Assembly: GCA_977020255.1 (NCBI GenBank) | Contig: CDROCS010002070.1 | Coordinates: forward strand, 1 to 64,000 | Direction of reading: 5' to 3' | DNA length: 64,000 nucleotides | From: Obrimoposthia wandeli | Lineage: Eukaryota | In this document: one piece after another, positions 1-64,000 of the stretch | Layout: each line of letters starts with the position of its first letter | How positions within the stretch are numbered: the first letter of the stretch is position 1 | The notes under the pieces: model-generated | The model's database searches: none | Seen by the model: the letters and a program-made list of their open reading frames with translations, nothing else | Told to the model about the DNA's origin: nothing | Program-made: the position numbers and the translations under genes

Positions 1-1
1 G

Positions 2-499
2 TTAGGTATTAATACCGTGTTTGATATCGATGCATGTGATGTTACACCCCCCGTTATTATTGGTAGTGGTTGTGATATTAGACCTGGCTGCACCATCGTT
101 GGTCCTGCAGTGATAGGGGCCAATTGTACCATCGAGACAGAGGCAGTGGTTAAACATAGTTTATTACGTGATTACATTCATATCGCGAGTGCCGCATACA
201 TAGAGAATAAAACCGTGTTTGGTGATTACTTTATTAGCCATGATGGATTCTCGCAATCGTTACTCGAAATGGGGGCGATTAACATCGTTAAAGATCGCCG
301 TGTAACGCAACACCCGATCCCTATTCGTAGTGACGTTGCCTTGTATATACCTCAGATCCGTGAGCAAATTAAGCAAGAAGCGCAGGAAAAGAATGAATCG
401 AATAATGCGCATGCCAATAGCGATGACTTAAACAGTAATAGCCAAAGTAAGGATAAATATAAGGAACTTATTGATGACGAACACTCAGCAGCTTTTTAA
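2..499 (+). CDS. C-terminal part of NDP-sugar pyrophosphorylase/nucleotidyltransferase-like protein with left-handed beta-helix repeats (5' end outside window)
   Basis: Frame open from base 2; hexapeptide-like repeats VIIGSG-CDIRPG-CTIVGP-AVIGAN-CTIETE; heads a glycan operon. Confidence 0.6.
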   Translation, partial: LGINTVFDIDACDVTPPVIIGSGCDIRPGCTIVGPAVIGANCTIETEAVVKHSLLRDYIHIASAAYIENKTVFGDYFISHDGFSQSLLEMGAINIVKDRRVTQHPIPIRSDVALYIPQIREQIKQEAQEKNESNNAHANSDDLNSNSQSKDKYKELIDDEHSAAF

Positions 500-930
500 G
501 CAAAACTATCAAAGCTCGGATGATGTCGCGAGAGTGATAGCGGAAGATATAAATGCTTTTGCTCTCGAAAATGACATCGAAGAAACTATCATGGGGCAGG
601 TTGAATTATGTATTGCAGAGTTAGTTAATAATGCTTACGAACATGCATATGAACTAACTGATGGTTGCCCAATTGAAGTTATCTGTTACTTAAAAGAGGA
701 TGCTGAATTAGTGATTGAGATTTCTGATTTTGGTCAACGCAGGATCGCAGTGCATTGCCAGCAGTGAATCCGAGTTTGCTAGGTCTGATCCGGATGGATG
801 GAGTCAACCCGGACCTACGATTCCAAGTGTGATTCTATTTATTATTGTTCAGCTAACCGATAGCCTTATTTATACTTGTGAAGATAATAAAAATACTTTT
901 GAATTTCACAAGAAATTGTGGACGCAGTAA
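471..930 (+). pseudogene. RsbW-like anti-sigma factor/Ser kinase (HATPase_c), frameshifted (probably sequence error)
   Basis: N-box ELCIAELVNNAYEHAY and G1-like IEISDFG in 471..767; C-terminal LFIIVQLTDSLIY..NTFEFHK in another frame (715..930). Confidence 0.7.
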
Positions 931-940
931 GAGGAACATC

Positions 941-3278
941 GTGAGCATAAAACTGCATTTTTTGTTTTTATTATTTAAACTATCTGAGCTTAGTTTACTT
1001 GGGTATGGCTGATTCTAAAATTATAGTAATGATGGTATCCTGAATGAGTTTAACTCACTTAACGGATTAAGTGAGTTCGAAATCAATCCTCGGATCGCCA
1101 TCAAATCCTCAACAACTCCTAATTCCTGATAATTGATGCGAACTCTAAATTGAATTCATCAACTCTGAAAAATTGACGCAAGCTCTGACAATAATCAATC
1201 TCGGTGGAAGCTTTCGGCGTGGCTCGCTGCCATTTCAGTACCAAATAATTGGTACAATGAAGGCGTCGACTATGCCGGTAAAGCTATTTATCGCCGCCAA
1301 TTCACACTGCCTAATGTGGCTCTATCGTCATCATTAACATCAGATCTAGTTAAACGTTATTGGCTGGATTTTACCGCGGTCGATTACGCGGCGACAGTGC
1401 GTTTAAATAATATCGATGTGGGTTCTCATCAAGGTTACTTTGCGCCATTTTCGTTAAACGTATCGAATGCGATTAATGGCGGAGATAATCAACTAGAAGT
1501 ATTAGTGGATAGCCCGAATGAAACACTAACCGAAGATTGGTCTTTAAATAAAACCTTAATTAAAGGCGTGCTTAATCATCATGACACTCGCCCGGGTGGC
1601 GCATGGTCTGACCGCGGTCAAGATCGTAATTCTGGTGGTATCTGGGGCGATGTTGCATTACGTACAACTGGCTTAATCGCGATTGATAATATTAAGGTAA
1701 AGGCGGAAGTGCTTGATGTGGATCTCCAGAAAACAGCGGGGCAGGTCGCTATTACGTTAGATAGCCTGTATGCGGGTGATGTGAGATTAGAATTTAAGTT
1801 AATTCGAATTCAGAGTAATAGCAGTGATTACCTTGATCACAATGATAAAAAGCAGGTGCTTGGTGATGAGCTTGAAACCTATAAATTGAGCACACAAGTA
1901 GTGACTGGCAAACAGGTTATTGATTGGCAGTTACCACAAGCGGGCGTTGCGGCCGTGGATTGGGGTAATCCGAATTTATACCAGCTTTCAGTACAAGTAA
2001 GCATGAATAAGGAAACATCCGATGGAAGTAAGCAAAATATCGGTTTTAGAAAAGTAGCTTTTGATGAAGGCCAAGGGGTTTTCTATATCAATGATCGTGC
2101 TTATTTTATTCGTGGTACTAATTATATTAGTCAATGGTTGGGCGGGGTAAGTGAACCTCCGATTATGCCAATGATATAAAGCCACGCGCAAGGCTAACAT
2201 CAACAGTATTCGCGTACATGCGCATGTAGCTGGAAAAGCATTTTATCAGCAAGCGGATAAACTTGGCATGATCGTGGCAAGATTTCCACTGCAATGGGGC
2301 TATATGATAGCGCTGAGCGAGCTGAAGCGGCATCACAAGTTAAAGATATGACAGACATGTTATATAACCATGCCTCTATTATGTTTTTTGGTGCAGTCAA
2401 ATGAACCGCCTTGGGATGCAACTTGATGCAATACAAATACCCGAGTTATAAACAGATAAAAATGTCGCGTTAACAGAGGCTGCCCACCAGCAGTTGCTTA
2501 CTGTGGGGCACGATGACAGGATCAGTGAAAGGCATCTTATACCGCTGAACACCCTTGGCTCGGCTGGTACTCTGGGCATTATAGTGATTATAGCCAGAAA
2601 CCGAAAACGGCGATTGTCAGTGAATTTGGTGCGCAAGCAATGCCAAGTTATAGCGCTGTGATCGAGATTTTGGGTGAAGTACCGACATGGCCGCTTTCAG
2701 CTAAGGTTATTGAGCAACTCAACTACCACAATTACCAACCTCGTGAAACCCTACAAATAGCCAAAATTGATGAAGGTGAATCTCTGTCACAATTCGTGAG
2801 TAATAGTCAGGAATATCAACGATTAATAACCAAGTCGGCAATCGAACAACTAAGATTAAATAAAGGGTCAGGATTGGCTGCAATTTATCAATTTATGTTT
2901 AACGATAGTTGGAATGCAATCACTTGGTCGGTACTTGATGTAGACCGTATTGCAAAACCTGGTTTTGTCGCTATGCAAACTGCTTATCAGCCGCTATTGG
3001 CAGTGTTAGAACGTGAAAATAGCAGCGCGAGTAAGTCGATAACTATCACTGTTATCAATGATAGTTTACGTGCTTATCAAGATGTAAAAATGCTGATTAG
3101 AGATAATGAAGATGGTGATACTTGGAGCATGCAGAGCATCGATATCGACGCAAATACCGCAAGTATTATTTTAAATAAACAGTTATTAGCAGGTTTATCT
3201 GATGCAGTGACGATAATTTTATATGACCAGCAAGATAATGAAGTAAGTAGAAATGACTATTTACCCCAAGACCGTTAG
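941..3278 (+). pseudogene. Glycoside hydrolase family 2 (beta-mannosidase/glucuronidase-like), multiply frameshifted
   Basis: GTG at 941 after GAGGA; fragments VPNNWYNEGVDYAGKAIYRRQF (from 1238), FYINDRAYFIRGTNY, DFPLQWGY (~2280), NHASIM/WCSQNEPPW (~2365-2415), IVSEFGAQ (~2613-2636) in different frames. Confidence 0.8.
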
Positions 3279-3287
3279 GAGATAGCT

Positions 3288-4951
3288 ATGGCAAGGATTG
3301 TCGTTGTTACATTATTAAGTTTAGCTTTTTCTAGTACCGCTATGAGCGAGCAGGACAGTAATCAACTCGTTGTTAATCAACTTGGCTATCTACCTAGCGG
3401 CGATAAAAAAGCCTATTGGTTAAACCCTTCTGAAGAATTAGTCAATTTAGTCACCATGGATACGGGAGGTGCAGAACGACTTGCAGGCAATGATACAAAA
3501 GAAAGTGAGGCAGGTGTTTTCAGTGTGACGATTGAATCTGGCTCTAAAGAAATTAATTTTTCTAATGTTAGCCAGCCTGGTTGGTATCAACTACAAAGTA
3601 AGTCGACGACCTCTGCACCGTTTCAAATCGCCGATAATGTTTATCAGGGACTGGCAGCTCGCCTTGTTAAAGCATTGTATTTACAACGTTCAGGCAGCGC
3701 AATTTTCGATCAAACAACAGGTATGAATCGACCACAAAGCCATGTTCAAGATGCAATTATTTTCCGCAGTGATGATTACCATCAAGCGGGAGAGCAATTA
3801 GATATGACGGTGGTTGGTGGCGACGCGGGGGATTACGGTAAATATGTTGCGACGACCACGATCACGGTTGCGCGTTTACTGGAAGCTTATAGTCAATCGC
3901 CAGCGTTATTTATGACGGGCAATCATGCCGACAGTACATTACCAGCCATATTGGAAGAAGCGATGGTGCGTTTGACTGGTTAGGTAAAATGCAGCGAGAA
4001 GATGGCTGTTTATCGCAAAGTATCAGGGCTAAATGGCCGGATGTCCCTTGGCAAGATCAGCAGGTTCGTTATATCTACGGTATTAGGCACGCCTGAAACG
4101 GCCAAATTTGCAGCAACGATGGCATTCGCCTCTCGTGGAAACCTGTGCGCCCAAATTTACGCGTGATTATTAAAGTCTATGATTCATGCTTGGCGCTATT
4201 TAGAGCAAACAGCCAGAACAATATATAGATTGGCAAAAAGGTGACGATAGTGGTTCAGGTCCTATATGTGCAAAATCCAGAAGACAGAAGCATCATTAGA
4301 AACGGATGTGATGACCGTTTATGGGCACTGGCAGAGTTATATTTAAGTACAAAACAAGCGCAAGTATTTAACTGAGTTTGATGATTTATACGATAAAGAC
4401 GGTGGCTATTTTTGAATGGAAAACCCGGCGTTAATGATCTCCATCTTATCGAATCTGTTGATAGCGAACTGACCGCGCAATTACGTAAAGATGTTGGGCA
4501 GGCTGCCAAACGTTATTCAGTATAAGCATTAGCTTTTGCCATTGCTAACCAACGTTTTATTTGGGGGTCAAATAAAATGACCGCTGAGGCTGGCGTGTTA
4601 ATGGCTGGTGCGGATGCCTCGTCACAGACACGTAATTACCGTGGTGTAGTGCAGTCACAGATTGATTATTTATTAGGTGCTAACGCATTTAACATGAGTT
4701 TTGTTACTCATACTGGCACTTATTCGGTGCGTAATCTGCATCATTTGTACCGGATAGCGACAGGTATTAGTCTCCCTGGTTTCTTAGTTGGTGGGCCGAA
4801 CGAAAAAGCACAAGCAGGGATTGCCCCGAAAGATGAAGGGATGATGAGTTATGTGGACAGTGAAAAATCATATGCAGTGAATGAATTTGCTATTGATTAT
4901 AACGCCAGCCTCATTGGTTTACTGGCTGTACACAATAGTTATTTTAATTAA
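3288..4951 (+). pseudogene. Exported glycoside hydrolase family 9 with N-terminal Ig-like domain, frameshifted
   Basis: AGGAG RBS, signal peptide, VVNQLGYLP, DAGDYGKY, and C-terminal GH9 motif YVDSEKSYAVNEFAIDYNASL; the middle is split over frames. Confidence 0.85.
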
Positions 4952-4972
4952 AGTTACTTGGAGCGAAAGAAG

Positions 4973-6823
4973 ATGGATTTTTATTTCAAAGAGTTCGAGC
5001 ATCGTAAGCCGCCAAAACCATCCGAGTATAGTTTTAGCCGAGAACTCGCTTATCAATATTTAGCGACTTGTAATCTGACCCTAGGTGTATGGTATTTGTG
5101 GTGGCGCTGGAGCTTTGCGTTAAATTATGATGCGTTGTGGTTTTCCCTGCCATTAGCTTTCGCTGAGTCTTGTGCATTTATTGGTTCGGTATTATTTACC
5201 TTTAACTTGTGGAAAACCCAAGACGAACCGAAACAATCACCGCCATTTAAACTCGCTGAATGTGTCACGGATACAGAAGAAGACCGACCTATTAGTGTTG
5301 ATGTTTTCTTTCCGACTTATGATGAAGATCCTGAACTGGTGCGCTTGAGTATTCGCGATGCGTTAAAGATTACTTATCCCTTTGAGATTGAAACTAAGAT
5401 ATACATTCTCGATGACGGTCGTCGTCCTGCTATGGCGGCGTTAGCTGCGGAATATAATGTTGAATATATTACCCGTGATAATAATGAAGGTTTTAAAGCC
5501 GGTAACCTTAAAAATGCATTAGAGCAAAGTTATGGCGATTTTATTGTTATTTGTGACGCTGATACTCGCCCATTCTCGACAATACTAGAACACACGCTTG
5601 GTTACTTCCGTGATCCTGATGTGGCCTGGGTACAAACACCACAATGGTTCTTTGACTTGCCTGAAGGACAGCGCTTACCTGATTGGTTACAAGGTAAAAT
5701 GGGCCGCGTAGGCCATGGGTTAGGTCGCTTAGTTGAAAAGTGCTATGGCCCTGTCACATTAGGCGAAGACCCGTTTGTTAACGACCCACAAATGTTTTAT
5801 GACGTGATCCAACGCCGCCGTAACTGGGTGAATGCCTCTTTCTGTTGTGGCGCCGGTTCTATCCACCGTCGTGAAGCCGTGATGGAAGCTGCACTACGAA
5901 GCTATAGCGCGCAGATCAGTCAGTCACAAGCAGATATTGAAAAGCAGATCCGTAAATTAACCAAAGAGAAAGAAGTCGATAAAGATATTTCGGCCAACTT
6001 ACGTCAAGAGATCTTGTTTGATACCGATTTTACCCCGTATAAGTTTCATGTATCAGAAGATATCTATACCTCGATTGTTTTACATTCCGATACCGAGCGT
6101 AATTGGCGTTCAGTACAGCATCCTGAAGTCGAAAGTAAAATGCTATCGCCACAAGATCTACAAACGTGGACAGTGCAGCGTTTCAAATATGCTGGTGGTT
6201 CGATTGATATCTTTATGAATGATAATCCGTTATTGAAAAAAGGCATGTCGTTCAAGCAGAAAACGATGTATTTAGCCAGTTTCTGGTCAAACTTGTCGGC
6301 CGTGTGGAACATTATTTTCCTACTTTGTCCTATCGTTTATTTCCTTACCAGCCTTGCACCAGTAAGTGCTTATGATACGACCTTCTATATGCACTTTTTA
6401 CCGTTTGTGATTACCGCTGAACTTGCGATGATGTTGGGTACTTGGGGAGTTGCAGGCTATAAAGGTAAAACCAATTTCTTGTCTTTCTTTCCGGTCAATC
6501 TACGGGCTTTATGGACAGTACTAAGAGGCCGTAAGATCAGCTTTCCAACGACACCGAAAGAACGTCAAACAGGCACTTTTTGGAAGTTAGTCGCGCCGCA
6601 AATCGGGGTGTTCGTATTAAGTTTATTCAGTATGTGTTTTGCCTGGATTAGCTATGTAACAGGCAGTTTTGGTAATTACTCGTTTGGCGGGTTAGTACTG
6701 AATAGTTTTTGGATCGTGAATAATATGATGGCAATGTGGGGCATGATTGCTGCCGCGTTTTGGACTCCACCAACAGAAAAAAAACAAGAACAAGAATCAG
6801 AGGGATTTGAATATGGCGTTTAA
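4973..6823 (+). CDS. BcsA-like processive GT2 glucan synthase, no C-terminal PilZ
   Basis: LDDG, FKAGN, CDAD, VQTPQ, FCCGAG, SED and QRFKY (QxxRW variant); N- and C-terminal TM helices; GGAG 9 nt before ATG 4973. Confidence 0.9.
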   Translation: MDFYFKEFEHRKPPKPSEYSFSRELAYQYLATCNLTLGVWYLWWRWSFALNYDALWFSLPLAFAESCAFIGSVLFTFNLWKTQDEPKQSPPFKLAECVTDTEEDRPISVDVFFPTYDEDPELVRLSIRDALKITYPFEIETKIYILDDGRRPAMAALAAEYNVEYITRDNNEGFKAGNLKNALEQSYGDFIVICDADTRPFSTILEHTLGYFRDPDVAWVQTPQWFFDLPEGQRLPDWLQGKMGRVGHGLGRLVEKCYGPVTLGEDPFVNDPQMFYDVIQRRRNWVNASFCCGAGSIHRREAVMEAALRSYSAQISQSQADIEKQIRKLTKEKEVDKDISANLRQEILFDTDFTPYKFHVSEDIYTSIVLHSDTERNWRSVQHPEVESKMLSPQDLQTWTVQRFKYAGGSIDIFMNDNPLLKKGMSFKQKTMYLASFWSNLSAVWNIIFLLCPIVYFLTSLAPVSAYDTTFYMHFLPFVITAELAMMLGTWGVAGYKGKTNFLSFFPVNLRALWTVLRGRKISFPTTPKERQTGTFWKLVAPQIGVFVLSLFSMCFAWISYVTGSFGNYSFGGLVLNSFWIVNNMMAMWGMIAAAFWTPPTEKKQEQESEGFEYGV

Positions 6824-8129
6824 ACAAAACTTAATTAAAGCGCGTCACCATTTTGTATTTATTGGTGGTCTAGTGACTGCGTTAGTCATTGCTTTTACAA
6901 TTGAAACTCGTGAGTACACGCAAGTATTAGGCAATCTATCTTTTACGACGAAAGAGCCTATTCCACTGCGTGAAAGCCGTATTTTAACCGCAGAAGAGTA
7001 TGAGTGGGCAAAGACTGCTTGGCGTTATTTTGATAATAATGTGCAGCCGAATACCGGACTGGTAAATTCTGTTGATGGTTATCCTTCGACCACTATGTGG
7101 GATACCGCATCTTATCTCATGGGGCTTATTGGCGCTGAAAAATTAAATATTGTTAGCCAAGCGGAATTTGATTTGAAAATGGAAAAAGTGCTGCACACAT
7201 TGGCTCGATTACCCTTGATCGAAGGCAAGCTACCAAATAAAGCTTATAACACAAAAACCCTTGAAATGGTGGATTATGCCAATAACCCAGTGCCTGATGG
7301 TATAGGCTGGTCTGCGATTGATATTGGCCGTATTTTGGTGCCATTAAATATTCTTATTTGGCAATACCCTGACTATAACAAACAGGTAAATGATGTACTG
7401 AATCACTGGCATGTTGGCAGCTTGATCGACAAAGGTTATTTGTATGGTTCTCGCCCAGCTAAAACAGGTGGTTTAGAGCTGGTGCAAGAAGGGCGAATTG
7501 GCTATGAAGAGTATGCTTCGAAAGCGCTATCGTTAATGGGTCTAGATGTATTTAATGCGATGAAATATATTGATTATTTAGAACTGATTAATATTGATGG
7601 TGTTGATATTCCAACTGATAGACGTGATCCGGCGAAGTACCATGCACATAACTATGTGGTCAGCGAATCATATATTTTAGATAGCTTAGAATTTGGTGCT
7701 GACAGTATTTCAGAAATCTTTGCCTATCGTGTTTATAAAGCACAAGAAAATCGTTACGAGCGCTCTGGTATTTTAACCGCGGTGAGTGAAGATAATGTAG
7801 ATGTCGCGCCTTATTTTGTCTATAACACAGTGTTTTCTGACGGTAAAGCATGGAATGCAATTTCAGATTCAGGGGAAGATGCGTCACATTTAAAAACATT
7901 ATCGACCAAAGCATCATTCGGTTGGTACGCCTTGTACGATACTGAGTATACAAGCCTGTTAATGGGTGATGTTAAAAGCTTGTATTCAGCACAAAAAGGT
8001 TGGTACTCAGGTCGTTACGAAAGTGATGGCCGTCTTAATAAAGCAATCACAGCAAATACCAATGGCATTATTTTAGAGTCTCTAGCTTACGTTCAAAATG
8101 GTACATTATTACGTGTTGGTGCGAGATAG
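6813..8129 (+). CDS. DUF3131-type putative glycoside hydrolase, N-terminal membrane anchor
   Basis: AKTAWRYF..N..TGLVNSV..YPSTTMWD, WSAIDIGR, QEGRIGYEEY, GWYSGRYE, NTNGIILE; ATG overlaps GT2 stop. Confidence 0.75.
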   Translation: MAFKQNLIKARHHFVFIGGLVTALVIAFTIETREYTQVLGNLSFTTKEPIPLRESRILTAEEYEWAKTAWRYFDNNVQPNTGLVNSVDGYPSTTMWDTASYLMGLIGAEKLNIVSQAEFDLKMEKVLHTLARLPLIEGKLPNKAYNTKTLEMVDYANNPVPDGIGWSAIDIGRILVPLNILIWQYPDYNKQVNDVLNHWHVGSLIDKGYLYGSRPAKTGGLELVQEGRIGYEEYASKALSLMGLDVFNAMKYIDYLELINIDGVDIPTDRRDPAKYHAHNYVVSESYILDSLEFGADSISEIFAYRVYKAQENRYERSGILTAVSEDNVDVAPYFVYNTVFSDGKAWNAISDSGEDASHLKTLSTKASFGWYALYDTEYTSLLMGDVKSLYSAQKGWYSGRYESDGRLNKAITANTNGIILESLAYVQNGTLLRVGAR

Positions 8130-8153
8130 TTTGCATATCACAGGGAGTTTTAT

Positions 8154-9540
8154 ATGCGGATAGCGATGGTTTGCCTGGCAGGGTTACTGGTCTCTGGTTG
8201 TGGCAGTAAATATAATAGTTTTTCAGAAGACATCGTTGATAGAAAAAATCATTGGTCAATTCCACCTGCAAGACAAGGCGATTTGACCGAAAAAGAAATG
8301 GACATGGCGCGTATCGCATGGCGATATTTTGAGAATAATTACCAAGAGTCTACGGGTTTGGTGAATGCGGTAAATAATTACCCATCAGTAACATGGTGGG
8401 ATGCGGCTTCCTATTTAGCGGGTATGACGAGCGCACTCGAACTCGGTATTATCAAAAAAGAAGAATATGATCGCCGTCTGATCCGTTTTATTACTACATT
8501 AAATACAATGGATTTATTCCGTAATGAAATGCCAAACAAAGCCTACAATACGCAAAGCGCTGTGAAAGTAGATTATGCCAATCAGCCGGGTGAAATTGGT
8601 TATTCAGCATTGGATTTAGGCCGTTTGTTAATTTGGCTGCATTTAATTAAAAATCGTTATCCTGAATACGCTACGGGTATCGATTCTGCGGTATTACGTT
8701 GGAATTTTTGTAATATTGTTGATGAAGATGGCTTGATGTTTGGTGCATTATTAGAGCCAGGTAAACCTGTTCAGTATTTGCAAGAAGGCCGCTTAGGTTA
8801 TGAAGAATACGCGGCTAAAGGCTTCCAGTTATGGGGCTTTGATACGAAAACAGCGTCAATGCCTGAACCCTATAATACCATTAACTTATTTGGTTATGAC
8901 GTACCTTACGATACCGTGATCCCACGTAACAGCAGCACACAGTTGGGCCGTGGTAACTGAAAGTTATGTGCTTGATGGTATCGAATTAGGTTGGGATTTG
9001 TCGACAGACCATTCCGGACCAGATACCTCCTATTCAAATGGTTGGATGGCTGAATTTGCGCTGCAGATTTATCGTGTTCAAGAAGCCAGATATGAAGCAA
9101 CGGGTATTATTACTGCACGTACCGAACACCAGTTAGCGAGTGCGCCTTATTTTGTCTATGACACGCTTTATACAGATGGTTATGCTTGGAATACGATATC
9201 CGAAAACGGTGAATACTTACCACAATACTCAGCGGTAGCAGTGAAAGGTGCTATGGGTCTTTGGGCATTATGGGATACGGAATATACAGATCTATTGTTT
9301 GATCACACTTCTCATCTTTATGACCGTGAAAAAGGCTTTTATGAAGGTATCTTTGAGAACGGTACTGGTTTAATTAATACTTTCACATCAAATAATAACG
9401 GTATTTTACTGGAAATATTATTGTTTAAAAAACAAGGTAAATTGATGCGTTACCAAAATAAGCCATTACCAAGTTTATGGGATAAAGCATTAGAATCACC
9501 ATTTGGTTATGAGGGAAAGTGCTTACCTCGTAAAATCTAA
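8154..9540 (+). pseudogene. DUF3131-type lipoprotein paralog 2, frameshifted near 8915-8950 (probably sequence error)
   Basis: Lipobox LVSG-C; AWRYF, TWWD, QEGRLGYEEY in 8154..8960; continuation VTESY..GFYEG..NNNGILLE in 8950..9540. Confidence 0.75.
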
Positions 9541-9572
9541 CATATGGTGGCTGACTTAAGGAATGAGTGTCA

Positions 9573-10955
9573 ATGTTGAGCAAACTAATGATGGCATGCT
9601 CTGCAGTATTATTAACCTCATGCGGGGTTGTGTACCAAAGTGTGGAAGAGGGGATCACATCATTTAGTGCATCGCAAGTTATCCGTCAGGGGCGCTTCGG
9701 TGCATTAAGTGAAGACGAGATGCAGTGGGCGCAAACGGCTTGGCTCTACGTAGAGAATAATACCCAACTAAAAACCGGCTTGGTCAATTCTCTGGACAAT
9801 TATCCGAGTACCAATATGAGCGCGATTGCTGATTATTTAATTGCGTTGATGGCTGCTCAAGAGTTCGAATTGATCACCAGTAAAGAGCATGATGAACGCT
9901 TGTCACTGGTCATTAGCTTTTTAGTCGAAATGCCTTTAAGCCAATTATCAGTGCCTAATATCGCCTATTCCACAAGTACGGGACAGATGGTGGATTATGG
10001 CATGCAACCGAATGATATTGGTTGGTCATCTGTGGATGTCGGTCGATTATTAATTGCGTTAGCACTGGTTAAGCAGCGTAATCAAGAATTTTCAGAATAC
10101 GTAGATAAAGCGGTATTACGGTGGAATTTTTGTGAACTGGTAAATGAAGAAGGTTCACTGTTTGGCGGCTCTATTGTTAACGGTCAGCCACAGCGTTTTC
10201 AAGAAGGGCGTTTAGGCGTAGAAGAATATAGTTCATACGGTTATCTCGACTGGCAAATCGTGCCAGCCAAAAGTATGCGAGTAGATCCTTATGATGTCGC
10301 TACTATTAATGGTATTGATTTACTGTTTGATGGCCGCGACCCTCGTCACTACAACGTATTAAGACCGGTGATGAGCACTCCTTATTTACAGCTTGGCTTA
10401 GAGTTTAATTGGGATGGCATTACTGATACCGGTTCTTTGGATAGTTACCATTCTGATGAAGTGCTCTCGGCAATGGCTGATGCTGTTTACCGCGTGCAAG
10501 AGTCACGTTGGGATGAAGAACGTATTTACACGGCGCGTGGTGATCATGTCGTCGAAGGCGAACCTTATTTTGTCTATGACAGTATCTATGCTTTAGGTAC
10601 GCCGTGGTTAACCGTTGCTGAAGACGGCAATGTTTATGATGAACTGGCGTTAGTGTCTACCCGTGTAGCCTTTCAAATGTGGGCATTGTGGAAGACAGAT
10701 TATACCGACCGCCTGATGGTTTTAGTCAGGGAGTTATATGATCCTGCGCGGGGTTGGTATGAAGGTCGTTACGAATTAAACGCGAGTTATGAAAAGAGTA
10801 TTACGCTAAAAACCAATGCCGGTGTACTTGAGGCACTATTGTATAAAGCCAACGGTAAATTATATCAGCCAGGCAAAGCTAAAGAACACCGAGATGTACG
10901 TTTTAGCTCTCGCTTTAATCACCCTGGAAAATGTCATGTGGAGACATTTCAATGA
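9573..10955 (+). CDS. DUF3131-type lipoprotein paralog 3
   Basis: Lipobox LLTS-C; AQTAWLYV, TGLVNS, WSSVDVGR, QEGRLGVEEY, GWYEGRYE, TNAGVLE. Confidence 0.75.
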   Translation: MLSKLMMACSAVLLTSCGVVYQSVEEGITSFSASQVIRQGRFGALSEDEMQWAQTAWLYVENNTQLKTGLVNSLDNYPSTNMSAIADYLIALMAAQEFELITSKEHDERLSLVISFLVEMPLSQLSVPNIAYSTSTGQMVDYGMQPNDIGWSSVDVGRLLIALALVKQRNQEFSEYVDKAVLRWNFCELVNEEGSLFGGSIVNGQPQRFQEGRLGVEEYSSYGYLDWQIVPAKSMRVDPYDVATINGIDLLFDGRDPRHYNVLRPVMSTPYLQLGLEFNWDGITDTGSLDSYHSDEVLSAMADAVYRVQESRWDEERIYTARGDHVVEGEPYFVYDSIYALGTPWLTVAEDGNVYDELALVSTRVAFQMWALWKTDYTDRLMVLVRELYDPARGWYEGRYELNASYEKSITLKTNAGVLEALLYKANGKLYQPGKAKEHRDVRFSSRFNHPGKCHVETFQ

Positions 10956-12049
10956 TAAAAATAAGCTGGCAAGCACTGGTTATATCTTGCTGTTGTTACC
11001 AAGTTAGCGCGTACGCTCAGCCGGTGAATATGGAGTTAAAGTATTACAGTAAAGCCAGTCATTATCTTAGCCAAGGTAAGTATAAGTTGGCGGCGAATCA
11101 GTGGCATCAATTAAGCTTGGTATTTTTACGCTCTGAAGCTAAGTTAGGCAATCGTCATATGTGGCAATACGCAGGATTAGCTGAAGCGCTTGCTGCTATG
11201 TCTGCAGATAAAGCTAATGATGTTATCGCTTATCAGTATTGGGCGGATAGTGGTCGCTATTTAATGACGGGAGGGACGAATTGGCCTTTAGTGCAAAAAC
11301 AGTTGCATCAACGATTTGAAACCACCAATACGCAGTTATCTGCATTTATGCAGGTTAATGATCTTGCCGGCAATGACTCTGATAAATGGCAGCAAGAGTT
11401 GTCTATTTTACAGACTTGGAATGATAAATTGGCGGTTTTCACATTTAGCTCGCCTAAGCTCGGACTCAGTGGCAAGCGCAATGTTGTTGACGTTAACCAG
11501 CAGCAACCTATCGTTAATTATAAAGGCGTATTTCAACCAAATAAGAAATTGTCAGGCTTAGGGACTGCCACGTTTAGGGGCAATCAAATTACCCCTGTAG
11601 TGACTCCGAGTGAAGTCAAAGATCCTATCTCAGAAAATAACAGTGTTAAGACTAAGGCGAGTATTTCAAAGGTCGCTGAGTCAGGTTTATCACAACCCGT
11701 CGATACTAATACTATGAAGCTTAATACACCAAACTCTGACCCGACCGGTTCAGATATACCTGTCGCAGACTTATCGCTACCGATTGATATAAACGTGCCT
11801 GCCGTAGAGCATGATCCGCTCGTTGAGGTTAACGAGATAGAACCTAAAAGTAATGTTAAAGCGGTATTAAAACCGACGCCAAAGGTGGAGGTCGAGAAGG
11901 AGAGAAAAAAGGAGATAGGGAAGGAGATAGTGAAGGAGGCTAATCCTGTGCAGGACAACCCGCTTTTCAGAGGTAATATAGCCCCCATAAAAGATGAAAA
12001 TATTGAATATTTACAACGTCGTAGCTTTGATCCAGTAATTCAAGAATAA
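10952..12049 (+). CDS. Exported hypothetical protein: helical (TPR-like) N-domain and low-complexity Pro/Val/Glu/Lys tail
   Basis: ATGA overlap with upstream stop; signal-like ..VSAYA; long uninterrupted ORF. Confidence 0.6.
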   Translation: MIKISWQALVISCCCYQVSAYAQPVNMELKYYSKASHYLSQGKYKLAANQWHQLSLVFLRSEAKLGNRHMWQYAGLAEALAAMSADKANDVIAYQYWADSGRYLMTGGTNWPLVQKQLHQRFETTNTQLSAFMQVNDLAGNDSDKWQQELSILQTWNDKLAVFTFSSPKLGLSGKRNVVDVNQQQPIVNYKGVFQPNKKLSGLGTATFRGNQITPVVTPSEVKDPISENNSVKTKASISKVAESGLSQPVDTNTMKLNTPNSDPTGSDIPVADLSLPIDINVPAVEHDPLVEVNEIEPKSNVKAVLKPTPKVEVEKERKKEIGKEIVKEANPVQDNPLFRGNIAPIKDENIEYLQRRSFDPVIQE

Positions 12050-12152
12050 AGTCGATGCACTTCAAACTTTGACACTAACCTTGTGTCTGTTCGTTATCCA
12101 AATACTACCTTTATTATGAAACCCAAGGATCTATGATAATAAAGGATTAGCG

Positions 12153-13412
12153 ATGAAAACGTCACATGAACTAGTGCAACAAGTACTGCTAAATTCAAGC
12201 AACGAGTTTGATTTAACCGAAGCTTTACATCAAAAAAGTCTCTTGAGTTTAGCCAATACACTGTATTGTTTAAGAGATATCCCGACTACTTATTATCAAC
12301 AATTAGTAAGAGAGAACGATTGCCCGCTGGAGTTTCGTTTAGCGATTAAGCTGGTGGAATCTAAGCGCTATTTATTGACAGTATCTAAGCCTGTGACGGT
12401 TGGTGTCGTTTTTGCTATGTGGGGCGAACATCACCGTCTGTTACAAAAAAGTAGTGATAACCCTCATGGTGAAGACTCGCTAAATGTCAAAATTAATCAG
12501 CTCAATTGGATCACCAATGGTACGCCTGTAAGCTGGCATCTTTATCCTGTTGACGATGGTTGTCCGCATGCCAGTGCTAGTATTGCCAGCAGTATATTAG
12601 CTGACCATCCTGATAGAAACACTGTGTCAGTATTGCGCTTAGCGGATGTAGTCCCTGCAGCGACAGGACCCCTGCAAAATTTAAAACATGTGGATGATTC
12701 ACGCAAGGGCGGGGCGATTGTTTACGGTTGTCAGCGAGCGCTTGCTAATGACGTTGACTGTGTTGTTTATACCGACGCTGATAATTCAGTACATCTTGGC
12801 CAACTTGGATTGTTGTTAAAGCCATTCTTATCTGAAAATTATGACGTCATATTAGGTAATCGTAAGCACGCAGATTCGATCTTGGTCAAGCAGGAAGAGC
12901 GTTGGGGTGTTGGTATTAAAACCTTACGTCACATGCAGCGCATGATAGGTCAGCAGATATTTAGCCAAGGCATTAAAGATACGCAAGCTGCGTTCAAGCT
13001 TTATAGTCGTGATGTATTAACTCAGATTATGGCGTCGCCGACGGTATATGATTTCTCGTTCGATACCGATTGGATTTTAGCGGCAATGGAGCTGGAAGCA
13101 GAGATTATCACTGTACCATTCGCCTTTATCGACTCCGCGGCTGAATCAGCCTCAATTGTGCAAGGACCTATGACGACTTGGTTTACCTTGCTTGATGGTC
13201 TGATTAAAGCGGTAAGAGTGCGCAATGCAGTACACAATCAAGAGATGGCTGCTGTATTTGAGCAGCAAGTGTTATCGCATGAAGTACTTGAGAGGATAAT
13301 TGATACTTTACCACACGCTTTGGCTGACACGCCTGACTCTCAGTTGGGCGATCCTAATGTTATGTCACCAGCAGAAATTGAAGGGTGGCTAAAAGAGGTG
13401 CAAGCTGCTTAA
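12153..13412 (+). CDS. GT2 glycosyltransferase, polyprenol/dolichol-phosphate glucosyltransferase (ALG5)-like
   Basis: RKGGA, YTDADNS (DxD), DTQAAFKLY, FSFDTDW resemble ALG5-type motifs; AGGA RBS. Confidence 0.72.
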   Translation: MKTSHELVQQVLLNSSNEFDLTEALHQKSLLSLANTLYCLRDIPTTYYQQLVRENDCPLEFRLAIKLVESKRYLLTVSKPVTVGVVFAMWGEHHRLLQKSSDNPHGEDSLNVKINQLNWITNGTPVSWHLYPVDDGCPHASASIASSILADHPDRNTVSVLRLADVVPAATGPLQNLKHVDDSRKGGAIVYGCQRALANDVDCVVYTDADNSVHLGQLGLLLKPFLSENYDVILGNRKHADSILVKQEERWGVGIKTLRHMQRMIGQQIFSQGIKDTQAAFKLYSRDVLTQIMASPTVYDFSFDTDWILAAMELEAEIITVPFAFIDSAAESASIVQGPMTTWFTLLDGLIKAVRVRNAVHNQEMAAVFEQQVLSHEVLERIIDTLPHALADTPDSQLGDPNVMSPAEIEGWLKEVQAA

Positions 13413-13435
13413 CCCATGGTGATATGACTCAGATG

Positions 13436-13479
13436 AAAATCTCATACATGCTTTAGTTAAAAGGGCGTGTTGAGATTTT
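13436..13479. terminator. Long imperfect hairpin between convergent genes (possible bidirectional terminator)
   Basis: AAAATCTCA / TGAGATTTT arms plus inner G-U-containing pairing. Confidence 0.45.
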
Positions 13480-13869
13480 TTAGTTAATGTTCAATGCAAT
13501 CCTTTCGATCAGTTTTATTTCTCGATTAAATGCCACGGCAAGTAATTGATTATCAGGTTCCCAGCGAATCACTGATACAGGGATCACGTCGGTAAAATAA
13601 TTATCAAATTCCAAAATTAGATCCTCACCAATAGTGAATTTACCTTTGGTTGTTACTTTTGCAAGTAACCCTGATTCAGATATATTCTCAACTTCAATTG
13701 TAATCCTGAAAAAGTCAAAAATACCGAGTTTGTTCACATATAATACCGGGTGTTTCTTCCAATAATTAAATCTAGCGTGCTGGCGATTAAGTTTGAAAGA
13801 GAGATCTTTTTTGACACTAAACATCGTATATCCGTATGGTGATTTGAAGTTGTAAACTAGCCTCGACAT
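13480..13869 (-). CDS. Stand-alone PilZ-domain protein (c-di-GMP receptor-like)
   Basis: RQHAR (RxxxR) followed by NISESG ([D/N]xSxxG) and beta-rich C-terminus. Confidence 0.65.
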   Translation of the reverse strand: MSRLVYNFKSPYGYTMFSVKKDLSFKLNRQHARFNYWKKHPVLYVNKLGIFDFFRITIEVENISESGLLAKVTTKGKFTIGEDLILEFDNYFTDVIPVSVIRWEPDNQLLAVAFNREIKLIERIALNIN

Positions 13870-14073
13870 GTCAAGGTTATTCTGTTTGTTACTTATTAAT
13901 TTAGTTTAATAACAATGAAGTAGCAGAACAAACTTTAACTTATATTCGTTGATGTTAGGTTTGTGATCTTGATCTATACCGTGCGTAGTTTCATGTTTAT
14001 TATATCCATTTTGTATTCGGATGTTAACGCTGGTAGATATCATGCAGGTGTATTTAGCATTATCATTGGGTTA

Positions 14074-14217
14074 TGTGGTTTAATTCTATCGGACACTTCT
14101 AAAAGCATCTAAGTATAATGTTAATTAGAGGTGATCATGAATACTAAATTTAAACGTCCGAAATTTACAACTGAGTTCAAACAAGGCGCAGTAAAACTCG
14201 TTAATGAACAAGGATAG
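14074..14217 (+). mobile_element. IS3-family left-end remnant (IRL plus first 26 codons of OrfA)
   Basis: TG-initiated IR-like TGTGGTTTAATTCTATCGGACAC; GAGGTG RBS; ORF 14137..14217 MNTKFKRPKFTTEFKQGAVKLVNEQG* typical of the OrfA HTH start; no OrfB follows. Confidence 0.7.
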
Positions 14218-14423
14218 GGCCTCGCAATTGAAAATCATGAGCTACGTCTATTTTTCATGCGATTTATTACCTTGGAATGCCGAGCTAGAAGCCTGATGTC
14301 GCGTAACTGACAACAGAATTAGAACCACCTTGAAACCAAAGCTGGCTTAGCCTTGGGATTGAATTTCAAGCCTTCATGTCGTCAGCGTATAATGCATAAA
14401 AATAATAGAAATAAGGAAAAAAA

Positions 14424-15653
14424 ATGACATCTGAACTTCTAAAAGGTGGTAATTGCACATTATCACGCTCTAATGGTTTAATTTTAATTAAACATTCTTC
14501 ATCAAGCACAAGGGATATCAATCTAACCGCGTTTTTACTTGATGAAACCGGAAAAGTAAAAAATGACAATGGTATGGTATTTTTTAACCAACCTTGTGAT
14601 GTCGATAAGATCGCACAATTCATATCGCCAATAGAAAGTAACGGTGTTACTACACATCAGATCAACTTTTCTCTTAATTCTGCATCTGATATTGCTAAAA
14701 TAGCGGTCACCCTAACTGAAGATAACGGTATCGGTTTTGAAGGATTAAATCTAACGGCTGAAATTCATTGTGATGGTACTGTAACAAAACTAGCACCGCT
14801 GGCTTTTACTACAGAAAAAGGGATCATCATTTCTGAAATATACAGTCGAAACGGACAAACTAAAGCAAGAGCTGTTTGGCAAGGTTTTGCGACAGGACTT
14901 GCTGGATTGTGTTCGAATTATGGAATTGAAGTGGATGATGAAGTAAAACAAGCACCTAAAACAGTAGTAACACAGATAACTAAACCGGTAGCGAAAGTTA
15001 GTCCAGGTATAAGCTTAGAAAAAGTCAGTGGTAAAGTGGACCTATCTAAAGGTAGAAAGCCCATTCTTATTGAAAAAACTGCAGAAACAACAGTCTCAAT
15101 ATCATGGGACAGTAATACCGATTATGATGTGTATGCACTGGTCTATCTTACCAATGGAGAGCAAGTTGATATAGCAATGTTCGGCGCAAAAGGTGTACCA
15201 GTATTACAAAATTATAAAGGCGCTGTGCGTCATTTGGGTGATGAAGTCGGGACTAAACCAAAGAAGAAAGGATTTTTCCAAACCGCGATTAAAAATACAA
15301 TCTGCAAAGAAGAAATTAAGATCTGTTTGGATGACACGATTAAAGCAGTTGTTCCAGTTGCTTACTCTGCTCAATCCAATGGTTCAGGTTCATTTAATAA
15401 GTACAATGTGTCGATGTTAATTGATAATCATAATGGAACTGAAATTAGTATCTCAGCTAAAAATGCAAGTAAGAATAATAATATCTACACATGCGTTCCC
15501 GGTATCATCACTAATACCCCTGATGGTGTTATTATTGAGGCTCTAGAATCGTATAGCGCCCCAAATTCTGAAAATAGACCTAAGTTAGAAATGGGTGGTG
15601 ATGGTAATATAAAAGTACTAATGGATCGTGGTCCTAAAAATAATTACAAATAA
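14424..15653 (+). CDS. TerD-family stress protein with two TerD-like domains
   Basis: DINLTAFLLDETGKV..GMVFFNQ, IAKIAVTLT, second domain ISWDSNTDYDVYAL..HLGDE. Confidence 0.75.
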   Translation: MTSELLKGGNCTLSRSNGLILIKHSSSSTRDINLTAFLLDETGKVKNDNGMVFFNQPCDVDKIAQFISPIESNGVTTHQINFSLNSASDIAKIAVTLTEDNGIGFEGLNLTAEIHCDGTVTKLAPLAFTTEKGIIISEIYSRNGQTKARAVWQGFATGLAGLCSNYGIEVDDEVKQAPKTVVTQITKPVAKVSPGISLEKVSGKVDLSKGRKPILIEKTAETTVSISWDSNTDYDVYALVYLTNGEQVDIAMFGAKGVPVLQNYKGAVRHLGDEVGTKPKKKGFFQTAIKNTICKEEIKICLDDTIKAVVPVAYSAQSNGSGSFNKYNVSMLIDNHNGTEISISAKNASKNNNIYTCVPGIITNTPDGVIIEALESYSAPNSENRPKLEMGGDGNIKVLMDRGPKNNYK

Positions 15654-15717
15654 CGCGATGCGTACTCAGCTACAAAATTATAGCCAACTATTTCCGTCCG
15701 CTAAGCGGGCGTTAATC
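15648..15717 (+). other. attC-like (integron cassette) hairpin candidate
   Basis: Stop codon lies in AAATAAC; element ends GCTAAGCGGGCGTTAATC; TAACGC/GCGTTA complementarity; 70 bp; L boxes imperfect. Confidence 0.3.
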
Positions 15718-15959
15718 TCAATTTAGCCATACATTTCTGAAATGCGAATCGCATCCTTTAAGGCCCGATTTTTAAGCAACTAATGTCCAAAAACGAGTTA
15801 GCTAACTCACCATTATGTTTGTGAACAATTTACCCATTAAAGAATGTTCAGGTTTAACTGTTCATCAATCCAAGCTGATTACTAGGGTCTTTCTTAGTCG
15901 ATGTTAAAGACGCGCTAAATCGCTTGGGTTGAATCACAGGTGTTTTGCATCAGTCAGTA

Positions 15960-16496
15960 CTAAAAAGCAAATCTTACGCCTATACCAGCGATTGAAGAGT
16001 CCACATCGGTATCAAATACCAGGTATTCTGCATAAATATCAATTGTATCTAAAACATCGATACTGGCACCAATACCGCCGAACACCTCTTCGCCATCAGC
16101 ATCACTTTTTAATGAGCCTTTTTCAATATCAATATTAACAAAAGCGACACCTAATTTTGCATAAACCTCAAAAAATGGACCTATTGGTAAGTAACCAACA
16201 CCTGCTAGCGTAAAGGCTGATGCATCAATGTCATAATTAGTACTTGCTACAGTGCCACTATAACCACCAAGGTCGTAATAACCCAGTTCGGCAGCAACCA
16301 TAAAAACATTCGAGTCGATGAGGGTATATCCGACGAATAAACCAGGTACAACGTCGTCGTCATCGAAGCCACCTTCTTCTACATTGGCCTGATACACACC
16401 AGCACCAATATACAAACCATCTGCATGCGCCAGAGAAGGGCTGTTGGCCGCGAGGATAAAGGTGGTCATTGCTATTAATTGAGGGAATTTGTTCAT
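15960..16496 (-). CDS. Outer-membrane 8-stranded beta-barrel (OmpA-like/porin family)
   Basis: AGGAG RBS before ATG 16496; signal peptide; GLYIGAG, AELGYYDLG, C-terminal GIGVRFAF. Confidence 0.82.
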   Translation of the reverse strand: MNKFPQLIAMTTFILAANSPSLAHADGLYIGAGVYQANVEEGGFDDDDVVPGLFVGYTLIDSNVFMVAAELGYYDLGGYSGTVASTNYDIDASAFTLAGVGYLPIGPFFEVYAKLGVAFVNIDIEKGSLKSDADGEEVFGGIGASIDVLDTIDIYAEYLVFDTDVDSSIAGIGVRFAF

Positions 16497-16804
16497 GTAA
16501 GCTCCTGTCGATATATCGACTTTAATTACGTTAGTCTTCCAAAACCTCTTACAAGCATTACGTGTCGGTACTATTTTAATGACTCGAAATAAGCTATCTA
16601 CCGCCACATACATTACATAAAGCTAGACGCTATATTTATTTGCGCCAACTTTCCTTTCACTTCATTTTAGTGAAAAATGATGGATATAGATTATTTATAT
16701 GTGATTGAATAGGGGGGAGTAGGGTCAGGTATGACGGGATCATCATGCAGCTATTCGCATTACTTAGGGGGATTAAGATGCGTGGTTTAGACTGTGGACA
16801 GAAG

Positions 16805-16834
16805 AGTCCCCTTGCTAGGGGGACTTTTATTTTA
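16805..16834 (+). terminator. Intrinsic terminator-like hairpin
   Basis: AGTCCCC-TTGCTAG-GGGGACT followed by T tract on + strand. Confidence 0.55.
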
Positions 16835-16842
16835 ACTATTGA

Positions 16843-18198
16843 TTAATAAGAGATTTGCATCATTTTATGTAATCGTTCAAAGGCAATCGGGCTCGCTTTA
16901 AGTGTCATGCGGATACCGTCTTGAAGATATTCTTCATCTATTACCTGCATTTTACTGTGGATCTCACCCATGATGCCACTGGCAGTATAAGGGATTTGGA
17001 AACAAGCATTACACATGGTTTTTTCTAGTGCATTTTGAATTTCTCTATGCACTAACGCGACATCAGCTTTGTCACGTGAACTGATTAGTAGCGCGTCAGG
17101 GTATTTCTCTAACAATTCTAATTGCTGATCATCGCTTAAACAATCGACCTTATTCAACAATAATAGTTTGTTACTCAAATCGGTATTTAACTCATGTAAT
17201 ACATGGTTAACAACGGCTAGTTGAGAAGCGAAATTCTCGTCCGATGCATCCACCACATAAAGCAATAAATCCGCATTCTTTGCTTCTTCTAGCGTTGAAT
17301 GGAATGATGCGACCAAATCATGAGGTAATTTTTGGATAAAACCAACGGTGTCCGAGATTAAAATACGCGGTTGTGTCGGTGGAAGTAGGGTACGTACCGT
17401 CGTATCTAACGTAGCAAAGAGTTTATCTTCAACTAAAACTTCGCTGCCTGTTAGGGCGCGCATTAACGATGATTTACCTGCATTGGTATAACCCACTAAC
17501 GCGACAGTTAATTGTTCGATACGACCACTGCTTCGACCTTGCATTTCGCGTTGTAACTTGGTTAGCTCACGTCTTAGCTCGGCGATTTGAGTACGAACAC
17601 GGCGACGACTAATCTCAAACACCGTTTCACTGATTGAACGGCCTTTTTGACGCTCGCGATCGCCACTGCTTTCATCACGTAATCGCGGTGTTAAGTAATT
17701 AAGTCGCGCGATCTCTACTTGCAGCTTCGCGGTACGTGTACGTGCATGCTTACTAAAAATTTCGATAATAACGCGGGTACGATCGTAAACCTCAACCCCT
17801 AATGCCTCTTCAACATTACTTAATTGATTCGGGCTTAATTCACAGTCAAATACCACGACATTAGCTTGTCCTTTAATGCCGGGTGTTGTTAATAATTCGC
17901 TTAACTCGTCTTGGTCAAATTCGATCGGCGGTTCATCTTGTTCTGATGCCGTCGACTCACCTGTTAACGTTGCTAATTCTTCTAGTTTACCAGAGCCTAA
18001 TACGGACAGCTGTTTGGTCGATTTTTGTCGTTGCGTTTTAGTCCCTACCACAGTAAAGCCGAGCGTATTTACTAAACGGCCTAATTCAGATAGTGATTCG
18101 TCCACATCCTCTTGAGTAACACAAGGTGTGCGAATAGAAATTAGTAAAGCGCGGGTAACAGAGTTATCTGTTGTTGAAATCGACATGTAGGTGCTCAT
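16843..18198 (-). CDS. hflX: Ribosome-splitting GTPase HflX (not in the hfq-hflX-hflKC context)
   Basis: DRTRVIIEIF..HART..AKLQVEIARL, GYTNAGKSSL, LFATLDTTVR, DTVGF, NKVD. Confidence 0.92.
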   Translation of the reverse strand: MSTYMSISTTDNSVTRALLISIRTPCVTQEDVDESLSELGRLVNTLGFTVVGTKTQRQKSTKQLSVLGSGKLEELATLTGESTASEQDEPPIEFDQDELSELLTTPGIKGQANVVVFDCELSPNQLSNVEEALGVEVYDRTRVIIEIFSKHARTRTAKLQVEIARLNYLTPRLRDESSGDRERQKGRSISETVFEISRRRVRTQIAELRRELTKLQREMQGRSSGRIEQLTVALVGYTNAGKSSLMRALTGSEVLVEDKLFATLDTTVRTLLPPTQPRILISDTVGFIQKLPHDLVASFHSTLEEAKNADLLLYVVDASDENFASQLAVVNHVLHELNTDLSNKLLLLNKVDCLSDDQQLELLEKYPDALLISSRDKADVALVHREIQNALEKTMCNACFQIPYTASGIMGEIHSKMQVIDEEYLQDGIRMTLKASPIAFERLHKMMQISY

Positions 18199-18351
18199 TG
18201 CTTAAAGTCATATGGGGTGCATCCTACCTGTTTATGCTTTGCTTATATATGCTTTACTTCGATTTATAAAAAATTAGGCTTTATAAAATATTATTTTACT
18301 CTGACCTTGGTTTCTTGCTATAAATATACTTTGCTTACAGGAGTTAGCGTT

Positions 18352-18990
18352 ATGCATATTTTAAATTTTGAAGCTTTTTTGATCGCGATTACTATTTTAA
18401 CGTTAACACCGGGTCTAGATACTGCATTGGTGATCCGTAATAGTAGCCGTTCGGGATACATTGACGGCTGCGTGACCAGCCTCGGGATCTGTTCTGGGTT
18501 GTTTGTACACGCGATGTTTTCTGCGCTTGGGATCTCGGCTATTTTGCTACAATCGGCAGATCTGTTTCAAGTGGTGAAATGGATTGGCGCTGCTTATCTC
18601 ATCTGGTTAGGCCTTGGCAGTCTTCGCGCTATCTACAAAGGGAGTAATAAAGTAGCGATGCTCCAGGAAGATAACGGGGTATCTAGCTCTAGACGTTCAC
18701 TGCGTGAAGGTTTTCTTTCTAACGTGCTGAATCCTAAAACGGCCATTTTCTATCTCGCGTTCTTACCGCAATTTATTGATCTTAATTACTCACCCATTTT
18801 GCAGTCGTTTACGATGGCTAGCATCCACTTTTTAATCGCTATGATCTGGCAATGTAGTTTAGCGTTTGCCATTAACTCAGCTAAAAAATTATTTAAAAGT
18901 AGTGCCATGATGAATTGGATGGAAGGCGTGACGGGCGTGGTGCTCATTGCATTAGGCGCGAAGTTATTACTGTCGGATGACAAGCTTTAG
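18352..18990 (+). CDS. LysE/RhtB-family amino acid exporter
   Basis: LTPGLD, GAAYLIWLG, GFLSNVLNPK; CAGGAG RBS before ATG 18352. Confidence 0.9.
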   Translation: MHILNFEAFLIAITILTLTPGLDTALVIRNSSRSGYIDGCVTSLGICSGLFVHAMFSALGISAILLQSADLFQVVKWIGAAYLIWLGLGSLRAIYKGSNKVAMLQEDNGVSSSRRSLREGFLSNVLNPKTAIFYLAFLPQFIDLNYSPILQSFTMASIHFLIAMIWQCSLAFAINSAKKLFKSSAMMNWMEGVTGVVLIALGAKLLLSDDKL

Positions 18991-19008
18991 TGCTGTGATT
19001 GTTTAGTC

Positions 19009-19045
19009 AAATAGAGATTGCCCAGTTAAGTGGCAATCTCTATTT
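19009..19045. terminator. Intrinsic terminator
   Basis: 14-bp perfect stem AAATAGAGATTGCC / GGCAATCTCTATTT. Confidence 0.8.
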
Positions 19046-19426
19046 CAATTGTAAAACATCCTTGATTGAGACGTTTAAAGAAGTATATAAACACGACAGC
19101 CTTTAATCCCGCAATTACCTTCTAATTAAAATACCGCCATCAAAACGTTGCAATGAGTCGGACGTTATCTCAGATTAATCATATTTTAGCCGAGTACACA
19201 TATATTTTTTATCAACTCATATATTAAACAAGGGATTGGATCACTAATTACGTCTCAATTGTATCTATAACTTCACATTTATAATTAAAATAAAAGGTAA
19301 TTTAAAAAAAACAGAGGCGGTATAATAAATATTTAAACCACTCCTTTATAGTTAGTTCCGTTTAGTGATGTTTTATTTTTAATTAGTTAATTCATAAATA
19401 AAATGGACCTTGTCCAAGGAGTGAAT

Positions 19427-20347
19427 ATGAAAAAAAGCTTAATAATATTTATTATTTCTATATGTGCTGTTATTACACCTGTGTATGCAGGTGACAAAGC
19501 GGCAACTAAGTACCCCATTGTTTTTGTCCACGGCATTTTTGGTTTTAGCGATATATGGGGCGTCGATTATTTTTATGGTGTCCCCCAAGCGCTACGAAAT
19601 GAAGGGGCTAACGTTTATATTGCCAGTCTCTCTCCAGCCAACTCAACGGAGTTAAGAGGGGAGCAATTACGTATTTTTATCCAAGCCGTACTTGTTGATA
19701 GTGGTGCAGAAAAAGTAAATATTATTGGTCATAGTCATGGTGGTCCAACAGCTCGTTATGCTGCGAGTGTGAGTCCTGAACTTGTTGCTTCAGTTACATC
19801 TGTTGGCGGTGTTAATTGGGGGACTAAATTTGCCGATGTTATGCGAGGCGCTGTGAAAGTTGACTCCGTTACGGAAACATTGGTTAAAAAAGGCATGAAT
19901 ACTTTAGCTCATGTTATCACTGGTATTAGTGAAGGTGAGACGCTACCAGAAGACAGCTTACTTATGACTGAGTCATTAACGACTGCGGGGTCATTATTAT
20001 TCAACAGCGCTTATCCTGAAGGTATGCCAACAACTTATTGTGGTGATGCGGATACTGTTGGTAGTAATGGGGTTTATTATTACTCTTGGTCTGGCGCACA
20101 GCCTTTTACGCATGTCTCTGATCCTGTTGATTATGCGTTAGAGTTAACGAGTTTAGTTTTTGATGAAAAAAATGACGGTGTGGTTACTTCTTGTAGCTCT
20201 CACTTAGGGCAAGTTATTAAAGATGATTACTATATGAATCATATGGATGAGGTTAATCAAACGTTTGGTTTGACGAGTTGGTTTGAGACCGATCCGGTGA
20301 CCTTGTATCGTCAGCATGCAGAACGTTTAAAAATCGCTGGTTTATAG
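19427..20347 (+). CDS. lipA: Secreted triacylglycerol lipase (family I.1/I.2-like)
   Basis: Signal peptide, TKYPIVFVHG, GHSHG nucleophile elbow, NDGVV, NHMDEVNQ. Confidence 0.92.
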   Translation: MKKSLIIFIISICAVITPVYAGDKAATKYPIVFVHGIFGFSDIWGVDYFYGVPQALRNEGANVYIASLSPANSTELRGEQLRIFIQAVLVDSGAEKVNIIGHSHGGPTARYAASVSPELVASVTSVGGVNWGTKFADVMRGAVKVDSVTETLVKKGMNTLAHVITGISEGETLPEDSLLMTESLTTAGSLLFNSAYPEGMPTTYCGDADTVGSNGVYYYSWSGAQPFTHVSDPVDYALELTSLVFDEKNDGVVTSCSSHLGQVIKDDYYMNHMDEVNQTFGLTSWFETDPVTLYRQHAERLKIAGL

Positions 20348-20349
20348 AG

Positions 20350-21312
20350 ATGAAAAAATTTATCGCGGCAATTGCCGCGTTATTACTGTTATCAGTATTA
20401 TTGGTTATTCAGTTTTCAGATGCATTAACGGATGATGTGCTTACTGTTAACCAAAAATCGGAACTGACTGATCCGGTAATAATGGTAGAAAAACTACCTT
20501 CAAAACAAGATTCAGATATTTTGGCTATAAAATTAGAAGGTCTTAGTCGTGAGCTGATAGGGAAAGACCTAACCATTGATTTTTATTTACGTAATCATTT
20601 CGATGACATAATTCATCAGCACAAGCAGAAAGATCAATCACTTGAAGTTTTATTAACAAAGCTGTCTGCTGAATTGAACTTACATCAACAAGCAGATAAT
20701 CGATTAAATGACCTATTTGATCGCTATCGACAATACTTATTGGCAATTACTGTTCTGAAAGGTAACGCACCAGCAATTGATGGAGAGATTGATATATCTG
20801 AAAGCCAGATATGGTTGCAACACTTGTATGCACTGCAATATAAATTATTTACTGAAAGTGAAATATTGGCCTTTTTTACCAAAGAAAAAAACTATGATCA
20901 GCAAGTGCTTACTCGCTTGGCTATACGTCAAGATTTAAGCTTAAGTAAAGCACAACGAGAGATTCTTGTTGAACATCAAATTAGTCAGCTCGAACCAGAA
21001 GAGCTGGCAGCACTGAAACCAACGATCTCAGCACAAAGAATTGCTTCTTTATTAACTTATAGCGGAAACAATTACACTGATATTGATTCTGAATTAACGG
21101 TAGATCAGATAGATCGTATTAATATGACCCGAGAAAAAAATGCGTTATGGCAAGATAAAGTACAGGCTTATAGGGAGACTGTTACAGCTAATCCGCAATT
21201 AGATCAAAACGGTATTTTAGAAGACATGCGACTTTATCAGCAGCAAAAATTTAGTGACAATGAGCTGAAACGTTTACAGGTATTCTTAAAGAACCCACAA
21301 TTATCGGATTAA
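20350..21312 (+). CDS. Lipase chaperone (foldase)
   Basis: Directly follows lipase; N-terminal anchor; RNHFDD, LFDRYRQYL, LQYKLF..EI.AFF pattern. Confidence 0.7.
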   Translation: MKKFIAAIAALLLLSVLLVIQFSDALTDDVLTVNQKSELTDPVIMVEKLPSKQDSDILAIKLEGLSRELIGKDLTIDFYLRNHFDDIIHQHKQKDQSLEVLLTKLSAELNLHQQADNRLNDLFDRYRQYLLAITVLKGNAPAIDGEIDISESQIWLQHLYALQYKLFTESEILAFFTKEKNYDQQVLTRLAIRQDLSLSKAQREILVEHQISQLEPEELAALKPTISAQRIASLLTYSGNNYTDIDSELTVDQIDRINMTREKNALWQDKVQAYRETVTANPQLDQNGILEDMRLYQQQKFSDNELKRLQVFLKNPQLSD

Positions 21313-21406
21313 AAAAGATATTAGTTTGGTTTAAAACTGGGAAAATTCGGCTTAGCGCTGTTGTACTAAGCCGGAACTCAATGTGATAAAATTCCGGCTT
21401 AATGCA

Positions 21407-23044
21407 TTAGCTAATACCTAAACTATCTTTATCATTAATCTTGAAAAAAGACAGCTCGTCATTTAATTTTTTAGTTAATTCTGAAATATCTTCATTTGAA
21501 GAACTCGTTTGCTCAATTCCCTTTAAGTTTTCTTGCACAAGTAAATTAATATCTTCGAGCTGTTTCGAAATATCTTGCGTTACAGCACTCTGCTCTTCAG
21601 ATGCTGTAGCGACTAAGGCATTAACATCTGAAATACTTGATACTTTATCTGAAATTGATTTAAAGGCTTCGGTAAGTTCTTGAGAAATAGACAGTGATTC
21701 ATCTATTAGTACAACATTTTTATTCATCGACTCATCGGCCATTAACGACTGATCTTGAAGCTGGGTAATAATATTTTGAATATCAATTGTTGATTGCTGG
21801 GTTTTAGCTGCCAAGGCTCTCACTTCATCCGCAACGACAGCAAAACCTCGCCCATGCTCCCCAGCTCTGGCTGCCTCAATAGCGGCATTTAATGCTAAGA
21901 GGTTTGTTTGCCCTGAGATGTTGTTAATGACTTCAACGACTGAGCTAATTTTTTCTGAGTGGCTTCTTAAATCTTTAACAATAGTCGTAGTACTATGAAC
22001 GGAACTGCTAATTTGTTCTGCAATATCTTCAGAGCGTTTTAATGTCTCAGAGCTTATAGAGATAACTTCCATTGCCGACGTCGCCGCGGTTTCTGCCGCC
22101 GCTGCATTTTGAGCAACACTATCGGCCGTTGAAGATAGTTCAGTTGCTGCTACCGCTACTTGATCGACAAATGAAATTTCGTTCTGAGCATTGGCTTGGC
22201 TAGACCCAATAATCCCCGTTAGTTTTGATTGATTATTACCTAATCCAAGCATTAAAACATGATTATCATTCACAAAACGCTTTAACTTCCCACTAAATAA
22301 AGCAAGAGATGCGGATATTTCATCAAGCTCATTATTTGATTTTGGAATAATATTTTGACTAACTGATCCATTTGATAATTCACTAATCCAGTCAATTATA
22401 TATCTCAGGTACTGCAATTCTCTGCGCATCATGAAACTAGAGAATAAAAAGGCGGCGATACTAGAAATAATAATGACACACCAATTGAAAAATTCAGTAT
22501 CACTTAAATATTCATAACTGAAATCTAACTCACTCTTTGCGACATCCAACTGTAAATCAATTAAATCAGAGAGTTCTTCGCCTAAACTATCAATTAATCG
22601 ATAGAGTTCTATTATCAGTTCAGCATTTGGTATTTCCCCACGTTGATGCAGAGAAAACAGTCTTGGTAAGTTAGTCTCTAGAGATATAATCTTATTATCG
22701 AGTATTACGGCGAGATCTTTTTCATTTGAAGTAAGTTGAGTTTCAAGGTATTCATTATAAATATTACGTGCAATTTCTAGCGATGAATTAGCATTTTTAT
22801 AAAAATCGTCAACTTCTAATATGCCCAAATGAAATTTATTAGCTGAATCAATAATTTGAACAGCATATAAATCAGAAACCGATTTTAGTGAAGAAAGAGG
22901 AATTACTCGATCTACATAAACATGATTAAAAGAGTTCATGATCTTTGCTGATGAAGATAAAGAATTAACTTGAACAAGAACAAGAATAAGACTAAAAAAT
23001 AAAGGCACACTAAGTAATTTCATTGAAATACTTTTCATTATCAC
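21407..23044 (-). CDS. Methyl-accepting chemotaxis protein with four-helix-bundle sensor
   Basis: [37 protein letters not shown]; two TM segments. Confidence 0.93.
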
Positions 23045-23386
23045 TCCATAAATAATTGGGATACGAGTTGTTATATAATCGCCTCGCCTTAATCATCGGT
23101 TCATTTTTAGTCTATCCCATCTCATTAACAAAAATGAATCAAGTTATCTTCATTTGACAAAAACACTCAATACTGGCTAGTTATTTGGCCCGTTATATTA
23201 AATTTTTATTCCTTTAGATATATGCTAAACAATATAATTTGAATTTATTAGATTTTAAGCTCTAATTATTCTGCATATTTTTACTGCTTAGTGACCTGAA
23301 TATGCTTGTATGTGGATATGAAGTGGTAGAGTAAACTTAGCGAGTAGAAATGTTCTCTATTCATAATTATACAGCGCAAGGAAGTT

Positions 23387-24283
23387 TTGATGAATGTAGA
23401 CGTTATACTCGTAAATGCATTTACAGCGAATGGTACAGGTGGCAATCCAGCAGGGGTCGTGCTTAATGCTGACAAGTTATCTGATGCGCAAAAGCTAAGT
23501 ATTGCGCAAGCGGTGGGTTATTCTGAAACTGCTTTTGTATCGAGTGATGAGGAAGTCGATTTTGAAGTTTCCTTCTTTACGACGACAGGTGAAGTTGATT
23601 TCTGTGGTCATGCAACATTAGCCACATTTTCAATCATGCATCAAATGGGGATACTTGCTACTGGTCATTATGTTCAGAGGACAAAGGCTGGGCTGCTGCC
23701 GATTGCGATTGCATCAAACAGCCAAGTCATCATGGACCAACAGTTACCTAAAATGCTCGGTGGTTTTTGTTACCAAGATATCGCAGCTGTCATTGGTATT
23801 GAATGCTCAATTCTAGCAAGTACGAAATTACCCATTGAAGCCATATCAACGGGATTAGCTGATCTTATTATTCCAGTGCCGATAGGGCACCTAGATTTAA
23901 TCGAACCCAACTGCGACATAATTGCTGATTTCTGCAAACAACATGACCTTGTTGGTTTTCATATTTTTGAACTTTGTCCATCAGACAGCGAATTCACCGC
24001 AAGTTGTCGTAACTTCGCACCGTTATTTGGTATCCCTGAGGAATCGGCCACTGGCAGTTCAAGTGGTGCTTTAGCGTGTTATCTCGCAAAGTATGTTCCT
24101 TTAGGCAGTGACAATAAAAATCACAATCACTATGTTTTTGAGCAAGGCAGGGCGATGAATTGTACATCGATTATCACAGCATCTGTCGAGTCAAACGATT
24201 CAACAATAACGCGTGTTAAAGTCGGCGGTTTAGCGAGTGAAATTGGTACTGTGTCAATAAACCCCTTGAACTCTCTCAACTAA
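23387..24283 (+). CDS. PhzF-family isomerase
   Basis: NAFT..GGNPAGVV, SETAF, EVDFCGHAT, EESATGS. Confidence 0.92.
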   Translation: MMNVDVILVNAFTANGTGGNPAGVVLNADKLSDAQKLSIAQAVGYSETAFVSSDEEVDFEVSFFTTTGEVDFCGHATLATFSIMHQMGILATGHYVQRTKAGLLPIAIASNSQVIMDQQLPKMLGGFCYQDIAAVIGIECSILASTKLPIEAISTGLADLIIPVPIGHLDLIEPNCDIIADFCKQHDLVGFHIFELCPSDSEFTASCRNFAPLFGIPEESATGSSSGALACYLAKYVPLGSDNKNHNHYVFEQGRAMNCTSIITASVESNDSTITRVKVGGLASEIGTVSINPLNSLN

Positions 24284-25159
24284 AAAGTCCACCGCAGCCT
24301 TTATCTTAGGCACTTGATAACGCTGTTTCTGATACAACAAAAACACCCCTAAATTTGCCCGCTGCGTTATATCAATGCTTGGCGTAATAGTAAGCTCTGT
24401 CAGTTCACCCGATTCAATATACGGTTTTAACGCCCAGCGTGGCATCAGCAAAATCCCTAATCCCGCGACGGCTTTCTCTACTAGCCATTTGCCATTGTTA
24501 CTGATGAGTACCGGCTCTGCAGAAACATCTTGCCACTGTGTATCTATTTCACAGATCCAAGGGGTAGGGCCATTCGGGGCTTTAAAATACAAGCCTTTGT
24601 GTTGCTTTAACTCCATAGCATTAACGGGCACACCATAGGTTGCTAAATAACTGGGCGCGGCGACGGCGATGAAATTGTTATCCATTAACTTGATAGCCAA
24701 TACGCGTTCATCGGGTGCATAGCCACCACGAATAGCCAGATCAACTTCATCACGCCCTAATGTCGATAAGTCATCACTCAGGCTTATATTCAAGGTGATC
24801 TGCGGGTATAACTCTCTAAATTCGTCTAACAGCGGTAATAATATGCGCTCACCAAACCCCACCATCGAGCTGATATTCAATACGCCCATGGGGGTCGATT
24901 GATAGTTTCTTACTGTCTCATCACTGTGTGCTAATAAAGACAGTACTTCGCTGACTTGCTGATAATAGATTTGACCGATTTCAGTTAAGCTCACCGCTCT
25001 TGTCGTACGTTTTAATAATGTAGCGCCAAGGCTTTTCTCTAGGTCTGCAACCCTGCGCGACAGCGATGAAGGCGGCACCGAAAACAACTCAGCGGCTTTA
25101 CTAAAACTGCCATGTTCTACCACTTTTACAAAATACTTTAATGCTCTTAATTGATCCAT
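24254..25159 (-). CDS. LysR-family regulator
   Basis: N-terminal HTH FVKVVEHGSFSKAAE..SSLSRRVADLE..LLKRTTR. Confidence 0.95.
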   Translation of the reverse strand: MDQLRALKYFVKVVEHGSFSKAAELFSVPPSSLSRRVADLEKSLGATLLKRTTRAVSLTEIGQIYYQQVSEVLSLLAHSDETVRNYQSTPMGVLNISSMVGFGERILLPLLDEFRELYPQITLNISLSDDLSTLGRDEVDLAIRGGYAPDERVLAIKLMDNNFIAVAAPSYLATYGVPVNAMELKQHKGLYFKAPNGPTPWICEIDTQWQDVSAEPVLISNNGKWLVEKAVAGLGILLMPRWALKPYIESGELTELTITPSIDITQRANLGVFLLYQKQRYQVPKIKAAVDFLVERVQGVY

Positions 25160-25178
25160 GATTCACTCTCATCGCTAT

Positions 25179-25197
25179 TATTGTCTTTAAGACAATA
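25179..25197. promoter_or_regulatory. Probable LysR recognition site in the divergent promoter
   Basis: TATTGTCT-T-TAAGACAATA dyad; a second AAGACAATA half-site lies about 45 nt downstream. Confidence 0.6.
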
Positions 25198-25297
25198 AAC
25201 ATTCGCTAATTAGTCTCTATATCTTACATTAAAATAAGACAATAATGAGGCATAGTTAATTATCTTTCAGACATTATCATTCACAGGAAGCAAGCAC

Positions 25298-26296
25298 ATG
25301 ACAACATATACAGCGATCAATCTTATTAAACGTCCAACTGGCGGTCCAATCAATGCAGATCTATTTGAAGTAGTGCAAAAACCAATGCCGACTGTGGGCG
25401 AGGGCGAGTTTTTAGTTAAGCAAAGTCATATGTCACTTGATCCTGCTATGTTTGGTTGGATGAGCCCTGATACCAACAGCTACATTCCACCAGTAGGCTT
25501 AGGTGATGTGATGCGTAGTTCTGGCATCGGTGAAATTGTCGAAAGTAACCACCCAGATTTTAACGTGGGCGACCGCATGATGGGTATGATGGGTTGGCAG
25601 GAATACTTCCTAAGTAACGGCCAAGGCTTGAATAAAGTAACTGCGCCATTACCAGATGAAGCAATATTATCTGTGTTTGCTTTACCTGGATTAACCGCGA
25701 CTCAAGGTCTATTTAATGTAGGTAAACCGAAGAAGGGCGAAACTATTATTGTCACGGGCGCTGCGGGTTCGGTTGGCTCTATTGTTGGTCAGTTAGCAAA
25801 AGCGGATGGCTTGAAAGTAATTGGTGTTGTTGGCAGTGACGAAAAAGCCGATTGGATTGTTAACGAATTAGGTTTTGATGCTGCAATCAATTACAAGAGT
25901 GACGATTTAGACGCACAACTTGCAGAGCATGCTGCTGATGGTATTGATTTGTATTTTGAAAATACCGGTGGTGCGATCCAGAGTTTAATTGTTGATCGTA
26001 TGAATCCACATGGCCGTGTGATGGTATGTGGTCTGATCGCGGATTACGCAAACGAAGTACCAACACCTGGTCCAAGCTGGTTGAACGTGATTAAACGTCG
26101 CCTGACTATTCAAGGTTTCACTATGCCGGATCATTTCCATGAAGTACCTGCATTGCTTGAAAAACTAACGCCTTATGTAATGGCTGGTAAAATCAAACAC
26201 AGATCGCATGTATTAGAAGGCTTAGAATCATCTATTGGTGGTTTAAACTTATTCTTTACCGGTGAGAACAAAGGTAAGTTGATTGTAAAACTTTAA
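25298..26296 (+). CDS. NADP-dependent alkenal/prostaglandin reductase-like MDR oxidoreductase
   Basis: SLDPAM, GLTATQGL, VTGAAGSVGSIVGQLAK, YFENTGG, GKLIVKL. Confidence 0.9.
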   Translation: MTTYTAINLIKRPTGGPINADLFEVVQKPMPTVGEGEFLVKQSHMSLDPAMFGWMSPDTNSYIPPVGLGDVMRSSGIGEIVESNHPDFNVGDRMMGMMGWQEYFLSNGQGLNKVTAPLPDEAILSVFALPGLTATQGLFNVGKPKKGETIIVTGAAGSVGSIVGQLAKADGLKVIGVVGSDEKADWIVNELGFDAAINYKSDDLDAQLAEHAADGIDLYFENTGGAIQSLIVDRMNPHGRVMVCGLIADYANEVPTPGPSWLNVIKRRLTIQGFTMPDHFHEVPALLEKLTPYVMAGKIKHRSHVLEGLESSIGGLNLFFTGENKGKLIVKL

Positions 26297-26370
26297 TTAC
26301 CAATGTAGTGACTGCTTTATGAAGTAAGTGGCTAATCGTCACTTACTTTTTGCTTTATTAAACGAGATTG

Positions 26371-26414
26371 AATTTAACATGGGTCAATTTAACATGAGTC
26401 AATTTAACATGAGT
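26371..26414 (+). repeat. Three tandem 15-bp repeats, each with an in-frame ATG
   Basis: AATTTAACATGGGTC AATTTAACATGAGTC AATTTAACATGAGT. Confidence 0.9.
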
Positions 26415-27053
26415 AAATTACAAATCGATATTGTGTCTGATGTGATGTGTCCTTGGTGCATTGTCGGATACAAAGGCTTAGAGTCGGCGCTTGAACAACT
26501 TGCGCCGGGTATTGAAGCGACAATCAACTGGCTTCCTTTTGAATTGAATCCGCAGATGCCGAGTGCAGGTCAAGACATGCAAGAACACTTGGTTGAGAAG
26601 TACGGTATCAGCGAGCAACAAAGTGTGCAGAACAGAGAGATGATTAGCCAACGCGGTAAAGATGTTGGTTTTGATTTTAACTTTGCCCCAAATATGCGCA
26701 TGATCAACAGCTTTGATTTACACCGATTATTAGCGTGGGCTAACGAGCAGGGCAAGCAACATGCATTGCAAATGGCCTTGTTTAGTGCGCACTTTACTGA
26801 CAATGTATCTTTGAGTGATGATGCAACACTTATCAAGGTTGTTGATTCAGTTGGTCTTGATGTTGTAGTCGCTAAAAGCATCCTCGAGTCTGATGAGTAT
26901 GCTGCGCAAGTACGCGCAGAGCAAAAGCTGAGTATGGACAAGGGCATAAGTTCGGTGCCGACTTTCATTATTAATAATCAGTATTCTATTGCTGGTGGCC
27001 AAACTGCAGATACTTTTAAGCAGGTTTTAACGGAAATCACGCAGGAAGCATAA
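26409..27053 (+). CDS. DsbA/FrnE-family oxidoreductase
   Basis: IDIVSDVMCPWC, PFELNP, GISSVPTF; start could also be 26379 or 26394. Confidence 0.88.
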   Translation: MSKLQIDIVSDVMCPWCIVGYKGLESALEQLAPGIEATINWLPFELNPQMPSAGQDMQEHLVEKYGISEQQSVQNREMISQRGKDVGFDFNFAPNMRMINSFDLHRLLAWANEQGKQHALQMALFSAHFTDNVSLSDDATLIKVVDSVGLDVVVAKSILESDEYAAQVRAEQKLSMDKGISSVPTFIINNQYSIAGGQTADTFKQVLTEITQEA

Positions 27054-27066
27054 AAGCAGCCCGTGA

Positions 27067-27092
27067 GCAGGTAGTTATTGTTAACTGCCTGC
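27067..27092. terminator. Hairpin between convergent genes
   Basis: GCAGGTAGTTA-TTGT-TAACTGCCTGC. Confidence 0.55.
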
Positions 27093-27102
27093 CCGTTTAG
27101 AC

Positions 27103-27924
27103 CTAAGTATCTTTGATTTTTTTACTTTGTTTTTTCATTATGTACATCGCTTTGTCCGACCGTGCTAAAGCGTCATTGAACGTATCTTTTGACGCTCGTT
27201 CAACACCATACGAAAAATAAATAGCTTCATTGTCTAATAACACATTCAGTTGATTAATGTATGCATCGGCTCGTTCAGGTTCTACTGTAACGACAAATTC
27301 ATCACCACCCACTCTAAATGCCATTTCATTTTCTAAACAAGCTTGTTTCAATACCTGAGAGAAACGAATAAGCATGAGATCTCCTACTGGATGACCTTTT
27401 TTATCGTTGATAGACTTTAAGCCGTTTAGGTCAAAATAAATGAGTTCAAAAAATGCTAGACGAATTTCGGGAAATTTCTTACGGTTATACAGGCCTGTTA
27501 ACTCATCTTTGGTGGTTTGTGTGACGAGATGTTGAGTCATTCGAGTAATACCGATGGCGATGAGTATCACCGACACAAGCAGCGAACCATCATCGAAAAT
27601 AGTATCCATGGTTTCAAAACTGTCAGCGTAAATTTCAATGGCAGGGATTTCTGTTATTAAATCGTAAATTTTATTAAACAGTAACGATAAAGCGCCGAGC
27701 CATAAATAAATGTAGGACTTGATGACTTGAAATGCAGTGAGGTAGATGTAACACAGCACAACAAACGTGCAGCTTTCAAAATATAGATCGGCTAGTGAGT
27801 GAAAGCCACAAGGTTGATACAAATTAATCAGGGTTAATAAGCACAACAATATAATGGAGGAAATAATAAAGGGCGATTTTTTATAAAATTCGTTATAAAT
27901 ATTATTAAACATAGGGAAAGCCAA
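27103..27924 (-). CDS. Membrane-bound diguanylate cyclase (GGDEF)
   Basis: DELTGLYNR, DLNGLKSIND..GH..GD, FRVGGDEF; no RxxD I-site; several N-terminal TM helices. Confidence 0.9.
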   Translation of the reverse strand: MAFPMFNNIYNEFYKKSPFIISSIILLCLLTLINLYQPCGFHSLADLYFESCTFVVLCYIYLTAFQVIKSYIYLWLGALSLLFNKIYDLITEIPAIEIYADSFETMDTIFDDGSLLVSVILIAIGITRMTQHLVTQTTKDELTGLYNRKKFPEIRLAFFELIYFDLNGLKSINDKKGHPVGDLMLIRFSQVLKQACLENEMAFRVGGDEFVVTVEPERADAYINQLNVLLDNEAIYFSYGVERASKDTFNDALARSDKAMYIMKKQSKKIKDT

Positions 27925-28170
27925 TTCACAATATGGGAATTAGCTTATCACATAGGTATCGAAAGGTACTCTGAATGCCAGTATTTACGCGTTGATATTT
28001 CATTTTATATCAATTCATTCGACTTAGTATTCGTATTTATTATTATCCTGTAAATCATAATTTATTTAGTATGTATTACGAAAATAGAGTTCAAACCCTA
28101 GTTTATTGTCAATCTATTCCAGCATAGTTACATCGTTAGGATTAGCGTTTCGCTTTAGCATCTGAATCAC

Positions 28171-28218
28171 TGCACTATTTTGGTGTAACGCGATAATAAA
28201 TTGCACTAATTTGGTTAT
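28171..28218. promoter_or_regulatory. Two NtrC enhancer sites
   Basis: TGCACTATTTTGGTGTA (28171) and TGCACTAATTTGGTTAT (28202) versus consensus TGCACC-N5-GGTGCA. Confidence 0.75.
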
Positions 28219-28280
28219 ATTAACTCTTCAACACTGTTTGTTTTCAAGGTAAGCCTTTGAATTTTAGTTGTTATATTTGT

Positions 28281-28296
28281 TGGCACAGAGATTGAA
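28281..28296 (+). promoter_or_regulatory. Sigma54 promoter of glnK-amtB
   Basis: TGGCAC-AGAGA-TTGAA (the -12 is GA rather than GC), downstream of the NtrC sites. Confidence 0.65.
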
Positions 28297-28343
28297 TTAA
28301 CTTTAAACATATAAATGTTAAAAGTTGATACTTGAGGATCTCT

Positions 28344-28682
28344 ATGAAATTAATAAGCGCAATTATTAAACCATTTAAACTCGATGATGTTCGTAAAGCA
28401 GTCGCCGATATCGGAGTGGAAGGATTAACAGCGACTGAGGTTAAAGGTTTAGGTCGCCAAAAAGGTCACACCGAGCTATATCGTGGCGCTGAATACCAAG
28501 TTGATTTCTTACCAAAAGTGAAATTAGAGATCGCAACTCAAAGTGACAATGTTGAACAAGTCATTGAAGCGATCAAAAATGCGGCTTACACAGGGAAAAT
28601 TGGTGACGGTAAGATCTTTGTTTACGACTTATTACAGGTAGTGCGTATCCGTACCGGTGAAATGGATTCAGAAGCGATTTAA
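28344..28682 (+). CDS. glnK: PII nitrogen regulatory protein GlnK
   Basis: IIKPFKLDDV, GRQKGHTELYRGAEY, GKIGDGKIF; directly upstream of amt. Confidence 0.95.
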   Translation: MKLISAIIKPFKLDDVRKAVADIGVEGLTATEVKGLGRQKGHTELYRGAEYQVDFLPKVKLEIATQSDNVEQVIEAIKNAAYTGKIGDGKIFVYDLLQVVRIRTGEMDSEAI

Positions 28683-28696
28683 AGGGAATTATATAT

Positions 28697-29929
28697 ATGC
28701 AAGAATTAACAACGACAGTGACGGAGCTGCGCTTTGCACTCGATACGTTTTACTTTTTAATGTCTGGTGTGCTGGTGATGTGGATGGCGGCAGGTTTTGC
28801 CATGCTAGAAGCAGGCTTGGTTCGCTCTAAGAATACCACCGAAATTTTGACTAAGAACATCGTGCTCTATTCAATTGCATGCATCATGTTCTTACTCGTA
28901 GGTTATAACATTATGTACGTCGATAATGTTGAGGGCGGTATTATCCCGTCATTTGGTTCGTTAATTGGAACACAGGCTGAAGGCGCTGACCATTCACTTG
29001 AATCAGACTTCTTTTTCCAAGTTGTATTTGTAGCAACTGCAATGTCTATCGTGTCTGGTGCTGTGGCTGAGCGCATGAAGTTATGGGCCTTCCTTGCTTT
29101 TGCTGTCGTACTCACCGCGGTTATTTATCCGGTTGAAGGCTATTGGACTTGGGGCGGTGGTTTCTTATCTGAAGCGGGTTTCTCTGATTTTGCTGGTTCT
29201 GGTATTGTTCACATGGCGGGTGCATCGGCTGCATTAGCGGGTGTGTTATTACTCGGTGCACGTAAGGGTAAATACGGTAAGAATGGTGAGGTACACCCAA
29301 TTCCGGGTTCAAATATGCCACTCGCGACATTAGGTACATTTATTCTATGGATGGGTTGGTTTGGTTTTAACGGTGGTTCACAGTTATTAATTTCTGATGC
29401 CGAAAATGCAACGGCTGTTGGTCTTATCTTCCTGAATACCAATGCTGCGGCAGCGGGTGGTGCGGTTTCTGCGTTGATTGTGACTAAGTTCATGTGGGGT
29501 AAAGTAGATTTAACCATGGTACTTAATGGTGCATTAGCGGGTCTTGTTACTATTACTGCTGACCCTCTGAGTCCAGCGCCAGCATTTGCAACATTACTAG
29601 GCGCTTTAGGCGGAGTATTAGTTGTGATGAGTATTGTGGCCCTGGATAAAGTGAAGATTGATGATCCAGTTGGTGCTATCTCTGTACACGGTGTGTGTGG
29701 GTTATTTGGTTTAATGGTTGTTCCATTTAGTAATGGCGAGGCAACATTCTCTGCTCAATTATTTGGTGCTGCGATTATCTTTGCTTGGGTGTTTGGCGCA
29801 AGTATCCTTGTATGGACAGTGCTTAAAGCAACCATGGGTATTCGAGTGACTGAAGAAGATGAAATGATCGGTATGGATATGGCTGATTGTGGTATTGATG
29901 CTTACCCTGAGTTTATTACGACTAAATAA
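28697..29929 (+). CDS. amtB: Ammonium transporter
   Basis: DFAGSGIVH, WMGWFGFNGGS, NGALAGLV, DDPVGAISVHG. Confidence 0.97.
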   Translation: MQELTTTVTELRFALDTFYFLMSGVLVMWMAAGFAMLEAGLVRSKNTTEILTKNIVLYSIACIMFLLVGYNIMYVDNVEGGIIPSFGSLIGTQAEGADHSLESDFFFQVVFVATAMSIVSGAVAERMKLWAFLAFAVVLTAVIYPVEGYWTWGGGFLSEAGFSDFAGSGIVHMAGASAALAGVLLLGARKGKYGKNGEVHPIPGSNMPLATLGTFILWMGWFGFNGGSQLLISDAENATAVGLIFLNTNAAAAGGAVSALIVTKFMWGKVDLTMVLNGALAGLVTITADPLSPAPAFATLLGALGGVLVVMSIVALDKVKIDDPVGAISVHGVCGLFGLMVVPFSNGEATFSAQLFGAAIIFAWVFGASILVWTVLKATMGIRVTEEDEMIGMDMADCGIDAYPEFITTK

Positions 29930-29948
29930 ATCGATGTAATACTTGGAC

Positions 29949-29980
29949 AAGAAAGCTCAGCATTTGCTGGGCTTTCTTTT
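29949..29980 (+). terminator. Intrinsic terminator of glnK-amtB
   Basis: AAGAAAGCTCAGC..GCTGGGCTTTCTTTT. Confidence 0.8.
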
Positions 29981-30076
29981 TATTAGAAATCATTTATAAG
30001 AAATAATTCATAAGAAATAATTTATAATAATCGCTTTTATTAAGTAGATATAACAATAACTTATTATATCTCTTGT

Positions 30077-30838
30077 TTATAAGTTTTGTGTGTCACAGAG
30101 TAATTCGGCATAACGTACCATCGGAATATTCATTTCCGCTTGCAACAATGTCCCTTTCGCCAGCAATGCTTCTCTGCTTATCAACGGAATGTCGTTTTTG
30201 AATGCGAGTATAATCGTGTTGCCACCTTTTACGTCGAGACTAAGAAGTTGGTTGTCAAATTCCAGCGCCAGTAATTCATCTAACGCTTCTCGTAATTCAG
30301 GCGTCGTATTGCAGATATTGAGGACCAGGACACCCTGTTGGTTGAGTGCATTATTACAATCACGTAAGTAGGTTGCCTGTACTTGCTTCGGTTCCATGCC
30401 TTGTGAATTGTATAGATCTGAAAAGATAATATCGCTTTTTATGTCGGTATTTTTCATGTAATTCACCGCATCATCGATATGAATGCTGAGGCGTTCTGTG
30501 TCGGGTAAGTAAAAATATTCTTTTGCGGCTGTCGCCACTGCTTCGCGGTATTCAATTGCGTGCACGTTCAAGGTTGCAAAACTACTGAGCAAGTTCTTTG
30601 CCATTGAGCCCGCGCCCAGCCCCATGACGGTAGCCGTTTTGACTGTGGGGATAAAAAATAAACCCGCCATCATCGCTTGGGTATAACCAAGATGTAAGCC
30701 ATTAATGTTATTTAGTTTCATGCAACTTTGATAGATCTTGCCATCAAAACTGAGGATCCGACTGTTCTTGGTTTCGTAAACATAAACTGGGCCGTGTTCA
30801 TCTTCTGTTGATGAGATGCAGGTTCCTTTAATATCCAT
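30077..30838 (-). CDS. Spermidine synthase-like SAM-dependent methyltransferase
   Basis: VMGLGAGSM, AIEYR..V...AKEYF, IDDA, DIIFSDLY. Confidence 0.8.
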   Translation of the reverse strand: MDIKGTCISSTEDEHGPVYVYETKNSRILSFDGKIYQSCMKLNNINGLHLGYTQAMMAGLFFIPTVKTATVMGLGAGSMAKNLLSSFATLNVHAIEYREAVATAAKEYFYLPDTERLSIHIDDAVNYMKNTDIKSDIIFSDLYNSQGMEPKQVQATYLRDCNNALNQQGVLVLNICNTTPELREALDELLALEFDNQLLSLDVKGGNTIILAFKNDIPLISREALLAKGTLLQAEMNIPMVRYAELLCDTQNL

Positions 30839-31061
30839 GGTCTTTTTAATATCTCTTCAATACGTGAATATAACTGATAGGTCATTATAACGGAAAACGA
30901 GGTAATAGAAGTAATATCGCCATATTTCAATGAATTTAGCTCGAAGGGTGAAGATTAGGTGTTATTTTGTGAGGTGTGTAAAGAGTTGGTGACTTTAAAA
31001 GGCATGAATATAAATGAGTACCTACAATATGTCTATGTAACTCTAATGGGATAGGAATATC

Positions 31062-31163
31062 ATGAGAAAATTGTTATTAAACATATTTAAGAAAAAACGA
31101 CAATCAGTGTGTTTAAATGAAAGACTGAAATATGCCATGATTGAAAACCCAAAGAGGTCATAA
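31062..31163 (+). CDS. Candidate 33-aa basic small protein
   Basis: AGGA 7 nt before ATG; MRKLLLNIFKKKRQSVCLNERLKYAMIENPKRS*; fills an otherwise empty intergenic gap. Confidence 0.35.
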   Translation: MRKLLLNIFKKKRQSVCLNERLKYAMIENPKRS

Positions 31164-31248
31164 CCACTATTAACCGGCACGATTCACTTTTATTATTAAT
31201 TGGCATTACTCACCTTAACGGTGACAGCATTACCGACTGTCACAGCGA

Positions 31249-31872
31249 TTAAATAATACGTCTAAACGTCAAGTTAATACGCGGGGTATCAACCTTAAGC
31301 CTTTTTGGTAAAGCATGATGCCAATGCTGCTGGCAGTATCGCATTAACAATAAATCACCCTGTTCCAGTTCGACGGATACTTGTTCTTTTGTGGCTTTAT
31401 GGCGGAATTTGAAACTGCGTGTCGCACCAACACTGACCGATGCGATACAACTTTGGTCCATGTTCGTTTCATCATCACTGTGCCAACCCACGTAATCAGT
31501 ACCGTCACGGTATAAATTACATAACACCGCATTAAACTTTTCGTTATGTATTGCTGTTATTTTATCGGCTAATTGCAAAAGTGAATGAGGCCAGTCTAAG
31601 ACTTTATGTGTGACAGCGTTATAGCGATGTTCTTTGTCCGTATACAGACATACCAAGCGTTTTGGTTCTACCCATTGGCCATACATAAACAGTTGCTGCG
31701 TTTCCCAATGAATAAGAGACTGAAGCTCAGATAGATCAAGATCTGTAAAAAAATTAGGATAAAGCCAAGCTTCGCCATCTCGCGGTAGAACTTGTTCTGG
31801 TTCTCGCGTAAATAAGTCTAAATTCATGGGTAATGTCATGTGGGATGCTTGCATATAAGAACATCCCATCAT
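31249..31872 (-). CDS. AlkB-family 2OG-Fe(II) dioxygenase (ALKBH2/3-like)
   Basis: NLYRDG.DYVGWHSDDE (HxD), WHHALPK, RINLTFR. Confidence 0.9.
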   Translation of the reverse strand: MMGCSYMQASHMTLPMNLDLFTREPEQVLPRDGEAWLYPNFFTDLDLSELQSLIHWETQQLFMYGQWVEPKRLVCLYTDKEHRYNAVTHKVLDWPHSLLQLADKITAIHNEKFNAVLCNLYRDGTDYVGWHSDDETNMDQSCIASVSVGATRSFKFRHKATKEQVSVELEQGDLLLMRYCQQHWHHALPKRLKVDTPRINLTFRRII

Positions 31873-31964
31873 ATTAACTAAAATATAATCATGTCACAAT
31901 CTCAATGCTGATTGTTTTACGCCATCATTACTTACCGCTGAAAGAGCCTCTGTCATGTGAAGCA

Positions 31965-32044
31965 TTGACTCATGTCGTCAAGCAATGTCGTCAAACAATG
32001 TCTCAAGCTATGCCATTAACTCATGTCATCAACCAATGTCGTCA
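31965..32044. repeat. Degenerate direct duplication of the last 29 bp of the hydrolase-OsmC gene
   Basis: TTGACTCATGTCGTCAAGCAATGTCGTCA (31965) versus TTAACTCATGTCATCAACCAATGTCGTCA (32016), 26/29 identical. Confidence 0.85.
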
Positions 32045-33227
32045 CCACTTGTGGGTTACTGTGTAATGTTCGATGTACTGGACACCTATCTGCGATCTCC
32101 ATTAATCGTGTTTTTTCGGCATCACTCAAGGGGCCTAACAGCTGCACTTTACGAATTAATAATTCTATTTTTTGATTCGGTTCCGTCACATTACTGGCAT
32201 CTTTTATATAATCACGCTCGTGAGATAAAGATACTTCGACATGCTCGAGGGGGATCTTCTTATGATCCGCATACATACGAATTGTCATCGCAGTACAGGC
32301 ACCTAAAGCAGCCAATAAATGTTCATAGGGATCGGGCCCTGTATTTTGGCCTCCGACTTGTGTTGGTTCGTCGGCATACCAACTGTGGTGGTCACTGAAA
32401 ACGGATTGCTGAAATTTATGGTCGAGTTCCGCTACCGTAATGTGCCCTTTGGTTACTTGGGGACGCGATATTACGGCGACTGGGATATAGCGGCTTGCCC
32501 ATCCGGAAATCGTTTGCGCAACATATTCACTGTCGATTGATTTTGATAACAGATGATCGGCAGTGTCTAAGCTAACAAAGCTTTTAGGATGCTTGGCCGC
32601 TTTATAGATTTTCTCGGCATCTGCAATATCGACAGTTAAATCGATGGGAGAATGCAATACCAGCAACGCCTTATTCAGATGCTGTATATGCTCTGTCGTT
32701 TGGTTACGCAAATCATCTATAAATTGTTTTTTAATCGTGAACTCACGTGGGCCCAAACTCACTTTTGCACAGCCGTTTTTTTCAATAGTATCGAGGTGGG
32801 CATCAAAGTTGTGTATGACATGGCTTGCTTCAAACGGTGCCGCAATGGTCACCACTGCTTTTACTTTTGGCAGTTTACCTGCCATCGCTAACACGGCAGC
32901 GCCACCGAGACTATGTCCGATTAATAGTTGTGGTGCATCATAATGCTGTTCAAGAAATTCTGCCGCTGCAAGCAAGTCTTCGGTATTGGATGAAAAATTG
33001 GTATTGGCAAAGTCACCGTCACTGTTACCCAAGCCGGTGAAGTCAAATCGAAACACAGCAAAGCCATGTTGCACTAAAAACCGGCTAATTCGCGAGGCGG
33101 CTGCCACATCTTTACCACAGGTAAAACAATGAGCAAATAATACATAGGCTCGTATCGCTTGGTCAGGTGTTTCAAGCAAGCCTGCTAGGTTTTGTCCTTG
33201 ACTCGGAAATTCTACTTTTGTTCTCAT
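32016..33227 (-). CDS. Bifunctional alpha/beta hydrolase-OsmC family protein
   Basis: [26 protein letters not shown]; OsmC part [24 protein letters not shown]. Confidence 0.92.
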
Positions 33228-33502
33228 CGATTTGATCCTAGGTTTATAATAAACACCTTGGAACTAAATGCATCTCACGGTGTTATTACGTAATTAAAAA
33301 GCAATTAACGGTAGTAATTGTATCTGGGATCTTATGAGTATAGTTGTAGTTGCATCGCTAATTTGAACATTAGCTAAAAGACATCATGTATGTAGAAGGT
33401 AAAGTACGGTACAAGAAAGGCGGTGGTGGCATTCTATTAAAGAAAGCGACCAAGCTATAACTTATTTCATTACAGCTTGGTCACGAGCGATATTATTAAA
33501 AA

Positions 33503-34198
33503 TTAGTCACATTTAATACGATATTCTTTATGACTTTTCTTGGTATGTTGCTTGATTGCCTTAAGCACTGTTTTAACTTCTTTTTTGCCGTCTGCTGTTT
33601 GTAATTGCTTAAACAGACCCGTCAATTTTTCAATGCCTTGCTGATAGCCCTGATGCTGCATGTGAGTTTGGTGGTCCATGCCGGGCATATTTTCCATTTG
33701 GCTATGATCCATCGCTGGCATATCTTTATTCATGGCTGACATGTCATGATCCATACCAGGCATATCTTTATTCATCGCGGACATGTCGTGATTCATAGCA
33801 GGCATGTCTTTATTCATGGCAGACATGTCATGATCCATACCAGGCATGTCTTTATTCATTGCGGACATGTCATGATCCATAGCAGGCATGTCGTGATTCA
33901 TAGCAGGCATGTCATGATTCATCGCAGGCATGTCATGATTCTTCAGCTTTACCGGAATCTCATTTCTTGCCTTCATTGAGTTGGCAAGTAACTTCGTTAC
34001 CTGAGCTTGCATGGCCGTGGCATCATTACGTTTAAATGCCGCGACATAGGATTTTAAGTCGTCATTCATCTCTTTCATCATGCCGCTTAGCGCGGTATCT
34101 TCGCAGTGTGTTTCGCCATCATGAGCGAACACCGGCAGACTGAGTGCGGCAGACAGTACTAGCGATCCTGCTATCGTTTTTGTCATTTTGTTTAACAT
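33503..34198 (-). CDS. Periplasmic cytochrome b562-like four-helix bundle with large Met/His-rich loop insertion
   Basis: Signal peptide ..PVFA; LSGMMKEMNDDLK ~ LEDNMETLNDNLK, IPVKL ~ TPPKL, YQQGIEKL ~ FRHGFDIL, SHKEYR ~ YHQKYR of E. coli b562 (alignment from memory). Confidence 0.75.
   Translation of the reverse strand: MLNKMTKTIAGSLVLSAALSLPVFAHDGETHCEDTALSGMMKEMNDDLKSYVAAFKRNDATAMQAQVTKLLANSMKARNEIPVKLKNHDMPAMNHDMPAMNHDMPAMDHDMSAMNKDMPGMDHDMSAMNKDMPAMNHDMSAMNKDMPGMDHDMSAMNKDMPAMDHSQMENMPGMDHQTHMQHQGYQQGIEKLTGLFKQLQTADGKKEVKTVLKAIKQHTKKSHKEYRIKCD
33710..33940 (-). repeat. Eleven coding 21-bp tandem repeats ([N/D][H/K]DM[P/S][A/G]M) with 42-bp higher-order period
   Basis: NHDMPAM x3, then alternating [D/N]HDMSAM and NKDMP[G/A]M x8. 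Confidence 0.95.
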
Positions 34199-34220
34199 GG
34201 TATATTCCTTTTTTTAATTG

Positions 34221-37200
34221 TTAATTGTCTGTTGTTAATTTTTTATTAGAGGCTGCGGTACTGTCATCATCCTCGGTCATGATCGATTTCAAGCTGAACT
34301 GTTTCCACAGGTAGAACATGGCCGGTAGTACCAACAAGGTTAGCATTAACGCTGAAGCCATACCGCCAATCATTGGCGCGGCAATACGCTGCATCACTTG
34401 TGAGCCAGTTCCTTCACCAAACATAATGGGCACAAGGCCGATGATAACAGTGGCGACGGTCATCATGACGGGACGTACTCGTAAACCAGCACCTTCCATT
34501 ATTGCCTGACGTAATTTGGCTTTAGTTAGCTGGCCAGCTGCAATAGCGGCATCGAGTGATTGATTTAAATAAACCAACATGATGACACCAATCTCAACGG
34601 CAACACCAGCGAGGGCGATGAAACCAACACCGACGGCAATCGAAAAATTATAGTTGAGCAAGTAAAGTAACCAGATGCCACCGATCATCGCCAGCGGTAA
34701 AGTACCCAAAATCAGTAATACTTCACCGACACGTCTAAATGCCAGGTAGAGTAATAACACGATAATAGCGAGTGTGGCAGGGATCACCACCGTTAAGGTT
34801 TCCTTCGCGCGCTGCATATATTCGTATTGACCAGACCAGGTAATAGAATAACCAGCAGGCAAGACGAGTTGTTCCGCCACAGCTTTTTGCGCGTCCAGTA
34901 CATAAGAGCCAAGATCACGGCCTGCGATATCAACATAGATCCAGCCATTAGGACGGGCATTTTCAGTTTTTATCATCGGCGCACCATCTTCAACATAGAC
35001 GTTAGCCACGTCGCTTAAGGCTATACGAGCGCCTTGCGGTGTGATTATCGGCAGTAATTTCATTTGCTCGATGCTGTCGCGGTAGGTTTGTGGATAACGC
35101 ACATTAACCGGATAACGCTCTAATCCTTCAATGGTTTGGGTTACATTCATCCCGCCAACTGCGGTGGATACGACGGCTTGTACATCAGCAATGTTAAGAC
35201 CATAACGTGCAGCTTTTGCCCGCTGTATATCAACCTTAACATAACGGCCTCCGGCGACTCGCTCAGCATAAGCAGAGGTTGTACCTTCAACGTTAAGCAA
35301 TATTTTTTCTATGTCTTTACCAATTTTTTCTATTTCAGCCAGTTTCTCACCCGCTACCTTGATACCAATGGGGGTTTTGATACCTGTGGCTAACATATCG
35401 GTACGTGTTTTGATTGGCATTACCCAGGCGTTGGTGACACCAGGGAACTTGATCAACGAGTCTAATTCTTCGCGTAAACCTGCTGATGTCATGCCGTCTC
35501 GCCACTGATCTTTGGGTTTTAAACTGATGAAGGTTTCTATCATCGTTAATGGCGCGGCGTCTGTTGCTGTTTCTGCACGTCCAGCTTTGCCCCAAACGCG
35601 TTCCACTTCAGGCACGGTTTTGATCAATTTATTGGTTTGTTGCAGCAATTCTCTGGCTTTACCGATACTGATCCCCGGATAGGTAGTCGGCATGTACATT
35701 AGATCACCTTCATCTAGAGGTGGAATAAATTCACTGCCGATCTTGTTTACCGGATAAAAGCCGACGACAAGTAAACCCGCAACCACAAATAACAGCAGTA
35801 AAGGTGCTTTTAAGCTGAATGTTAGTAGCGGTCGATACAGGGCAATAAGACCACGATTAATCGGATTTTTGTGTTCTGGTAGTACCTTACCGCGAATGAA
35901 GTAACCCATCAGGATAGGCACTAAAGTCACCGCGAGTCCGGCTGCTGCTGCCATCGAATAGGTCTTCGTAAAGGCGAGGGGAGAAAACATCTTGCCTTCT
36001 TGTCCTTGCAGTGCAAATACTGGCACGAAACTAAAGGTAATGATCAGTAGGGAAAAGAACAGTGCTGGACCGACTTCGGATGCAGCTTTGCTGATCACCT
36101 GCCAACGATTTTCATCCGTCAACGGTGTTTTTTCCATGTGTTTATGCACATTTTCAACCATCACGATAGCACCGTCGACCATAGCACCAATGGCGATAGC
36201 GATACCGCCTAATGACATGATGTTGGCATTAATACCCTGCCAAGACATGACGATAAAAGCCACCAAAATACCGACGGGTAAACTGATTAAGACCACCAGT
36301 GAGCTGCGGATGTGGAACAGGAATACCGCGCACACGACAACGACCACTAGAAACTCTTCAAATAGCTTTTCGTAGAGGTTTTCTACTGCATTATCGATCA
36401 GGGTAGAGCGATCGTAAGTCGGAACAATTTCAACACCTTCCGGTAAAGATCCCTGCAACGTTTTAAGTTTAGCTTTGACGGCTGCAATGACATCACGGGC
36501 ATTTTCGCTGTAACGCATGACGATGATACCGCCAACAACTTCACCTTCACCATTAAGCTCCGATACACCACGGCGCATTTGCGGCCCGATAACGATGTCG
36601 GCCACATCACCGAGTAATAACGGCGTGCCAGTTGCGCTCAGTTTTAACGGGATGTTTTTCAGATCTTCAATAGAACTGATATAACCATTGGCGCGCACCA
36701 TATATTCCGCTTCAGCCATTTCAATCACACTGGCGCCTGCTTCTTGGTTGCCCTGTTTTATGGCGTTGCTAATGGCAGACAGTGGAATTTGATAACTGCT
36801 TAATTTATCTGGGTCAACGCTGATCTGGTATTGTTTAACCATACCGCCGACCGTCGCCACTTCCGATACACCCGGTACGGTTTGCAGTTCATACTTTAAG
36901 AACCAATCTTGTAGACTGCGTAATTGGCTAAGATCATGATTACCGCTGGTATCGATTAACGCATAGGAATAGACCCAGCCAACGCCTGTTGCATCGGGTC
37001 CTAATGCTGGTTTGGCTGTGCTAGGCAAATTCGGTGTTACCTGAGAAAGGTATTCAAGCACCCGAGACCGAGCCCAGTACATATCTGTGCCATCTTCAAA
37101 AATGACATAAACATAAGAGTCGCCAAAGAAGGAGAAACCACGCACTGTTTTTGCACCTGGTACGGATAACATCGCGGTGGTTAGCGGGTAAGTGACTTGG

Positions 37201-37388
37201 TCTTCAACTACTTGTGGCGCTTGTCCTGGATAACTGGTTTTAATGATCACCTGTACATCGGAGAGATCTGGGATCGCGTCGATCGGGGTATTTTTGACTA
37301 CAAAGCTACCGTAGACAATAATAATAAAGGTCGCTAACAAGACTAGCATCCGATTGTGGATCGACCATTCAATAATGCGTTTGATCAT
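34221..37388 (-). CDS. cusA: CusA-family Cu/Ag heavy-metal RND efflux pump
   Basis: [73 protein letters not shown]. Confidence 0.95.
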
Positions 37389-38914
37389 TACATGTCACCT
37401 TCTACGTCGTCATCATCAAAGTCTAACCAATCCAAAGCGTCATCACTATCAATTTCAGTCTCTGAATTAGTGCTAGTTTCAGCCTCCGTTTTTTGCTGCT
37501 CCATGCCGGAGTGATCCATTGTCGAGTGGTCCATCGCTGCATGGTTCATGGCCGAATGATCCATCGCCATTGCAGGTTGTTGTGGTGATTGTTGTTGCGA
37601 AGAGACTGGATCGATGCGACTAAAGTCTGCTGTTAAGCTAGATTCAGAATCTATCAGGAACTGAGCACTGGTCACGACCTTATTCCCGGCGGCTAACCCA
37701 GCCATAACTTCAACATAACCCGCTGATTCTCGTCCTATCGTAACCCTGACAGATTGATATTGACCGTCGCCTTTGGCCAGTACTACCCGATCAAAATTGC
37801 CAGCACGGATCACGGCTTCGCGAGGTACCTGTAAGCTGGTGGACTGAGTTTGGCTGAGCAATTTCAGCTTGGCGAACATATTAGGTTTTAACTGTTTATC
37901 TTCATTACTAAATTTAACGCGGACTTTCAGTGTTCGAGTCGCTGCGTTTAATTCTGGATAGATGTAATCAATCTCGCCATGCCAAGTTCTGCCTGGGAAG
38001 CTATCAAGTTGCATTTCACCCTTATCGCCGACTTGTACTAAACCTGCTTGCGATTCAAATACTTCAGCTTGCAGCCAGATCTCATCTAACTGTCCCGCTT
38101 CGATGATCTGTGACGCCGGCGTAATGTATGCACCTTCACGTACGCCTAACTTGGTAATAAAACCTGACTCAGGGGCGAAAATAGTTACATTCTGTTGGGC
38201 TTTTCGCTTGCTGCTAATCTGACTGATTTGTGCTTTGTTAATACCGAGTGCAGACAAACGATTTTTTGATGATGAAATTAAGGTTTTATTACCGATACGT
38301 AAGGCATTGAGCAACTCTTCTTGGGCTTTAATTAATTCAGGAGAATAAAGGGACAGGAGCTTTTGGCCTTTGCTTACTTGCTCTCCTGTTTCCTTGATGT
38401 AGAGCTGTTCTATCCAGCCGGATACGCGACTATTAATCTGCCACAGACTGTGTTGATCAAACTCTAGTCGCCCCACTGTATTAATTTGTGGGATAAAAGG
38501 ACGCTGACTCACGGTTTGCGTGCGCACGCCGAGGTTATTTTCTACGCGCGGAGAAATGGTGACTAAACCGGCATCACTGGCTGTTGCTGCATTACCGTAC
38601 ACAGGGACAAGATCCATCCCCATCGGTGATTTACCTGGTTGGTCGCGACGATAACTGGCGTCCATCGGTGCTACCCAGTAAAGCGGTTCTTTTACTACTG
38701 ACGCTGGCACATCGGGATAAACGGGCACCAGATCCATGCCCATTGGTGATTTACCCGGTTGATCACGGCGATAGTTGGCGTCCATTGGTGCTACCCAATA
38801 AAGCGGTGTAGCTTCGGCACTATTAGCAAAACTATCAGCTTGATAAGTTGTAAACCAAACGCCTGCGGCCAACCCGAGGGCAAGCGTAATTGAACTGGCG
38901 ATAATTGTTTTCAT
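37388..38914 (-). CDS. cusB: CusB-family periplasmic adaptor with two N-terminal heavy-metal-binding repeats and Met/His plus acidic tail
   Basis: [27 protein letters not shown] x2; [40 protein letters not shown]; TAATG coupling to cusA. Confidence 0.92.
38597..38806 (-). repeat. Duplicated 90-bp metal-binding module in cusB (120-bp period)
   Basis: Copies at 38597..38686 and 38717..38806. Confidence 0.9.
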
Positions 38915-38922
38915 GAAAACCT

Positions 38923-40179
38923 CTATAATGCTTGAAAGTAACGAATGCGGGCTAATGTTTTTAGACTCTGAAAATGCAGTTGCTGGTACTCCAGCTCTAG
39001 CGCTTGCTCATCCATAAATGCTTTGATTACCTGTTCAAAGTTATTGGTATTGAGCTGATAACCTTGTAAGGATGCTTCGGTATTGCGCTTGGCATGAGGA
39101 AGTAGCGTATCCTGATAGCGTTGCATTCGAGATTCGGTATTCAGAAAATTGGCGATAGCACCGTTTAAAATGCCATTGAATTTAATCAATAGCAGATCTT
39201 TTTCAGCTTTTTTGATGCCCTTGCCCTGAGTGGCCGCGATGACAACTTGGTCTTGGCGATTACCGGTAAATAAGGGGATATTCATGGTTACTGAACCGCT
39301 GAGTAAATCACTGCGCGCCGATCCTGTTGCCATATCTAACGCTTCTCGGTGGCCGTCGCCCACATCGACTTTAAAAGCTGGTTTATAGGATTCATTCGCT
39401 ATTTCGATGGTGTTTTCAGCTACATCAATAGCTTGCTGCGCGGCCAGTACCTGAGGATGGCTTGCTAGAAGTTGATAGTGCACAACCTTACCTTGCTTGG
39501 CATAATCACGGCTTGCTTGCCATTGAGGAATTTGCGAGTCGAGTTGTTCGAAAGCTTGTGAACCAATCCACGCCAGTAGCTGGCCACGTAATGCCTGCTC
39601 TTGTTGGGCGAAGGCCGCAATTTTGTCGTCGAATTTAGCCAGCTCTAGTTCGGCATTGATAAGGTCTTGATTTTGCTTATAACCGAGCTCAAATTGACGG
39701 TAGAGGTTGTCTACATTCAATTTAAATAAGGCTTGGTTTTTTTGCAAAATTTCTTGAGCAAGTTTGGTAAAGCGAATATCAAACCAAAGTTCTCTGATCT
39801 TTAGTTTTAGCTCTGCTTGACGGTTAGCTGACAGCTGTACGCTTTGCAGTGCTTGCAGGTTGAAATTGTTGGCGTTTAACGCGAGTGTATCGCCGCGAGA
39901 AAATTGTTGTGACATACCAATACTAAACTGCGTCATGGGATCGTCAGTTAACGAGAAGCTGTCTATTGGTACATTCGCTAAACCGAGTTTTATCATCGGA
40001 TCAGTCAGTTGTGATGAACTGATCGCTTGCGCTTTAAAACGGGTCTGCTGAGCAGTGTAGATCTGGGCTGTTGGATCGCTTTGCAGGGCGAAGTTTTCCG
40101 CTGCAGATAGCGTTAACAGCTGAGCATTAACATTAAATGTAAATAACGTTAATAGCCCAAAATAAATTTTGGATGGCAT
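38923..40179 (-). CDS. TolC/CusC-family outer-membrane efflux channel
   Basis: Signal peptide; DPMIKLG..NVP, DPMTQFSIGMSQQFSRG, HPQV, SVTMNIPLF; first structural gene before cusBA. Confidence 0.87.
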   Translation of the reverse strand: MPSKIYFGLLTLFTFNVNAQLLTLSAAENFALQSDPTAQIYTAQQTRFKAQAISSSQLTDPMIKLGLANVPIDSFSLTDDPMTQFSIGMSQQFSRGDTLALNANNFNLQALQSVQLSANRQAELKLKIRELWFDIRFTKLAQEILQKNQALFKLNVDNLYRQFELGYKQNQDLINAELELAKFDDKIAAFAQQEQALRGQLLAWIGSQAFEQLDSQIPQWQASRDYAKQGKVVHYQLLASHPQVLAAQQAIDVAENTIEIANESYKPAFKVDVGDGHREALDMATGSARSDLLSGSVTMNIPLFTGNRQDQVVIAATQGKGIKKAEKDLLLIKFNGILNGAIANFLNTESRMQRYQDTLLPHAKRNTEASLQGYQLNTNNFEQVIKAFMDEQALELEYQQLHFQSLKTLARIRYFQAL

Positions 40180-40187
40180 TTTTATTC

Positions 40188-40229
40188 CTTATTAATTGAT
40201 TTTTAAAATAATTAAAATCAACCAATAAG
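40188..40229 (-). promoter_or_regulatory. 16-bp hairpin sequestering the cusC Shine-Dalgarno
   Basis: mRNA CUUAUUGGUUGAUUUU (40229..40214) pairs with AAAAUCAAUUAAUAAG (40203..40188) using two G-U pairs; SD AAGGA at 40190..40186. Confidence 0.7.
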
Positions 40230-40613
40230 AGGGGGACGATATAAGCTTTCTGGATGTTGTTCAGGGAGAGGGGCAGGGAAATACAATACAGTCGTTGTTT
40301 GATCTTGACTGGCAACGATTAATAGATTGGTGCTGATAAAAGGCAGTGAACTGGCGGTGCTACAATCACCATAATTGCACATGTCACAATTACTTTCGCT
40401 CATCGCGGTAAGATGATTGCTGGTTGACGTATCATCCATGTGACAAAGATTGTCTGTGTTCTCGTCTAAATTGCCTCGCATCATTCCCGGCATCATTTGC
40501 ATGTCACACGGAATATTTGCAGACATAACGTGGCTGTTCATTGCCTGAAGAGGTAATGAAAATGAGTTTATTAATAATAATAAAACCAAAGCCAAAGCGC
40601 GCATGAAAGACAT
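40218..40613 (-). CDS. Exported Cys/Met-rich leader protein ending YRPPLIG (DUF2946/CutF-like)
   Basis: Signal peptide, CDMQMMPGMM, CDMCNYGDC, Pro-rich C-terminus PAPLPEQHPESLYRPP. Confidence 0.7.
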   Translation of the reverse strand: MSFMRALALVLLLLINSFSLPLQAMNSHVMSANIPCDMQMMPGMMRGNLDENTDNLCHMDDTSTSNHLTAMSESNCDMCNYGDCSTASSLPFISTNLLIVASQDQTTTVLYFPAPLPEQHPESLYRPPLIG

Positions 40614-40633
40614 CTTTTAATGAAAGTACATGT

Positions 40634-40664
40634 AATTTAAGCATTACCCCTATGGTAAGGTCAA
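40634..40664 (-). promoter_or_regulatory. MerR/CueR-type promoter for leader-cusCBA-b562 operon
   Basis: -35 TTGACC, 19-bp spacer, -10 TAAATT; dyad ACCTTAC-N7-GTAATGC versus CueR box ACCTTCC-N7-GGAAGGT. Confidence 0.7.
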
Positions 40665-40711
40665 GAAGGTAAGGCAAATTTTTGCGGCGCTGTTTATTTA
40701 TACACCGCATA

Positions 40712-40740
40712 TTGACAATATAGCAGGTCTTATAGATAAT
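40712..40740 (+). promoter_or_regulatory. Near-consensus sigma70 promoter for the rightward leader/DUF411 unit
   Basis: TTGACA-17 bp-GATAAT. Confidence 0.6.
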
Positions 40741-40766
40741 TCGTCGTAATTAAGTAAGAAGAGTTT

Positions 40767-41138
40767 GTGATGCTAATACCAAGGCGTGTAATTAAGGTGA
40801 TCTGTCTGTTGCTAGTGAGTATTGTACTCTCGAGCCAGCTTGCCTATGCGCCACTTTCTGCCCATGAACGGTCAAATAACATTGCAGCCATCGATAATGC
40901 GATGCATTGTGATGCCGGGCAGATGATGGCTAACAACGCAAAAGATAACTGCTGTGATTCTTTGGAAAGTAATATTGAAAATAAATGTTGTTTCTCCAGT
41001 GCGACCACAAGTTATGCCATTATTTCATTATCCTCTTTGAATGCACGTCAGCCTTACACACTAAGCCTGATTAATCGTGATCCATCTAAAGCTAGTTTTA
41101 CTATCCCTGCTCTCTTGTATCGACCTCCCATCGTTTAA
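40767..41138 (+). CDS. Second exported Cys-rich leader protein ending YRPPIV (DUF2946/CutF-like)
   Basis: Hydrophobic signal, MHCDAGQMM, NCC..KCC, C-terminal PALLYRPPIV. Confidence 0.7.
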   Translation: MMLIPRRVIKVICLLLVSIVLSSQLAYAPLSAHERSNNIAAIDNAMHCDAGQMMANNAKDNCCDSLESNIENKCCFSSATTSYAIISLSSLNARQPYTLSLINRDPSKASFTIPALLYRPPIV

Positions 41139-41336
41139 TATTCCTTGTACTACACCACACATACGTTTGTTGCTTAATCTATTAATTTCGATATCAATAT
41201 TGATATCGACATAGATGAGGGAACATAGATTAAAAATGTGCAATCGATGTCAAAAATAGACCGATTGAACTAATCTATAAACAAAGTGTGCTGGCTATCC
41301 AAATTAAGTAATACTTCGAAATTTAAGGAATTTAAG
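41134..41336 (+). promoter_or_regulatory. Structured intercistronic RNA with anti-SD/SD long-range pairing
   Basis: UUUAA(U)AUUCCUUG (41134..41147) pairs with UAAGGAAUUUAAG (41324..41336); nested CACAC..TTTGT/ACAAAGTGTG, TTAATCTAT/ATAGATTAA and perfect 22-bp palindrome 41188..41209. Confidence 0.5.
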
Positions 41337-41777
41337 ATGAAAACGATTATCCAATTGATTGCCATATTATCACTCACATTTAGTGCAGTTGCATTCGCCA
41401 AACCGACGATTGAATTATACAAGTCACCGTCATGTGGTTGCTGTGTAGCATGGGCAGATATCATGGAAGAAAAAGGCTATAAAGTGAATGTGCATCATCA
41501 ACGTGATTGGTCAGCGGTGCAGAAGAAGTTCGGCATGCCGAATAATTTACAGTCTTGCCACACGGCGGTTGTTGACGGTTATATGATTGAAGGGCATGTG
41601 CCAGAAAAGGACGTAGCACGTTTACTTAGCGAACGACCGAGTGATATTACCGGTCTTTCTGCTCCAGGTATGCCGCAGCATTCCCCTGGTATGGCTGCAC
41701 CAGGCCAGGACTATAAAGACTTTAACGTTGTTGCGTTTGATAAAAATGGCAACTTGAGCTTATATAAAAAGTATTAA
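41337..41777 (+). CDS. DUF411/CopG-like periplasmic metal-binding protein
   Basis: YKSPSCGCC..W, SCHTA..GY.IEGHVP, APGMPQHSPGM. Confidence 0.88.
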   Translation: MKTIIQLIAILSLTFSAVAFAKPTIELYKSPSCGCCVAWADIMEEKGYKVNVHHQRDWSAVQKKFGMPNNLQSCHTAVVDGYMIEGHVPEKDVARLLSERPSDITGLSAPGMPQHSPGMAAPGQDYKDFNVVAFDKNGNLSLYKKY

Positions 41778-41783
41778 GATAAT

Positions 41784-41818
41784 AAGTCGATAGGGTAGAA
41801 GTGCTGGCCTATCGACTT
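41784..41818. terminator. Bidirectional terminator-like hairpin
   Basis: AAGTCGATAGG / CCTATCGACTT. Confidence 0.7.
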
Positions 41819-41860
41819 CAAGAAAAGTAAACCGCGTTTATCTAAGTAATAATGGCTTAT

Positions 41861-42769
41861 TTACTGTGCCACTTCTTGGTAAACTTTTAAGTCAGTGTGC
41901 AATTCATCTTTCAGCGCACTGAGTTTAAGTGTGCGTATTTTTTTGAATTGATAGACAAACACACCAATGTTAAAGAGAATGCTGATAATACTGATCGTCC
42001 ACATCGCCGCTGGATTATCTGATGATTTAACCGCAAACATCGTGGTATCAACAAATGCAGGAAACGTCATCACAAACATCATCCAGAAACCCAATGTGTG
42101 GGCTCGATGTTGTAACCAAGCGCCTTTTTTGATGAAGAAGGCTGGGATCGTACAAGACAGTAATAAGCATAAACCGGCGTAGAATGAATGGTCTGGTACA
42201 CAGTTATAAACGTAAGCGAAGTTCCAAAGATCATAAGCGATGATCCAGAACCAAAGCATATCTGGCCACACCATATCTTGGTATTTGTCTTTACTAATAT
42301 AAATGCCCACCCAACCACAAATTGTCACGATATTCAAAATACCGGCGATGGCATTCAGGTAATTCCATTGGCCACCAATGATCTCCATACCATCATGCAT
42401 ACCATTGAAACCAGCCGTTTGGAATTCACGCATAACCGCTTCAAAAATATTAAAACCTAAGATGAAGGCAGGGAAAAATAGCAGGTATTTATTCTTTGCA
42501 GCGCCTTTAATGTAACGTAACGCCATAAAGCCAAGGCAACCCGCTAATGCAGAATACGCTTTAACCCATGCAAACCAACTGCCTACCGTTGTGCCTTTAG
42601 CAGCTGTTGTTGGCCATACAAAGAGGGTTAACAGTATTGGTAACACTAAGAAACAAAATCCCGCCGCCCATTTACTACGTCTTGAAATTTCATTAAGCAG
42701 AATTAATGCCAGCGTTACCGTTATCCCAGCTACGACACTATACCAAGGGATTGATTCGAAAAAAAACAT
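41861..42769 (-). CDS. Polytopic membrane protein, DUF5692-like
   Basis: FESIPWYS, WFAWVKAYSALAGC, NIFEAV..EF, DMVWPDMLWFWIIAYDLWNFAYVYNC, WLQHRAHTL; family name from memory; AAGGA RBS. Confidence 0.65.
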   Translation of the reverse strand: MFFFESIPWYSVVAGITVTLALILLNEISRRSKWAAGFCFLVLPILLTLFVWPTTAAKGTTVGSWFAWVKAYSALAGCLGFMALRYIKGAAKNKYLLFFPAFILGFNIFEAVMREFQTAGFNGMHDGMEIIGGQWNYLNAIAGILNIVTICGWVGIYISKDKYQDMVWPDMLWFWIIAYDLWNFAYVYNCVPDHSFYAGLCLLLSCTIPAFFIKKGAWLQHRAHTLGFWMMFVMTFPAFVDTTMFAVKSSDNPAAMWTISIISILFNIGVFVYQFKKIRTLKLSALKDELHTDLKVYQEVAQ

Positions 42770-42866
42770 ACACATTTCCTTTGTTTACCTGAATATAAAA
42801 TGCATCAATTAATGCAAATGAGGGAGCCTACACTGCGGTATTTGTAATCAATTATTAACTTTTACA

Positions 42867-42939
42867 AAACGTGAGTTGGACTCATGTTTATACTACCCCT
42901 TTAGAGGTTGCTGTCAAAATGTAAGGTGGCCTCATGTTT
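42867..42939. promoter_or_regulatory. Two TetR-operator-like dyads 50 bp apart
   Basis: AAACGTGAG-N5-CTCATGTTT (42867) and AAATGTAAG-N5-CTCATGTTT (42917) between divergent DUF5692 and tetR. Confidence 0.55.
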
Positions 42940-43060
42940 TGATTTGTGGTTAATATCACGTAATTACTTGGATCCAGTAACAAGTTAAGCCCTTTAAAAT
43001 GCGGAGATGGATCTAAAGGATCGATGTGTTATTATTTCCCATTAATATATTTACAAGCAC

Positions 43061-43699
43061 ATGGGTTCAGCACTGATGGATTTAAAACAAGCAACAAATC
43101 GTCGAAAGCCAAGTCAGAATCGTAGTAAGGAACGTGTTGCGGTTATTTTAGAAGCTGTGAAGGCGTTGATCGAAGAAAAGGGGATTGCTAACCTAAAAAT
43201 TTCAGAAATCGCGAAACGGGCAAACAGCTCTGAAGGCTCTATTTATCAATATTTTTCAGATAAAGAAACAATCATCCTCTCTTTAGCTGAACACTTTATG
43301 AAAAAGATACATGTTATTGTTGATAAACATATTGATAAGTTAGATAGCTTAGATGACCTCGATATGGTCATGAGCTGTAATTTTGACGATATTTATGCAT
43401 TACATAAAAATGAGTCGGCACTGCGCCAGATTTGGTTTGAATCTGTCGATATCAAATTAATCCATCTGGCGACAGTCGATAGTGAGATGAAAGCCGATAG
43501 GATTTACCAAAGCGTACTTAAATTTGCCACGCCTAAAGATCCTGTACAATTGAAACAATTTATCCTGCTAATGAGTATTCAATTTAGCTCCGTGATCCGC
43601 TTATGTTTTTCCAGTAATGTCGGCACACCCGAACAGCTCAAAAAAATATATGTCGACACAGTGGTTGGCAGTATTACCAAGTACATTGATTTGAATTAA
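43061..43699 (+). CDS. TetR/AcrR-family regulator
   Basis: RRKPSQNRSKER..ILEA..LIEEKG..ISEIAKRA..GSIYQYF.DK; start may be 43076. Confidence 0.92.
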   Translation: MGSALMDLKQATNRRKPSQNRSKERVAVILEAVKALIEEKGIANLKISEIAKRANSSEGSIYQYFSDKETIILSLAEHFMKKIHVIVDKHIDKLDSLDDLDMVMSCNFDDIYALHKNESALRQIWFESVDIKLIHLATVDSEMKADRIYQSVLKFATPKDPVQLKQFILLMSIQFSSVIRLCFSSNVGTPEQLKKIYVDTVVGSITKYIDLN

Positions 43700-43744
43700 C
43701 GATTGGTTGACCTGAATTAACGCTAGATAGCGCACGGTTCGATA

Positions 43745-44374
43745 CTACTCATTAAAACAGATCACTCTATCGCAAACGGCATTGAGCAGATCATCATCAT
43801 GAGAAATGACCAGTAGACCGAGTTGCCGTTGGCCAACTTCCTCGCACAATGCCAGCCAAATATCTCGCTGGGTTAATGGATCTAGCTGCGCAGTGATCTC
43901 ATCACACAGTAAATACTTAGTGGTAGGAGCTAAAGCTCTGACCAAATTGAGTCTTTGTAATTCGCCTCCAGAAAGTTCGCTCGGAAAGCGCTTTAGCCAA
44001 CTGGGATCAATTTTATAGCGTGCTAATTGTTTAGTATCAATAGGATGGCTTTCAGTTAATGATCGCTCTAATGACCAGCGGGGATTAAAGGCAAATTCAG
44101 GCTGTTGGCAGATCCACTGCACACTGTTTGGGCTATGTTTCGTTATTATAGGTTCTATTGCAGGTTCTATCGTTGCTAATTTTAGCTTACATTGTGACTG
44201 TGTCAGCGAGCCTGAATGCAAAGGGTGCATACCCGCAAGTACCATTGCTAGCGTTGATTTTCCACAACCGCTAGGGCCTGTTAGACCGAGTATTTCACCA
44301 CTATGTAATATTAATTTAGGTAACGTAATTAATTGCTTGTCTCTTTTGGCTGTGCCATTAACTAGCTTTAGCAT
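43745..44374 (-). CDS. ABC ATPase (NikE/YntE/DppF-like)
   Basis: GPSGCGKST, LSGGELQR, LLCDE, ISHD; AAGGAG RBS before ATG 44374. Confidence 0.92.
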   Translation of the reverse strand: MLKLVNGTAKRDKQLITLPKLILHSGEILGLTGPSGCGKSTLAMVLAGMHPLHSGSLTQSQCKLKLATIEPAIEPIITKHSPNSVQWICQQPEFAFNPRWSLERSLTESHPIDTKQLARYKIDPSWLKRFPSELSGGELQRLNLVRALAPTTKYLLCDEITAQLDPLTQRDIWLALCEEVGQRQLGLLVISHDDDLLNAVCDRVICFNE

Positions 44375-45098
44375 TACAGCTCCTTGTCCAGTTCGCAGGA
44401 CTCGCATCCCAGAGTGCTTGAGTATAGGCATTGGCGATACCCAGTCTAATCGCTGTGGGGGTGGTATTGTCGACGATATGACCATCCTTTAGCACCAGTA
44501 TTCGATGTGCGACTTGGGTAATGCCTGGCAAATCATGGCTGATGATCATGACGCCTTTTGCTGGATGTATTTTGTCTGGCTGACATAACGCGGCCAGTTC
44601 ACTAAAAACTTTGTTGGAACGGCTTAATTCAAGTCCACAAGTCGGCTCGTCGGCAATGATAAAATCGGTATTTTGTATTAACGCCATTGCCGTGAGCACG
44701 CGTTTAGCCATACCTCCTGAGAGTTGGCTAGGGTAAAGGGTTAATATACTGTCATCTAAACCGACCTTTTGTAACGTAGCGGTTAGCTCTGCTGGTGTAT
44801 TCTGAGATGCATTTGCTTGCTGGATTAATTGTGCACCGACACGTGTACTTGGGTTTAGCGCAGTTGCCGCTTGCGCAACAATGGCAATACTGTTTTTGTT
44901 AGCTGATTTAAATTTAACCGTGCCCTGTAGGTTAAATCCCTGAGGACATGCTCCCAGCAATGCATTTGCAAGAATACTTTTACCACTGCCACTGGCGCCT
45001 ATTATCGCCAAGCATTCACCGCGTTTAACAGTGAAACTGGCATTTTTTAGCAGCTTGTGATGATTATTTTCAATGGTGAGTTGCTCAACGATTAACAT
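44358..45098 (-). CDS. ABC ATPase (NikD/YntD/DppD-like)
   Basis: GASGSGKS, LSGGMAKR, IIADEPT, ISHD. Confidence 0.92.
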   Translation of the reverse strand: MLIVEQLTIENNHHKLLKNASFTVKRGECLAIIGASGSGKSILANALLGACPQGFNLQGTVKFKSANKNSIAIVAQAATALNPSTRVGAQLIQQANASQNTPAELTATLQKVGLDDSILTLYPSQLSGGMAKRVLTAMALIQNTDFIIADEPTCGLELSRSNKVFSELAALCQPDKIHPAKGVMIISHDLPGITQVAHRILVLKDGHIVDNTTPTAIRLGIANAYTQALWDASPANWTRSCNAKAS

Positions 45099-45886
45099 GA
45101 TGATTGGCCCTTTCTAAGTGAGCGAGTGAAGCAAGTTGCATTTTCTGCCAGTAATAATAAGGCCGTGATCAATACCAATCCTGGGAAGAGCGCTAACCAC
45201 CAATTACCGATAATCAAATAGCGACTTGCTTCGGATAATAATATACCCATTGAAGGTTCGTTTGGGTTTAAGCCAAAGCCAAGGAATGTTAATGCCGCTG
45301 CGTGCAGGATCGCGTGAGGTATCAGTAATAACAGACCTGTTAACCATTGTGGTAATAGGTGTGGCACCATGTGCTGTACTAAAACTTGCCAGTAGGGCTT
45401 ACCAAAATTTCTAGCCAATAAGACATAAGGTCGGCGTGTTAGCTGGATCACTTCGGCACGCAATAACCGGGTCAATCGAGGCCAGTGGCTTAACGTAATC
45501 GCAAAAATGACGCCCTGTGAGCTACCTTCTAATGCCAAGGTCAACAAAATCAGTAACAATAAATGTGGTAATGACATCATGGTATCAACCAATAAGTCGA
45601 CAAACCAAGCCAATCGTTGATGCGTACTGGCGATGATTGCGAGGCTAAATGCAATCATCGAACTCATTAATGCGGCAATGCCGCCAACTTGAAGGCTACT
45701 GATAAGTGCTTTCATAGTACGTGAAAATTGGTCTCGTCCAAGCCAGTCAGTACCGAACCAATAAGTGATTGAAGGGGGTTGTAACTTGGCCATTAAATCA
45801 ATATCACTCCCTTGGCTAGGCCAAAAATAAGCGCCAGCAACCAGCAGCAGGAAGCAAATTAAACTTGGGTAGGAGAGATGTTTCAT
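45092..45886 (-). CDS. ABC permease (NikC/YntC/DppC-like)
   Basis: FGTDWLGRD, HWPRLTRLLRAEV, LTFLGFG..PS.G..L. Confidence 0.92.
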   Translation of the reverse strand: MKHLSYPSLICFLLLVAGAYFWPSQGSDIDLMAKLQPPSITYWFGTDWLGRDQFSRTMKALISSLQVGGIAALMSSMIAFSLAIIASTHQRLAWFVDLLVDTMMSLPHLLLLILLTLALEGSSQGVIFAITLSHWPRLTRLLRAEVIQLTRRPYVLLARNFGKPYWQVLVQHMVPHLLPQWLTGLLLLIPHAILHAAALTFLGFGLNPNEPSMGILLSEASRYLIIGNWWLALFPGLVLITALLLLAENATCFTRSLRKGQSSC

Positions 45887-46869
45887 TGCGTTATATCCTG
45901 ACCAGGCAAAAGGGAGTAATGCAGTAAATTAGCGATGCTATTACCCGTAAAAATGAATACCGATGAGATTAAGGTGATGCCCATTAATAAGGCGGTGTCG
46001 CCACTGAGTCCTGCAATCACTAGGGTATTTCCAAGTCCGGGGTAATTAAATACCGTTTCAGCTAATATTGAACCGCCAAATAATTCCGCAAAACTGGCAA
46101 ATTGCAGTACTAAAGCAGGTGTGAGGCTGTTTCTCAATATGTGGTGACGAATAATACCGCAAGTAGATTTACCATGTATGCGGGCATAATTGACATGTTC
46201 ACTGGCTAATACATCCAGTACTTTTTCTTTGGTGTGCAGCACGATGGGCGCTAAACTCGTCGCCGCGAGCGCAATACATGGCAATATCAAGTGCTCTAAA
46301 CGGGTTAACCAAGGTACATTACTTGGATCCATGCCTAATGGAGCAGAACAACAAACAGGTAATACACTCAGCTTGACTGCAAATACATAGATAAGGATTA
46401 AGCCAAGCCAAAAAGAGGGCGTGCTGGCTAATACCCAGGCAAAACGAGTGATCAGCCGATCCCAAATACTGTTTTCTGTTAAGGCTGCAATAAGCCCTAA
46501 AACGTAACCAAAAAACAATGATAATGTCCAACTTGCTGCCATCAATAATAACGATGACGGAAAGCGTTCGATAATAATATTGCTAACGGGTTGTTGAAAT
46601 TTAATCGAAAATCCGAGATCGCCCTGCAGTAAATGTTGACCCCAGATGATGAAGCGTTCAGAAATACTCTGGTCTAAACCTAAATTCTGAGCGAGTAAGA
46701 GCCGTTGTTCATTAGATATTGACATCATTTGATCGCCAATATAATAATTGAGCGGCTCGATAGGTGAAACCGCCAGCAACATGAAGGCGAACAGTGTAAC
46801 CAGTATTAACTGAAGCATCAGTCTCGCTGTCGAGCTGGCAATAATGGTTATTGGCATGTCCATGACCAT
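45883..46869 (-). CDS. ABC permease (NikB/YntB/DppB-like)
   Basis: LGLDQ..QGDLG.S, PSFWLG, HLILP, YARIHG, GSILAETVFNYPGLG. Confidence 0.92.
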   Translation of the reverse strand: MVMDMPITIIASSTARLMLQLILVTLFAFMLLAVSPIEPLNYYIGDQMMSISNEQRLLLAQNLGLDQSISERFIIWGQHLLQGDLGFSIKFQQPVSNIIIERFPSSLLLMAASWTLSLFFGYVLGLIAALTENSIWDRLITRFAWVLASTPSFWLGLILIYVFAVKLSVLPVCCSAPLGMDPSNVPWLTRLEHLILPCIALAATSLAPIVLHTKEKVLDVLASEHVNYARIHGKSTCGIIRHHILRNSLTPALVLQFASFAELFGGSILAETVFNYPGLGNTLVIAGLSGDTALLMGITLISSVFIFTGNSIANLLHYSLLPGQDITQ

Positions 46870-48413
46870 TCAGTAATATTTGCAGTGAGTGGCCAACCAT
46901 GTCCATGAGGTTCTGGTATTGGATCACCAAGATCTAAGCATGAAGACGTAGCGTATAAATGGTCTAAATTGACTAACCAAGTCCAGGGTTGATCTGCCAA
47001 TATTTGCTGTTGAGCCTGTTGCCAAAATGGCAAAGATGCTTCCCAAGACGGGGCATTACTTGCTTGTTCAAGCGCGCGATCAACGAGCTTACTTTTATAG
47101 AAGCCAGTGTTAAAGAAATCGACACCAGCAAAGTCACTGTGATAGACAAAGCGAACTTCTTTTGCTGAGTGGCTACCAAAGCCCATTAATACTGGATTCT
47201 CATGCATTTTTGTCGCAATGAAATCCCAGCTACCAGCAAGTAATTCAATATTAATACCTAAGGGTTTAACCATATCAGCGGCGACAATTGATAATTGTTC
47301 ACGGACGCTATCGCCAGATTTGTATAATAGGGTCATGTTGGCTTCATGGCCATTTTTGTCGATAATGCCATTACCATTGGTATCTGCCCAGCCAGCATCA
47401 CTGAGTATTTTCCGCGCGGCATGAAGGTCTGCACCATTTAGTAAGTTTTGCTCTGCTGGACCCCAAGGCATACCATCAGCAATGGAGTGGGCTGGGCGGC
47501 CATAACCGTTTAATACGCCATTGACCAACAGATCACGATCCATTGCTAGGTTGATTGCTTGTCTAATCGCAAGATCTTGGCTGACGTTGTTGCCATTTAT
47601 TTGTTGATTATCTGTTTTGTTTGGTTTGTTTACTGGCCAAGAAATGCCTCGATTATCAACACTGTCAATTTTCCATAACGCGAGAGGTGGGGTGATCACC
47701 GCTGAAAATCGCTGAGGAATAGCGGCAAGTTGTAATTGACCGGACTTGAGTAAGGCTAACTTGCTGTCTTCATCGGTGAACACAATTAAGATATCTTTAA
47801 ATTGTGGTTTTTGTGCGTAATAGAACGGATTTGCGGTCACGAGTAGTTGCTGACCCTTGTCCCAACGTTTGAAAATATACGGACCAGAACCGATTGGATG
47901 CTGACCATAATTTTCGTCATAACCGTCTTTTGGTACGATACCAAGTGACGTTAGCTCATCGATGAAAGTGATGTCAGGTTGCTTTAGCACAAATTGGATC
48001 TTGCTTGAATCTAGTACTTTAATGTTAACTAGGTTATTTAAATCATGAGTCGTGGCCGCATTCTTTGCGGTCAGATAGGTAAAAGCGATATCTGATGTGG
48101 TGAGATCGACGCCATTACTAAATTTTATATTCGGTTTTAATTCAATGGTCCAGGTTAAGCGGTCGCTTGAAAGTGTCCAGTTTGCAGCAAGGTCTCCACT
48201 GAGTGCTAATTCTTTATTTCGGCGGATCAATGTCGATTGAAATAAAGGATCACCATAACGCCCCCAGCCATAAATAGGATTAAACCCAGCATCCGGCTCA
48301 TTGCCTAAAGATATAATCAACTGTTTCGGTGTGGCCGCGTAAGACTCTGAAACTAAGATTGTCAATGGTGCTGTAATGGCAACCGTTGCTAATAATAAAG
48401 ATGATAATTTCAT
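46848..48413 (-). CDS. Family-5 solute-binding protein, YntA/NikZ-like (probable nickel binding)
   Basis: EPDAGFNP..GW, IGSGPY, R.AIN.A.DR, C-terminal EPHGHGW His motif; divergent from hypB. Confidence 0.8.
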   Translation of the reverse strand: MKLSSLLLATVAITAPLTILVSESYAATPKQLIISLGNEPDAGFNPIYGWGRYGDPLFQSTLIRRNKELALSGDLAANWTLSSDRLTWTIELKPNIKFSNGVDLTTSDIAFTYLTAKNAATTHDLNNLVNIKVLDSSKIQFVLKQPDITFIDELTSLGIVPKDGYDENYGQHPIGSGPYIFKRWDKGQQLLVTANPFYYAQKPQFKDILIVFTDEDSKLALLKSGQLQLAAIPQRFSAVITPPLALWKIDSVDNRGISWPVNKPNKTDNQQINGNNVSQDLAIRQAINLAMDRDLLVNGVLNGYGRPAHSIADGMPWGPAEQNLLNGADLHAARKILSDAGWADTNGNGIIDKNGHEANMTLLYKSGDSVREQLSIVAADMVKPLGINIELLAGSWDFIATKMHENPVLMGFGSHSAKEVRFVYHSDFAGVDFFNTGFYKSKLVDRALEQASNAPSWEASLPFWQQAQQQILADQPWTWLVNLDHLYATSSCLDLGDPIPEPHGHGWPLTANITEWSWTCQ

Positions 48414-48667
48414 TTTTATGATCCTTTATACATTTAGAGTAATCATACTAATATTAAATTCGTGGCCTTCAAAGATAAAAAAGTGTTAAACATCACAGTT
48501 TTATAAAACAGTATTTAAAGGTTAATTTTCATGATCGATGAAACAGCATATTTCACATTTTCCTTACCAAATAAACGTTTTGGTAACATGGGATAGCGTA
48601 TTTGTGACAAGTCGTATCATCCCATGTCTCTGTCATTATCTCCGTTCTTTCTCCTCGTTTAGGTTTC

Positions 48668-48696
48668 ATACATAACAATATTTTAATGTTATGTAT
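48668..48696. promoter_or_regulatory. Perfect 10-bp inverted repeat (operator candidate) between ABC importer and hypB operon
   Basis: ATACATAACA-N9-TGTTATGTAT. Confidence 0.6.
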
Positions 48697-48874
48697 TGAT
48701 TTAAAAATTAAAAAATACGATCAACTTCAAATTAATAGAGTAATTACTCCAAAGTATGACCTACGTCTTAGTAGGTAGTTTGAAGTAAGGGTAATATGGC
48801 CGCATAAAATTTTTAATTATTGATAGGGCAAGAGGAAAAACCTCCCCCGAATTTCATAACAGAGGTGAAAAATC

Positions 48875-49546
48875 ATGAAAAACTTTAAAATTCTTGAGAT
48901 TAAAGAAGGTATATTCGACAACAATAACAAGGAAGCAGACTTGTTAAGAGCTGAATTAAAACAGCAAAATAATTTGTTAATAAATCTGATGTCTTCTCCG
49001 GGTTCAGGTAAGACGACGACGCTGGTAAGCACAATTAATGCGTTAAAAGACGAAATGAAAATCGGTGTTATGGAAGCGGATATCGACTCTGATGTTGATG
49101 CTCACACTATCGCCAATACTGGCACAAAAGTAATCCAACTACATACTGGTGGCATGTGTCATCTTGATGCTGAGATGACGAAACAAGGTCTAGAGGGGTT
49201 AGGTTCAGAAGGTCTTGATTTAACCATTCTTGAAAATGTAGGTAATTTAGTGTGTCCAGCTGAGTTTGATACCGGTGCAGCAAAAAATGTCATGATTTTA
49301 AGTGTGCCAGAAGGTGATGACAAGCCACTTAAATACCCTCTAATGTTCTCTATTTGTGATGTATTACTGATTAATAAAATTGATGCCATGGGGTTCTTTG
49401 ATTTTGATTTAGAAGCCGCGACAACGCGTGTAAAAAAATTAAATCCAAATATTAAAGTTTTTCCTATCTCTGCTAAAACTGGCGAAGGCGTTGAAGCTTG
49501 GACTAACTGGCTTCGTGGTGCAGTGAAAGATTGGCAAGAATCATAA
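48875..49546 (+). CDS. hypB: Nickel-insertion GTPase HypB (short form, no N-terminal His-rich region)
   Basis: SSPGSGKTT, TGGMCHL, ENVGNLVCPAEFDTG, SVPEGDDKPLKYP, NKID. Confidence 0.95.
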   Translation: MKNFKILEIKEGIFDNNNKEADLLRAELKQQNNLLINLMSSPGSGKTTTLVSTINALKDEMKIGVMEADIDSDVDAHTIANTGTKVIQLHTGGMCHLDAEMTKQGLEGLGSEGLDLTILENVGNLVCPAEFDTGAAKNVMILSVPEGDDKPLKYPLMFSICDVLLINKIDAMGFFDFDLEAATTRVKKLNPNIKVFPISAKTGEGVEAWTNWLRGAVKDWQES

Positions 49547-49582
49547 AAATTATAAAAATAGAGTTTTAGCTTTGGAGGCAAT

Positions 49583-52273
49583 GTGGAAAATAAAGATAAG
49601 GTCTTAGATCTTGCGAACAAGATCAGTCGGGTGAAGCGAGGATCAAAAGCAGGCATTACGTTTGATGATCCTGAGTATAAAATTTATAGCCCTTGGATGT
49701 CGGAAGATGTAGCAGAGGTTACCCTTTGCTTGAAACTGCGTGAAAAAATGAGTGCTGCAGAAGTTGCTGCTGTTTGCGGCAGACCTGAAAAAGAAGTTGC
49801 TGAACTGCTATGGGAATCTGCAGTAGGCGGCGCAGCCTTTATCAATAATGTTGACGGTGTGGACCAATACTGGATCGATATCTGGGTGCCAGGCCACATG
49901 GAAATGGTTGTTAACAATAAAGAACTTATTCAAAAGTATCCTGAACTAGGCGCTGCGTTTGATGCATTCGGTAAGAAAAAAGGCCCACTATGCGCAGGTA
50001 ACATCCCTGTTGGTAAAGGCCCTATGCGTGTGATCCCAATCCAAACTGCGATTGATGGTGATACGAGAACGGCTTCTTATGAAGAAGTGTCTAAATACCT
50101 TGATGATAATGAAGTGTTCTCTCTTTCTGATTGTGCTTGCCGTACATCTCGCGAAGCGATGGATGAAGGTTGCGGCCATTTGAAAGAAGATATCTGTATT
50201 CAGATGGGACATGCTGCGGAATACTATATCCGTACCGGTCGTGGTCGCGCTATCAGCCGTGATGAAGCGATGGTCGTGATCCAAAAAGCCGAAGATAACG
50301 GCTTGATGCACAGCATTCCCAACTTAGATGGTTCAGGTAAAACCCATGCGATCTGTAACTGTTGTGGTTGTGGTTGTTTTGCGATGAGACTTGCAGAGCA
50401 GTGGCAAAACCCGGATATGGTTCGTTCGAACTATACGGTTAAAATTGACTTAGATAAATGTGTTGCTTGTGGCGAATGTGTTGAAACATGTCCGACGAAT
50501 GCATTGAAGTTGGGTCAGAAATTATGCAGCAAAGTACCTGAACCAGTAATAGAGCGTGAACTTCCGCATAATACCGAATGGGGCGAAGATAAGTACAACC
50601 CGGATTACCGTGAAAATAAACAAGTTGTTATGGAAGGCGGTACAGCACCTTGTAAAGCGGGCTGTCCGGCACATATCGGTGTTCAAGGTTATATCAAACT
50701 TGCGTCGCAAGGCAATTACGAAGAAGCACTAAAACTGATTAAAATGGAAAATCCATTCCCAGCCGTGTGCGGCCGTATCTGTCCAAAATTCTGTGAAGAT
50801 GACTGTACCCGTTGTGATCTTGATGGTGCGGTTGCTGTCGATGATATTAAAAAATTCATTGCACAAAAAGAAATGGACGCGGATACACGTTTTATCCCGA
50901 CAATTAAATATGATTACGACCAGAAAATTGCGGTTATCGGTGGTGGTCCAGCCGGTCTTTCTTGTGCTTACTATTTGGCTGTTGAAGGCTACAAAGTAAC
51001 GGTATTTGAAAAGCAAACAGCACTGGGTGGTATGTTAACACTCGGTATCCCATCTTATCGACTAGAAAAAGATGTGATTAACGCAGAAATCGATGTGCTA
51101 AGAGAATTGGGCGTTGAGTTTAAAACCGGCATTGAAATCGGTAAAGACATCACACTTGCTGAGCTGAGAAAACAAGATTTCCAAGCTTTCTACATGGCAA
51201 TTGGTGCGCAAGCTGGTCGTCCGTTAGGACTTGAAGGTGAAGATGCGCAAGGTGTTGTGACTGGCGTTGAGTTCTTACGTCAAGTTAACCTGGGTGAAAA
51301 CAGTGAACTTGAAGGCAAAGTAATTGTTATCGGTGGTGGTAATGTTGCCATTGACGTAGCAAGAACGGCAACTCGAGTTGGTGCTGCACAAGTGGACATG
51401 TTCTGTCTTGAAAGCCGCGAAAAAATGCCTGCACACGCAGAGGAAGTTCAAGAAGCGTTAGATGAAGATATCAACGTTAACAATTCTTGGGGTCCAAAAC
51501 GTATCGTGACTGAAGACGGCAAAGTCGTTGGTGTTGAATTCAGAAAATGTCTTTCTGTCATCGATGCAAATGGCAGATTTAACCCGAGCTATGACGAAAA
51601 TAATACTAAGATCGTTGATGCTGACCATGTATTGCTTTCAGTTGGCCAAGCAATTGCTTGGGGCAACATTCTTGAAAACAGTAACATCGAGTTGAATCCT
51701 AACCAAACAATCCCAGCAGACGCAGCAACTTATCAAACTGATGAGCCAGATGTATTTGCCGGCGGTGACGTGGTAACTGGCCCTCGGTTTGCCATTGATG
51801 CGATTGCAGCAGGTAAAGAAGGTGCTATTTCTATTCACCGTTATGTTCAAAATGGTCAAAGTTTGGTACTTGGTCGTATTAAACGCGATTACCGTGCGTT
51901 TGATAAAACCAACATTAATCTTGATGGATATGATAGCGCGCCTAGACAGCAAATTGCCCATGTTGACGGTAAAGCGTCGAAACAAACATTCCGCGATCTA
52001 CGTGAGACATTCACAGAAGAGCAAGTTCGGATAGAAACTCAGCGTTGCCTCGGTTGCGGTGTGGCTGTTGCCGACGAATTTATGTGTATCGGCTGTGGTT
52101 CTTGTACAACGAAATGTAGATTCGATGCTATCTCTCTTGTTAAAACACACAACGCTGAGGGTTCCGACCTGAAAGAAGTGAAGAAGATCATTATCAAGCA
52201 TGCGTTAAAACGTAAATTAAGAATTGCGGTAAACAAACCGATCAAAAAAATTAAATCGTTAATAAAAATATAA
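49583..52273 (+). CDS. Multi-domain Fe-S flavoprotein, paralog 1 (Cys/His-rich N-domain, ferredoxin, GltD-like module, C-terminal ferredoxin)
   Basis: CACR..GCGH..C, HAICNCCGCGC, CVACGECVETCP, APCKAGCP..CGRICPKFCEDDC, GGGPAG, GGGNVA, RCLGCG..CIGCGSCTTKC; GTG start after GGAGG. Confidence 0.85.
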   Translation: MENKDKVLDLANKISRVKRGSKAGITFDDPEYKIYSPWMSEDVAEVTLCLKLREKMSAAEVAAVCGRPEKEVAELLWESAVGGAAFINNVDGVDQYWIDIWVPGHMEMVVNNKELIQKYPELGAAFDAFGKKKGPLCAGNIPVGKGPMRVIPIQTAIDGDTRTASYEEVSKYLDDNEVFSLSDCACRTSREAMDEGCGHLKEDICIQMGHAAEYYIRTGRGRAISRDEAMVVIQKAEDNGLMHSIPNLDGSGKTHAICNCCGCGCFAMRLAEQWQNPDMVRSNYTVKIDLDKCVACGECVETCPTNALKLGQKLCSKVPEPVIERELPHNTEWGEDKYNPDYRENKQVVMEGGTAPCKAGCPAHIGVQGYIKLASQGNYEEALKLIKMENPFPAVCGRICPKFCEDDCTRCDLDGAVAVDDIKKFIAQKEMDADTRFIPTIKYDYDQKIAVIGGGPAGLSCAYYLAVEGYKVTVFEKQTALGGMLTLGIPSYRLEKDVINAEIDVLRELGVEFKTGIEIGKDITLAELRKQDFQAFYMAIGAQAGRPLGLEGEDAQGVVTGVEFLRQVNLGENSELEGKVIVIGGGNVAIDVARTATRVGAAQVDMFCLESREKMPAHAEEVQEALDEDINVNNSWGPKRIVTEDGKVVGVEFRKCLSVIDANGRFNPSYDENNTKIVDADHVLLSVGQAIAWGNILENSNIELNPNQTIPADAATYQTDEPDVFAGGDVVTGPRFAIDAIAAGKEGAISIHRYVQNGQSLVLGRIKRDYRAFDKTNINLDGYDSAPRQQIAHVDGKASKQTFRDLRETFTEEQVRIETQRCLGCGVAVADEFMCIGCGSCTTKCRFDAISLVKTHNAEGSDLKEVKKIIIKHALKRKLRIAVNKPIKKIKSLIKI

Positions 52274-52341
52274 GACATGAAGTGATAATAATATTATAAA
52301 ACAGTTATTTAAATATTTTTTGATTGATTTATAAGTACATC

Positions 52342-52373
52342 AAAAGGCGGGGGATATCAGTTCTTCGCCTTTT
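52342..52373 (+). terminator. Terminator-like hairpin between paralog 1 and hypA
   Basis: AAAAGGCG..CGCCTTTT. Confidence 0.5.
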
Positions 52374-52398
52374 CAATTAAATTAATAAGGAGGTTGTT

Positions 52399-52740
52399 AT
52401 GCATGAATTAGGTGTTGTCTTTGAAGTTATCAAAACCGTTAAAAACTTTGTCGATAAAAATGACTTAACAAAAGTTGATACAATCGTACTACAAATAGGT
52501 GAACTATCATCCATGATCCCGAAATACATTCACGAGTGTTTCCCTGCCGCTATTGATGGTACAGAGTTTGAAGAGACAAAATTGGTGATTGAAATTATAC
52601 CCGCTGCCGCTATCTGTAAAGGGTGTAAGCATGTTTTTAATATCATTAAGCATAAATCTCAATGTCCAGAATGTGAAAGCCTGGAGTGGGGAATGTTAAC
52701 CGGTAAAGAGTTCTCGATAAAAGAAGTTATTGCTTGTTAA
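52399..52740 (+). CDS. hypA: Nickel metallochaperone HypA
   Basis: MHE N-terminus, IGELS, CKGC and CPEC zinc finger, GKEFSIKEV. Confidence 0.95.
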   Translation: MHELGVVFEVIKTVKNFVDKNDLTKVDTIVLQIGELSSMIPKYIHECFPAAIDGTEFEETKLVIEIIPAAAICKGCKHVFNIIKHKSQCPECESLEWGMLTGKEFSIKEVIAC

Positions 52741-53058
52741 TGCGTAACGGCAGTTGATTTATGACTGCCTTGCCTAAAAGTGAATGAATCCTCGCTACAT
52801 TAATGCTGACACTGCATATTACACTGCCAGTATGAAGAGATAATCATCTGTTTCTTTATGCCAAAATCGATCAAATTAACCACGTTTAACCATAAATTCC
52901 GTCCATCTAAACATTCAGAAATTAGCATGTTGGCGCTAACTATTAATACGTAACACATTGTTTTTTTTAGCTTAGCGTGATTCAGATCTGATCATTAATA
53001 CCAAAGATAAGTATAATAACCCTTCATTTTGTAAGTGAATTTTATTTAAAAGAAAAGC

Positions 53059-53156
53059 CTTATTCCTATTGATACCCATGGTCATTTAGCTGAGCTCTTG
53101 ATTAGCACTCTTAATTAGCAGTCTGAATCGCTATGGGTATGAATAGGTGAAATAAG
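53059..53156. ncRNA. Candidate structured RNA (long imperfect hairpin) upstream of paralog 2
   Basis: CTTATT/AATAAG, CCTATT/AATAGG, ATACCCAT/ATGGGTAT nested arms; loop holds tandem CTCTT[G/A]ATTAGCA. Confidence 0.4.
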
Positions 53157-53256
53157 CGCCTCCTTAACTGTGTCTGATGGTTATGCATTGAAAATGCTGT
53201 TAAGTAACTAATTTAAAAAGAATAATAATTAGTATTTAAACTTTGGAGTTAATGTC

Positions 53257-55944
53257 ATGGTAAAACAGAAAGTATTAGATTTGGCCAATTTGATCAGTAA
53301 GACGAAACGTGGTGCTAAAGATGAAATCAGGCCAGAGCATCCGGAATATAAAGTGTTAGAGCCCGTCGTCACCGATGAAATGGCAGAAGTGGCGTTGTGC
53401 CTCAAATTCCGTGAGGGGATGACGGTAGAAGAGGTTGTTCCTCTGTGTGGTAAATCGCCAGAAAGAACCAAAGAACTATTGTGGGAACTGGCTATGGTCG
53501 GAGCCACTGTGATGGGTGAACAAGAGGGTGTCGACAAATTTTGGTACGAGATCTGGGTTCCCGGCCACATGGAGTTACTGGTCAATCATAAAGAGAATGC
53601 GCTTAAATATCCGCAACTGGGTAAAGCATTTGATGATTATGGCAGAAAAAAAGGTCCGCTTGCGGTGGGTAACTTCCCGATAGGCACAGGTCCTATGCGA
53701 GTAATACCAATCGAATCTGCAATTTCGGGTGAATCTAGACGTGTATCGAATGATGAAATTTCTAAATACTTAAATGATAACGATCGATTCTCGGTATCTG
53801 ATTGCTCTTGCCGTGCAGCCCGAGAAGCGCTAAATGAAGGTTGTGGTCACCTTAAAGAAGATATGTGTATTCAATTAGGCCATGCTGCGGAATATTATAT
53901 TCGTACTGGTCGTGGTCGAGAAATCAACCGTGAAGAAGCATTTGAAATTATTCAAAAAGCCGAAGACAACGGTTTAATGCATAACATGCCGAATGTTGAC
54001 GGACCTGGACACACTCACGCGATCTGCAATTGTTGCGGTTGTGGCTGCCTGGCTTTAAGAAACGCCAATATGTTAACCAACCACGATTTTGTGCGTTCTA
54101 ACTATACTGTGAAAATCGATGAAGATAAGTGTGTTGCTTGTGGTGAATGTGTTGAAGTGTGTCCAACTAACGCATTGAAACTAGGGCAAAAGCTGTGTAA
54201 AAATACACCTATCCCTAAGGTTAATCGTGATCTTCCTTTTAATACCGAATGGACGCCAGATCGATGGAATGAAGATTACCGTATCAACAGAGAAGTTGTT
54301 ATGAAAGAGGGGACTGCACCTTGTAAAGCGGGCTGCCCAGCGCATATCGGTGTGCAAGGTTATATCAAGTTGGCGTCGCAAGGTAAGTATGCTGAAGCAC
54401 TAAAACTGATTAAGTTAGAGAATCCATTCCCTGCAGTATGCGGACGTATTTGTCCAAAATTCTGTGAAGATGATTGTACCCGTTGTGATATAGATGGTGC
54501 GGTTGCTGTTGATGATATCAAGAAATTCATTGCACAGCAGGATATGAATGCAGAAACGCGCTATGTGCCAACGATTAAAAATGATTACGATAAAAAAATT
54601 GCCGTTATCGGTGCAGGTCCTGCTGGTTTATCTTGTGCTTATTACTTGGCTGTACAAGGTTACAAAGTCACTGTGTTTGAAAAACAAAAAGTATTGGGCG
54701 GTATGTTAACACTGGGTATTCCTTCTTACCGCCTTGAAAAAGATGTTATCAACGCCGAAATCGATGTATTGAAAGACATGGGTGTTGAATTTAAAACGGG
54801 CGTTGAAATTGGTAAAGATGTCAGCCTTAGTGATCTTAGAACACAGGATTACAAAGCATTCTATATGGCTATCGGTGCTCAGGCTGGTCGTTCGCTTGGA
54901 CTTGAAGGTGAAGATGCTAAAGGTGTTATCACCGGTGTTGAATTTTTACGTCATGTTAATTTAGGCGAACACTCGGAATTTGCAGGTAACGTGATTGTCA
55001 TCGGTGGTGGTAATGTTGCTATTGATGTAGCAAGAACCGCAACCCGAGTTGGCGCTGCACAAGTGGATATGTATTGCCTTGAAAGTCGTAAAAAAATGCC
55101 TGCACACGCAGAGGAAGTTGAAGAAGCGTTAGATGAAGATATAAACATTAATAATTCTTGGGGGCCAAAACGCATCGTCGCTGAAAATGGTAAAGTCGTG
55201 GGTGTAGAATTCAGGAAATGTATTGCTGTATTTGACGCAGATGGCAAATTTAACCCGAGCTATGACGAGAACGATACTAAGATTGTTCTTGCTGACCATG
55301 TATTACTTTCAGTGGGCCAAGCGATGGATTGGGGTAGTATTCTTGCAGACAGCAACGTTGTATTGAATCCTAACCAGACTATTCAAGCTGATGCTGATAC
55401 TTTCCAGACGGGTGAACCGGATATTTTCGCTGGCGGTGACGCATTAACAGGTCCTCGTTTTGCCATTGACGCGATTGCGCACGGTAAAGAAGGGTCTATT
55501 TCTATTCATCGTTTTGTTCAGCGTGGTCAAAGTTTGGTGTTAGGTCGCCTAAAACGTGATTACCGTGCATTTGATAAAGCCAATGTTAATCTTGCTGGTT
55601 ATGATACTGCACCAAGACAACAAACGGAGCATGTCGATGGTAAAAAATCAAAACAAACCTTTAAGGATCTTCGTGAAACATTTACCGAAGAACAAGTTAA
55701 GAAAGAGTCGGAACGTTGCCTAGGTTGTGGTGTAGTCATTGCCGATGAATACACGTGTATTGGTTGTGGTGCCTGTACTACCAAGTGTAAATTTGATGCA
55801 ATAACCCTAATCAGAACCTACGATGCTGATGCGGTAGAGTTTAAAGATCTGAGATCTACGGTCATTAAACACGCGCTAAAACGTAAGGTGCGAGTTGCGG
55901 TCAATAAACCAATTAAAAAGATTAAAGCAATTTTTTCCAACTAA
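53257..55944 (+). CDS. Multi-domain Fe-S flavoprotein, paralog 2
   Basis: Colinear with 49583..52273 and shares all Cys motifs; GAGPAG, GGGNVA. Confidence 0.87.
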   Translation: MVKQKVLDLANLISKTKRGAKDEIRPEHPEYKVLEPVVTDEMAEVALCLKFREGMTVEEVVPLCGKSPERTKELLWELAMVGATVMGEQEGVDKFWYEIWVPGHMELLVNHKENALKYPQLGKAFDDYGRKKGPLAVGNFPIGTGPMRVIPIESAISGESRRVSNDEISKYLNDNDRFSVSDCSCRAAREALNEGCGHLKEDMCIQLGHAAEYYIRTGRGREINREEAFEIIQKAEDNGLMHNMPNVDGPGHTHAICNCCGCGCLALRNANMLTNHDFVRSNYTVKIDEDKCVACGECVEVCPTNALKLGQKLCKNTPIPKVNRDLPFNTEWTPDRWNEDYRINREVVMKEGTAPCKAGCPAHIGVQGYIKLASQGKYAEALKLIKLENPFPAVCGRICPKFCEDDCTRCDIDGAVAVDDIKKFIAQQDMNAETRYVPTIKNDYDKKIAVIGAGPAGLSCAYYLAVQGYKVTVFEKQKVLGGMLTLGIPSYRLEKDVINAEIDVLKDMGVEFKTGVEIGKDVSLSDLRTQDYKAFYMAIGAQAGRSLGLEGEDAKGVITGVEFLRHVNLGEHSEFAGNVIVIGGGNVAIDVARTATRVGAAQVDMYCLESRKKMPAHAEEVEEALDEDININNSWGPKRIVAENGKVVGVEFRKCIAVFDADGKFNPSYDENDTKIVLADHVLLSVGQAMDWGSILADSNVVLNPNQTIQADADTFQTGEPDIFAGGDALTGPRFAIDAIAHGKEGSISIHRFVQRGQSLVLGRLKRDYRAFDKANVNLAGYDTAPRQQTEHVDGKKSKQTFKDLRETFTEEQVKKESERCLGCGVVIADEYTCIGCGACTTKCKFDAITLIRTYDADAVEFKDLRSTVIKHALKRKVRVAVNKPIKKIKAIFSN

Positions 55945-55980
55945 GCCGTAAAGTCGATACTATAAAAAAACTATGATATG

Positions 55981-56017
55981 AAAAGGGCTGGGAATATAAA
56001 TTCTCAGCCTCTTTTTT
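55981..56017 (+). terminator. Intrinsic terminator
   Basis: AAAAGGGCTGGGAA..TTCTCAGCCTCTTTTTT. Confidence 0.75.
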
Positions 56018-56250
56018 ACCATTATCACTTATACCTATAAAGAGGTGATTGAAAGAGGTTGTGGACAGACTCTTTACAGAGCGGTATCTTATCTAATACA
56101 AAGAAATCACAAAATAAGTGATAAAAGGATGAAGCCAAGGTTTTTAACCACAGGCTTTACAAGAATGACAGACGACTTAATAACCGGGTGATTGTTCGAA
56201 AAAATACCCTGCTTATAATTTTGGGTAAGAATTTAAAGGGAAGTTTATAT

Positions 56251-59200
56251 ATGATGAGCAGAAATACTAAGCATCACGGTCTCTATCGTTCAGAGTTTGA
56301 ACACGATAGCTGTGGTATCGGCTTTGTTACCAATCTAAAAGGTAAAAAGTCGCACGATATTATTCAGAATGCACTTACTATGCTGGAATGCATGGAACAC
56401 CGAGGCGGTACTGGCTTTGATGTTAAAAGTGGTGATGGTGCAGGAATATTGATCCAGATCCCGCATGATTTTTTCAAAGCAGAAGCCAGTGAACTTGGCT
56501 TCCAGTTACCTTCTGAAGGCGAATACGGCGTTGGGATGATCTTTTTCCCTAACGATCCCGAGCAAGCGGAGAAAAGCCGTGAGGTTTTTAATGCTGCTAT
56601 TGAAGAACTGGGTTTAAGCATACTGGCTTATCGTTCGGTACCAACGGATAATTCGATGTTGGGGGTAGCCTCGTTTGACTCTGAGCCTCAGATTGAACAG
56701 GTATTTATCCAAAAACCAACTGATCTTACCCAGCAGGTTTTTGAACGTAAGTTATTTGTGTTACGTAAATACACGTCACACAAGCTTAACAGAACCATCG
56801 CTAAAGAAACCGATGAGTTTTATATCGCTTCTATGTCCTCGCGTACCATAGTGTATAAAGGGCAATTCACCACCGCGCAGGTGAAACAATACTACCTCGA
56901 TTTGCAAAATGAACGCGTGACGACTGGCCTCGCCATGTTCCACTCCCGCTTTTCAACCAATACATTCCCGGCATGGCGTCGAGCACAACCGTTCCGCTAT
57001 TTATCTCACAACGGTGAAATTAATACCGTTCAGGGCAATGTCAATTGGATGAACGCGCGCGAAGCGATGTTTAAATCGATAAACTTCAGTGACGCCGAAC
57101 TGAAAATGATCAACCCGGTATGTAACCGTGGTAATTCAGATTCTGCAAACCTTGATATGGCGATTGAGCTGCTTGTGCTCAGCGGACGTCCACTGGCTCA
57201 GGTCATGATGATGATGGTGCCGGAAGCATGGCAATCTCAGGAAGACATGGATCCGGTTAAGCGTGCTTTTTATGAGTATTACGCCTGCATCATGGAACCA
57301 TGGGATGGCCCGGCTTCTATTTCGTTCACCGATGGCAAAATGATTGGCGCCACACTCGACCGTAACGGTTTACGTCCTTCGCGTTACTTGCTCACCAATG
57401 ATGGCACGTTGATCATGGGTTCTGAAACGGGCACCATCTGTATCGATCAATCGACTGTCGTAGAAAAAGGTCGCTTGCAACCGGGCAAGATCTTTATTGC
57501 CGATTTGGAACAAGGCCGCATTATCAGTGATGATGAGGTTAAAAATGGTATTTGCTCTGCACAACCGTATGAACGATGGCTGAGCGAAAACAAAATACTG
57601 TTGAACGAACTGCCAACGCCAGCAGCATCTGTCACTCAAGCTGAGTTGCCAAACCTGAGAAAAATTCAAAAAGCGTTTGGCTACAGCAGTGAAGATCTTA
57701 ACCTGATTTTGGCGCAAATGGTCGACAGCAGCAAAGAGCCGCTTGGTGCTATGGGTACAGATACACCGTTAGCGGTACTTTCCGATCGCCCGCAGCAGCT
57801 ATCTCACTATTTTAAACAGTTGTTTGCTCAGGTAACTAATCCGCCGATAGATCCGATCCGAGAAGAGTTGGTGATGTCTTTGCGTGGTTATGTCGGTAAC
57901 TCGCACAACTTATTGACAGAGACGCCTGCGCATTGTCACAAGATTGAAATTGACCAGCCAGTGCTGACCAATGAAGAATTTAAAAAACTGCAGCAAATTG
58001 ACCATAATCATCTGCAGTCTAAAACGATTGATATTACCTTTAGAGCGACAGGCAAAGAAGGGGCACTGAAGGCCGCACTTGATCGTATCTGTTTGTATGC
58101 CAAAGATGCGGTTAACAATGGTTATGCGTTGTTGCTATTGAGTGACCGTAATATCGACACCGATCATGCGGCGATACCGTCGGTACTGGCGACTGCAGCG
58201 ATCCATCATTATTTGATCCGCGAAGGTTTACGTGCCAAAGCTGACCTTATCCTCGAAGTTGCCGATATTCGTGAAACGCATCACTTTGCTACTGTGTTAG
58301 GTTTTGGCGCTGCAGCGGTTAACCCTTATTTGGCGCTTGAAAGTTTGTATAGTTTGCGTGATGACGGCGTTATTAATCCTAAATTCAGTAATGACGTTGT
58401 TGTTGCTAAGTATATCAAAGCCGTTGGTAGTGGTTTGTTGAAGATCTTCTCGAAAATGGGGATTTCAACATTACAGTCTTACCAGGGTGCTCAGATATTT
58501 GAAGCGCTGGGTATTAACAGTGATGTTATTGATAATTACTTCACCGGTACGGTAAGCCGCATCGAAGGTATTGGCCTAGATCAAATCGCAACAGAGGCGT
58601 TAATGCGCCACCGTGACGGTTTCTTGCCTGAAGACCGTATTGCCGCTGATGATCTGTTGAAGACTGGTGGCGAATACGCTTGGCGTCATGATGGGGAAAA
58701 ACACCTGTTTAACCCAACTACTATTCGCTTGCTGCAGCATTCTACAGCGAGTAACAATACTGAACAGTTTAAAGAATATGCGAAAGTCGTTGATACACAG
58801 AGTAAAGATGCATTTACTTTACGTGGTTTGCTCGAATTTAGTGCGGACCACAAATCTATCCCATTAGATGAAGTAGAGCCGATCGAAAATATTTTCAAAC
58901 GTTTTGCTTCTGGTGCTATGTCCTTTGGTTCTATTTCTTGGGAAGCGCACACTACGCTCGCCATTGCTATGAATCGTATTGGCGGTAGAAGTAACAGTGG
59001 TGAGGGCGGTGAAGATCCGATTCGCTTTAAGCCGATGGAAAATGGCGATTCGATGAAGTCGCGGATCAAGCAGGTTGCTTCTGGTCGTTTTGGGGTAACC
59101 AGTCATTACCTGACGAATGCAGACGAATTACAAATTAAAATGGCGCAAGGTGCCAAGCCGGGCGAGGGTGGCCAATTACCTGGACATAAGGTTGATGCCT

Positions 59201-60858
59201 GGATTGGTCGTACACGTGGCTCTACGCCTGGTGTAGGACTCATTTCACCGCCGCCGCATCATGACATCTATTCTATCGAAGATTTGTCACAGCTCATATT
59301 TGACCTTAAAAACGCCAACCGTGAAGCGCGGGTAAATGTGAAACTGGTATCTGAAGCGGGTGTTGGTACTATCGCATCGGGTGTGTGTAAAGGTTATGCC
59401 GACGTGGTTCTGATTGCTGGCCATGATGGCGGTACCGGTGCTTCACCTCTGAGCTCGATCAAGCATGCGGGTCTGCCTTGGGAACTTGGCCTAGCTGAAA
59501 CCCATCAAACACTGGTGCGTAATCATTTACGTAGCCGTATTACGGTGCAAACCGATGGGCAGTTAAAAACACCACGCGATCTGGCGATAGCGACCTTGTT
59601 GGGTGCGGAAGAATACGGTATGGCGACAACTGCGTTAGTGGTTGAAGGCTGTATCATGATGCGTAAATGTCACTTAAATACTTGTCCTGTCGGCATCGCG
59701 ACACAAGACCGAGAGTTGCGTGGTCGTTTTAGTGGTCAGGCTGATATTTTAGTTAACTTCTTTACCATGATGGCTGAAGGCTTACGCGAAATCATGGCTG
59801 AGCTAGGCTTTAAAACTATTAATGACATGGTTGGACAAACCCAGTACTTGAGAACGCGTACCGATGTCGATCATTGGAAATACAAGGGTGTTGATCTCTC
59901 GCCGTTGTTGCACAAAGAACAATGTGCCGCCGACGAAACGCTATACTGCTCTAAAGAACAGAAACACCTGATTGACGATATTATTGACCGTCGCATGATG
60001 GAAGACGCCAAGGATGCACTGGAAAATCAAACGTCAGTTAATCTTGAGTACGATGTAGTGAATACCGATCGTACTATTGGTGCCATGCTGTCTAACGAGA
60101 TCTCGAAGAAATATGAGGCTGACGGTCTGCCGGAAAATACCATCAAGGTTAAGTTTAACGGTTCGGCAGGTCAGAGTTTTGGTTGCTTCTCAGCTAAGGG
60201 TCTTCGCTTTGAGCTTGAGGGTGATGCGAATGACTATTTTGGTAAGGGATTATCCGGTGCCAATTTGGTTGTTTACCCACCTAAAGTGGCCACTTTTGAA
60301 GCCAGTAAAAATATCGTCATTGGTAACGTTGCCTTGTTTGGTGCCACTTCAGGTAAAGCCTTTATTCGCGGTATTGCGGGTGAACGTTTCTGCGTACGTA
60401 ACTCAGGTGCTACCACGGTTGTTGAAGGTGTGGGCGATCACGGTTGTGAATATATGACGGGTGGTAAGGCTGTTATTCTTGGTCAGACCGGGCGTAATTT
60501 CGCTGCGGGTATGTCAGGTGGTATTGCTTATGTCCTAGATGACAACAATGATTTAGCCAGCAAATGCAACATGGAAATGGTGCAGCTTGAGATGCTTGAA
60601 AACGTTAATGATATTGCTGAACTAAAAGCCCTCATTACCGAGCACAAAGACAATACTCAATCGGATGTGGCAGAAGCCTTGCTCGCCGACTGGGACAGTG
60701 CCGTTAAACGTTTTGTAAAAGTCATGCCTGTTGATTTCAAAAAAATGCAACAGTATATGGACCAAGCACGTAGCACGGGTAAATTTGAAACTGAATATGA
60801 TGTGGCAGTCGAAGCATTCGACATGCATCTTGCAAATCTGGCAGCTCAAAGCGCCTGA
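56251..60858 (+). CDS. gltB: Glutamate synthase large subunit
   Basis: EHDSCGIGF, HSRFSTNTFP, HNGEINT, EPWDGPA, QIKMAQGAKPGEGGQLPG, CIMMRKCHLNTCPVGIATQ. Confidence 0.98.
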   Translation: MMSRNTKHHGLYRSEFEHDSCGIGFVTNLKGKKSHDIIQNALTMLECMEHRGGTGFDVKSGDGAGILIQIPHDFFKAEASELGFQLPSEGEYGVGMIFFPNDPEQAEKSREVFNAAIEELGLSILAYRSVPTDNSMLGVASFDSEPQIEQVFIQKPTDLTQQVFERKLFVLRKYTSHKLNRTIAKETDEFYIASMSSRTIVYKGQFTTAQVKQYYLDLQNERVTTGLAMFHSRFSTNTFPAWRRAQPFRYLSHNGEINTVQGNVNWMNAREAMFKSINFSDAELKMINPVCNRGNSDSANLDMAIELLVLSGRPLAQVMMMMVPEAWQSQEDMDPVKRAFYEYYACIMEPWDGPASISFTDGKMIGATLDRNGLRPSRYLLTNDGTLIMGSETGTICIDQSTVVEKGRLQPGKIFIADLEQGRIISDDEVKNGICSAQPYERWLSENKILLNELPTPAASVTQAELPNLRKIQKAFGYSSEDLNLILAQMVDSSKEPLGAMGTDTPLAVLSDRPQQLSHYFKQLFAQVTNPPIDPIREELVMSLRGYVGNSHNLLTETPAHCHKIEIDQPVLTNEEFKKLQQIDHNHLQSKTIDITFRATGKEGALKAALDRICLYAKDAVNNGYALLLLSDRNIDTDHAAIPSVLATAAIHHYLIREGLRAKADLILEVADIRETHHFATVLGFGAAAVNPYLALESLYSLRDDGVINPKFSNDVVVAKYIKAVGSGLLKIFSKMGISTLQSYQGAQIFEALGINSDVIDNYFTGTVSRIEGIGLDQIATEALMRHRDGFLPEDRIAADDLLKTGGEYAWRHDGEKHLFNPTTIRLLQHSTASNNTEQFKEYAKVVDTQSKDAFTLRGLLEFSADHKSIPLDEVEPIENIFKRFASGAMSFGSISWEAHTTLAIAMNRIGGRSNSGEGGEDPIRFKPMENGDSMKSRIKQVASGRFGVTSHYLTNADELQIKMAQGAKPGEGGQLPGHKVDAWIGRTRGSTPGVGLISPPPHHDIYSIEDLSQLIFDLKNANREARVNVKLVSEAGVGTIASGVCKGYADVVLIAGHDGGTGASPLSSIKHAGLPWELGLAETHQTLVRNHLRSRITVQTDGQLKTPRDLAIATLLGAEEYGMATTALVVEGCIMMRKCHLNTCPVGIATQDRELRGRFSGQADILVNFFTMMAEGLREIMAELGFKTINDMVGQTQYLRTRTDVDHWKYKGVDLSPLLHKEQCAADETLYCSKEQKHLIDDIIDRRMMEDAKDALENQTSVNLEYDVVNTDRTIGAMLSNEISKKYEADGLPENTIKVKFNGSAGQSFGCFSAKGLRFELEGDANDYFGKGLSGANLVVYPPKVATFEASKNIVIGNVALFGATSGKAFIRGIAGERFCVRNSGATTVVEGVGDHGCEYMTGGKAVILGQTGRNFAAGMSGGIAYVLDDNNDLASKCNMEMVQLEMLENVNDIAELKALITEHKDNTQSDVAEALLADWDSAVKRFVKVMPVDFKKMQQYMDQARSTGKFETEYDVAVEAFDMHLANLAAQSA

Positions 60859-60878
60859 GCTGAATAGGAGACAATATT

Positions 60879-62369
60879 ATGGGAAATCCAACCGGATTTA
60901 TGAAAGTAGCAAGAGCCTTACCAGAAGATCGCGATCCGAAGACGCGTTTGATTGACTGGCAAGAAGTCCACCATCATATGGAAACGGCTGATATCGAAAA
61001 ACAGGCATCACGCTGCATGGATTGTGGTGTGCCGTTTTGTCAATCGGCAGTATCACAATACGCCCCAGCGGTTGCTGGTTGCCCGGTTAACAATATCATT
61101 CCTGAGTGGAATGATCTGATCTATCACGGCCGTTGGAAAGAAGCGGTGCAGTTGCTGCACAAAACCAATAACTTTCCAGAGTTTACAGGTCGTGTTTGTC
61201 CGGCTCCTTGTGAAGGAGCTTGTGTACTGGGGATCAATGCTGAACCCGTCACAATTAAACTTCACGAGTATGCGATTATCGAAAAAGCCTTCAAAGAGGG
61301 CTGGGTTGTCGCTAACATTCCAAGCAAGCGTACGGGTAAAACGGTAGCGGTTATCGGTTCTGGCCCTGCTGGCATGGCTGCGGCTGCGCAGCTTAACTCC
61401 GCAGGCCATAGGGTGACTGTCTATGAACGCGCCGACCGTATCGGTGGTTTGTTGATGTACGGTATTCCTAATATGAAACTGCAAAAGGAGATCGTTCAGC
61501 GTCGTGTGGATCTACTTGCTGAAGAAGGTATTGTGTTTGTAACCAATACTGAAGTGGGTAAAGATATTTCTGCAAAGCAGCTTGAACAGGATTTTGATGC
61601 GGTGGTGCTGTGCGTCGGTGCTACGGTCCCTCGCGACCTGATGGTTGAAGAAGGCCGTGAACTTAATGGTATCCACTTTGCCATGGACTTTCTAAAAGCG
61701 AATACCAAGAGCTTGTTAGACAGTGATCACGCAGATGGCAACTACATTAATGCTAAAGGTAAAAATGTGGTTATTATCGGTGGTGGTGATACCGGTACTG
61801 ACTGTGTAGGTACATCGTTACGCCATCAGTGTGAAAGTGTTGCTCAGTTAGAGATCATGCCGCAACCGCCGGCATCACGACAGGACAATAATCCTTGGCC
61901 AGAGTGGCCGAAGCAACTTTTGGTTGATTACGGTCAAGCAGAATCGATAGCGGTGCAAGGACAGGATCCACGCCAATACCTGGTGATGACCACTAAAATT
62001 GAAGGCGATGACAACGGCAATGTTAAAGCCGTTCATACGGTGAATGTTGAGTGGCAACGTCAGCCTAATGGCGCAATGGTGCCGAATAAGATCCCTGGTA
62101 GTGAGAAAGTACTGCCTGCCGATATAGTCTTGTTAGCAATGGGCTTTATGGGACCGGAAGGTGGCTTGATTGAGCAGTTTAATCTTGAAAAAGATGGGCG
62201 TTCTAACATCAAGGCCGAGTACGACAAGTTTGCGACAAGCAAGCCGGGCGTATTCGCCGCCGGAGACGGACGTCGTGGTCAAAGCCTGATTGTTTGGGCT
62301 ATTGACGAAGGCCGTCGTGCTGCCCGTGAAGTAGATGCTTACTTGATGGGAAAAAGTTACTTACCTTAA
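60879..62369 (+). CDS. gltD: Glutamate synthase small subunit (MGNPTGF type)
   Basis: [58 protein letters not shown]. Confidence 0.97.
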
Positions 62370-62380
62370 CGCTCGTTGAA

Positions 62381-62422
62381 ATATAAAAAAGGCGAATCAT
62401 TTATGATTCGCCTTTTTTATAT
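62381..62422. terminator. Bidirectional intrinsic terminator
   Basis: ATATAAAAAAGGCGAATCAT-TT-ATGATTCGCCTTTTTTATAT. Confidence 0.9.
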
Positions 62423-62457
62423 CAATATTTATGGTGTGAAGCAGTTAGTGCTTGGGA

Positions 62458-63900
62458 CTAGGGTCGCATGCATCTAAATATCACTTCAAACGTATTGCCT
62501 TTTGAGCTCGGATTTTCAAGTAAGGTTAATGAACCCTGATGTAACTTAGTTATATCATTCGCAATCGACATACCTAACCCTGCGCCATCGCCTTTCTCTG
62601 TATGAGCGCGGAAAAAACTTTCAAATATTTTGGCTGATATCTCGGTGGGAATCGCTTTGCCATTGTCTGAAATGAGGATCGTAATGTCATTACAGCCTGC
62701 TGTTGGCGTCACTAATTGCACTTCAATCTTCGAATTATTACCTGAATAACGGATGGCATTATCAATCAAGTTACTGAATAAGATCGACAGTAACATCGGG
62801 TTGCCTTGCACATCGCAATGCTTGGGTGCATCAAGCGAGATGTCTTGTTGTTGTTTTAAGGCGAGGGGGACGAGGGCGCCAATCGTTTCTTGTAAACACT
62901 TCACCATATCCATTTTTTGAAATTTAATGTTATGAAGTGATTGTGCTTCAATACGCGATAACATCAGCAATTGTTGTATCAGCCGATCAAGACGATCAAT
63001 ACCAGACAATATGTTGTTAAGGTCATTTGTTAATTGTGCTTCATTTTCACTGTGTAAGGCGTTTTCTGCATTTAATTTGAGGATGGCTAATGGGGTCTTT
63101 AATTCATGCGCCGCGGTACGTGTTAAGCGTTTTTCCCGTTGCCATGCATTGTCTAACTCTACAAAAAGGTAGTTTAATTGACTGATTAATGGCATGAGTT
63201 CGGTCGTGGCGGTAGGCACTTTTATCTCATCTAAGCAATCAATACCACGTTGCGATATGACTAATCGAAGTTCATCTATTGGGCGTAAAAAAGTATTAAT
63301 TAAGAAGATGAAAATGACCATGAACGCTGGAATTAAAACGAGTTGCGGCACGCCTGTCGAAACGGCTATTTCATTCACGATTTCATCTCTAATTTGCCGT
63401 TTTTCGGCGACGATAAAGATGGCTTTGTCGTTTATTTTAAACGGAATTGTAAGTTGGAAATAGCGCCATTCCTCGTTATTTTCAATGCTTGTACCAAACC
63501 CATCCAGACCCGCTTTACCAAGCAGTGTTGTTGGAGAACTGGGTGAATTGAACAGCATTTCATTGTTAGCATAAAATTGGAAAATGATGTTCTGTTCATA
63601 CGGATGACCATACTGAGTGGGGTCGTCACTGTCTCCTTCGGAAGCCTGTAATAATTGTTTAAACCATGTTTTATAGTGCGCGATAGAGTCGTTATTATCT
63701 TCAGTAACTAAACTCGGTATACTCAAGGCAATGATCTTGGCAGATTGACCAAGCCGCGCATCATAAACCTCATCAATTTCATGTTTGGTTTCATTATAGA
63801 TCATCACCCAAGACAGTAATATCAGGATCATCGTCGCTGAGACGGTCGATACAATCAAGCGCTTACGAATAGAAAAAATAGCTGTATTAGTCTTTTTCAA
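62458..63900 (-). CDS. Sensor histidine kinase, QseC/PmrB-like
   Basis: HEIDEVYDARL, AAHELKTPL, NLIDNAIRY, DNGKAIP, FFRA..GAGLGMSI; TTG start overlaps the regulator. Confidence 0.92.
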   Translation of the reverse strand: MKKTNTAIFSIRKRLIVSTVSATMILILLSWVMIYNETKHEIDEVYDARLGQSAKIIALSIPSLVTEDNNDSIAHYKTWFKQLLQASEGDSDDPTQYGHPYEQNIIFQFYANNEMLFNSPSSPTTLLGKAGLDGFGTSIENNEEWRYFQLTIPFKINDKAIFIVAEKRQIRDEIVNEIAVSTGVPQLVLIPAFMVIFIFLINTFLRPIDELRLVISQRGIDCLDEIKVPTATTELMPLISQLNYLFVELDNAWQREKRLTRTAAHELKTPLAILKLNAENALHSENEAQLTNDLNNILSGIDRLDRLIQQLLMLSRIEAQSLHNIKFQKMDMVKCLQETIGALVPLALKQQQDISLDAPKHCDVQGNPMLLSILFSNLIDNAIRYSGNNSKIEVQLVTPTAGCNDITILISDNGKAIPTEISAKIFESFFRAHTEKGDGAGLGMSIANDITKLHQGSLTLLENPSSKGNTFEVIFRCMRP

Positions 63901-64000
63901 TGATATACCCCACACCACGAATGTTCTTGATCAGTTTACTGTCTATTTTCTTTCTTAAATTATGAATATGCACTTCAATGGCATTATCACTGGCCGCTTC
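63887..64000 (-). CDS. OmpR-family response regulator C-terminus (partial, QseB-like)
   Basis: SDNAIEVHIHNLRKKIDSKLIKNIRGVGYIIEKD*. Confidence 0.92.
   Translation of the reverse strand, partial: EAASDNAIEVHIHNLRKKIDSKLIKNIRGVGYIIEKD

What the first reader, a model, noticed from the sequence alone, without database searches (positions are those of the whole stretch)
471..13412. Unusual glucan operon: BcsA-like GT2 with three DUF3131 proteins, GH9, GH2, ALG5-like GT and a partner-switching kinase, but no BcsB/BcsC
Seen: ten co-oriented, tightly spaced genes, with no bcsB, bcsC, bcsZ, Wzx/Wzy or ABC exporter in view. Recollection to verify: DUF3131 (alpha/alpha)6 proteins include beta-1,2-glucanases related to GH144/GH162 and to the cyclising domain of cyclic beta-1,2-glucan synthase. 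Inference: a split system making periplasmic or surface beta-1,2-, mixed-linkage or cyclic glucan, trimmed by envelope-anchored enzymes and controlled by RsbW/STAS switching, rather than cellulose.
Basis: partly seen in the sequence, partly recalled or inferred. Interest (0 to 1): 0.72.

Follow-up and report, generated by a model that had tools for sequence, protein, structure and literature searches.

The report
Half-decayed copy of uncharacterised glucan operon
This is a partly broken copy of a widespread but never-studied bacterial gene cluster that most likely builds a glucose polymer in the cell envelope, using a cellulose-synthase-like enzyme together with membrane-tethered enzymes that fold like beta-1,2-glucan cutters and cyclases.

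Summary
Intact are the BcsA-like GT2, DUF3131 #1 and #3, a 372-aa secreted protein and a second GT-A transferase.

The window comes from a Photobacterium-like Vibrionaceae. All 80 loci fetched from other genomes, spanning several phyla, carry this GT2. About 73-78 of them also carry DUF3131 genes (about three per locus), a response-regulator-PP2C phosphatase, a STAS protein and the kinase. GH2 (39 loci) and GH9 (25 loci) are optional.

An operon-encoded enzyme closely matches a solved UDP-glucose pyrophosphorylase, so the product is probably a glucan. [quoted passage not shown] One DUF3131 protein is inner-membrane anchored and two are lipoproteins. No BcsB, BcsC or PilZ domain accompanies the synthase.

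The linkage remains undetermined, and GH9 and GH16 neighbours argue for beta-1,4 or beta-1,3 bonds. I found no published characterisation.

The parts
2..499 (+). 3' end of the operon's sugar-1-phosphate nucleotidyltransferase gene (left-handed beta-helix C-terminal domain). The gene runs off the left edge of the window and is apparently intact in the part seen.
   Evidence: Pfam Hexapep/LbH. 66% identical to residues 266-382 of the P. profundum orthologue, with no stops. The full orthologue matches PDB 8x7s UTP--glucose-1-phosphate uridylyltransferase at E=6e-127.
474..912 (+). RsbW/SpoIIAB-like serine kinase (HATPase_c_2), a pseudogene. Residues 1-88 are in one frame (474-737) and residues 110-146 in another (787-912). 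The glycine-rich ATP-lid region is lost.
   Evidence: Pfam HATPase_c_2 covers only profile positions 9-81 of 127. The tblastn alignment to the intact 150-aa orthologue splits into two frames.
1139..3275 (+). GH2 glycoside hydrolase pseudogene. The orthologue is a 732-aa lipoprotein.
   Evidence: Pfam GH2 domains are found on fragments only. Two overlapping tblastn segments lie in different frames at 42-51% identity, with 11 stop codons. The lipoprotein signal of the orthologue is shown.
3288..4948 (+). GH9 endoglucanase-type pseudogene with a CelD_N Ig-like domain. The orthologue is a 567-aa secreted protein.
   Evidence: Pfam CelD_N plus the GH9 N-terminus on 3288-3983, and the GH9 C-terminus on 4577-4951. 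12 stop codons across two frames, 41-47% identity.
4973..6823 (+). BcsA-like processive GT2 synthase-translocase, 616 aa from the ATG (ORF listing starts it at the TTG at 4958, 621 aa), intact. It has two N-terminal and about four C-terminal membrane helices, no PilZ domain, QRFKY in place of QxxRW, and an insertion of about 45 aa before the SED motif (spacing of 69 residues; the BcsA spacing it is compared with is recalled, not measured).
   Evidence: Pfam/NCBIfam: CelA 213 bits, far below the 699 cut-off. PDB BcsA at E=5e-38. Motifs and their invariance in 81 sequences. 85% identical to P. profundum.
6813..8129 (+). DUF3131 #1 (D1), 438 aa, intact. It has an N-terminal membrane anchor and a periplasmic (alpha/alpha)6 barrel. 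Its start overlaps the GT2 stop by 11 nt.
   Evidence: Pfam DUF3131 at E=3e-145. Transmembrane segment at residues 10-28. AlphaFold pLDDT 92.4. The fold matches are all in the beta-1,2-glucanase clan. The GT2-D1 overlap is seen in 60 of 78 loci.
8154..9540 (+). DUF3131 #2 (D2), a lipoprotein and a pseudogene. It is split into ORFs 8154-8960 and 8950-9540 by several small indels at about 8915-8950, over the invariant D-x-R-D-P-R motif.
   Evidence: The Pfam DUF3131 halves cover profile positions 2-213 and 219-367. The two tblastn pieces are 80-82% identical and lie in different frames. DNA alignment to five orthologues. Lipobox LVSGC.
9567..10955 (+). DUF3131 #3 (D3), a lipoprotein, intact.
   Evidence: Pfam DUF3131 at E=9e-97. 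Lipobox LLTSC. 74% identical to the orthologue with no stops. It keeps all family-invariant acidic residues.
10931..12049 (+). 372-aa secreted protein of unknown family, intact and fast-evolving. It is found only in Vibrionaceae and Shewanella versions of the operon.
   Evidence: No Pfam, NCBIfam or PDB match, even with a profile. Signal peptide. 27-59% identity among orthologues.
12153..13412 (+). Second glycosyltransferase (GT-A fold, GT2-like), 419 aa, intact, predicted cytoplasmic.
   Evidence: Partial Pfam Glycos_transf_2 match. DDG and DAD motifs invariant in 30 orthologues. AlphaFold pLDDT 88.6. The nearest folds are ArnC, GtrB, dolichyl-phosphate-mannose synthase, and glucosyl- or mannosyl-3-phosphoglycerate synthases, at TM 0.4-0.45.
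13446..13470 (+). Terminator-like hairpin just after the last gene; a possible operon end.
   Evidence: Consensus scan. The number of such sites in the region is not above chance, so this is weak evidence.

Best explanation
The stretch is a locally decayed copy of a conserved, experimentally uncharacterised, synthase-dependent beta-glucan system of Gram-negative bacteria.

In the intact form, a dedicated UDP-glucose pyrophosphorylase feeds a BcsA-like GT2. The GT2 polymerises glucose and threads the chain across the inner membrane. The chain emerges next to a translationally coupled, membrane-anchored DUF3131 enzyme (D1) and two DUF3131 lipoproteins (D2, D3). These are (alpha/alpha)6 barrels of the beta-1,2-glucanase / cyclic-glucan-synthase-cyclase clan. 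They would cut, transglycosylate or cyclise the polymer in the periplasm. The logic resembles OpgH/OpgG, but with different protein families.

A response-regulator-PP2C phosphatase, a STAS protein and an RsbW-like kinase form a partner switch with no sigma factor nearby. It probably acts on the synthase or on precursor supply after translation. GH2, GH9 or GH16 hydrolases are optional, lineage-specific trimmers.

In this genome the kinase, GH2, GH9 and D2 are pseudogenes. The GT2, D1, D3, the 372-aa protein and the second transferase are intact.

Shown: gene content, decay, synteny, motifs, membrane topology signals, folds, and the UDP-glucose pyrophosphorylase match. Inferred: that the polymer is a glucan, that the DUF3131 proteins act on it in the periplasm, the target of the switch, and the linkage, for which beta-1,2 is my leading single guess at about one in three.
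For: - Conserved synteny of GT2, D1-D3, RR-PP2C, STAS and kinase across Vibrionaceae, Shewanella, Ferrimonas, Thiotrichales, Methylococcales, Rhodobacterales, Desulfobacterales, Calditrichaceae and Enterobacterales plasmids.
- The operon's nucleotidyltransferase matches PDB 8x7s UTP--glucose-1-phosphate uridylyltransferase at E=6e-127.
- The GT2 keeps the DDG, DAD, QTPQWF, FCCGAGS and SED motifs and a gating-loop-like F-x-T-T-P-K, all invariant in 81 sequences. BcsA is its nearest solved relative.
- GT2 and D1 overlap by 4-14 nt in most loci.
- D1 has a transmembrane anchor, D2 and D3 have lipoboxes, and the GH2, GH9 and 372-aa proteins have signal peptides.
- The D1 model has pLDDT 92, and its top 20 PDB fold matches are all beta-1,2-glucanases or the cyclic-glucan-synthase cyclase domain.
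- Seven acidic residues are invariant or nearly so in all three paralogue groups, which argues for enzymes rather than scaffolds.
- The STAS orthologues carry DSSG in 56 of 74 cases.
- Related clusters contain an OpgC-type acyltransferase: Acyl_transf_3, and the Klebsiella block 3b in PMC12974863.
- The Shewanella piezotolerans DUF3131 genes form a co-expression module in salt-shock data (PMC8371737).
- The intact window genes are as similar to P. profundum as are those of other Photobacterium species.
Against: - No product has been analysed for any member of the family.
- The sequence link of DUF3131 to GH189 covers only about 60 residues. Fold TM-scores are 0.54-0.62 at 10-16% identity.
- I could not map the clan's defining Glu/Phe/Tyr or the GH189 nucleophile by superposition.
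- GH9 (usually beta-1,4) and GH16 (usually beta-1,3 or beta-1,3-1,4) in some versions, and the BcsA-like synthase itself, fit a non-beta-1,2 polymer.
- A conserved candidate outer-membrane barrel in 54 of 80 relatives suggests export rather than periplasmic retention.
- In this genome four genes are dead, so the remaining ones may also be on the way out.
Confidence: 0.6

Rival explanations
1. The system makes a secreted cellulose-like (beta-1,4) or mixed-linkage (beta-1,3/1,4) exopolysaccharide for biofilm. The DUF3131 proteins serve as periplasmic guides or trimmers, taking the roles of BcsB and BcsZ. The conserved upstream barrel protein serves as the outer-membrane pore.
For: - BcsA is the closest characterised relative of the GT2, and the gating-loop-like motif is retained.
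- GH9 is part of the intact Photobacterium operon, and GH16 sits inside the operon in 13 Vibrio loci.
- A protein of about 335 aa is conserved in 54 of 80 loci. It has a signal peptide, a C-terminal aromatic residue and weak similarity to the outer-membrane phospholipase A barrel.
- Partner-switch control of biofilm polysaccharides has precedent in SypA/SypE of Vibrio fischeri (PMC3610818, PMC10120452, listed).
Against: - QxxRW is replaced by QRFKY in every member.
- There is no BcsB, BcsC, PilZ or HlyD-type partner.
- GH9, GH2 and GH16 are absent from many loci, whereas DUF3131 is in 78 of 80.
- Every characterised enzyme among the best fold matches of DUF3131 acts on beta-1,2-glucan. A few top matches are uncharacterised 'putative glucoamylases'.
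- The barrel assignment rests on sub-threshold Pfam hits and no structure.
Confidence: 0.3
2. In this genome the whole locus is non-functional and eroding. The intact genes are simply the ones not yet hit, and nothing is made.
For: - Four of nine genes are pseudogenes, including a universal core component (the kinase) and one of the three DUF3131 genes.
- GH2 and GH9 are down to 41-51% identity with many stops, so the decay is old.
Against: - GT2, D1, D3 and the second transferase have no stops. They keep every family-invariant residue and are 70-85% identical to P. profundum, the same range as functional orthologues in other Photobacterium species.
- GH2 and GH9 are dispensable in many relatives.
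- Loss of an inhibitory kinase could instead lock the system on.
- This rival is not exclusive of the main explanation, which concerns what the system is.
Confidence: 0.3
3. The apparent pseudogenes are sequencing or assembly errors, and the operon is intact.
For: On its own, the D2 break could have passed for an assembly error: it splits the gene into just two ORFs, and the flanking sequence is 80-82% identical to orthologues.
Against: - GH2 and GH9 carry 11 and 12 stops and far lower identity than their neighbours.
- The D2 lesion is several separate indels within 40 nt, not in a homopolymer.
- The kinase has lost its glycine-rich motif as well as its frame.
- The remaining 50 kb of the window has long uninterrupted ORFs of up to 1556 aa.
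Confidence: 0.03

Closest known systems
Bacterial cellulose synthase BcsA-BcsB-BcsZ-BcsC
   Same: An inner-membrane processive GT2 with the D, DxD, (T/S)ED and Q-x-x-(R/K)-(W/Y) motifs, an FxVTxK-like loop and a QTPxxF motif. BcsA is the best PDB and NCBIfam match. The intact operon includes a secreted endoglucanase-type hydrolase.
   Different: - No BcsB, no BcsC, and no C-terminal PilZ domain.
- QRFKY instead of QxxRW in all 81 members.
- The CelA model scores 213 bits against a cut-off of 699.
- The hydrolase is GH9, not GH8, and is optional.
- The obligatory partners are DUF3131 barrels.
[quoted passage not shown]
   Same: DUF3131 is the only part of the operon with a detectable sequence link to it: profile E=3e-5 to PDB 8wy1 and 0.014 to 8rf9/8rf0. 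It has the same (alpha/alpha)6 fold, TM about 0.62. The synthase and a cyclase-like module are encoded together.
   Different: - In Cgs the domains are fused in one cytoplasmic giant and the product leaves by an ABC exporter. Here the barrels are separate and face the periplasm, and the synthase is a channel-forming GT2, not GT84.
- There is no GH94 length-control domain.
- The match covers only about 60 residues, and the catalytic nucleophile was not mapped.
OpgH/OpgG(/OpgD/OpgC) osmoregulated periplasmic glucan pathway
   Same: The same logic: a membrane GT2 uses UDP-glucose and exports the chain, and periplasmic glucan-active enzymes shape it. OpgC-type acyltransferases occur in some related clusters. 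There is a salt-shock co-expression hint in Shewanella.
   Different: No OpgH or OpgG homology was detected. OpgG/OpgD are GH186 and not (alpha/alpha)6 barrels. The OPG genes are not known to be paired with a partner switch.
Beta-1,2-glucanase clan GH-S (GH144, GH162, GH192, GH193, GH194; Nakajima et al. 2025, PMC12102758)
   Same: The fold: the top 20 PDB matches are members of this clan or GH189. Some of those enzymes come from Photobacterium.
   Different: - No pairwise sequence match to any solved member.
- Within its main text (supplementary data not examined), that paper does not use the name DUF3131 and none of its named groups is identified with it.
- No activity is known, and the clan-defining residues are unmapped.
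Partner-switching control of polysaccharide or biofilm output (SypE/SypA of Vibrio fischeri; HsbR/HsbA and SiaABC of Pseudomonas)
   Same: A STAS protein with DSSG, a PP2C phosphatase fused to a receiver domain, and an RsbW-type kinase, encoded with polysaccharide genes and with no sigma factor alongside.
   Different: The kinase, phosphatase and receiver are arranged differently: SypE fuses all three. The regulated machinery is also different. In this window the kinase gene is dead and the other two genes lie off the left edge.

Membership tests
Bcs cellulose synthase operon | BcsA catalytic subunit reaching the family model's score, with a QxxRW motif | tested here: not met
   TIGR03030 CelA scores 213 bits against a cut-off of 699. 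The motif is QRFKY, invariant in 81 sequences.
Bcs cellulose synthase operon | C-terminal PilZ domain on the synthase (c-di-GMP gate) | tested here: not met
   No PilZ hit on the GT2, and the protein ends shortly after its last membrane helix. A separate small PilZ ORF at 13480-13869 on the minus strand has no counterpart (tblastn E<=1e-3) in any of the 80 fetched loci.
Bcs cellulose synthase operon | BcsB periplasmic partner and BcsC outer-membrane/TPR subunit | tested here: not met
   None in the window. None among the recurrent neighbour clusters that were scanned against Pfam.
Pfam PF11329 DUF3131 | Score above the gathering threshold over the whole model | tested here: met
   484, 325, and 255 plus 131 bits, against a cut-off of 20.3.
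Beta-1,2-glucanase clan (GH-S) / GH189 | (alpha/alpha)6 barrel fold superposable on clan members | tested here: met
   The model has pLDDT 92.4. [quoted passage not shown]
Beta-1,2-glucanase clan (GH-S) / GH189 | Clan-defining Glu, Phe and Tyr (E239, F286, Y367 of XcSGL; PMC12102758), and the GH189 nucleophile (E1442) and acid/base (E1356; PMC10834661) | tested here: inconclusive
   DUF3131 has invariant or near-invariant E226, E232, D269, Y287, E293, D297, Y337, Y379 and E403 in all paralogues. Their spacing is compatible with the clan residues. No residue-level superposition was available, so no mapping is claimed.
Beta-1,2-glucanase clan (GH-S) / GH189 | Hydrolysis or transglycosylation of beta-1,2-glucan | not testable with these tools
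   This needs an enzyme assay.
Beta-1,2-glucanase clan (GH-S) / GH189 | Significant sequence similarity to a CAZy family member | tested here: inconclusive
   The single-sequence search gives only 8wy1 at E=0.009. The profile gives 8wy1 at E=3e-5 and 8rf9/8rf0 at 0.014, over about 60 residues. There are no hits to GH144, GH162, GH192 or GH194 entries.
RsbU/RsbV/RsbW-type partner-switching module | STAS antagonist with a phosphorylatable serine, a PP2C phosphatase and a HATPase_c_2 kinase encoded together | tested here: met
   Met in relatives: SpoIIE plus receiver, STAS (TIGR00377 at 64.7 bits against a cut-off of 53.45) and HATPase_c_2. DSSG is present in 56 of 74 STAS orthologues. In the window only the kinase is visible, and it is a pseudogene.
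RsbU/RsbV/RsbW-type partner-switching module | A cognate sigma factor as the kinase's second partner | tested here: not met
   No sigma factor gene was identified among the recurrent neighbour clusters of the 80 loci that were scanned against Pfam.
UDP-glucose pyrophosphorylase of the 8x7s type | Full-length close similarity to a solved enzyme of that name | tested here: met
   The P. profundum orthologue against 8x7s: E=6e-127 over residues 1-367. The window holds only the last ~117 conserved residues (plus a species-variable C-terminal tail), 66% identical to that orthologue. Substrate specificity itself was not assayed.
OpgGH osmoregulated periplasmic glucan system | OpgH and OpgG/OpgD homologues | tested here: not met
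   No OpgH or OpgG family hit for any operon protein in Pfam or NCBIfam. The resemblance is in logic only.
Polyprenyl-phosphate glycosyltransferases (ALG5/DPM1/GtrB/ArnC) | GT-A domain plus a C-terminal membrane hairpin and juxtamembrane helices | tested here: inconclusive
   The best fold matches include ArnC, GtrB and dolichyl-phosphate-mannose synthase, but at TM 0.34-0.45 with rmsd 13-15 A. Soluble glucosyl- or mannosyl-3-phosphoglycerate synthases fit with lower rmsd, 5-6 A. There is only one weak hydrophobic segment and no profile hit in the PDB.

The most novel reading that the evidence does not exclude
The family is a previously unrecognised route to periplasmic, possibly cyclic, beta-1,2-type glucans. 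A cellulose-synthase-like GT2 with a QRFKY acceptor motif extrudes the chain to periplasmic, membrane-tethered relatives of the cyclic-glucan-synthase cyclase domain. In effect this is a 'split, inside-out' cyclic glucan synthase. It would be switched on and off after translation by a sigma-less STAS/PP2C/kinase partner switch fed by two-component signals, and in some lineages by gas-sensor signals.
Probability: 0.3. Interest if true: 0.8.

Novelty: new variant of a known kind. Interest (0 to 1): 0.6.

Why it matters
Envelope glucans affect osmoadaptation, envelope signalling, symbiosis and virulence. Only a few biosynthetic routes are known: OpgGH, Cgs/NdvB, NdvB/C, Bcs, Crd and Bgs.

This cluster occurs in many marine Vibrionaceae and Shewanella, in sulfur and methane oxidisers, and on large plasmids of Pantoea and Salmonella. 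A similar accessory gene block is reported in Klebsiella pneumoniae. I found only passing mentions of it in the literature.

If the DUF3131 proteins act on the synthase's product, three things follow. DUF3131 becomes a new glycoside hydrolase or transglycosylase family. A cellulose-synthase-type channel becomes linked to beta-1,2-clan enzymes. And it adds a case of a partner switch apparently controlling a polysaccharide synthase without a sigma factor.

The window's own copy adds one observation. The GH2, GH9, kinase and one DUF3131 gene can be lost while the synthase, D1 and D3 are kept.

Tried and rejected
- I first guessed a pseudogene-rich cyanobacterium from GC content and DUF3131. This was rejected when the GT2 matched Photobacterium at 85%.
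- I expected the three DUF3131 proteins to be orthologues of PgSGL1-3 from Photobacterium gaetbulicola. This was rejected: there is no sequence match to the solved PgSGL3 or EeSGL1, and those genes sit at unrelated locus tags.
- Profile searches of the PDB with the second transferase (A2), the 372-aa protein (A3) and the candidate barrel (A4) gave nothing.
- The small PilZ ORF downstream was tested as a detached c-di-GMP receptor. It has no counterpart in any of the 80 fetched loci, so I do not count it as part of the system.
- The promoter and terminator scans are at chance level.
- Literature searches for the cluster under several term sets found only passing mentions.
- Not done: the large protein searches. 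The family scans and the genome scan answered the questions, and no claim here rests on absence of relatives.
- Not done: residue-level superposition of the D1 model on 8wy1, 5gzk or 8xuj, because model coordinates are not exposed.

Full report
**What is in the sequence**

Between 1 and 13.4 kb every sizeable ORF lies on the + strand. Pfam assigns them as follows:
- a left-handed beta-helix tail of a nucleotidyltransferase, 17-499
- a truncated HATPase_c_2 kinase, 471-767
- GH2 fragments
- GH9 fragments: CelD_N plus the GH9 N-terminus at 3288-3983, and the GH9 C-terminus at 4577-4951
- a BcsA-like GT2, 4958-6823
- DUF3131 on four ORFs: 6747-8129, 8154-8960, 8950-9540 and 9567-10955
- a 372-aa ORF with no family
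- a GT2-like ORF, 12153-13412

There are no N runs. The fragmentation shows that several 'genes' are not intact.

**Origin and intact reference**

A scan of one genome per species with the GT2 returned 80 loci. The closest are Photobacterium profundum and P. frigidiphilum at 85% amino-acid identity. Next come other Photobacterium, Aliivibrio, Vibrio, Shewanella and Ferrimonas. More distant are Thiotrichales, Methylococcales, Rhodobacterales, Desulfobacterales, a Calditrichaceae genome and others at 57-64%.

In P. profundum the operon is intact, in this order:
1. receiver-PP2C (SpoIIE) phosphatase
2. STAS antagonist
3. NTP-transferase with a beta-helix tail
4. HATPase_c_2 kinase
5. GH2 (732 aa)
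6. GH9 (567 aa)
7. GT2 (616 aa)
8. three DUF3131 genes
9. a 365-aa unknown
10. a 425-aa GT2-like protein

**Decay in the window**

I aligned those twelve proteins to the window by tblastn.

| Gene | Identity to P. profundum | State |
|---|---|---|
| GT2 | 85% | intact |
| D1 | 81% | intact |
| D3 | 74% | intact |
| second transferase | 70% | intact |
| 372-aa protein | 39% | intact, fast-evolving |
| kinase | 50% and 43% | two frames |
| GH2 | 42-51% | two frames, 11 stops |
| GH9 | 41-47% | two frames, 12 stops |
| D2 | 80-82% | two frames |

The kinase loses its frame after residue 88, and its glycine-rich motif is gone. The D2 break is several small indels within about 40 nt, lying exactly over the invariant D-x-R-D-P-R motif and not in a homopolymer.

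The other 50 kb of the window carries long intact genes: glutamate synthase (1556 aa), an RND efflux pump (1055 aa), an ammonium transporter and others. The decay is therefore local and real, not a sequencing artefact.

The visible part of the nucleotidyltransferase is intact. Its longer C-terminal tail falls in a region that varies between species.

**What is core and what is optional**

Gene-by-gene mapping and all-against-all clustering of ORFs over the 80 loci give these counts:

| Component | Loci (of 80) |
|---|---|
| GT2 | 80 |
| DUF3131 | 78 (234 copies, about three per locus) |
| kinase | 74 |
| RR-PP2C | 73 |
| nucleotidyltransferase | 59 |
| second transferase | 52 |
| 365-aa protein | 51 |
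| GH2 | 39 |
| GH9 | 25 |

- STAS is present wherever the PP2C is; the short ORFs are undercounted by the clustering.
- Many Vibrio and Shewanella operons have neither GH2 nor GH9.
- Thirteen Vibrio loci instead carry a GH16 gene between the unknown protein and the second transferase.
- The D1, D2 and D3 orthologue groups are recognisable as far out as Desulfobacterales and Calditrichaceae. The triplication is therefore old and maintained.
- The two classical hydrolases lost in the window are the dispensable ones. The kinase and D2 are not.

**The synthase**

BcsA is the nearest solved and curated relative, at E=5e-38 in the PDB. The CelA model scores 213 bits against a cut-off of 699.

- The protein has the motifs YDE, LDDG, KAGN, CDADT, QTPQWF, FCCGAGS, SED and a gating-loop-like F-P-T-T-P-K.
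- Where BcsA, chitin, hyaluronan and Nod-factor synthases have QxxRW, it has QRFKY. All these positions are invariant or nearly so in 81 sequences.
- It has about six membrane helices and no PilZ domain.
- The spacing between FCCGAGS and SED is 69 residues, which I take to be an insertion of about 45 residues. My figure for the BcsA spacing is recalled, not measured here.
- Its stop overlaps the D1 start by 4-14 nt in 58 of 78 loci, and in 60 counting two longer overlaps, 11 nt in the window. This suggests a 1:1 complex.

**The substrate**

The P. profundum nucleotidyltransferase matches PDB 8x7s, deposited as UTP--glucose-1-phosphate uridylyltransferase, at E=6e-127 over 367 residues. All other nucleotidyltransferases are far weaker. 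A dedicated UDP-glucose supply inside the operon is the best available evidence that the polymer is a glucan.

I suspect this is the CugP type described in cyanobacteria. That is recollection and I did not verify it.

**The DUF3131 proteins**

*Topology.* D1 has an N-terminal membrane anchor. D2 and D3 have lipoprotein signal peptides. The GH2 orthologue is a lipoprotein, and GH9 and the unknown protein have signal peptides. All of these face the periplasm.

*Fold.* A 69-sequence alignment gave an AlphaFold model of D1 with mean pLDDT 92.4. Its 20 best PDB matches are exclusively the following (E of 7e-11 to 2e-6, TM 0.54-0.62, 10-16% identity):
- beta-1,2-glucanases of GH192 (EeSGL1), GH144, GH194 (PgSGL3) and GH162

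Other six-hairpin enzymes, such as BcsZ, glucoamylases and GH8, come much lower.

*Sequence.* By sequence, only the cyclase domain is detected: single sequence E=0.009, profile E=3e-5, over about 60 residues. A Brucella transcriptome table lists BMEI1837 as 'DUF3131 domain-containing'. I recall BMEI1837 as the cgs gene, but did not verify that.

*Conserved residues.* Seven acidic residues and several aromatic residues are invariant or nearly so in all paralogue groups. These are D170, E226, E232, D269, E293, D297 and E403 in D1 numbering. This pattern argues for three active enzymes with the same chemistry and different tethering.

*Limits.* I could not map these residues onto the clan-defining Glu/Phe/Tyr (PMC12102758) or the GH189 catalytic pair E1356/E1442 (PMC10834661), because no superposition output is available. 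The beta-1,2-glucanase paper never uses the name DUF3131, and its Photobacterium enzymes are unrelated in sequence and location.

**Other components**

The second transferase is a confident GT-A model (pLDDT 88.6) with invariant DDG and DAD motifs. Its nearest folds are polyprenyl-phosphate transferases (ArnC, GtrB, dolichyl-phosphate-mannose synthase) and, with better rmsd, soluble glucosyl- or mannosyl-3-phosphoglycerate synthases, all at TM 0.45 or below. 'ALG5-like' is therefore only loosely supported.

The 372-aa protein has no detectable relatives in Pfam, NCBIfam or the PDB.

Just beyond the window's left edge, 54 of 80 relatives encode a protein of about 335 aa, usually divergent from the PP2C gene. 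It has a signal peptide, an internal duplication, a C-terminal aromatic residue and sub-threshold similarity to the outer-membrane phospholipase A barrel. It is a candidate outer-membrane component, so 'no exporter in view' is partly a consequence of where the window starts.

**Regulation**

The STAS orthologues carry the phosphorylatable DSSG motif in 56 of 74 cases. The kinase has the RsbW/SpoIIAB-type N-box. The phosphatase is fused to a receiver domain.

None of the recurrent neighbour clusters scanned against Pfam is a sigma factor. The switch therefore probably acts on a non-sigma target, as reported for SypA/SypE and HsbA (papers listed). The target here is unknown.

Some lineages add hybrid histidine kinases, an H-NOX protein, a YgbA_NO protein or a globin next to the module.

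In the window the kinase is dead. If the kinase is the inhibitory arm, as in classical switches, its loss would leave the STAS protein unphosphorylated. This is inference only.

**Literature**

I found no functional study. Three passing mentions fit the picture:
- a DUF3131 co-expression module in Shewanella piezotolerans salt-shock data (PMC8371737)
- RefSeq annotation of the same cluster on Pantoea stewartii plasmid pDSJ10, and matches on Salmonella, Paracoccus and Nostoc plasmids

**Verdict**

- it is a glucan system
- it is not a Bcs operon
- its enzymes are anchored in the envelope
- it is under partner-switch control

The link between DUF3131 and beta-1,2-glucan enzymes is now backed by fold and profile evidence.

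The linkage and the fate of the polymer remain open. Two lines of evidence pull in different directions. The near-universal DUF3131 partners point to beta-1,2 chemistry. The BcsA-like synthase and the optional GH9 and GH16 point to beta-1,4 or beta-1,3 bonds.

As a family this is an unstudied variant of synthase-dependent glucan systems and worth an experiment. This particular copy is a degraded example, and an intact orthologue would be the better subject.

Nothing here concerns a toxin, an effector or human sequence.

Noticed in passing
window 13480-13869 (- strand): A small stand-alone PilZ-domain ORF (129 aa, Pfam E=7e-5) lies convergent with the operon's last gene. It has no counterpart in any of the 80 related loci.
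   Followed up: partly
window 14424-15653 (+): A 409-aa protein with an N-terminal TerD domain. It is followed on the opposite strand by an OmpA-like beta-barrel gene (15960-16613) and hflX (16843-18198).
   Followed up: no
window 49583-52273 and 53257-55944 (+): Two tandem paralogous proteins of about 895 aa, each an Fe-S / FAD pyridine-nucleotide oxidoreductase. They sit directly upstream of glutamate synthase large and small subunit genes (56188-60858, 60879-62369).
   Followed up: no
window 34221-40179 (- strand): A CusCBA-type heavy-metal RND efflux operon: AcrB-family pump, HlyD-type adaptor with heavy-metal-binding domains, and an outer-membrane factor. It lies in a stretch of higher GC, 0.45-0.47 against about 0.40 elsewhere.
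   Followed up: no
L001:1632-2654 (- strand) and 53 other loci: A conserved protein of about 335 aa with a signal peptide, an internal duplication, a C-terminal aromatic residue and weak similarity to the outer-membrane phospholipase A barrel. It is encoded next to the PP2C gene and is a candidate outer-membrane partner of the system. It lies off the left edge of the window.
   Followed up: partly
L023:17058-17852 (+) and 12 other Vibrio loci: A GH16 gene is inserted inside the operon, between the unknown protein and the second transferase, in Vibrio versions that lack GH2 and GH9.
   Followed up: partly
L057:3226-3765, L026:700-1095, L081:16069-16503: Gas-sensor-type genes sit beside the partner-switch or two-component genes of the cluster in some lineages: H-NOX in Thiothrix-like genomes, YgbA_NO in Shewanella, and a globin on Pantoea plasmid pDSJ10.
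   Followed up: no
L014:386-5242 (- strand) and 17 other Vibrio-type loci: A very large RTX-repeat protein of about 1600 aa, with 61 nonapeptide-repeat matches, lies a few kb upstream of the cluster. No link to the operon is evident.
   Followed up: no
window 4973-6823, residues 402-406 of the GT2: QRFKY replaces the QxxRW acceptor-binding motif of processive GT2 synthases and is invariant in 81 family members. Its consequence for linkage is unknown.
   Followed up: partly

What the first reader, a model, noticed from the sequence alone, without database searches (positions are those of the whole stretch)
33503..34198. Cytochrome b562-like protein with an 11-heptad Met/His loop replaces CusF in the cus operon
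Seen: the last gene of the cusCBA unit encodes an exported helical protein. Both ends align by eye with E. coli b562, retaining the axial-ligand equivalents Met41 and His223. Between helices 2 and 3 sit 77 aa of repeats (22 Met, 7 His) plus DHSQMENMPGMDHQTHMQH. Cys32 and Cys230 could staple the termini. No cusF is present. Known: b562 binds heme b through Met7/His102, and Met/His clusters bind Cu(I)/Ag(I). Inference: a heme-containing periplasmic copper sponge or chaperone that may couple Cu redox to efflux, a pairing I do not know as described.
Basis: partly seen in the sequence, partly recalled or inferred. Interest (0 to 1): 0.82.

Follow-up and report, generated by a model that had tools for sequence, protein, structure and literature searches.

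The report
Copper-loop cytochrome b562 in cus operon
The last gene of this Moritella copper/silver efflux operon encodes an exported cytochrome b562-type four-helix protein carrying a long methionine/histidine repeat loop, a so far undescribed pump accessory that recurs in marine bacteria and hints at a copper-related role for b562-type cytochromes.

Summary
The ORF at 33503-34198 (-) encodes 231 aa with a signal peptide. It has 11 heptads (77 aa, 22 Met, 7 His), then the conserved DHSQMENMPGMDHQTHMQH segment, plus Met41, His223, Cys32 and Cys230.

It is the terminator-followed last gene of small131-cusC-cusB-cusA. No CusF is in the window.

b562 homology is established in steps:
- The window family aligns to a loop-less sister family (hhalign E 3.7e-39).
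- That family matches E. coli b562 end to end (E 6.7e-10) and PF07361 (52.7 bits).
- In 44 diverged loop-less members the only invariant columns are the axial Met, a Pro and the axial His.

Comparative genomics across 40 species loci:
- All 25 Met-rich-loop members lie directly 3' of cusCBA.
- The 9 members outside cus operons have short loops of 0-2 Met.
- Nine loci place a membrane cytochrome b561 beside the gene, and several hold CopG (DUF411).

Best reading: a haem-b periplasmic Cu(I)/Ag(I) collector for CusCBA, possibly reducing Cu(II) with quinol-derived electrons. Haem binding, copper binding and redox coupling are inferred, not shown.

"Replaces CusF" is only partly right, because four lineages also have a CusF domain fused to CusB.

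No paper found links b562 with cus, and databases call these proteins "CopA". The scan noted a second copy on another contig of this assembly (s1-224227).

The parts
33503..34198 (-). b562L gene: 231-aa exported cytochrome b562-family protein with a Met/His repeat insertion
   Evidence: ORF. PF07361 at 18.7 bits, sub-threshold. All 23 close homologues hit PF07361. hhalign to the loop-less family gives E 3.7e-39.
34124..34198 (-). Signal peptide, residues 1-25, with predicted cleavage after V-F-A
   Evidence: Read from the sequence (hydrophobic core plus A-x-A-type site). It aligns with the b562 signal peptide. No signal-peptide predictor was available, so the cleavage site is inferred.
34103..34123 (-). 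Mature N-terminus H26...H31-C32 (family motif H-x-x-H-C): a possible N-terminal His Cu(II) site plus the first Cys of the staple
   Evidence: H26, H31 and C32 are invariant in 23 homologues. The H-H-C pattern is present in 37 of the 40 species loci of the family. The metal-site role is inference.
33935..34093 (-). Helices 1-2 (residues 36-88), including the axial Met41 (codon 34076-34078)
   Evidence: AF2 helices 36-56 and 60-88 at pLDDT about 90-96. The Met is invariant in A2 and A3. It aligns to b562 Met7.
33710..33940 (-). Eleven 21-bp (heptad) Met/His repeats, residues 87-163
   Evidence: Disordered in the model. Copy number differs between near-identical strains (10 in M. dasanensis L008 and in P0001).
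33653..33709 (-). Conserved non-repeat Met/His segment DHSQMENMPGMDHQTHMQH (residues 164-182) abutting helix 3
   Evidence: Nearly invariant in 23 homologues. Related 'M.GMDH.THM.H' or 'EQHHQHM' endings occur in the Met-loop members.
33524..33673 (-). Helices 3-4 (residues 176-225) with Y185/G188/I189 (b562 F61/G64/F65), K220 (R98) and the axial His223 (codon 33530-33532)
   Evidence: AF2 helices 176-201 and 205-225. Alignments. The His is invariant.
33509..33511 (-). Cys230, partner of Cys32 (putative disulfide closing the haem end of the bundle)
   Evidence: Both Cys are near-invariant. Five diverged representatives lack both, and no full-length member has only one. The disulfide itself is inferred.
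33446..33484 (-). Intrinsic-terminator-like hairpin plus T-run ending the cus unit
   Evidence: 16 pairs, 6 of them G-C, with tail TTTCTTTAAT.
34221..37388 (-). cusA (RND pump, CusA/CzcA family)
   Evidence: TIGR00914 at 1285.8 bits. 99.7% identical to Moritella dasanensis.
37388..38914 (-). cusB adaptor with two N-terminal HMBD repeats and a C-terminal Met/His tail, without a CusF domain
   Evidence: The tail is read from the translation.
38923..40179 (-). cusC outer-membrane factor
   Evidence: Position and 65-96% identity to the cusC genes of related operons. PF02321 is recorded on the Agarivorans orthologue.
40218..40613 (-). First gene of the unit: 131-aa exported Met/Cys/His-rich protein of no known family
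   Evidence: No Pfam hit. Detected as first gene in 15 of the 31 cus-linked species loci and in all 6 related loci.
41286..41777 (+). DUF411 (CopG-type) periplasmic copper protein, a neighbour of the operon
   Evidence: PF04214 at 89.2 bits. DUF411 also lies beside b562L in L056, L086, L088 and L090.

Best explanation
The gene encodes a periplasmic, probably haem-b-binding, cytochrome b562-type four-helix bundle. Its helix 2-3 loop has been expanded into a disordered Met/His tandem array, a multi-site Cu(I)/Ag(I) binder.

It is a dedicated accessory of the CusCBA efflux pump. The proposed mechanism has four steps:
1. Copper entering the periplasm, mostly Cu(II) in oxic sea water, is bound near the haem end. 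The mature N-terminal His-x-x-His motif is a candidate site.
2. The ferrous haem reduces it. The haem is recharged from the quinol pool through a membrane cytochrome b561. That b561 is encoded beside the gene in some relatives and elsewhere in the genome in Moritella.
3. The resulting Cu(I) is caught by the Met/His array and the conserved MPGMDHQTHMQH segment.
4. It is handed to CusB/CusA, which export only Cu(I)/Ag(I).

Shown here: family membership, conservation of the ligands and the haem pocket, that the loop is an insertion, the operon linkage, and the b561/CopG neighbourhoods.

Inferred: haem occupancy (my odds about 0.65), Cu(I)/Ag(I) binding and delivery (about 0.7), and Cu(II) reduction coupled to efflux (about 0.4).
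For: Homology:
- Window family against loop-less family: hhalign probability 99.96%, E 3.7e-39, with the repeats as one insertion.
- BLASTP to the loop-less paralogue gives two segments at 2e-14 and 3e-14.
- The loop-less paralogue hits PF07361 at 52.7 bits over its full length.
- The loop-less profile matches E. coli b562 at E 6.7e-10 end to end.
- The loop-less model (pLDDT 88.4) has b562 structures as top Foldseek hits: TM by target 0.78-0.82, rmsd 2.3-2.6 A, but E only 0.04-0.2.

Haem site:
- In 44 loop-less representatives with 32% mean column identity, the only invariant columns are the axial Met, Pro (b562 P45) and the axial His.
- Residues matching b562 L3, L10, F61, G64, R98, Y105 and R106 are kept in kind.
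- Those matching L3, L10, F61, G64 and R98 are invariant in the window's clade, where Y226/R227 (b562 Y105/R106) vary.

Copper link:
- 25 of 25 Met-rich-loop members (42-130 aa, 9-31 Met) in 40 species loci, plus the window, lie directly 3' of cusCBA.
- The 9 members outside cus have loops of 15-36 aa with 0-2 Met.
- The same gene order occurs in Moritella, Agarivorans and Psychromonadaceae.

Redox link:
- A b561 gene (PF01292) lies beside the gene in 9 of 40 loci, 5 of them cus-linked.
- One locus is an operon of b562L, a c-type cytochrome, DUF411 and b561.
- The predicted Agarivorans b561-b562L complex with haem scores 0.42 against a best control of 0.02. The three runs agree in at least 89% of contacts and the partner's pLDDT is at least 65. 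The tool rates this as weak support: the mark was reached by 51 of 78 solved complexes and 2 of 108 mismatched pairs, but passes at 0.60 or under are more often wrong than right unless the pair was likely beforehand.

From the literature: CusCBA is selective for Cu(I)/Ag(I) and uses a periplasmic chaperone (PMC6235853). b561 proteins work with periplasmic partners (PMC9113575).
Against: No experiment and no RNA data.

The window protein itself scores below Pfam's cut-off (18.7 against 30 bits). Structure searches with its own model cannot separate b562 from designed four-helix bundles (Z 10.7 against 12.6).

The window's operon has no adjacent b561, so the electron donor in Moritella is unknown. 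M. dasanensis has six b561 genes elsewhere.

A diverged metagenomic subclade with big Met loops has lost both Cys, and three of its members (P0058, P0067, P0074) have lost the axial His. Copper binding may therefore persist without haem.

The phylogenetically independent contrasts for 'Met loop goes with cus' number only 3 of 4 (sign test p 0.25).

Making Cu(I) in the periplasm is risky for the cell.

The thermodynamic argument rests on my recollection of the E. coli b562 potential (about +170 mV), not on data for this protein.
Confidence: 0.55

Rival explanations
1. Haem-free copper protein. The b562 scaffold has been re-used as an apo four-helix bundle. The former axial ligands Met41 and His223, with His26/His31 and the adjoining MPGMDHQTHMQH segment, bind Cu directly. 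The repeat array is a passive Cu(I)/Ag(I) sponge or chaperone (a functional analogue of CusF, PcoE or SilE) with no electron transfer.
For: Met and His are copper ligands as well as haem ligands. Some diverged Met-loop representatives lack the axial His and both Cys (P0058, P0067, P0074). The window operon has no b561 neighbour. The Met loop tracks cus linkage, not b561 linkage.
Against: The haem-pocket positions that do not bind metal (b562 L3, L10, P45, F61, G64, R98) are also conserved. Loop-less members with no copper context keep the same Met/His and sit beside b561. Five cus-linked members are followed by b561. The predicted b561 complex passes weakly.
Confidence: 0.2
2. Haem protein acting in the opposite or a protective direction. 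Either it oxidises bound Cu(I) to Cu(II) and passes electrons to quinone via b561 (an oxygen-independent analogue of CueO). Or it guards the Met-rich copper sites of the pump against copper-driven oxidation.
For: E. coli CybB (b561) moves electrons from a periplasmic donor to ubiquinone (cited in PMC9113575). Met residues of CusF are oxidised under copper stress and need repair (PMC9302797, abstract). CopG-type DUF411 proteins are neighbours. From my own recollection, not checked here, CopG is described as interconverting Cu(I) and Cu(II).
Against: Met-rich sites stabilise Cu(I), so electron flow from Cu(I)-Met to a b562-type haem should be uphill (general chemistry, from my own knowledge). 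Cus pumps export Cu(I), so oxidising the substrate beside the pump makes little sense. No Msr-type partner is present in the loci examined (labelled only cus, b561 and DUF411 genes).
Confidence: 0.15
3. A decaying or accessory passenger gene. The repeat array is a fast-evolving low-complexity expansion with no specific role, and operon linkage reflects shared ancestry only.
For: Repeat number and unit type differ between close relatives. Broken copies exist: L083 is split, and the copy after cusA in L012 carries an internal TGA.
Against: The frame is kept in every expansion, since the units are multiples of 3 nt. Met/His content is kept across different unit types. The core is under strong constraint (44 invariant columns in 23 homologues). 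Met loops are absent whenever the gene is outside cus.
Confidence: 0.05

Closest known systems
Soluble cytochrome b562 (E. coli CybC; Pfam PF07361; PDB 256B)
   Same: Exported protein of about 100 aa forming a four-helix bundle. Axial Met in helix 1 and His in helix 4. The pocket residues L3, L10, P45, F61, G64, R98, Y105 and R106 are matched in kind. Profile E 6.7e-10 end to end. The model of the loop-less relative superposes at rmsd about 2.5 A.
   Different: A 100-aa Met/His insertion between helices 2 and 3. An added N-terminal H-x-x-H-C and a C-terminal Cys (putative disulfide). Fixed position at the end of a cus operon. E. coli b562 has no Met loop, no Cys pair and, to my knowledge, no assigned physiological role.
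CusF (PF11604), the periplasmic Cu(I)/Ag(I) chaperone of E. coli CusCFBA
   Same: A small exported protein encoded in a cus operon. It probably binds Cu(I)/Ag(I) through Met/His and serves CusB/CusA.
   Different: Unrelated fold: CusF is a beta-barrel with a single site (from my knowledge of the family). No sequence match. Different operon position, after cusA rather than between cusC and cusB. It co-occurs with a CusF domain fused to CusB in four lineages. It has many potential sites and a probable haem.
PcoE / SilE and the Met-rich 'MDH' inserts of CopA/PcoA/CueO-type copper proteins
   Same: Disordered periplasmic stretches rich in Met, His and Asp with M-x-x-M, H-x-M and MDH-type spacing. 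The window's CusB tail carries the same kind of motif.
   Different: No homology was detected (no such Pfam hit at E up to 1). Here the stretch is an internal loop of a folded cytochrome-type domain, not a free peptide or part of a multicopper oxidase. Databases nevertheless name these proteins 'copper resistance protein CopA'.
Prokaryotic cytochrome b561 with a periplasmic partner (CybB; LcoA-BcnA, PMC9113575)
   Same: A membrane di-haem b561 gene lies directly beside a gene for an exported partner protein, which implies electron exchange with the quinone pool.
   Different: The partner here is a b562-type cytochrome, not a lipocalin. The module is attached to a metal efflux operon. The window's own operon lacks the b561 gene.
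Csp copper storage proteins and CopM (helical periplasmic copper binders)
   Same: Helical bundles used for copper handling.
   Different: From my recollection, not tested here: Csp proteins line the bundle core with many Cys, and CopM belongs to DUF305. This protein has only two Cys and no DUF305 hit at E up to 1. Copper would sit on a disordered loop, not in the core.

Membership tests
Cytochrome b562 (PF07361) | Significant sequence match to the family profile | tested here: met
   The window protein alone is sub-threshold (18.7 bits against 30). All 23 close homologues hit (best 1.2e-6). The loop-less paralogue scores 52.7 bits over its full length. The window family aligns to the loop-less family at E 3.7e-39, and that profile matches E. 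coli b562 at E 6.7e-10.
Cytochrome b562 (PF07361) | Up-down four-helix bundle of about 100 residues | tested here: met
   The AF2 model of the window protein has four helices at pLDDT about 90 with a disordered insertion. The loop-less relative's model has b562 entries as top Foldseek hits, with TM by target about 0.8, rmsd about 2.5 A, and E only 0.04-0.2. The window model alone cannot separate b562 from designed bundles.
Cytochrome b562 (PF07361) | Axial haem ligands: Met in helix 1 and His near the end of helix 4 | tested here: met
   M41 and H223 align to b562 Met7 and His102. They are invariant in 23 close and 44 distant members.
Cytochrome b562 (PF07361) | Non-covalent haem b actually bound (alpha band near 562 nm) | not testable with these tools
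   Needs purification and spectroscopy. Indirect support only: conserved pocket residues and b561 neighbours.
Cytochrome b562 (PF07361) | Export to the periplasm | tested here: inconclusive
   The N-terminal hydrophobic segment and V-F-A site are read from the sequence and align with the b562 signal peptide. No dedicated predictor was run.
CusF (PF11604) | CusF_Ec beta-barrel domain with a Met/His/Trp Cu(I) site | tested here: not met
   No PF11604 hit at E up to 1. The model is all-helical.
PcoE/SilE-type disordered Met/His proteins | Homology to the PcoE/SilE family | tested here: not met
   No such family appears among the Pfam or NCBIfam hits at E up to 1. The resemblance is compositional only.
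Cus (HME-RND) efflux operon component | Conserved position in a cusC-cusB-cusA transcription unit | tested here: met
   22-nt gap after cusA and a terminator after the gene. The same order occurs in 31 of 40 species loci and in 6 further loci.
Cus (HME-RND) efflux operon component | Physical or functional interaction with CusB/CusA | not tested
Metal-transfer assays are needed.

The most novel reading that the evidence does not exclude
b562-type cytochromes are periplasmic one-electron shuttles between quinol-linked membrane b561 cytochromes and metal ions. This subfamily, with its Met/His loop, would form a quinol:Cu(II) reductase that feeds Cu(I) straight into an RND pump. That would be the first haem-dependent, redox-coupled metal efflux system, and a lead to the long-unassigned physiological role of E. 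coli cytochrome b562.
Probability: 0.3. Interest if true: 0.85.

Novelty: new variant of a known kind. Interest (0 to 1): 0.72.

Why it matters
Cytochrome b562 is one of the most used model proteins (folding studies, metalloprotein design, BRIL fusions for receptor structures). To my knowledge it has no assigned cellular job.

A sister subfamily that is tied to copper efflux operons, to membrane b561 cytochromes and to CopG turns that gap into a testable hypothesis.

For copper biology it adds a new, probably redox-active accessory to Cus pumps. It could explain how a Cu(I)-only pump deals with Cu(II) in oxic, cold sea water.

It also corrects a recurrent database mis-annotation of these proteins as 'CopA'. 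The lineage-specific repeat expansions give a natural series of loop lengths for testing how copper-binding capacity scales.

Tried and rejected
- A direct phmmer search of the window protein against PDB sequences found only coiled-coil and repeat noise.
- A profile of the close family (A2) against PDB gave only marginal b562 hits (E 0.03-4). The loop-less family was needed.
- My first hhalign against six canonical b562 genes of the same assembly gave 4.7% probability and only the C-terminal half, because both alignments were too shallow.
- Foldseek with the window model gave no hit at E <= 0.001 in PDB or Swiss-Prot models. The 75-aa disordered loop spoils the alignment.
- VIA-align ranks designed bundles above b562, so structure alone cannot assign the family.
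- A class-wide genome sample was too thin (8 of 401 genomes), so I moved to the order.
- tblastn of the loop-less paralogue against 72,556 plasmids found no match, so no sign of plasmid carriage there.
- No RNA runs hold the region, so expression and co-transcription could not be checked and read laying was not used.
- The independent-contrast test of Met loop against cus linkage has too few contrasts to reach significance (3 the same way, 0 opposite, 1 tie; p 0.25).
- Readings considered and rejected: c-type cytochrome (no CxxCH), Cys-lined Csp storage protein (only two Cys), CusF or PcoE/SilE membership (no hits).
- The predicted b561-b562L complex is reported only as weak support. No CusB pairing was tested.
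Full report
**1. What is in the sequence**

The ORF at 33503-34198 on the minus strand encodes 231 aa.
- After a signal-peptide-like N-terminus (predicted cleavage after V-F-A), the mature chain starts H26-D-G-E-T-H31-C32.
- Residues 87-163 are eleven perfect-frame heptads (NHDMPAM x3, then alternating DHDMSAM, NKDMPGM, NKDMPAM and NHDMSAM). Together they hold 22 Met and 7 His.
- Residues 164-182 are the non-repeat segment DHSQMENMPGMDHQTHMQH.
- The chain ends ...SH223KEYRIKC230D.

Tandem Repeats Finder sees the array in the DNA at 33704-33941, with period 21 x 11.3 or period 42 x 5.7 at 87% matches.

The gene starts 22 nt after cusA, with an AGGA box upstream. It is followed 19 nt after its stop by a 16-bp hairpin and T-run.

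The unit upstream is small131 (40218-40613), cusC (38923-40179), cusB (37388-38914) and cusA (34221-37388). CusA scores 1285.8 bits on TIGR00914, and CusB matches PRK09783/HlyD_D23.

No CusF is in the window. Pfam CusF_Ec finds 12 places in the whole assembly, none on this contig. CusB has no CusF domain. An iterative search with a CusF-like domain is blank for 30-44 kb.

**2. Is it a cytochrome b562?**

The window protein alone hits PF07361 only weakly: E 0.0027, 18.7 bits against a cut-off of 30, covering only residues 37-90. The case therefore rests on relatives.
- A word-indexed search found 22 close homologues of 177-224 aa. They come from Moritella, Agarivorans and metagenomes and differ mainly in repeat number. 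All 23 sequences match PF07361 at E <= 0.01, the best at 1.2e-6.
- In a Psychromonadaceae MAG the same cus operon has, just upstream, a 142-aa paralogue with no repeats at all (L012:656-1081).
- That paralogue scores 52.7 bits on PF07361 over the whole model. It aligns to both halves of the window protein: 43% identity over 68 aa at 2e-14, and 44% over 57 aa at 3e-14.
- Using it as query against 1.84 billion representatives gave 61 clusters. Most are loop-less proteins of 139-153 aa, and about 15 have Met/His inserts at the same place.
- The 44 loop-less ones (A3) have 32% mean column identity and only three invariant columns: the helix-1 Met, a Pro and the helix-4 His. The two Cys, a Leu, a Tyr and two Lys are near-invariant.
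- This profile matches full-length E. coli b562 at E 6.7e-10 from residue 1 to 128. It puts the invariant Met on Met7, the Pro on Pro45, the Tyr on Phe61 and the His on His102.
- hhalign of the window family against A3 gives probability 99.96% and E 3.7e-39, with the whole repeat region as one insertion between helices 2 and 3.

Structure agrees.
- The window model has four confident helices (36-56, 60-88, 176-201, 205-225) and a disordered 88-162.
- The loop-less model (pLDDT 88.4) has b562 entries as its best Foldseek hits. For example 256b_A gives TM by target 0.78 and rmsd 2.5 A over 111 columns. The E-values are only 0.04-0.2, and cytochromes c' follow.
- With the window model itself, Foldseek finds nothing significant, and VIA-align ranks designed bundles (Z 12.6) above b562 fusions (Z 10.7). 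Fold alone would not have settled it.

In the window protein the b562 pocket positions are L37 (L3), M41 (M7), M44 (L10), P82 (P45), Y185 (F61), G188 (G64), I189 (F65), K220 (R98), H223 (H102), Y226 (Y105) and R227 (R106). Most of them are invariant in the 23 close homologues.

Membership in the b562 family is therefore met on sequence, fold and ligands. Actual haem binding cannot be tested here.

**3. The Cys pair and the N-terminus**

C32 and C230 lie a few residues outside helix 1 and helix 4, at the haem end of the bundle. They are near-invariant. Five diverged representatives lack both, and no full-length member has only one. That is what a disulfide predicts, but the bond itself is inferred.

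The H-x-x-H-C start of the mature chain is kept in 37 of the 40 species loci. A His at the very N-terminus is reminiscent of the Cu(II) sites of CopC-type proteins. That comparison is from my own knowledge and is a lead, not a test.

**4. Genomic context across species**

The order small131-cusC-cusB-cusA-b562L is found in several places:
- Moritella dasanensis ArB 0140. Its CusA is 99.7% identical, so the window is a close relative of that species.
- Moritella sp. JT01, two Moritella MAGs and the Psychromonadaceae MAG.
- A second bacterial contig of this same assembly, C506, where the protein has 163 aa.
- Agarivorans, where a b561 gene (PF01292) follows directly.

A profile search of 401 species genomes of the order found the family in about 40. 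I fetched 40 loci and labelled the neighbours.

| Group | Loci | Context | Loop |
|---|---|---|---|
| Met-rich loop | 25 (plus the window) | all directly 3' of cusCBA | 42-130 aa, 9-31 Met |
| Short loop, cus-linked | 4 | 3' of cusCBA | 27 aa, no Met |
| Fragments, cus-linked | 2 | 3' of cusCBA | incomplete |
| Not cus-linked | 9 | elsewhere | 15-36 aa, 0-2 Met |

No Met-rich member lies outside a cus operon.

A b561 gene is adjacent in 9 loci, 4 without cus and 5 with it. One non-cus locus (L056) reads small exported protein, b562L, c-type cytochrome (CSACH), DUF411, b561. DUF411 also lies beside b562L in L086, L088 and L090, and at 41286-41777 in the window.

The axial Met, axial His and both Cys are present in every intact member of this sample.

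On a tree of the core columns (loop excluded), the Met-loop state changes at least 4 times and cus linkage 5 times. Short-loop non-cus genes are nested among Met-loop cus genes. Only four independent contrasts exist: 3 go the same way, 0 opposite and 1 is a tie, for p 0.25. The association is therefore striking in counts but not statistically proven.

Repeat units differ by lineage (7-, 10-, 13- and 14-residue units). Nearly all Met loops end in a related M.GMDH.THM.H or EQHHQHM segment just before helix 3. This suggests one old Met/His site that later expanded by in-frame slippage. Copy number differs even between near-identical strains: 11 here, 10 in M. dasanensis and 8 in L088.

**5. CusF**

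A CusF-like domain is fused to CusB in the Psychromonadaceae MAG, in Agarivorans (L015 = L077), in L070 and in L075. It is found nowhere else in the cus-linked loci.

The b562-like protein therefore usually occurs without CusF, as in the window, but not exclusively. It is better described as an additional accessory. In Moritella it coincides with loss of the CusF domain and with a Met/His 'MDHS' tail on CusB.

**6. Mechanism**

Shown:
- It is a b562-family protein with an intact ligand set and pocket.
- It carries an inserted Met/His array.
- It is fixed at the end of Cus operons, with recurrent b561 and CopG neighbours.

Inferred:
- It binds haem b.
- The array binds several Cu(I)/Ag(I).
- It hands metal to CusB/CusA.

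CusCBA takes only Cu(I)/Ag(I) and normally needs a periplasmic chaperone (PMC6235853). I therefore favour a combined collector and reductase. Electrons would flow from quinol to b561, then to the b562L haem, then to Cu(II), and the Cu(I) would be trapped on the loop.

That direction is downhill if the haem potential resembles that of E. coli b562 (about +170 mV, from memory) and if Met coordination raises the copper couple.

A predicted complex of the Agarivorans b561, three haems and the mature b562L scored 0.42 in all three runs, against 0.02 for the best control. Contact agreement was at least 89% and the partner's pLDDT at least 65. The tool calls this weak support: a pass at or below 0.60 is more often wrong than right unless the pair was likely beforehand. 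Here gene adjacency makes it likely.

b561 proteins working with exported partners have precedent (PMC9113575).

Against an obligatory haem role, three diverged metagenomic Met-loop proteins lack the axial His.

The rivals are a haem-free copper scaffold, the reverse or a protective redox role (CusF Met oxidation under copper stress: PMC9302797), and a drifting passenger gene. They are listed with odds in the Rival explanations section.

**7. Novelty**

Five full-text searches combining b562 with cus, copper, b561 or methionine-rich found no paper that describes such a protein.

Public records call the looped proteins 'copper resistance protein CopA' and the loop-less ones 'cytochrome b562', 'cytochrome c' or hypothetical.

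Both building blocks are known, so I class it as a new variant of a known kind. The pairing of a haem protein with an RND metal pump appears undescribed.

Another first-stage note (s1-224227) flagged the C506 copy in this assembly. I examined that copy myself.

Noticed in passing
whole assembly G000; window = contig C2070: The 'genome' is a 1.35-Gb assembly of 6,912 contigs that holds several different bacteria. It contains six canonical b562 genes and twelve CusF domains on other contigs. The window contig is a Moritella close to M. dasanensis ArB 0140 (CusA 99.7% identical). Near-identical DNA occurs in food, ice and marine metagenomes.
   Followed up: partly
G000:C506:2158957-2165800 (L007, L014): A second, different Moritella-like bacterium in the same assembly (3.78-Mb contig) carries the same small131-cusC-cusB-cusA-b562L operon. 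Its b562L has 163 aa and a short Met loop, and scores 27.8 bits on PF07361. This is the stretch of first-stage note s1-224227.
   Followed up: yes
window 37388-38914 (-), CusB residues about 36-100 and 445-508: CusB has two tandem HMBD repeats (PF19335) at its N-terminus. At its C-terminus it has a Met/His 'MDHS/MNHA' tail followed by a strongly acidic end. Relatives in Agarivorans and a Psychromonadaceae MAG carry a fused CusF_Ec domain at that position.
   Followed up: partly
window 40218-40613 (-) and 40767-41138 (+): Two small exported Met/Cys/His-rich proteins of no known family both end in ...LYRPP(L/I). The first is the first gene of the cus unit and was detected in 15 of the 31 cus-linked species loci. 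The second is divergent and precedes the DUF411 (CopG-type) gene at 41286-41777. Other first-stage notes cover them (s1-237378, s1-237418).
   Followed up: no
L056:6316-8946 (-): An operon without a pump: a small exported Cys-rich protein, a loop-less b562L, a c-type cytochrome (CSACH motif), DUF411 and a cytochrome b561. It looks like a self-contained periplasmic copper-redox module.
   Followed up: partly
L012:7950-8375 (+) and L083:7531-8291 (-): Broken copies of the cus-linked b562L gene. The Psychromonadaceae MAG copy stops after helix 3 and the profile match runs through an internal TGA. L083 is split into two ORFs, and its cusA is split too. These may be real decay or assembly errors.
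   Followed up: no
L094:7977-8684 (+): One cus-linked member carries a run of (K/D)-rich KKDKKD repeats inside its Met/His loop and starts D-S-C instead of H-x-x-H-C. A second cusB-cusA pair follows it.
   Followed up: no
L097:882-2112 (M. dasanensis, G001:C4): A 158-aa exported helical protein that matches the b562L profile weakly (E 7.8e-4) lies divergently beside another b561 gene. Pairing of b561 with four-helix cytochrome-like proteins may therefore be more general in Moritella.
   Followed up: no
window 32016-33227 (-): Immediately downstream of the cus terminator lies a 403-aa fusion of an alpha/beta hydrolase (Hydrolase_4) with a C-terminal OsmC domain.
   Followed up: no

What the first reader, a model, noticed from the sequence alone, without database searches (positions are those of the whole stretch)
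40177..40664. YRPP leader plus SD-sequestering hairpin upstream of cusC: candidate copper-sensing translation-arrest switch
Seen: a 131-aa exported Cys/Met-rich ORF ends YRPPLIG. A 16-bp stem starts at the codon right after the second Pro and buries the cusC SD; its two mismatches at DNA level are G-U pairs only on the coding strand. Known: DUF2946 leaders CutF (Rhodobacter) and CruR (Bordetella) use RAPP-like stalling and an SD hairpin to control downstream Cu genes. Inference: stalling at RPP, modulated by export and Cu binding, opens cusC translation. Use on an RND efflux operon, with RPP rather than RAPP, would extend the known systems.
Basis: partly seen in the sequence, partly recalled or inferred. 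Interest (0 to 1): 0.8.

Follow-up and report, generated by a model that had tools for sequence, protein, structure and literature searches.

The report
Copper-sensing leader peptide upstream of cusC
A small exported, cysteine-rich leader gene ending in LYRPPLIG has last codons that base-pair with the ribosome-binding site of the copper efflux gene cusC; it is a well-conserved Moritella member of the already published CutF/CopL-like class of copper-sensing, ribosome-stalling leaders, so it is a good test case and not a new kind of switch.

Summary
On the minus strand, a 131-aa ORF (40218-40613) has a signal peptide and conserved Cys and Met residues, and ends LYRPPLIG. A 17-bp hairpin (40230-40214 with 40203-40187) starts at the last base of the second Pro codon and pairs with the AAGG of the cusC ribosome-binding site.

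All 22 distinct Moritella-clade orthologues keep this hairpin, with compensatory changes. Synonymous codon variation shows that LYRPP is selected as peptide.

The wider family shows:
- an invariant RPP;
- a 3-residue tail in 40 of 47 members;
- a fixed 38-42-residue spacing from the last Cys to Arg;
- leader 3' ends that pair with the downstream ribosome-binding site far more than shuffled sequences do.

The most likely mechanism is a CutF-type switch, in which a copper-modulated pause at Pro-Pro frees the cusC ribosome-binding site. This sits downstream of a conserved CueR-type promoter. No stalling or copper response was measured.

- The leader is not a Pfam DUF2946 member. The nearest named family is CopL, below cut-off.
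- Ozturk et al. 2023 already report RND outer-membrane genes as the commonest neighbours of CutF-like leaders.
- CruR uses Rho-dependent termination, not a hairpin over the ribosome-binding site.

Verdict: new member of a known kind. The scan's earlier notes hold only this stretch and its divergent paralogue.

The parts
40634..40664 (-). CueR/MerR-type promoter: -35 TTGACC (40664-40659), 19-nt spacer holding a CCTT..N..AAGG-type dyad (40658-40640), -10 TAAATT (40639-40634)
   Evidence: This block is the only strongly conserved stretch in the upstream regions of 16 orthologous loci. No 16-18-nt-spacer sigma-70 promoter was found on this strand. A CueR orthologue scores above cut-off in the M. 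dasanensis genome. The resemblance to the E. coli copA CueR box is from memory.
40218..40613 (-). Leader ORF, 131 aa (probably 128 aa from ATG 40604), CopL-like/CutF-like
40542..40613 (-). Signal peptide (residues 1-24, ...SFSLPLQA|M), nearly invariant in orthologues
   Evidence: Alignment. AlphaFold2 predicts only helix 2-25, with pLDDT above 90.
40362..40388 (-). Cys cluster C76-x7-C84 (CDMCNYGDC), 50 and 42 residues before Arg126; candidate metal-sensing site, together with C36, C57 and Met-rich 38-45
   Evidence: Conserved columns. C84 is invariant in the wider family.
40230..40244 (-). LYRPP codons (L124-P128); proposed pause site with Pro127 in the P site and Pro128 in the A site
   Evidence: Nearly invariant as peptide while the codons vary synonymously: Arg CGT/CGA/CGC/AGG, Pro1 CCC/CCT/CCG.
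40214..40230 (-). 5' arm of the hairpin (the arm that pairs with the ribosome-binding site): last base of the Pro128 codon, Leu-Ile-Gly codons, TGA stop (40220-40218) and 4 nt
40204..40213 (-). Hairpin loop (10 nt)
40187..40203 (-). 3' arm of the hairpin, ending in AAGG of the cusC ribosome-binding site (AAGGA, 40190-40186)
38923..40179 (-). cusC-like outer-membrane efflux protein (418 aa)
   Evidence: PF02321 OEP, E = 3.7e-21
37388..38914 (-). cusB-like periplasmic adaptor with N-terminal heavy-metal-binding domain
   Evidence: PF16576, PF19335 and the NCBIfam CusB subfamily
34221..37388 (-). cusA/czcA-type heavy-metal RND pump
   Evidence: TIGR00914, 1285.8 bits, above cut-off
40767..41138 (+). 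Divergent paralogous leader (123 aa, ends LYRPPIV), upstream of a DUF411 gene (ATG 41339)
   Evidence: The sequence just after its stop pairs with the DUF411 ribosome-binding site about 200 nt away: 6.7 expected pairs against 1.4 in shuffles, reached by 8 of 200.

Best explanation
The 131-aa ORF is a regulatory leader of the CutF/CopL-like class that controls translation initiation of cusCBA. Transcription starts at a CueR-type promoter, so it responds to cytoplasmic Cu(I). This step is inferred. The leader is translated and, because of its strongly hydrophobic signal peptide, is probably exported co-translationally. Its last three codons, its stop codon and the last base of the Pro128 codon form the 5' arm of a 17-bp hairpin whose 3' arm contains the cusC ribosome-binding site, so that site is normally hidden. 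This step is shown by sequence and covariation. When the ribosome pauses with Pro127 in the P site and Pro128 in the A site, it covers roughly 40235-40220. That is the part of the 5' arm that pairs with AAGG. The remaining 6 A-U-rich pairs cannot hold, the ribosome-binding site is freed about 30 nt ahead of the paused ribosome, and a second ribosome can initiate on cusC. The geometry follows from the sequence and the known ribosome footprint. By analogy with CutF, copper bound by the Cys/Met-rich nascent chain lengthens the pause and so raises CusCBA synthesis. This last step is inferred. The Cys cluster sits a fixed 42-50 residues behind Arg126, and C36, C57 and the Met-rich segment lie further out.
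For: (1) LYRPP(L/I) is nearly invariant in 21 homologues that are only 36-89% identical, and whose N-terminal halves carry indels of up to 25 residues. R, P and P are invariant in 47 remote relatives. The codons vary synonymously, so the peptide is under selection. (2) The tail after PP is 3 residues in 40 of 47. The last-Cys-to-Arg spacing is 42 in 18 of 20 Moritella sequences and 38-40 in 38 of 47 family members. CruR has the same layout (CXXC, 45 residues, RAPP, 3 residues, stop), as does CutF (CxxxC about 41 residues before PPP). (3) All 22 distinct orthologous junctions fold into the same hairpin with the ribosome-binding-site G's paired. 89% of cells are paired, 5 pairs have changes on both sides, and 0 of 500 shuffles reach the covariation score; slid partners pair at 53% or less. 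Ile is ATT in 21 of 22 and the stop is TGA in 21 of 22, while codons outside the stem vary. (4) In 15 other gammaproteobacterial loci, leader 3' ends pair with the 13 nt before the downstream start: 6.9 expected pairs against 1.8 in shuffles, 14 of 15 higher, p = 6e-5. (5) Downstream genes of the family are copper genes: CusC-like in at least 10 of 30 loci, plus CusB and proteins with Tat signal peptides that look like multicopper oxidases. This agrees with PMC9973294. (6) AlphaFold2 predicts no fold beyond the signal helix (pTM 0.27), as reported for CruR. (7) The mechanism is shown experimentally for CutF: stem-loop, Cys motif, signal peptide, PPP and EF-P.
Against: No pause, copper binding or copper-dependent expression has been measured for this or any RND-linked member. 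Two prolines are a weaker staller than the PPP of CutF and are normally rescued by EF-P; the motif is not RxPP, so the RAPP arrest mechanism cannot be assumed. Any ribosome finishing the leader opens the stem, so plain translational coupling explains the hairpin without copper sensing. The hairpin alone scores only z = -2.1. RNAalifold gives a weak consensus energy on the MAFFT alignment. The orthologues are closely related, so the compensatory cells are not all independent events. A-C mismatches are nearly as frequent as G-U. At the pause, C76 and C84 would still be near the tunnel exit or the translocon, so periplasmic access is uncertain for them. Homology to DUF2946 is not demonstrable.
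Confidence: 0.62

Rival explanations
1. Plain translational coupling. The hairpin only makes cusC translation depend on leader translation, because terminating ribosomes open it. The leader is a genuine periplasmic metal-binding or regulatory protein (CopL/CzcI-like), and its LYRPP C-terminus serves the mature protein. No copper-modulated pause occurs.
For: The stop codon lies inside the 5' arm, so every terminating ribosome melts the stem. Two of 47 relatives also hit the CzcI family, which is thought to act as a protein. PP is a weak stall motif by general knowledge.
Against: It does not explain the fixed 3-residue tail, the fixed Cys-to-RPP spacing next to a freely variable N-terminal half, or the absence of any predicted fold. 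Nor does it explain why the same layout recurs in CruR and CutF, where the C-terminal motif acts in cis on the ribosome.
Confidence: 0.22
2. CruR-like inverse logic. The ribosome stalls at RPP without copper, and copper relieves the stall, which lowers downstream expression (for CruR through Rho-dependent termination).
For: CruR has the same Cys-spacer-R(A)PP-3-residue layout and senses copper as a nascent chain independently of export.
Against: The downstream operon is an efflux pump that should be induced by copper, not repressed. The spacer is 38 nt and A+T-rich, with no C-rich unstructured stretch for Rho, against 162 nt in cruR-bfrG. A hairpin over the ribosome-binding site fits the CutF design. 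The promoter is of the copper-activated CueR type.
Confidence: 0.06
3. The hairpin is a chance A+T-rich palindrome or a DNA operator, and the ORF is an ordinary small secreted protein with no regulatory link to cusC.
For: The z-score is only -2.1 in an A+T-rich region. A-C mismatches are nearly as common as G-U, so strand asymmetry is not shown.
Against: The hairpin is kept with compensatory changes in 22 orthologues. It always ends on the ribosome-binding site. The same leader-3'-end to ribosome-binding-site pairing occurs in unrelated sequence contexts across the family, including long-range versions.
Confidence: 0.04

Closest known systems
CutF of Rhodobacter capsulatus (cutFOG; Ozturk et al. 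2021, 2023, 2025 preprint)
   Same: Both are small Sec-exported leaders with a Cys motif about 41-50 residues before a C-terminal proline motif, a 2-3-residue tail and a short intergenic spacer with a stem-loop hiding the downstream ribosome-binding site. The downstream gene is a copper-detoxification gene that should be induced by copper.
   Different: CutF ends PEPEGPPPRL (PPP, EF-P-dependent) and controls a Tat-exported multicopper oxidase. Here the motif is LYRPP(L/I), the target is an RND outer-membrane gene, and the arm pairing with the ribosome-binding site is made of the tail codons themselves. No sequence-profile link to DUF2946 was found. CutF is tested experimentally; this locus is not.
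CruR (Bp2923) of Bordetella pertussis, Pfam DUF2946
   Same: Both are upstream ORFs with a signal peptide, a Cys motif at a fixed spacing of about 45 residues from an Arg-(x)-Pro-Pro motif three residues before the stop. CruR is predicted to be unstructured and acts in cis.
   Different: CruR has CXXC and RAPP, works through Rho-dependent termination in a 162-nt spacer, is independent of its signal peptide and of EF-P, and copper turns an import gene off.
CopL of Xanthomonas/Stenotrophomonas (NCBIfam NF033807 CopL_fam)
   Same: This is the best named sequence match (E = 4e-6). 42 of 47 remote relatives of the leader hit this model. CopL is required in cis for copper-induced expression of the downstream copA oxidase, as summarised in PMC9973294.
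   Different: The window protein scores 27.4 bits against a 40-bit cut-off. Its downstream gene is cusC rather than copA.
CutF-like leaders upstream of OEP/CusC/SilC genes (list D of Ozturk et al. 2023; nodes labelled CusD, SilD)
   Same: The genomic arrangement is the same. OEP is reported as the most frequent downstream neighbour of CutF-like proteins.
   Different: That work reports neighbours and intergenic lengths only. It gives no hairpin, covariation or experimental test for RND-linked members in the text I could read. I could not check whether Moritella proteins are in its list.
RAPP/RGPP arrest peptides (ApdA, ApdP, SecM-like)
   Same: Both have a C-terminal Arg plus Pro-Pro close to the stop, lie upstream of a regulated gene, and for the known peptides the pause has Pro in the P and A sites.
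   Different: The defining R-x-P-P spacing is absent, because Arg is directly next to Pro-Pro here. Those peptides monitor the export machinery, not metals.

Membership tests
CutF-like proteins, by the rules of Ozturk et al. 2023 | Protein shorter than 150 aa | tested here: met
   131 aa, or 128 aa from Met4
CutF-like proteins, by the rules of Ozturk et al. 2023 | N-terminal Sec signal peptide | tested here: met
   Hydrophobic LALVLLLLI core followed by LQA|M. AlphaFold2 predicts helix 2-25 only. No dedicated signal-peptide predictor was available.
CutF-like proteins, by the rules of Ozturk et al. 2023 | PP motif within the last 15 residues | tested here: met
   P127-P128, 3 residues before the stop
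CutF-like proteins, by the rules of Ozturk et al. 2023 | [quoted passage not shown] | tested here: met
   cusC starts 38 nt after the stop
CutF-type switch (mechanism) | Stem-loop hiding the downstream ribosome-binding site | tested here: met
   17-bp hairpin, conserved and covarying
CutF-type switch (mechanism) | Copper- and export-dependent ribosome stalling that raises downstream translation | not testable with these tools
   Needs toeprinting, ribosome profiling or reporter fusions
Pfam DUF2946 (PF11162) | Match to the family HMM | tested here: not met
   No hit even at E<=10. 0 of 47 relatives hit. There is no match in 3 Moritella genomes. hhalign against 5 true members gives probability 12%, over the signal peptide only.
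Pfam DUF2946 (PF11162) | Conserved CXXC motif | tested here: not met
   CDMC is present in the window protein, but the second Cys is Ser in most orthologues. The conserved pattern is C-x7-C, and DCC-x3-C-x-C-x4-C in the wider family.
Pfam DUF2946 (PF11162) | C-terminal RAPP motif | tested here: not met
   The motif is Y-R-P-P, with no residue between Arg and Pro-Pro
Pfam DUF2946 (PF11162) | Fixed spacing of about 45 residues between the Cys motif and the Arg-Pro-Pro motif, which lies 3 residues before the C terminus | tested here: met
   Spacings of 42-50 residues; 3-residue tail in 40 of 47; compare
NCBIfam CopL_fam (NF033807) | HMM score at or above the 40-bit cut-off | tested here: not met
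   The window protein scores 27.4 bits, E = 4.2e-6, aligned over 8-128 of the protein and 6-127 of 129 profile positions. It is therefore a sub-threshold relative, not a scored member. 42 of 47 relatives hit at E<=1e-3, best 3.6e-12.
RAPP-type arrest peptides | R-(A/G/S/P)-P-P core | tested here: not met
   The tail reads RPPL, and RPPI in relatives
E. coli-type cusCFBA/cusRS system | cusC, cusB and cusA genes in one operon | tested here: met
E. coli-type cusCFBA/cusRS system | cusF between cusC and cusB, and an adjacent cusRS two-component system | tested here: not met
   cusB starts 9 nt after cusC. No two-component genes were found among the neighbours I scanned. The closest genome, M. dasanensis, has no CusS-type kinase above cut-off.

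The most novel reading that the evidence does not exclude
CopL-like leaders ending (L/F)(Y/F)RPP(I/L)xx form a lineage of metal-sensing arrest peptides that cannot be linked to DUF2946 by sequence. They follow a general design rule: the pause-site and tail codons are themselves the sequence that pairs with the downstream ribosome-binding site, whatever the spacer length (38 to about 200 nt). In Moritella this leader, placed behind a CueR-type promoter, would make CusCBA synthesis require both cytoplasmic copper (for transcription) and envelope copper (for translation). It would take over the periplasmic sensing role that CusRS has in E. coli.
Probability: 0.35. Interest if true: 0.6.

Novelty: new member of a known kind. 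Interest (0 to 1): 0.42.

Why it matters
Copper-sensing by nascent exported leader peptides has been shown experimentally only for CutF (a multicopper oxidase) and CruR (a TonB-dependent importer). Published genome surveys say the commonest targets are RND efflux operons, and none of these has been tested. This Moritella locus is a compact case of that commonest arrangement. It has a 38-nt spacer, one local hairpin whose 5' arm is the three tail codons plus the stop, natural compensatory variants, and a paralogue in the same intergenic region that uses a long-range version. It would let the CutF model be tested on an efflux pump. It would also show whether an Arg-Pro-Pro motif without the Ala of RAPP, and with only two prolines, can arrest ribosomes. 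The family-wide pairing of leader 3' ends with the downstream ribosome-binding site and the fixed Cys-to-RPP spacing are practical rules for annotating such leaders, which Pfam currently misses here.

Tried and rejected
1. Pfam scans of the leader and its 46 relatives gave no DUF2946 hit. PF11162 found nothing in three Moritella genomes. hhalign of the family against five true DUF2946 proteins gave probability 12% over the signal peptide only. Homology to DUF2946 is therefore not claimed.
2. The strand-asymmetry test failed: G-U 29 cells against A-C 22 cells across orthologues. Part of the A-C count comes from a register shift in one subgroup of the MAFFT alignment.
3. RNAalifold on the MAFFT alignment recovered the helix, but with a weak energy of -2.9 kcal/mol. 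I relied on the per-sequence folds and the pair counts instead.
4. The genome search 'relatives' failed because the window's assembly (1.35 Gb) has no relatives in the collection. Orthologues came from other tools.
5. RNA evidence is too weak to count. Only assembled contigs from metatranscriptome libraries were available. One 162-nt contig spans 40117-40275, across the leader-cusC junction. It cannot prove a transcript, an end or a level.
6. AlphaFold2 gave no fold to search (pTM 0.27), so no fold search was run.
7. A terminator reading is rejected: no terminator-like site was found and no U-run follows the stem.
8. A repeated-element reading is rejected: the hairpin is unique in the window.
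9. The look-up of P0015 and the paper PMC3780873 (strengths of XPPX stall motifs) were not available.
10. The supplement of PMC9973294 that is held as text does not contain Moritella, so I could not tell whether these proteins are already in its list.
11. Complex prediction was not used, because no protein-protein claim is made.
Full report
WHAT IS THERE. The genes lie on the minus strand. ORF 40218-40613 encodes 131 aa. It begins with a hydrophobic signal-like segment (MSFMRALALVLLLLINSFSLPLQA), continues as a Met- and Cys-rich stretch, and ends ...ESLYRPPLIG. Thirty-eight nucleotides after its TGA stop, a 418-aa outer-membrane efflux protein starts (PF02321). It is followed by a CusB-type adaptor with a heavy-metal-binding domain and a CusA/CzcA-type RND pump (TIGR00914, 1285.8 bits). 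As RNA it forms a 17-bp stem, U40230-U40214 with A40203-G40187. The energy is -14.4 kcal/mol at 37 C with z = -2.1, and about -25 kcal/mol at 10 C. The lower temperature matters because Moritella species are cold-adapted (my knowledge). The 5' arm starts at the third base of the second Pro codon and contains the Leu-Ile-Gly codons and the stop. The 3' arm ends in AAGG of the AAGGA ribosome-binding site, 7 nt before the cusC ATG.

WHERE IT COMES FROM. The window is a bacterial contig inside a 1.35-Gb assembly. The leader is 99% identical to a protein of Moritella dasanensis ArB 0140. The same assembly holds a 97% copy on another contig and a 42% copy on a third.

THE PEPTIDE IS SELECTED AS A PEPTIDE. 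Nineteen homologues were found by the word-based search, and 6 genomic plus 12 metagenomic loci were recovered. [quoted passage not shown] The middle is variable, with indels of up to 25 residues, and only C36, C57, C76, C84 and a few Met are kept. Across 22 distinct junction sequences the Tyr, Arg, Pro and Pro codons vary synonymously. Arg uses CGT, CGA, CGC and AGG; the first Pro uses CCC, CCT and CCG. The conservation is therefore at the amino-acid level.

THE HAIRPIN IS SELECTED AS RNA. Every one of the 22 distinct orthologous junctions folds into the same hairpin, with the ribosome-binding-site G's paired (-8.9 to -20.1 kcal/mol). The last, variable residue of the leader (Gly, Ser, Asn, Val or Asp) changes the 5' arm, and the 3' arm follows. 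GG pairs with UU in the window, GG with CC in L005, AG with CU in L023 and GA with UC in L026. L028 shows a U-A to G-C switch. On the alignment, 89% of cells pair and 5 of 17 pairs show changes on both sides (19 cells). The covariation score is 0.145 against 0.076 in shuffles, reached by 0 of 500. Sliding the partners drops pairing to 53% or less. Inside the stem, synonymous choice is frozen: Ile is ATT in 21 of 22 and the stop is TGA in 21 of 22. There are caveats. The sequences are related, so cells are not independent events. RNAalifold's consensus energy is weak.

THE WIDER FAMILY. An exhaustive profile search found 50 cluster representatives at E<=1e-3. In the alignment of 47 of them, C84, R126, P127 and P128 are the only invariant columns, and the consensus C terminus is SL(Y/F)RPPI plus two residues. 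Forty-two of the 47 match NCBIfam CopL_fam (best E = 3.6e-12) and none matches Pfam DUF2946. The window protein itself scores 27.4 bits against CopL_fam, below the 40-bit cut-off. The tail after PP is 3 residues in 40 of 47. The last Cys lies 38-40 residues before Arg in 38 of 47, and 42 residues before it in 18 of 20 Moritella sequences. The distance from the first Cys varies between 87 and 113. CruR has the same layout: CXXC, about 45 residues, RAPP, three residues, stop. There the spacing was shown to matter (PMC9426467). CutF also shares it, with CxxxC about 41 residues before PPP. A family member was found in 46 of 401 sampled Gammaproteobacteria genomes, against 5 of 251 for DUF2946. Downstream genes in 30 loci include CusC-like proteins in at least 10. 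The others include CusB and proteins with Tat signal peptides that look like multicopper oxidases.

A FAMILY-LEVEL RNA RULE. In 15 non-Moritella loci with spacers of 30-130 nt, I counted base pairs between the leader's 3' end (Arg codon to 6 nt past the stop) and the 13 nt before the downstream start. The expected number is 6.9, against 1.8 in dinucleotide shuffles. Fourteen of the 15 loci are higher (Wilcoxon p = 6e-5; two of the loci are near-duplicates). In the window, the cusC leader gives 8.7 against 2.8. The divergent paralogue (40767-41138, ending LYRPPIV) gives 6.7 against 1.4 for a pairing about 200 nt away with the DUF411 gene's ribosome-binding site. The design 'pause-site and tail codons pair with the downstream ribosome-binding site' is therefore general in this family. 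Pro-Pro codons (CCUCC-like) are natural complements of a ribosome-binding site, which may be part of the reason.

MECHANISM. Pro-Pro and RAPP pauses place the first Pro in the P site and the second in the A site (for RAPP; general knowledge for PP). A ribosome paused there covers about 15 nt from the P-site codon, roughly 40235-40220. That is 11 of the 17 nucleotides of the 5' arm, including all partners of AAGG. The ribosome-binding site, 30 nt ahead, becomes free with room for a second ribosome. A terminating ribosome also opens the stem, but only briefly. The pause would lengthen the open time, as proposed for CutF. Because the target is an efflux pump, copper should enhance the pause. This step is inferred. 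AlphaFold2 predicts nothing but the signal helix (pTM 0.27). That fits a transient sensor rather than a folded periplasmic protein.

TRANSCRIPTION. The only conserved block upstream of the leader in 16 loci is CTTGACC, then a 19-nt spacer with a CCTTCCC...GGTAAGG dyad, then a TTAAAT-like -10 (40664-40634 in the window). This is the MerR/CueR promoter architecture; its likeness to the E. coli copA promoter is from memory. A CueR orthologue scores 161 bits, above its cut-off, in the M. dasanensis genome. No CusS-type kinase reaches its cut-off there. A two-level control, with cytoplasmic copper acting on transcription and envelope copper on translation, is plausible but inferred.

COMPARISON WITH THE LITERATURE. 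Ozturk et al. 2023 (PMC9973294) defined CutF-like proteins by four rules: shorter than 150 aa, a signal peptide, PP in the last 15 residues, and a same-strand neighbour. They found 5,334 of them. They state that OEP genes of RND systems (CusC/CzcC/SilC) are the most frequent neighbours, and that CopL falls in one of their clusters. They report intergenic lengths but no structure analysis for those members. The 2025 preprint shows EF-P-dependent stalling at the PPP of CutF. Roy et al. 2022 show that CruR works through RAPP and Rho-dependent termination. The present locus is therefore a new member of a known kind. This report adds several things. It gives covariation support for the hairpin in an RND-linked member. 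It sets out the fixed spacings and the tail rule for the CopL-like group. It shows the family-wide pairing of leader 3' ends with the downstream ribosome-binding site. It identifies the CueR-type promoter. It corrects the family assignment from DUF2946 to CopL-like.

VERDICT. Confidence in the CutF-type mechanism is about 0.6. The main rival is plain translational coupling with a protein-level role for the C terminus, at about 0.2.

Noticed in passing
window 40767-41339 (+): A divergent paralogous leader (123 aa, ends LYRPPIV, weak CopL_fam hit) has a near-consensus sigma-70 promoter (40712-40740). The AUAUUCCUU right after its stop pairs with the UAAGGAAU ribosome-binding site of a DUF411 gene about 200 nt downstream: 6.7 expected pairs against 1.4 in shuffles, reached by 8 of 200.
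   Followed up: partly
window 41188-41209: A perfect 22-nt palindrome (TCGATATCAATATTGATATCGA) lies in the spacer between the paralogous leader and the DUF411 gene. The 97% copy (L002) and M. dasanensis (L004) carry an insertion here. It forms the inner hairpin of the long-range fold.
   Followed up: no
whole window; G000 contigs C2070, C3952, C506: The window is a Moritella contig (99% to M. dasanensis ArB 0140 at this locus) inside a 1.35-Gb, 6912-contig assembly. That assembly also holds a 97% copy of the locus and a 42%-identical version on a contig longer than 2.1 Mb. The assembly probably contains more than one Moritella strain, as symbiont or contaminant.
   Followed up: partly
window 40634-40664 (-): A conserved CueR/MerR-type promoter (TTGACC, 19-nt spacer with a dyad, TAAATT) is the only conserved upstream block in 16 orthologous loci.
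   Followed up: partly
L006, L014, L015, L019, L020, L027 (upstream of the leader): In one Moritella subgroup the leader-cusC operon sits directly after the 3' end of a tRNA gene (...GGTTCAAATCC...CCACCA) and a strong intrinsic terminator. This may be an island insertion site.
   Followed up: no
window 33503-34198 (-): A 231-aa ORF just downstream of cusA has no Pfam hit. There is no cusF between cusC and cusB.
   Followed up: no
L022:2882-2949: In one metagenomic orthologue the TGA stop is CGA, and the leader runs two codons further (ends LIDRF). The hairpin is kept with one C-A mismatch.
   Followed up: no
P0018: One homologue loses the LYRPP end (the C terminus reads ...RKLISASSH). It is probably a frameshift or a sequencing error on a 1.4-kb contig.
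   Followed up: no
G001 (M. dasanensis genome): No CusS/CopS-type heavy-metal sensor kinase reaches the TIGR01386 cut-off (best 177 bits against 292.55). Moritella sp. PE36 and JT01 each have one, on other contigs.
   Followed up: partly
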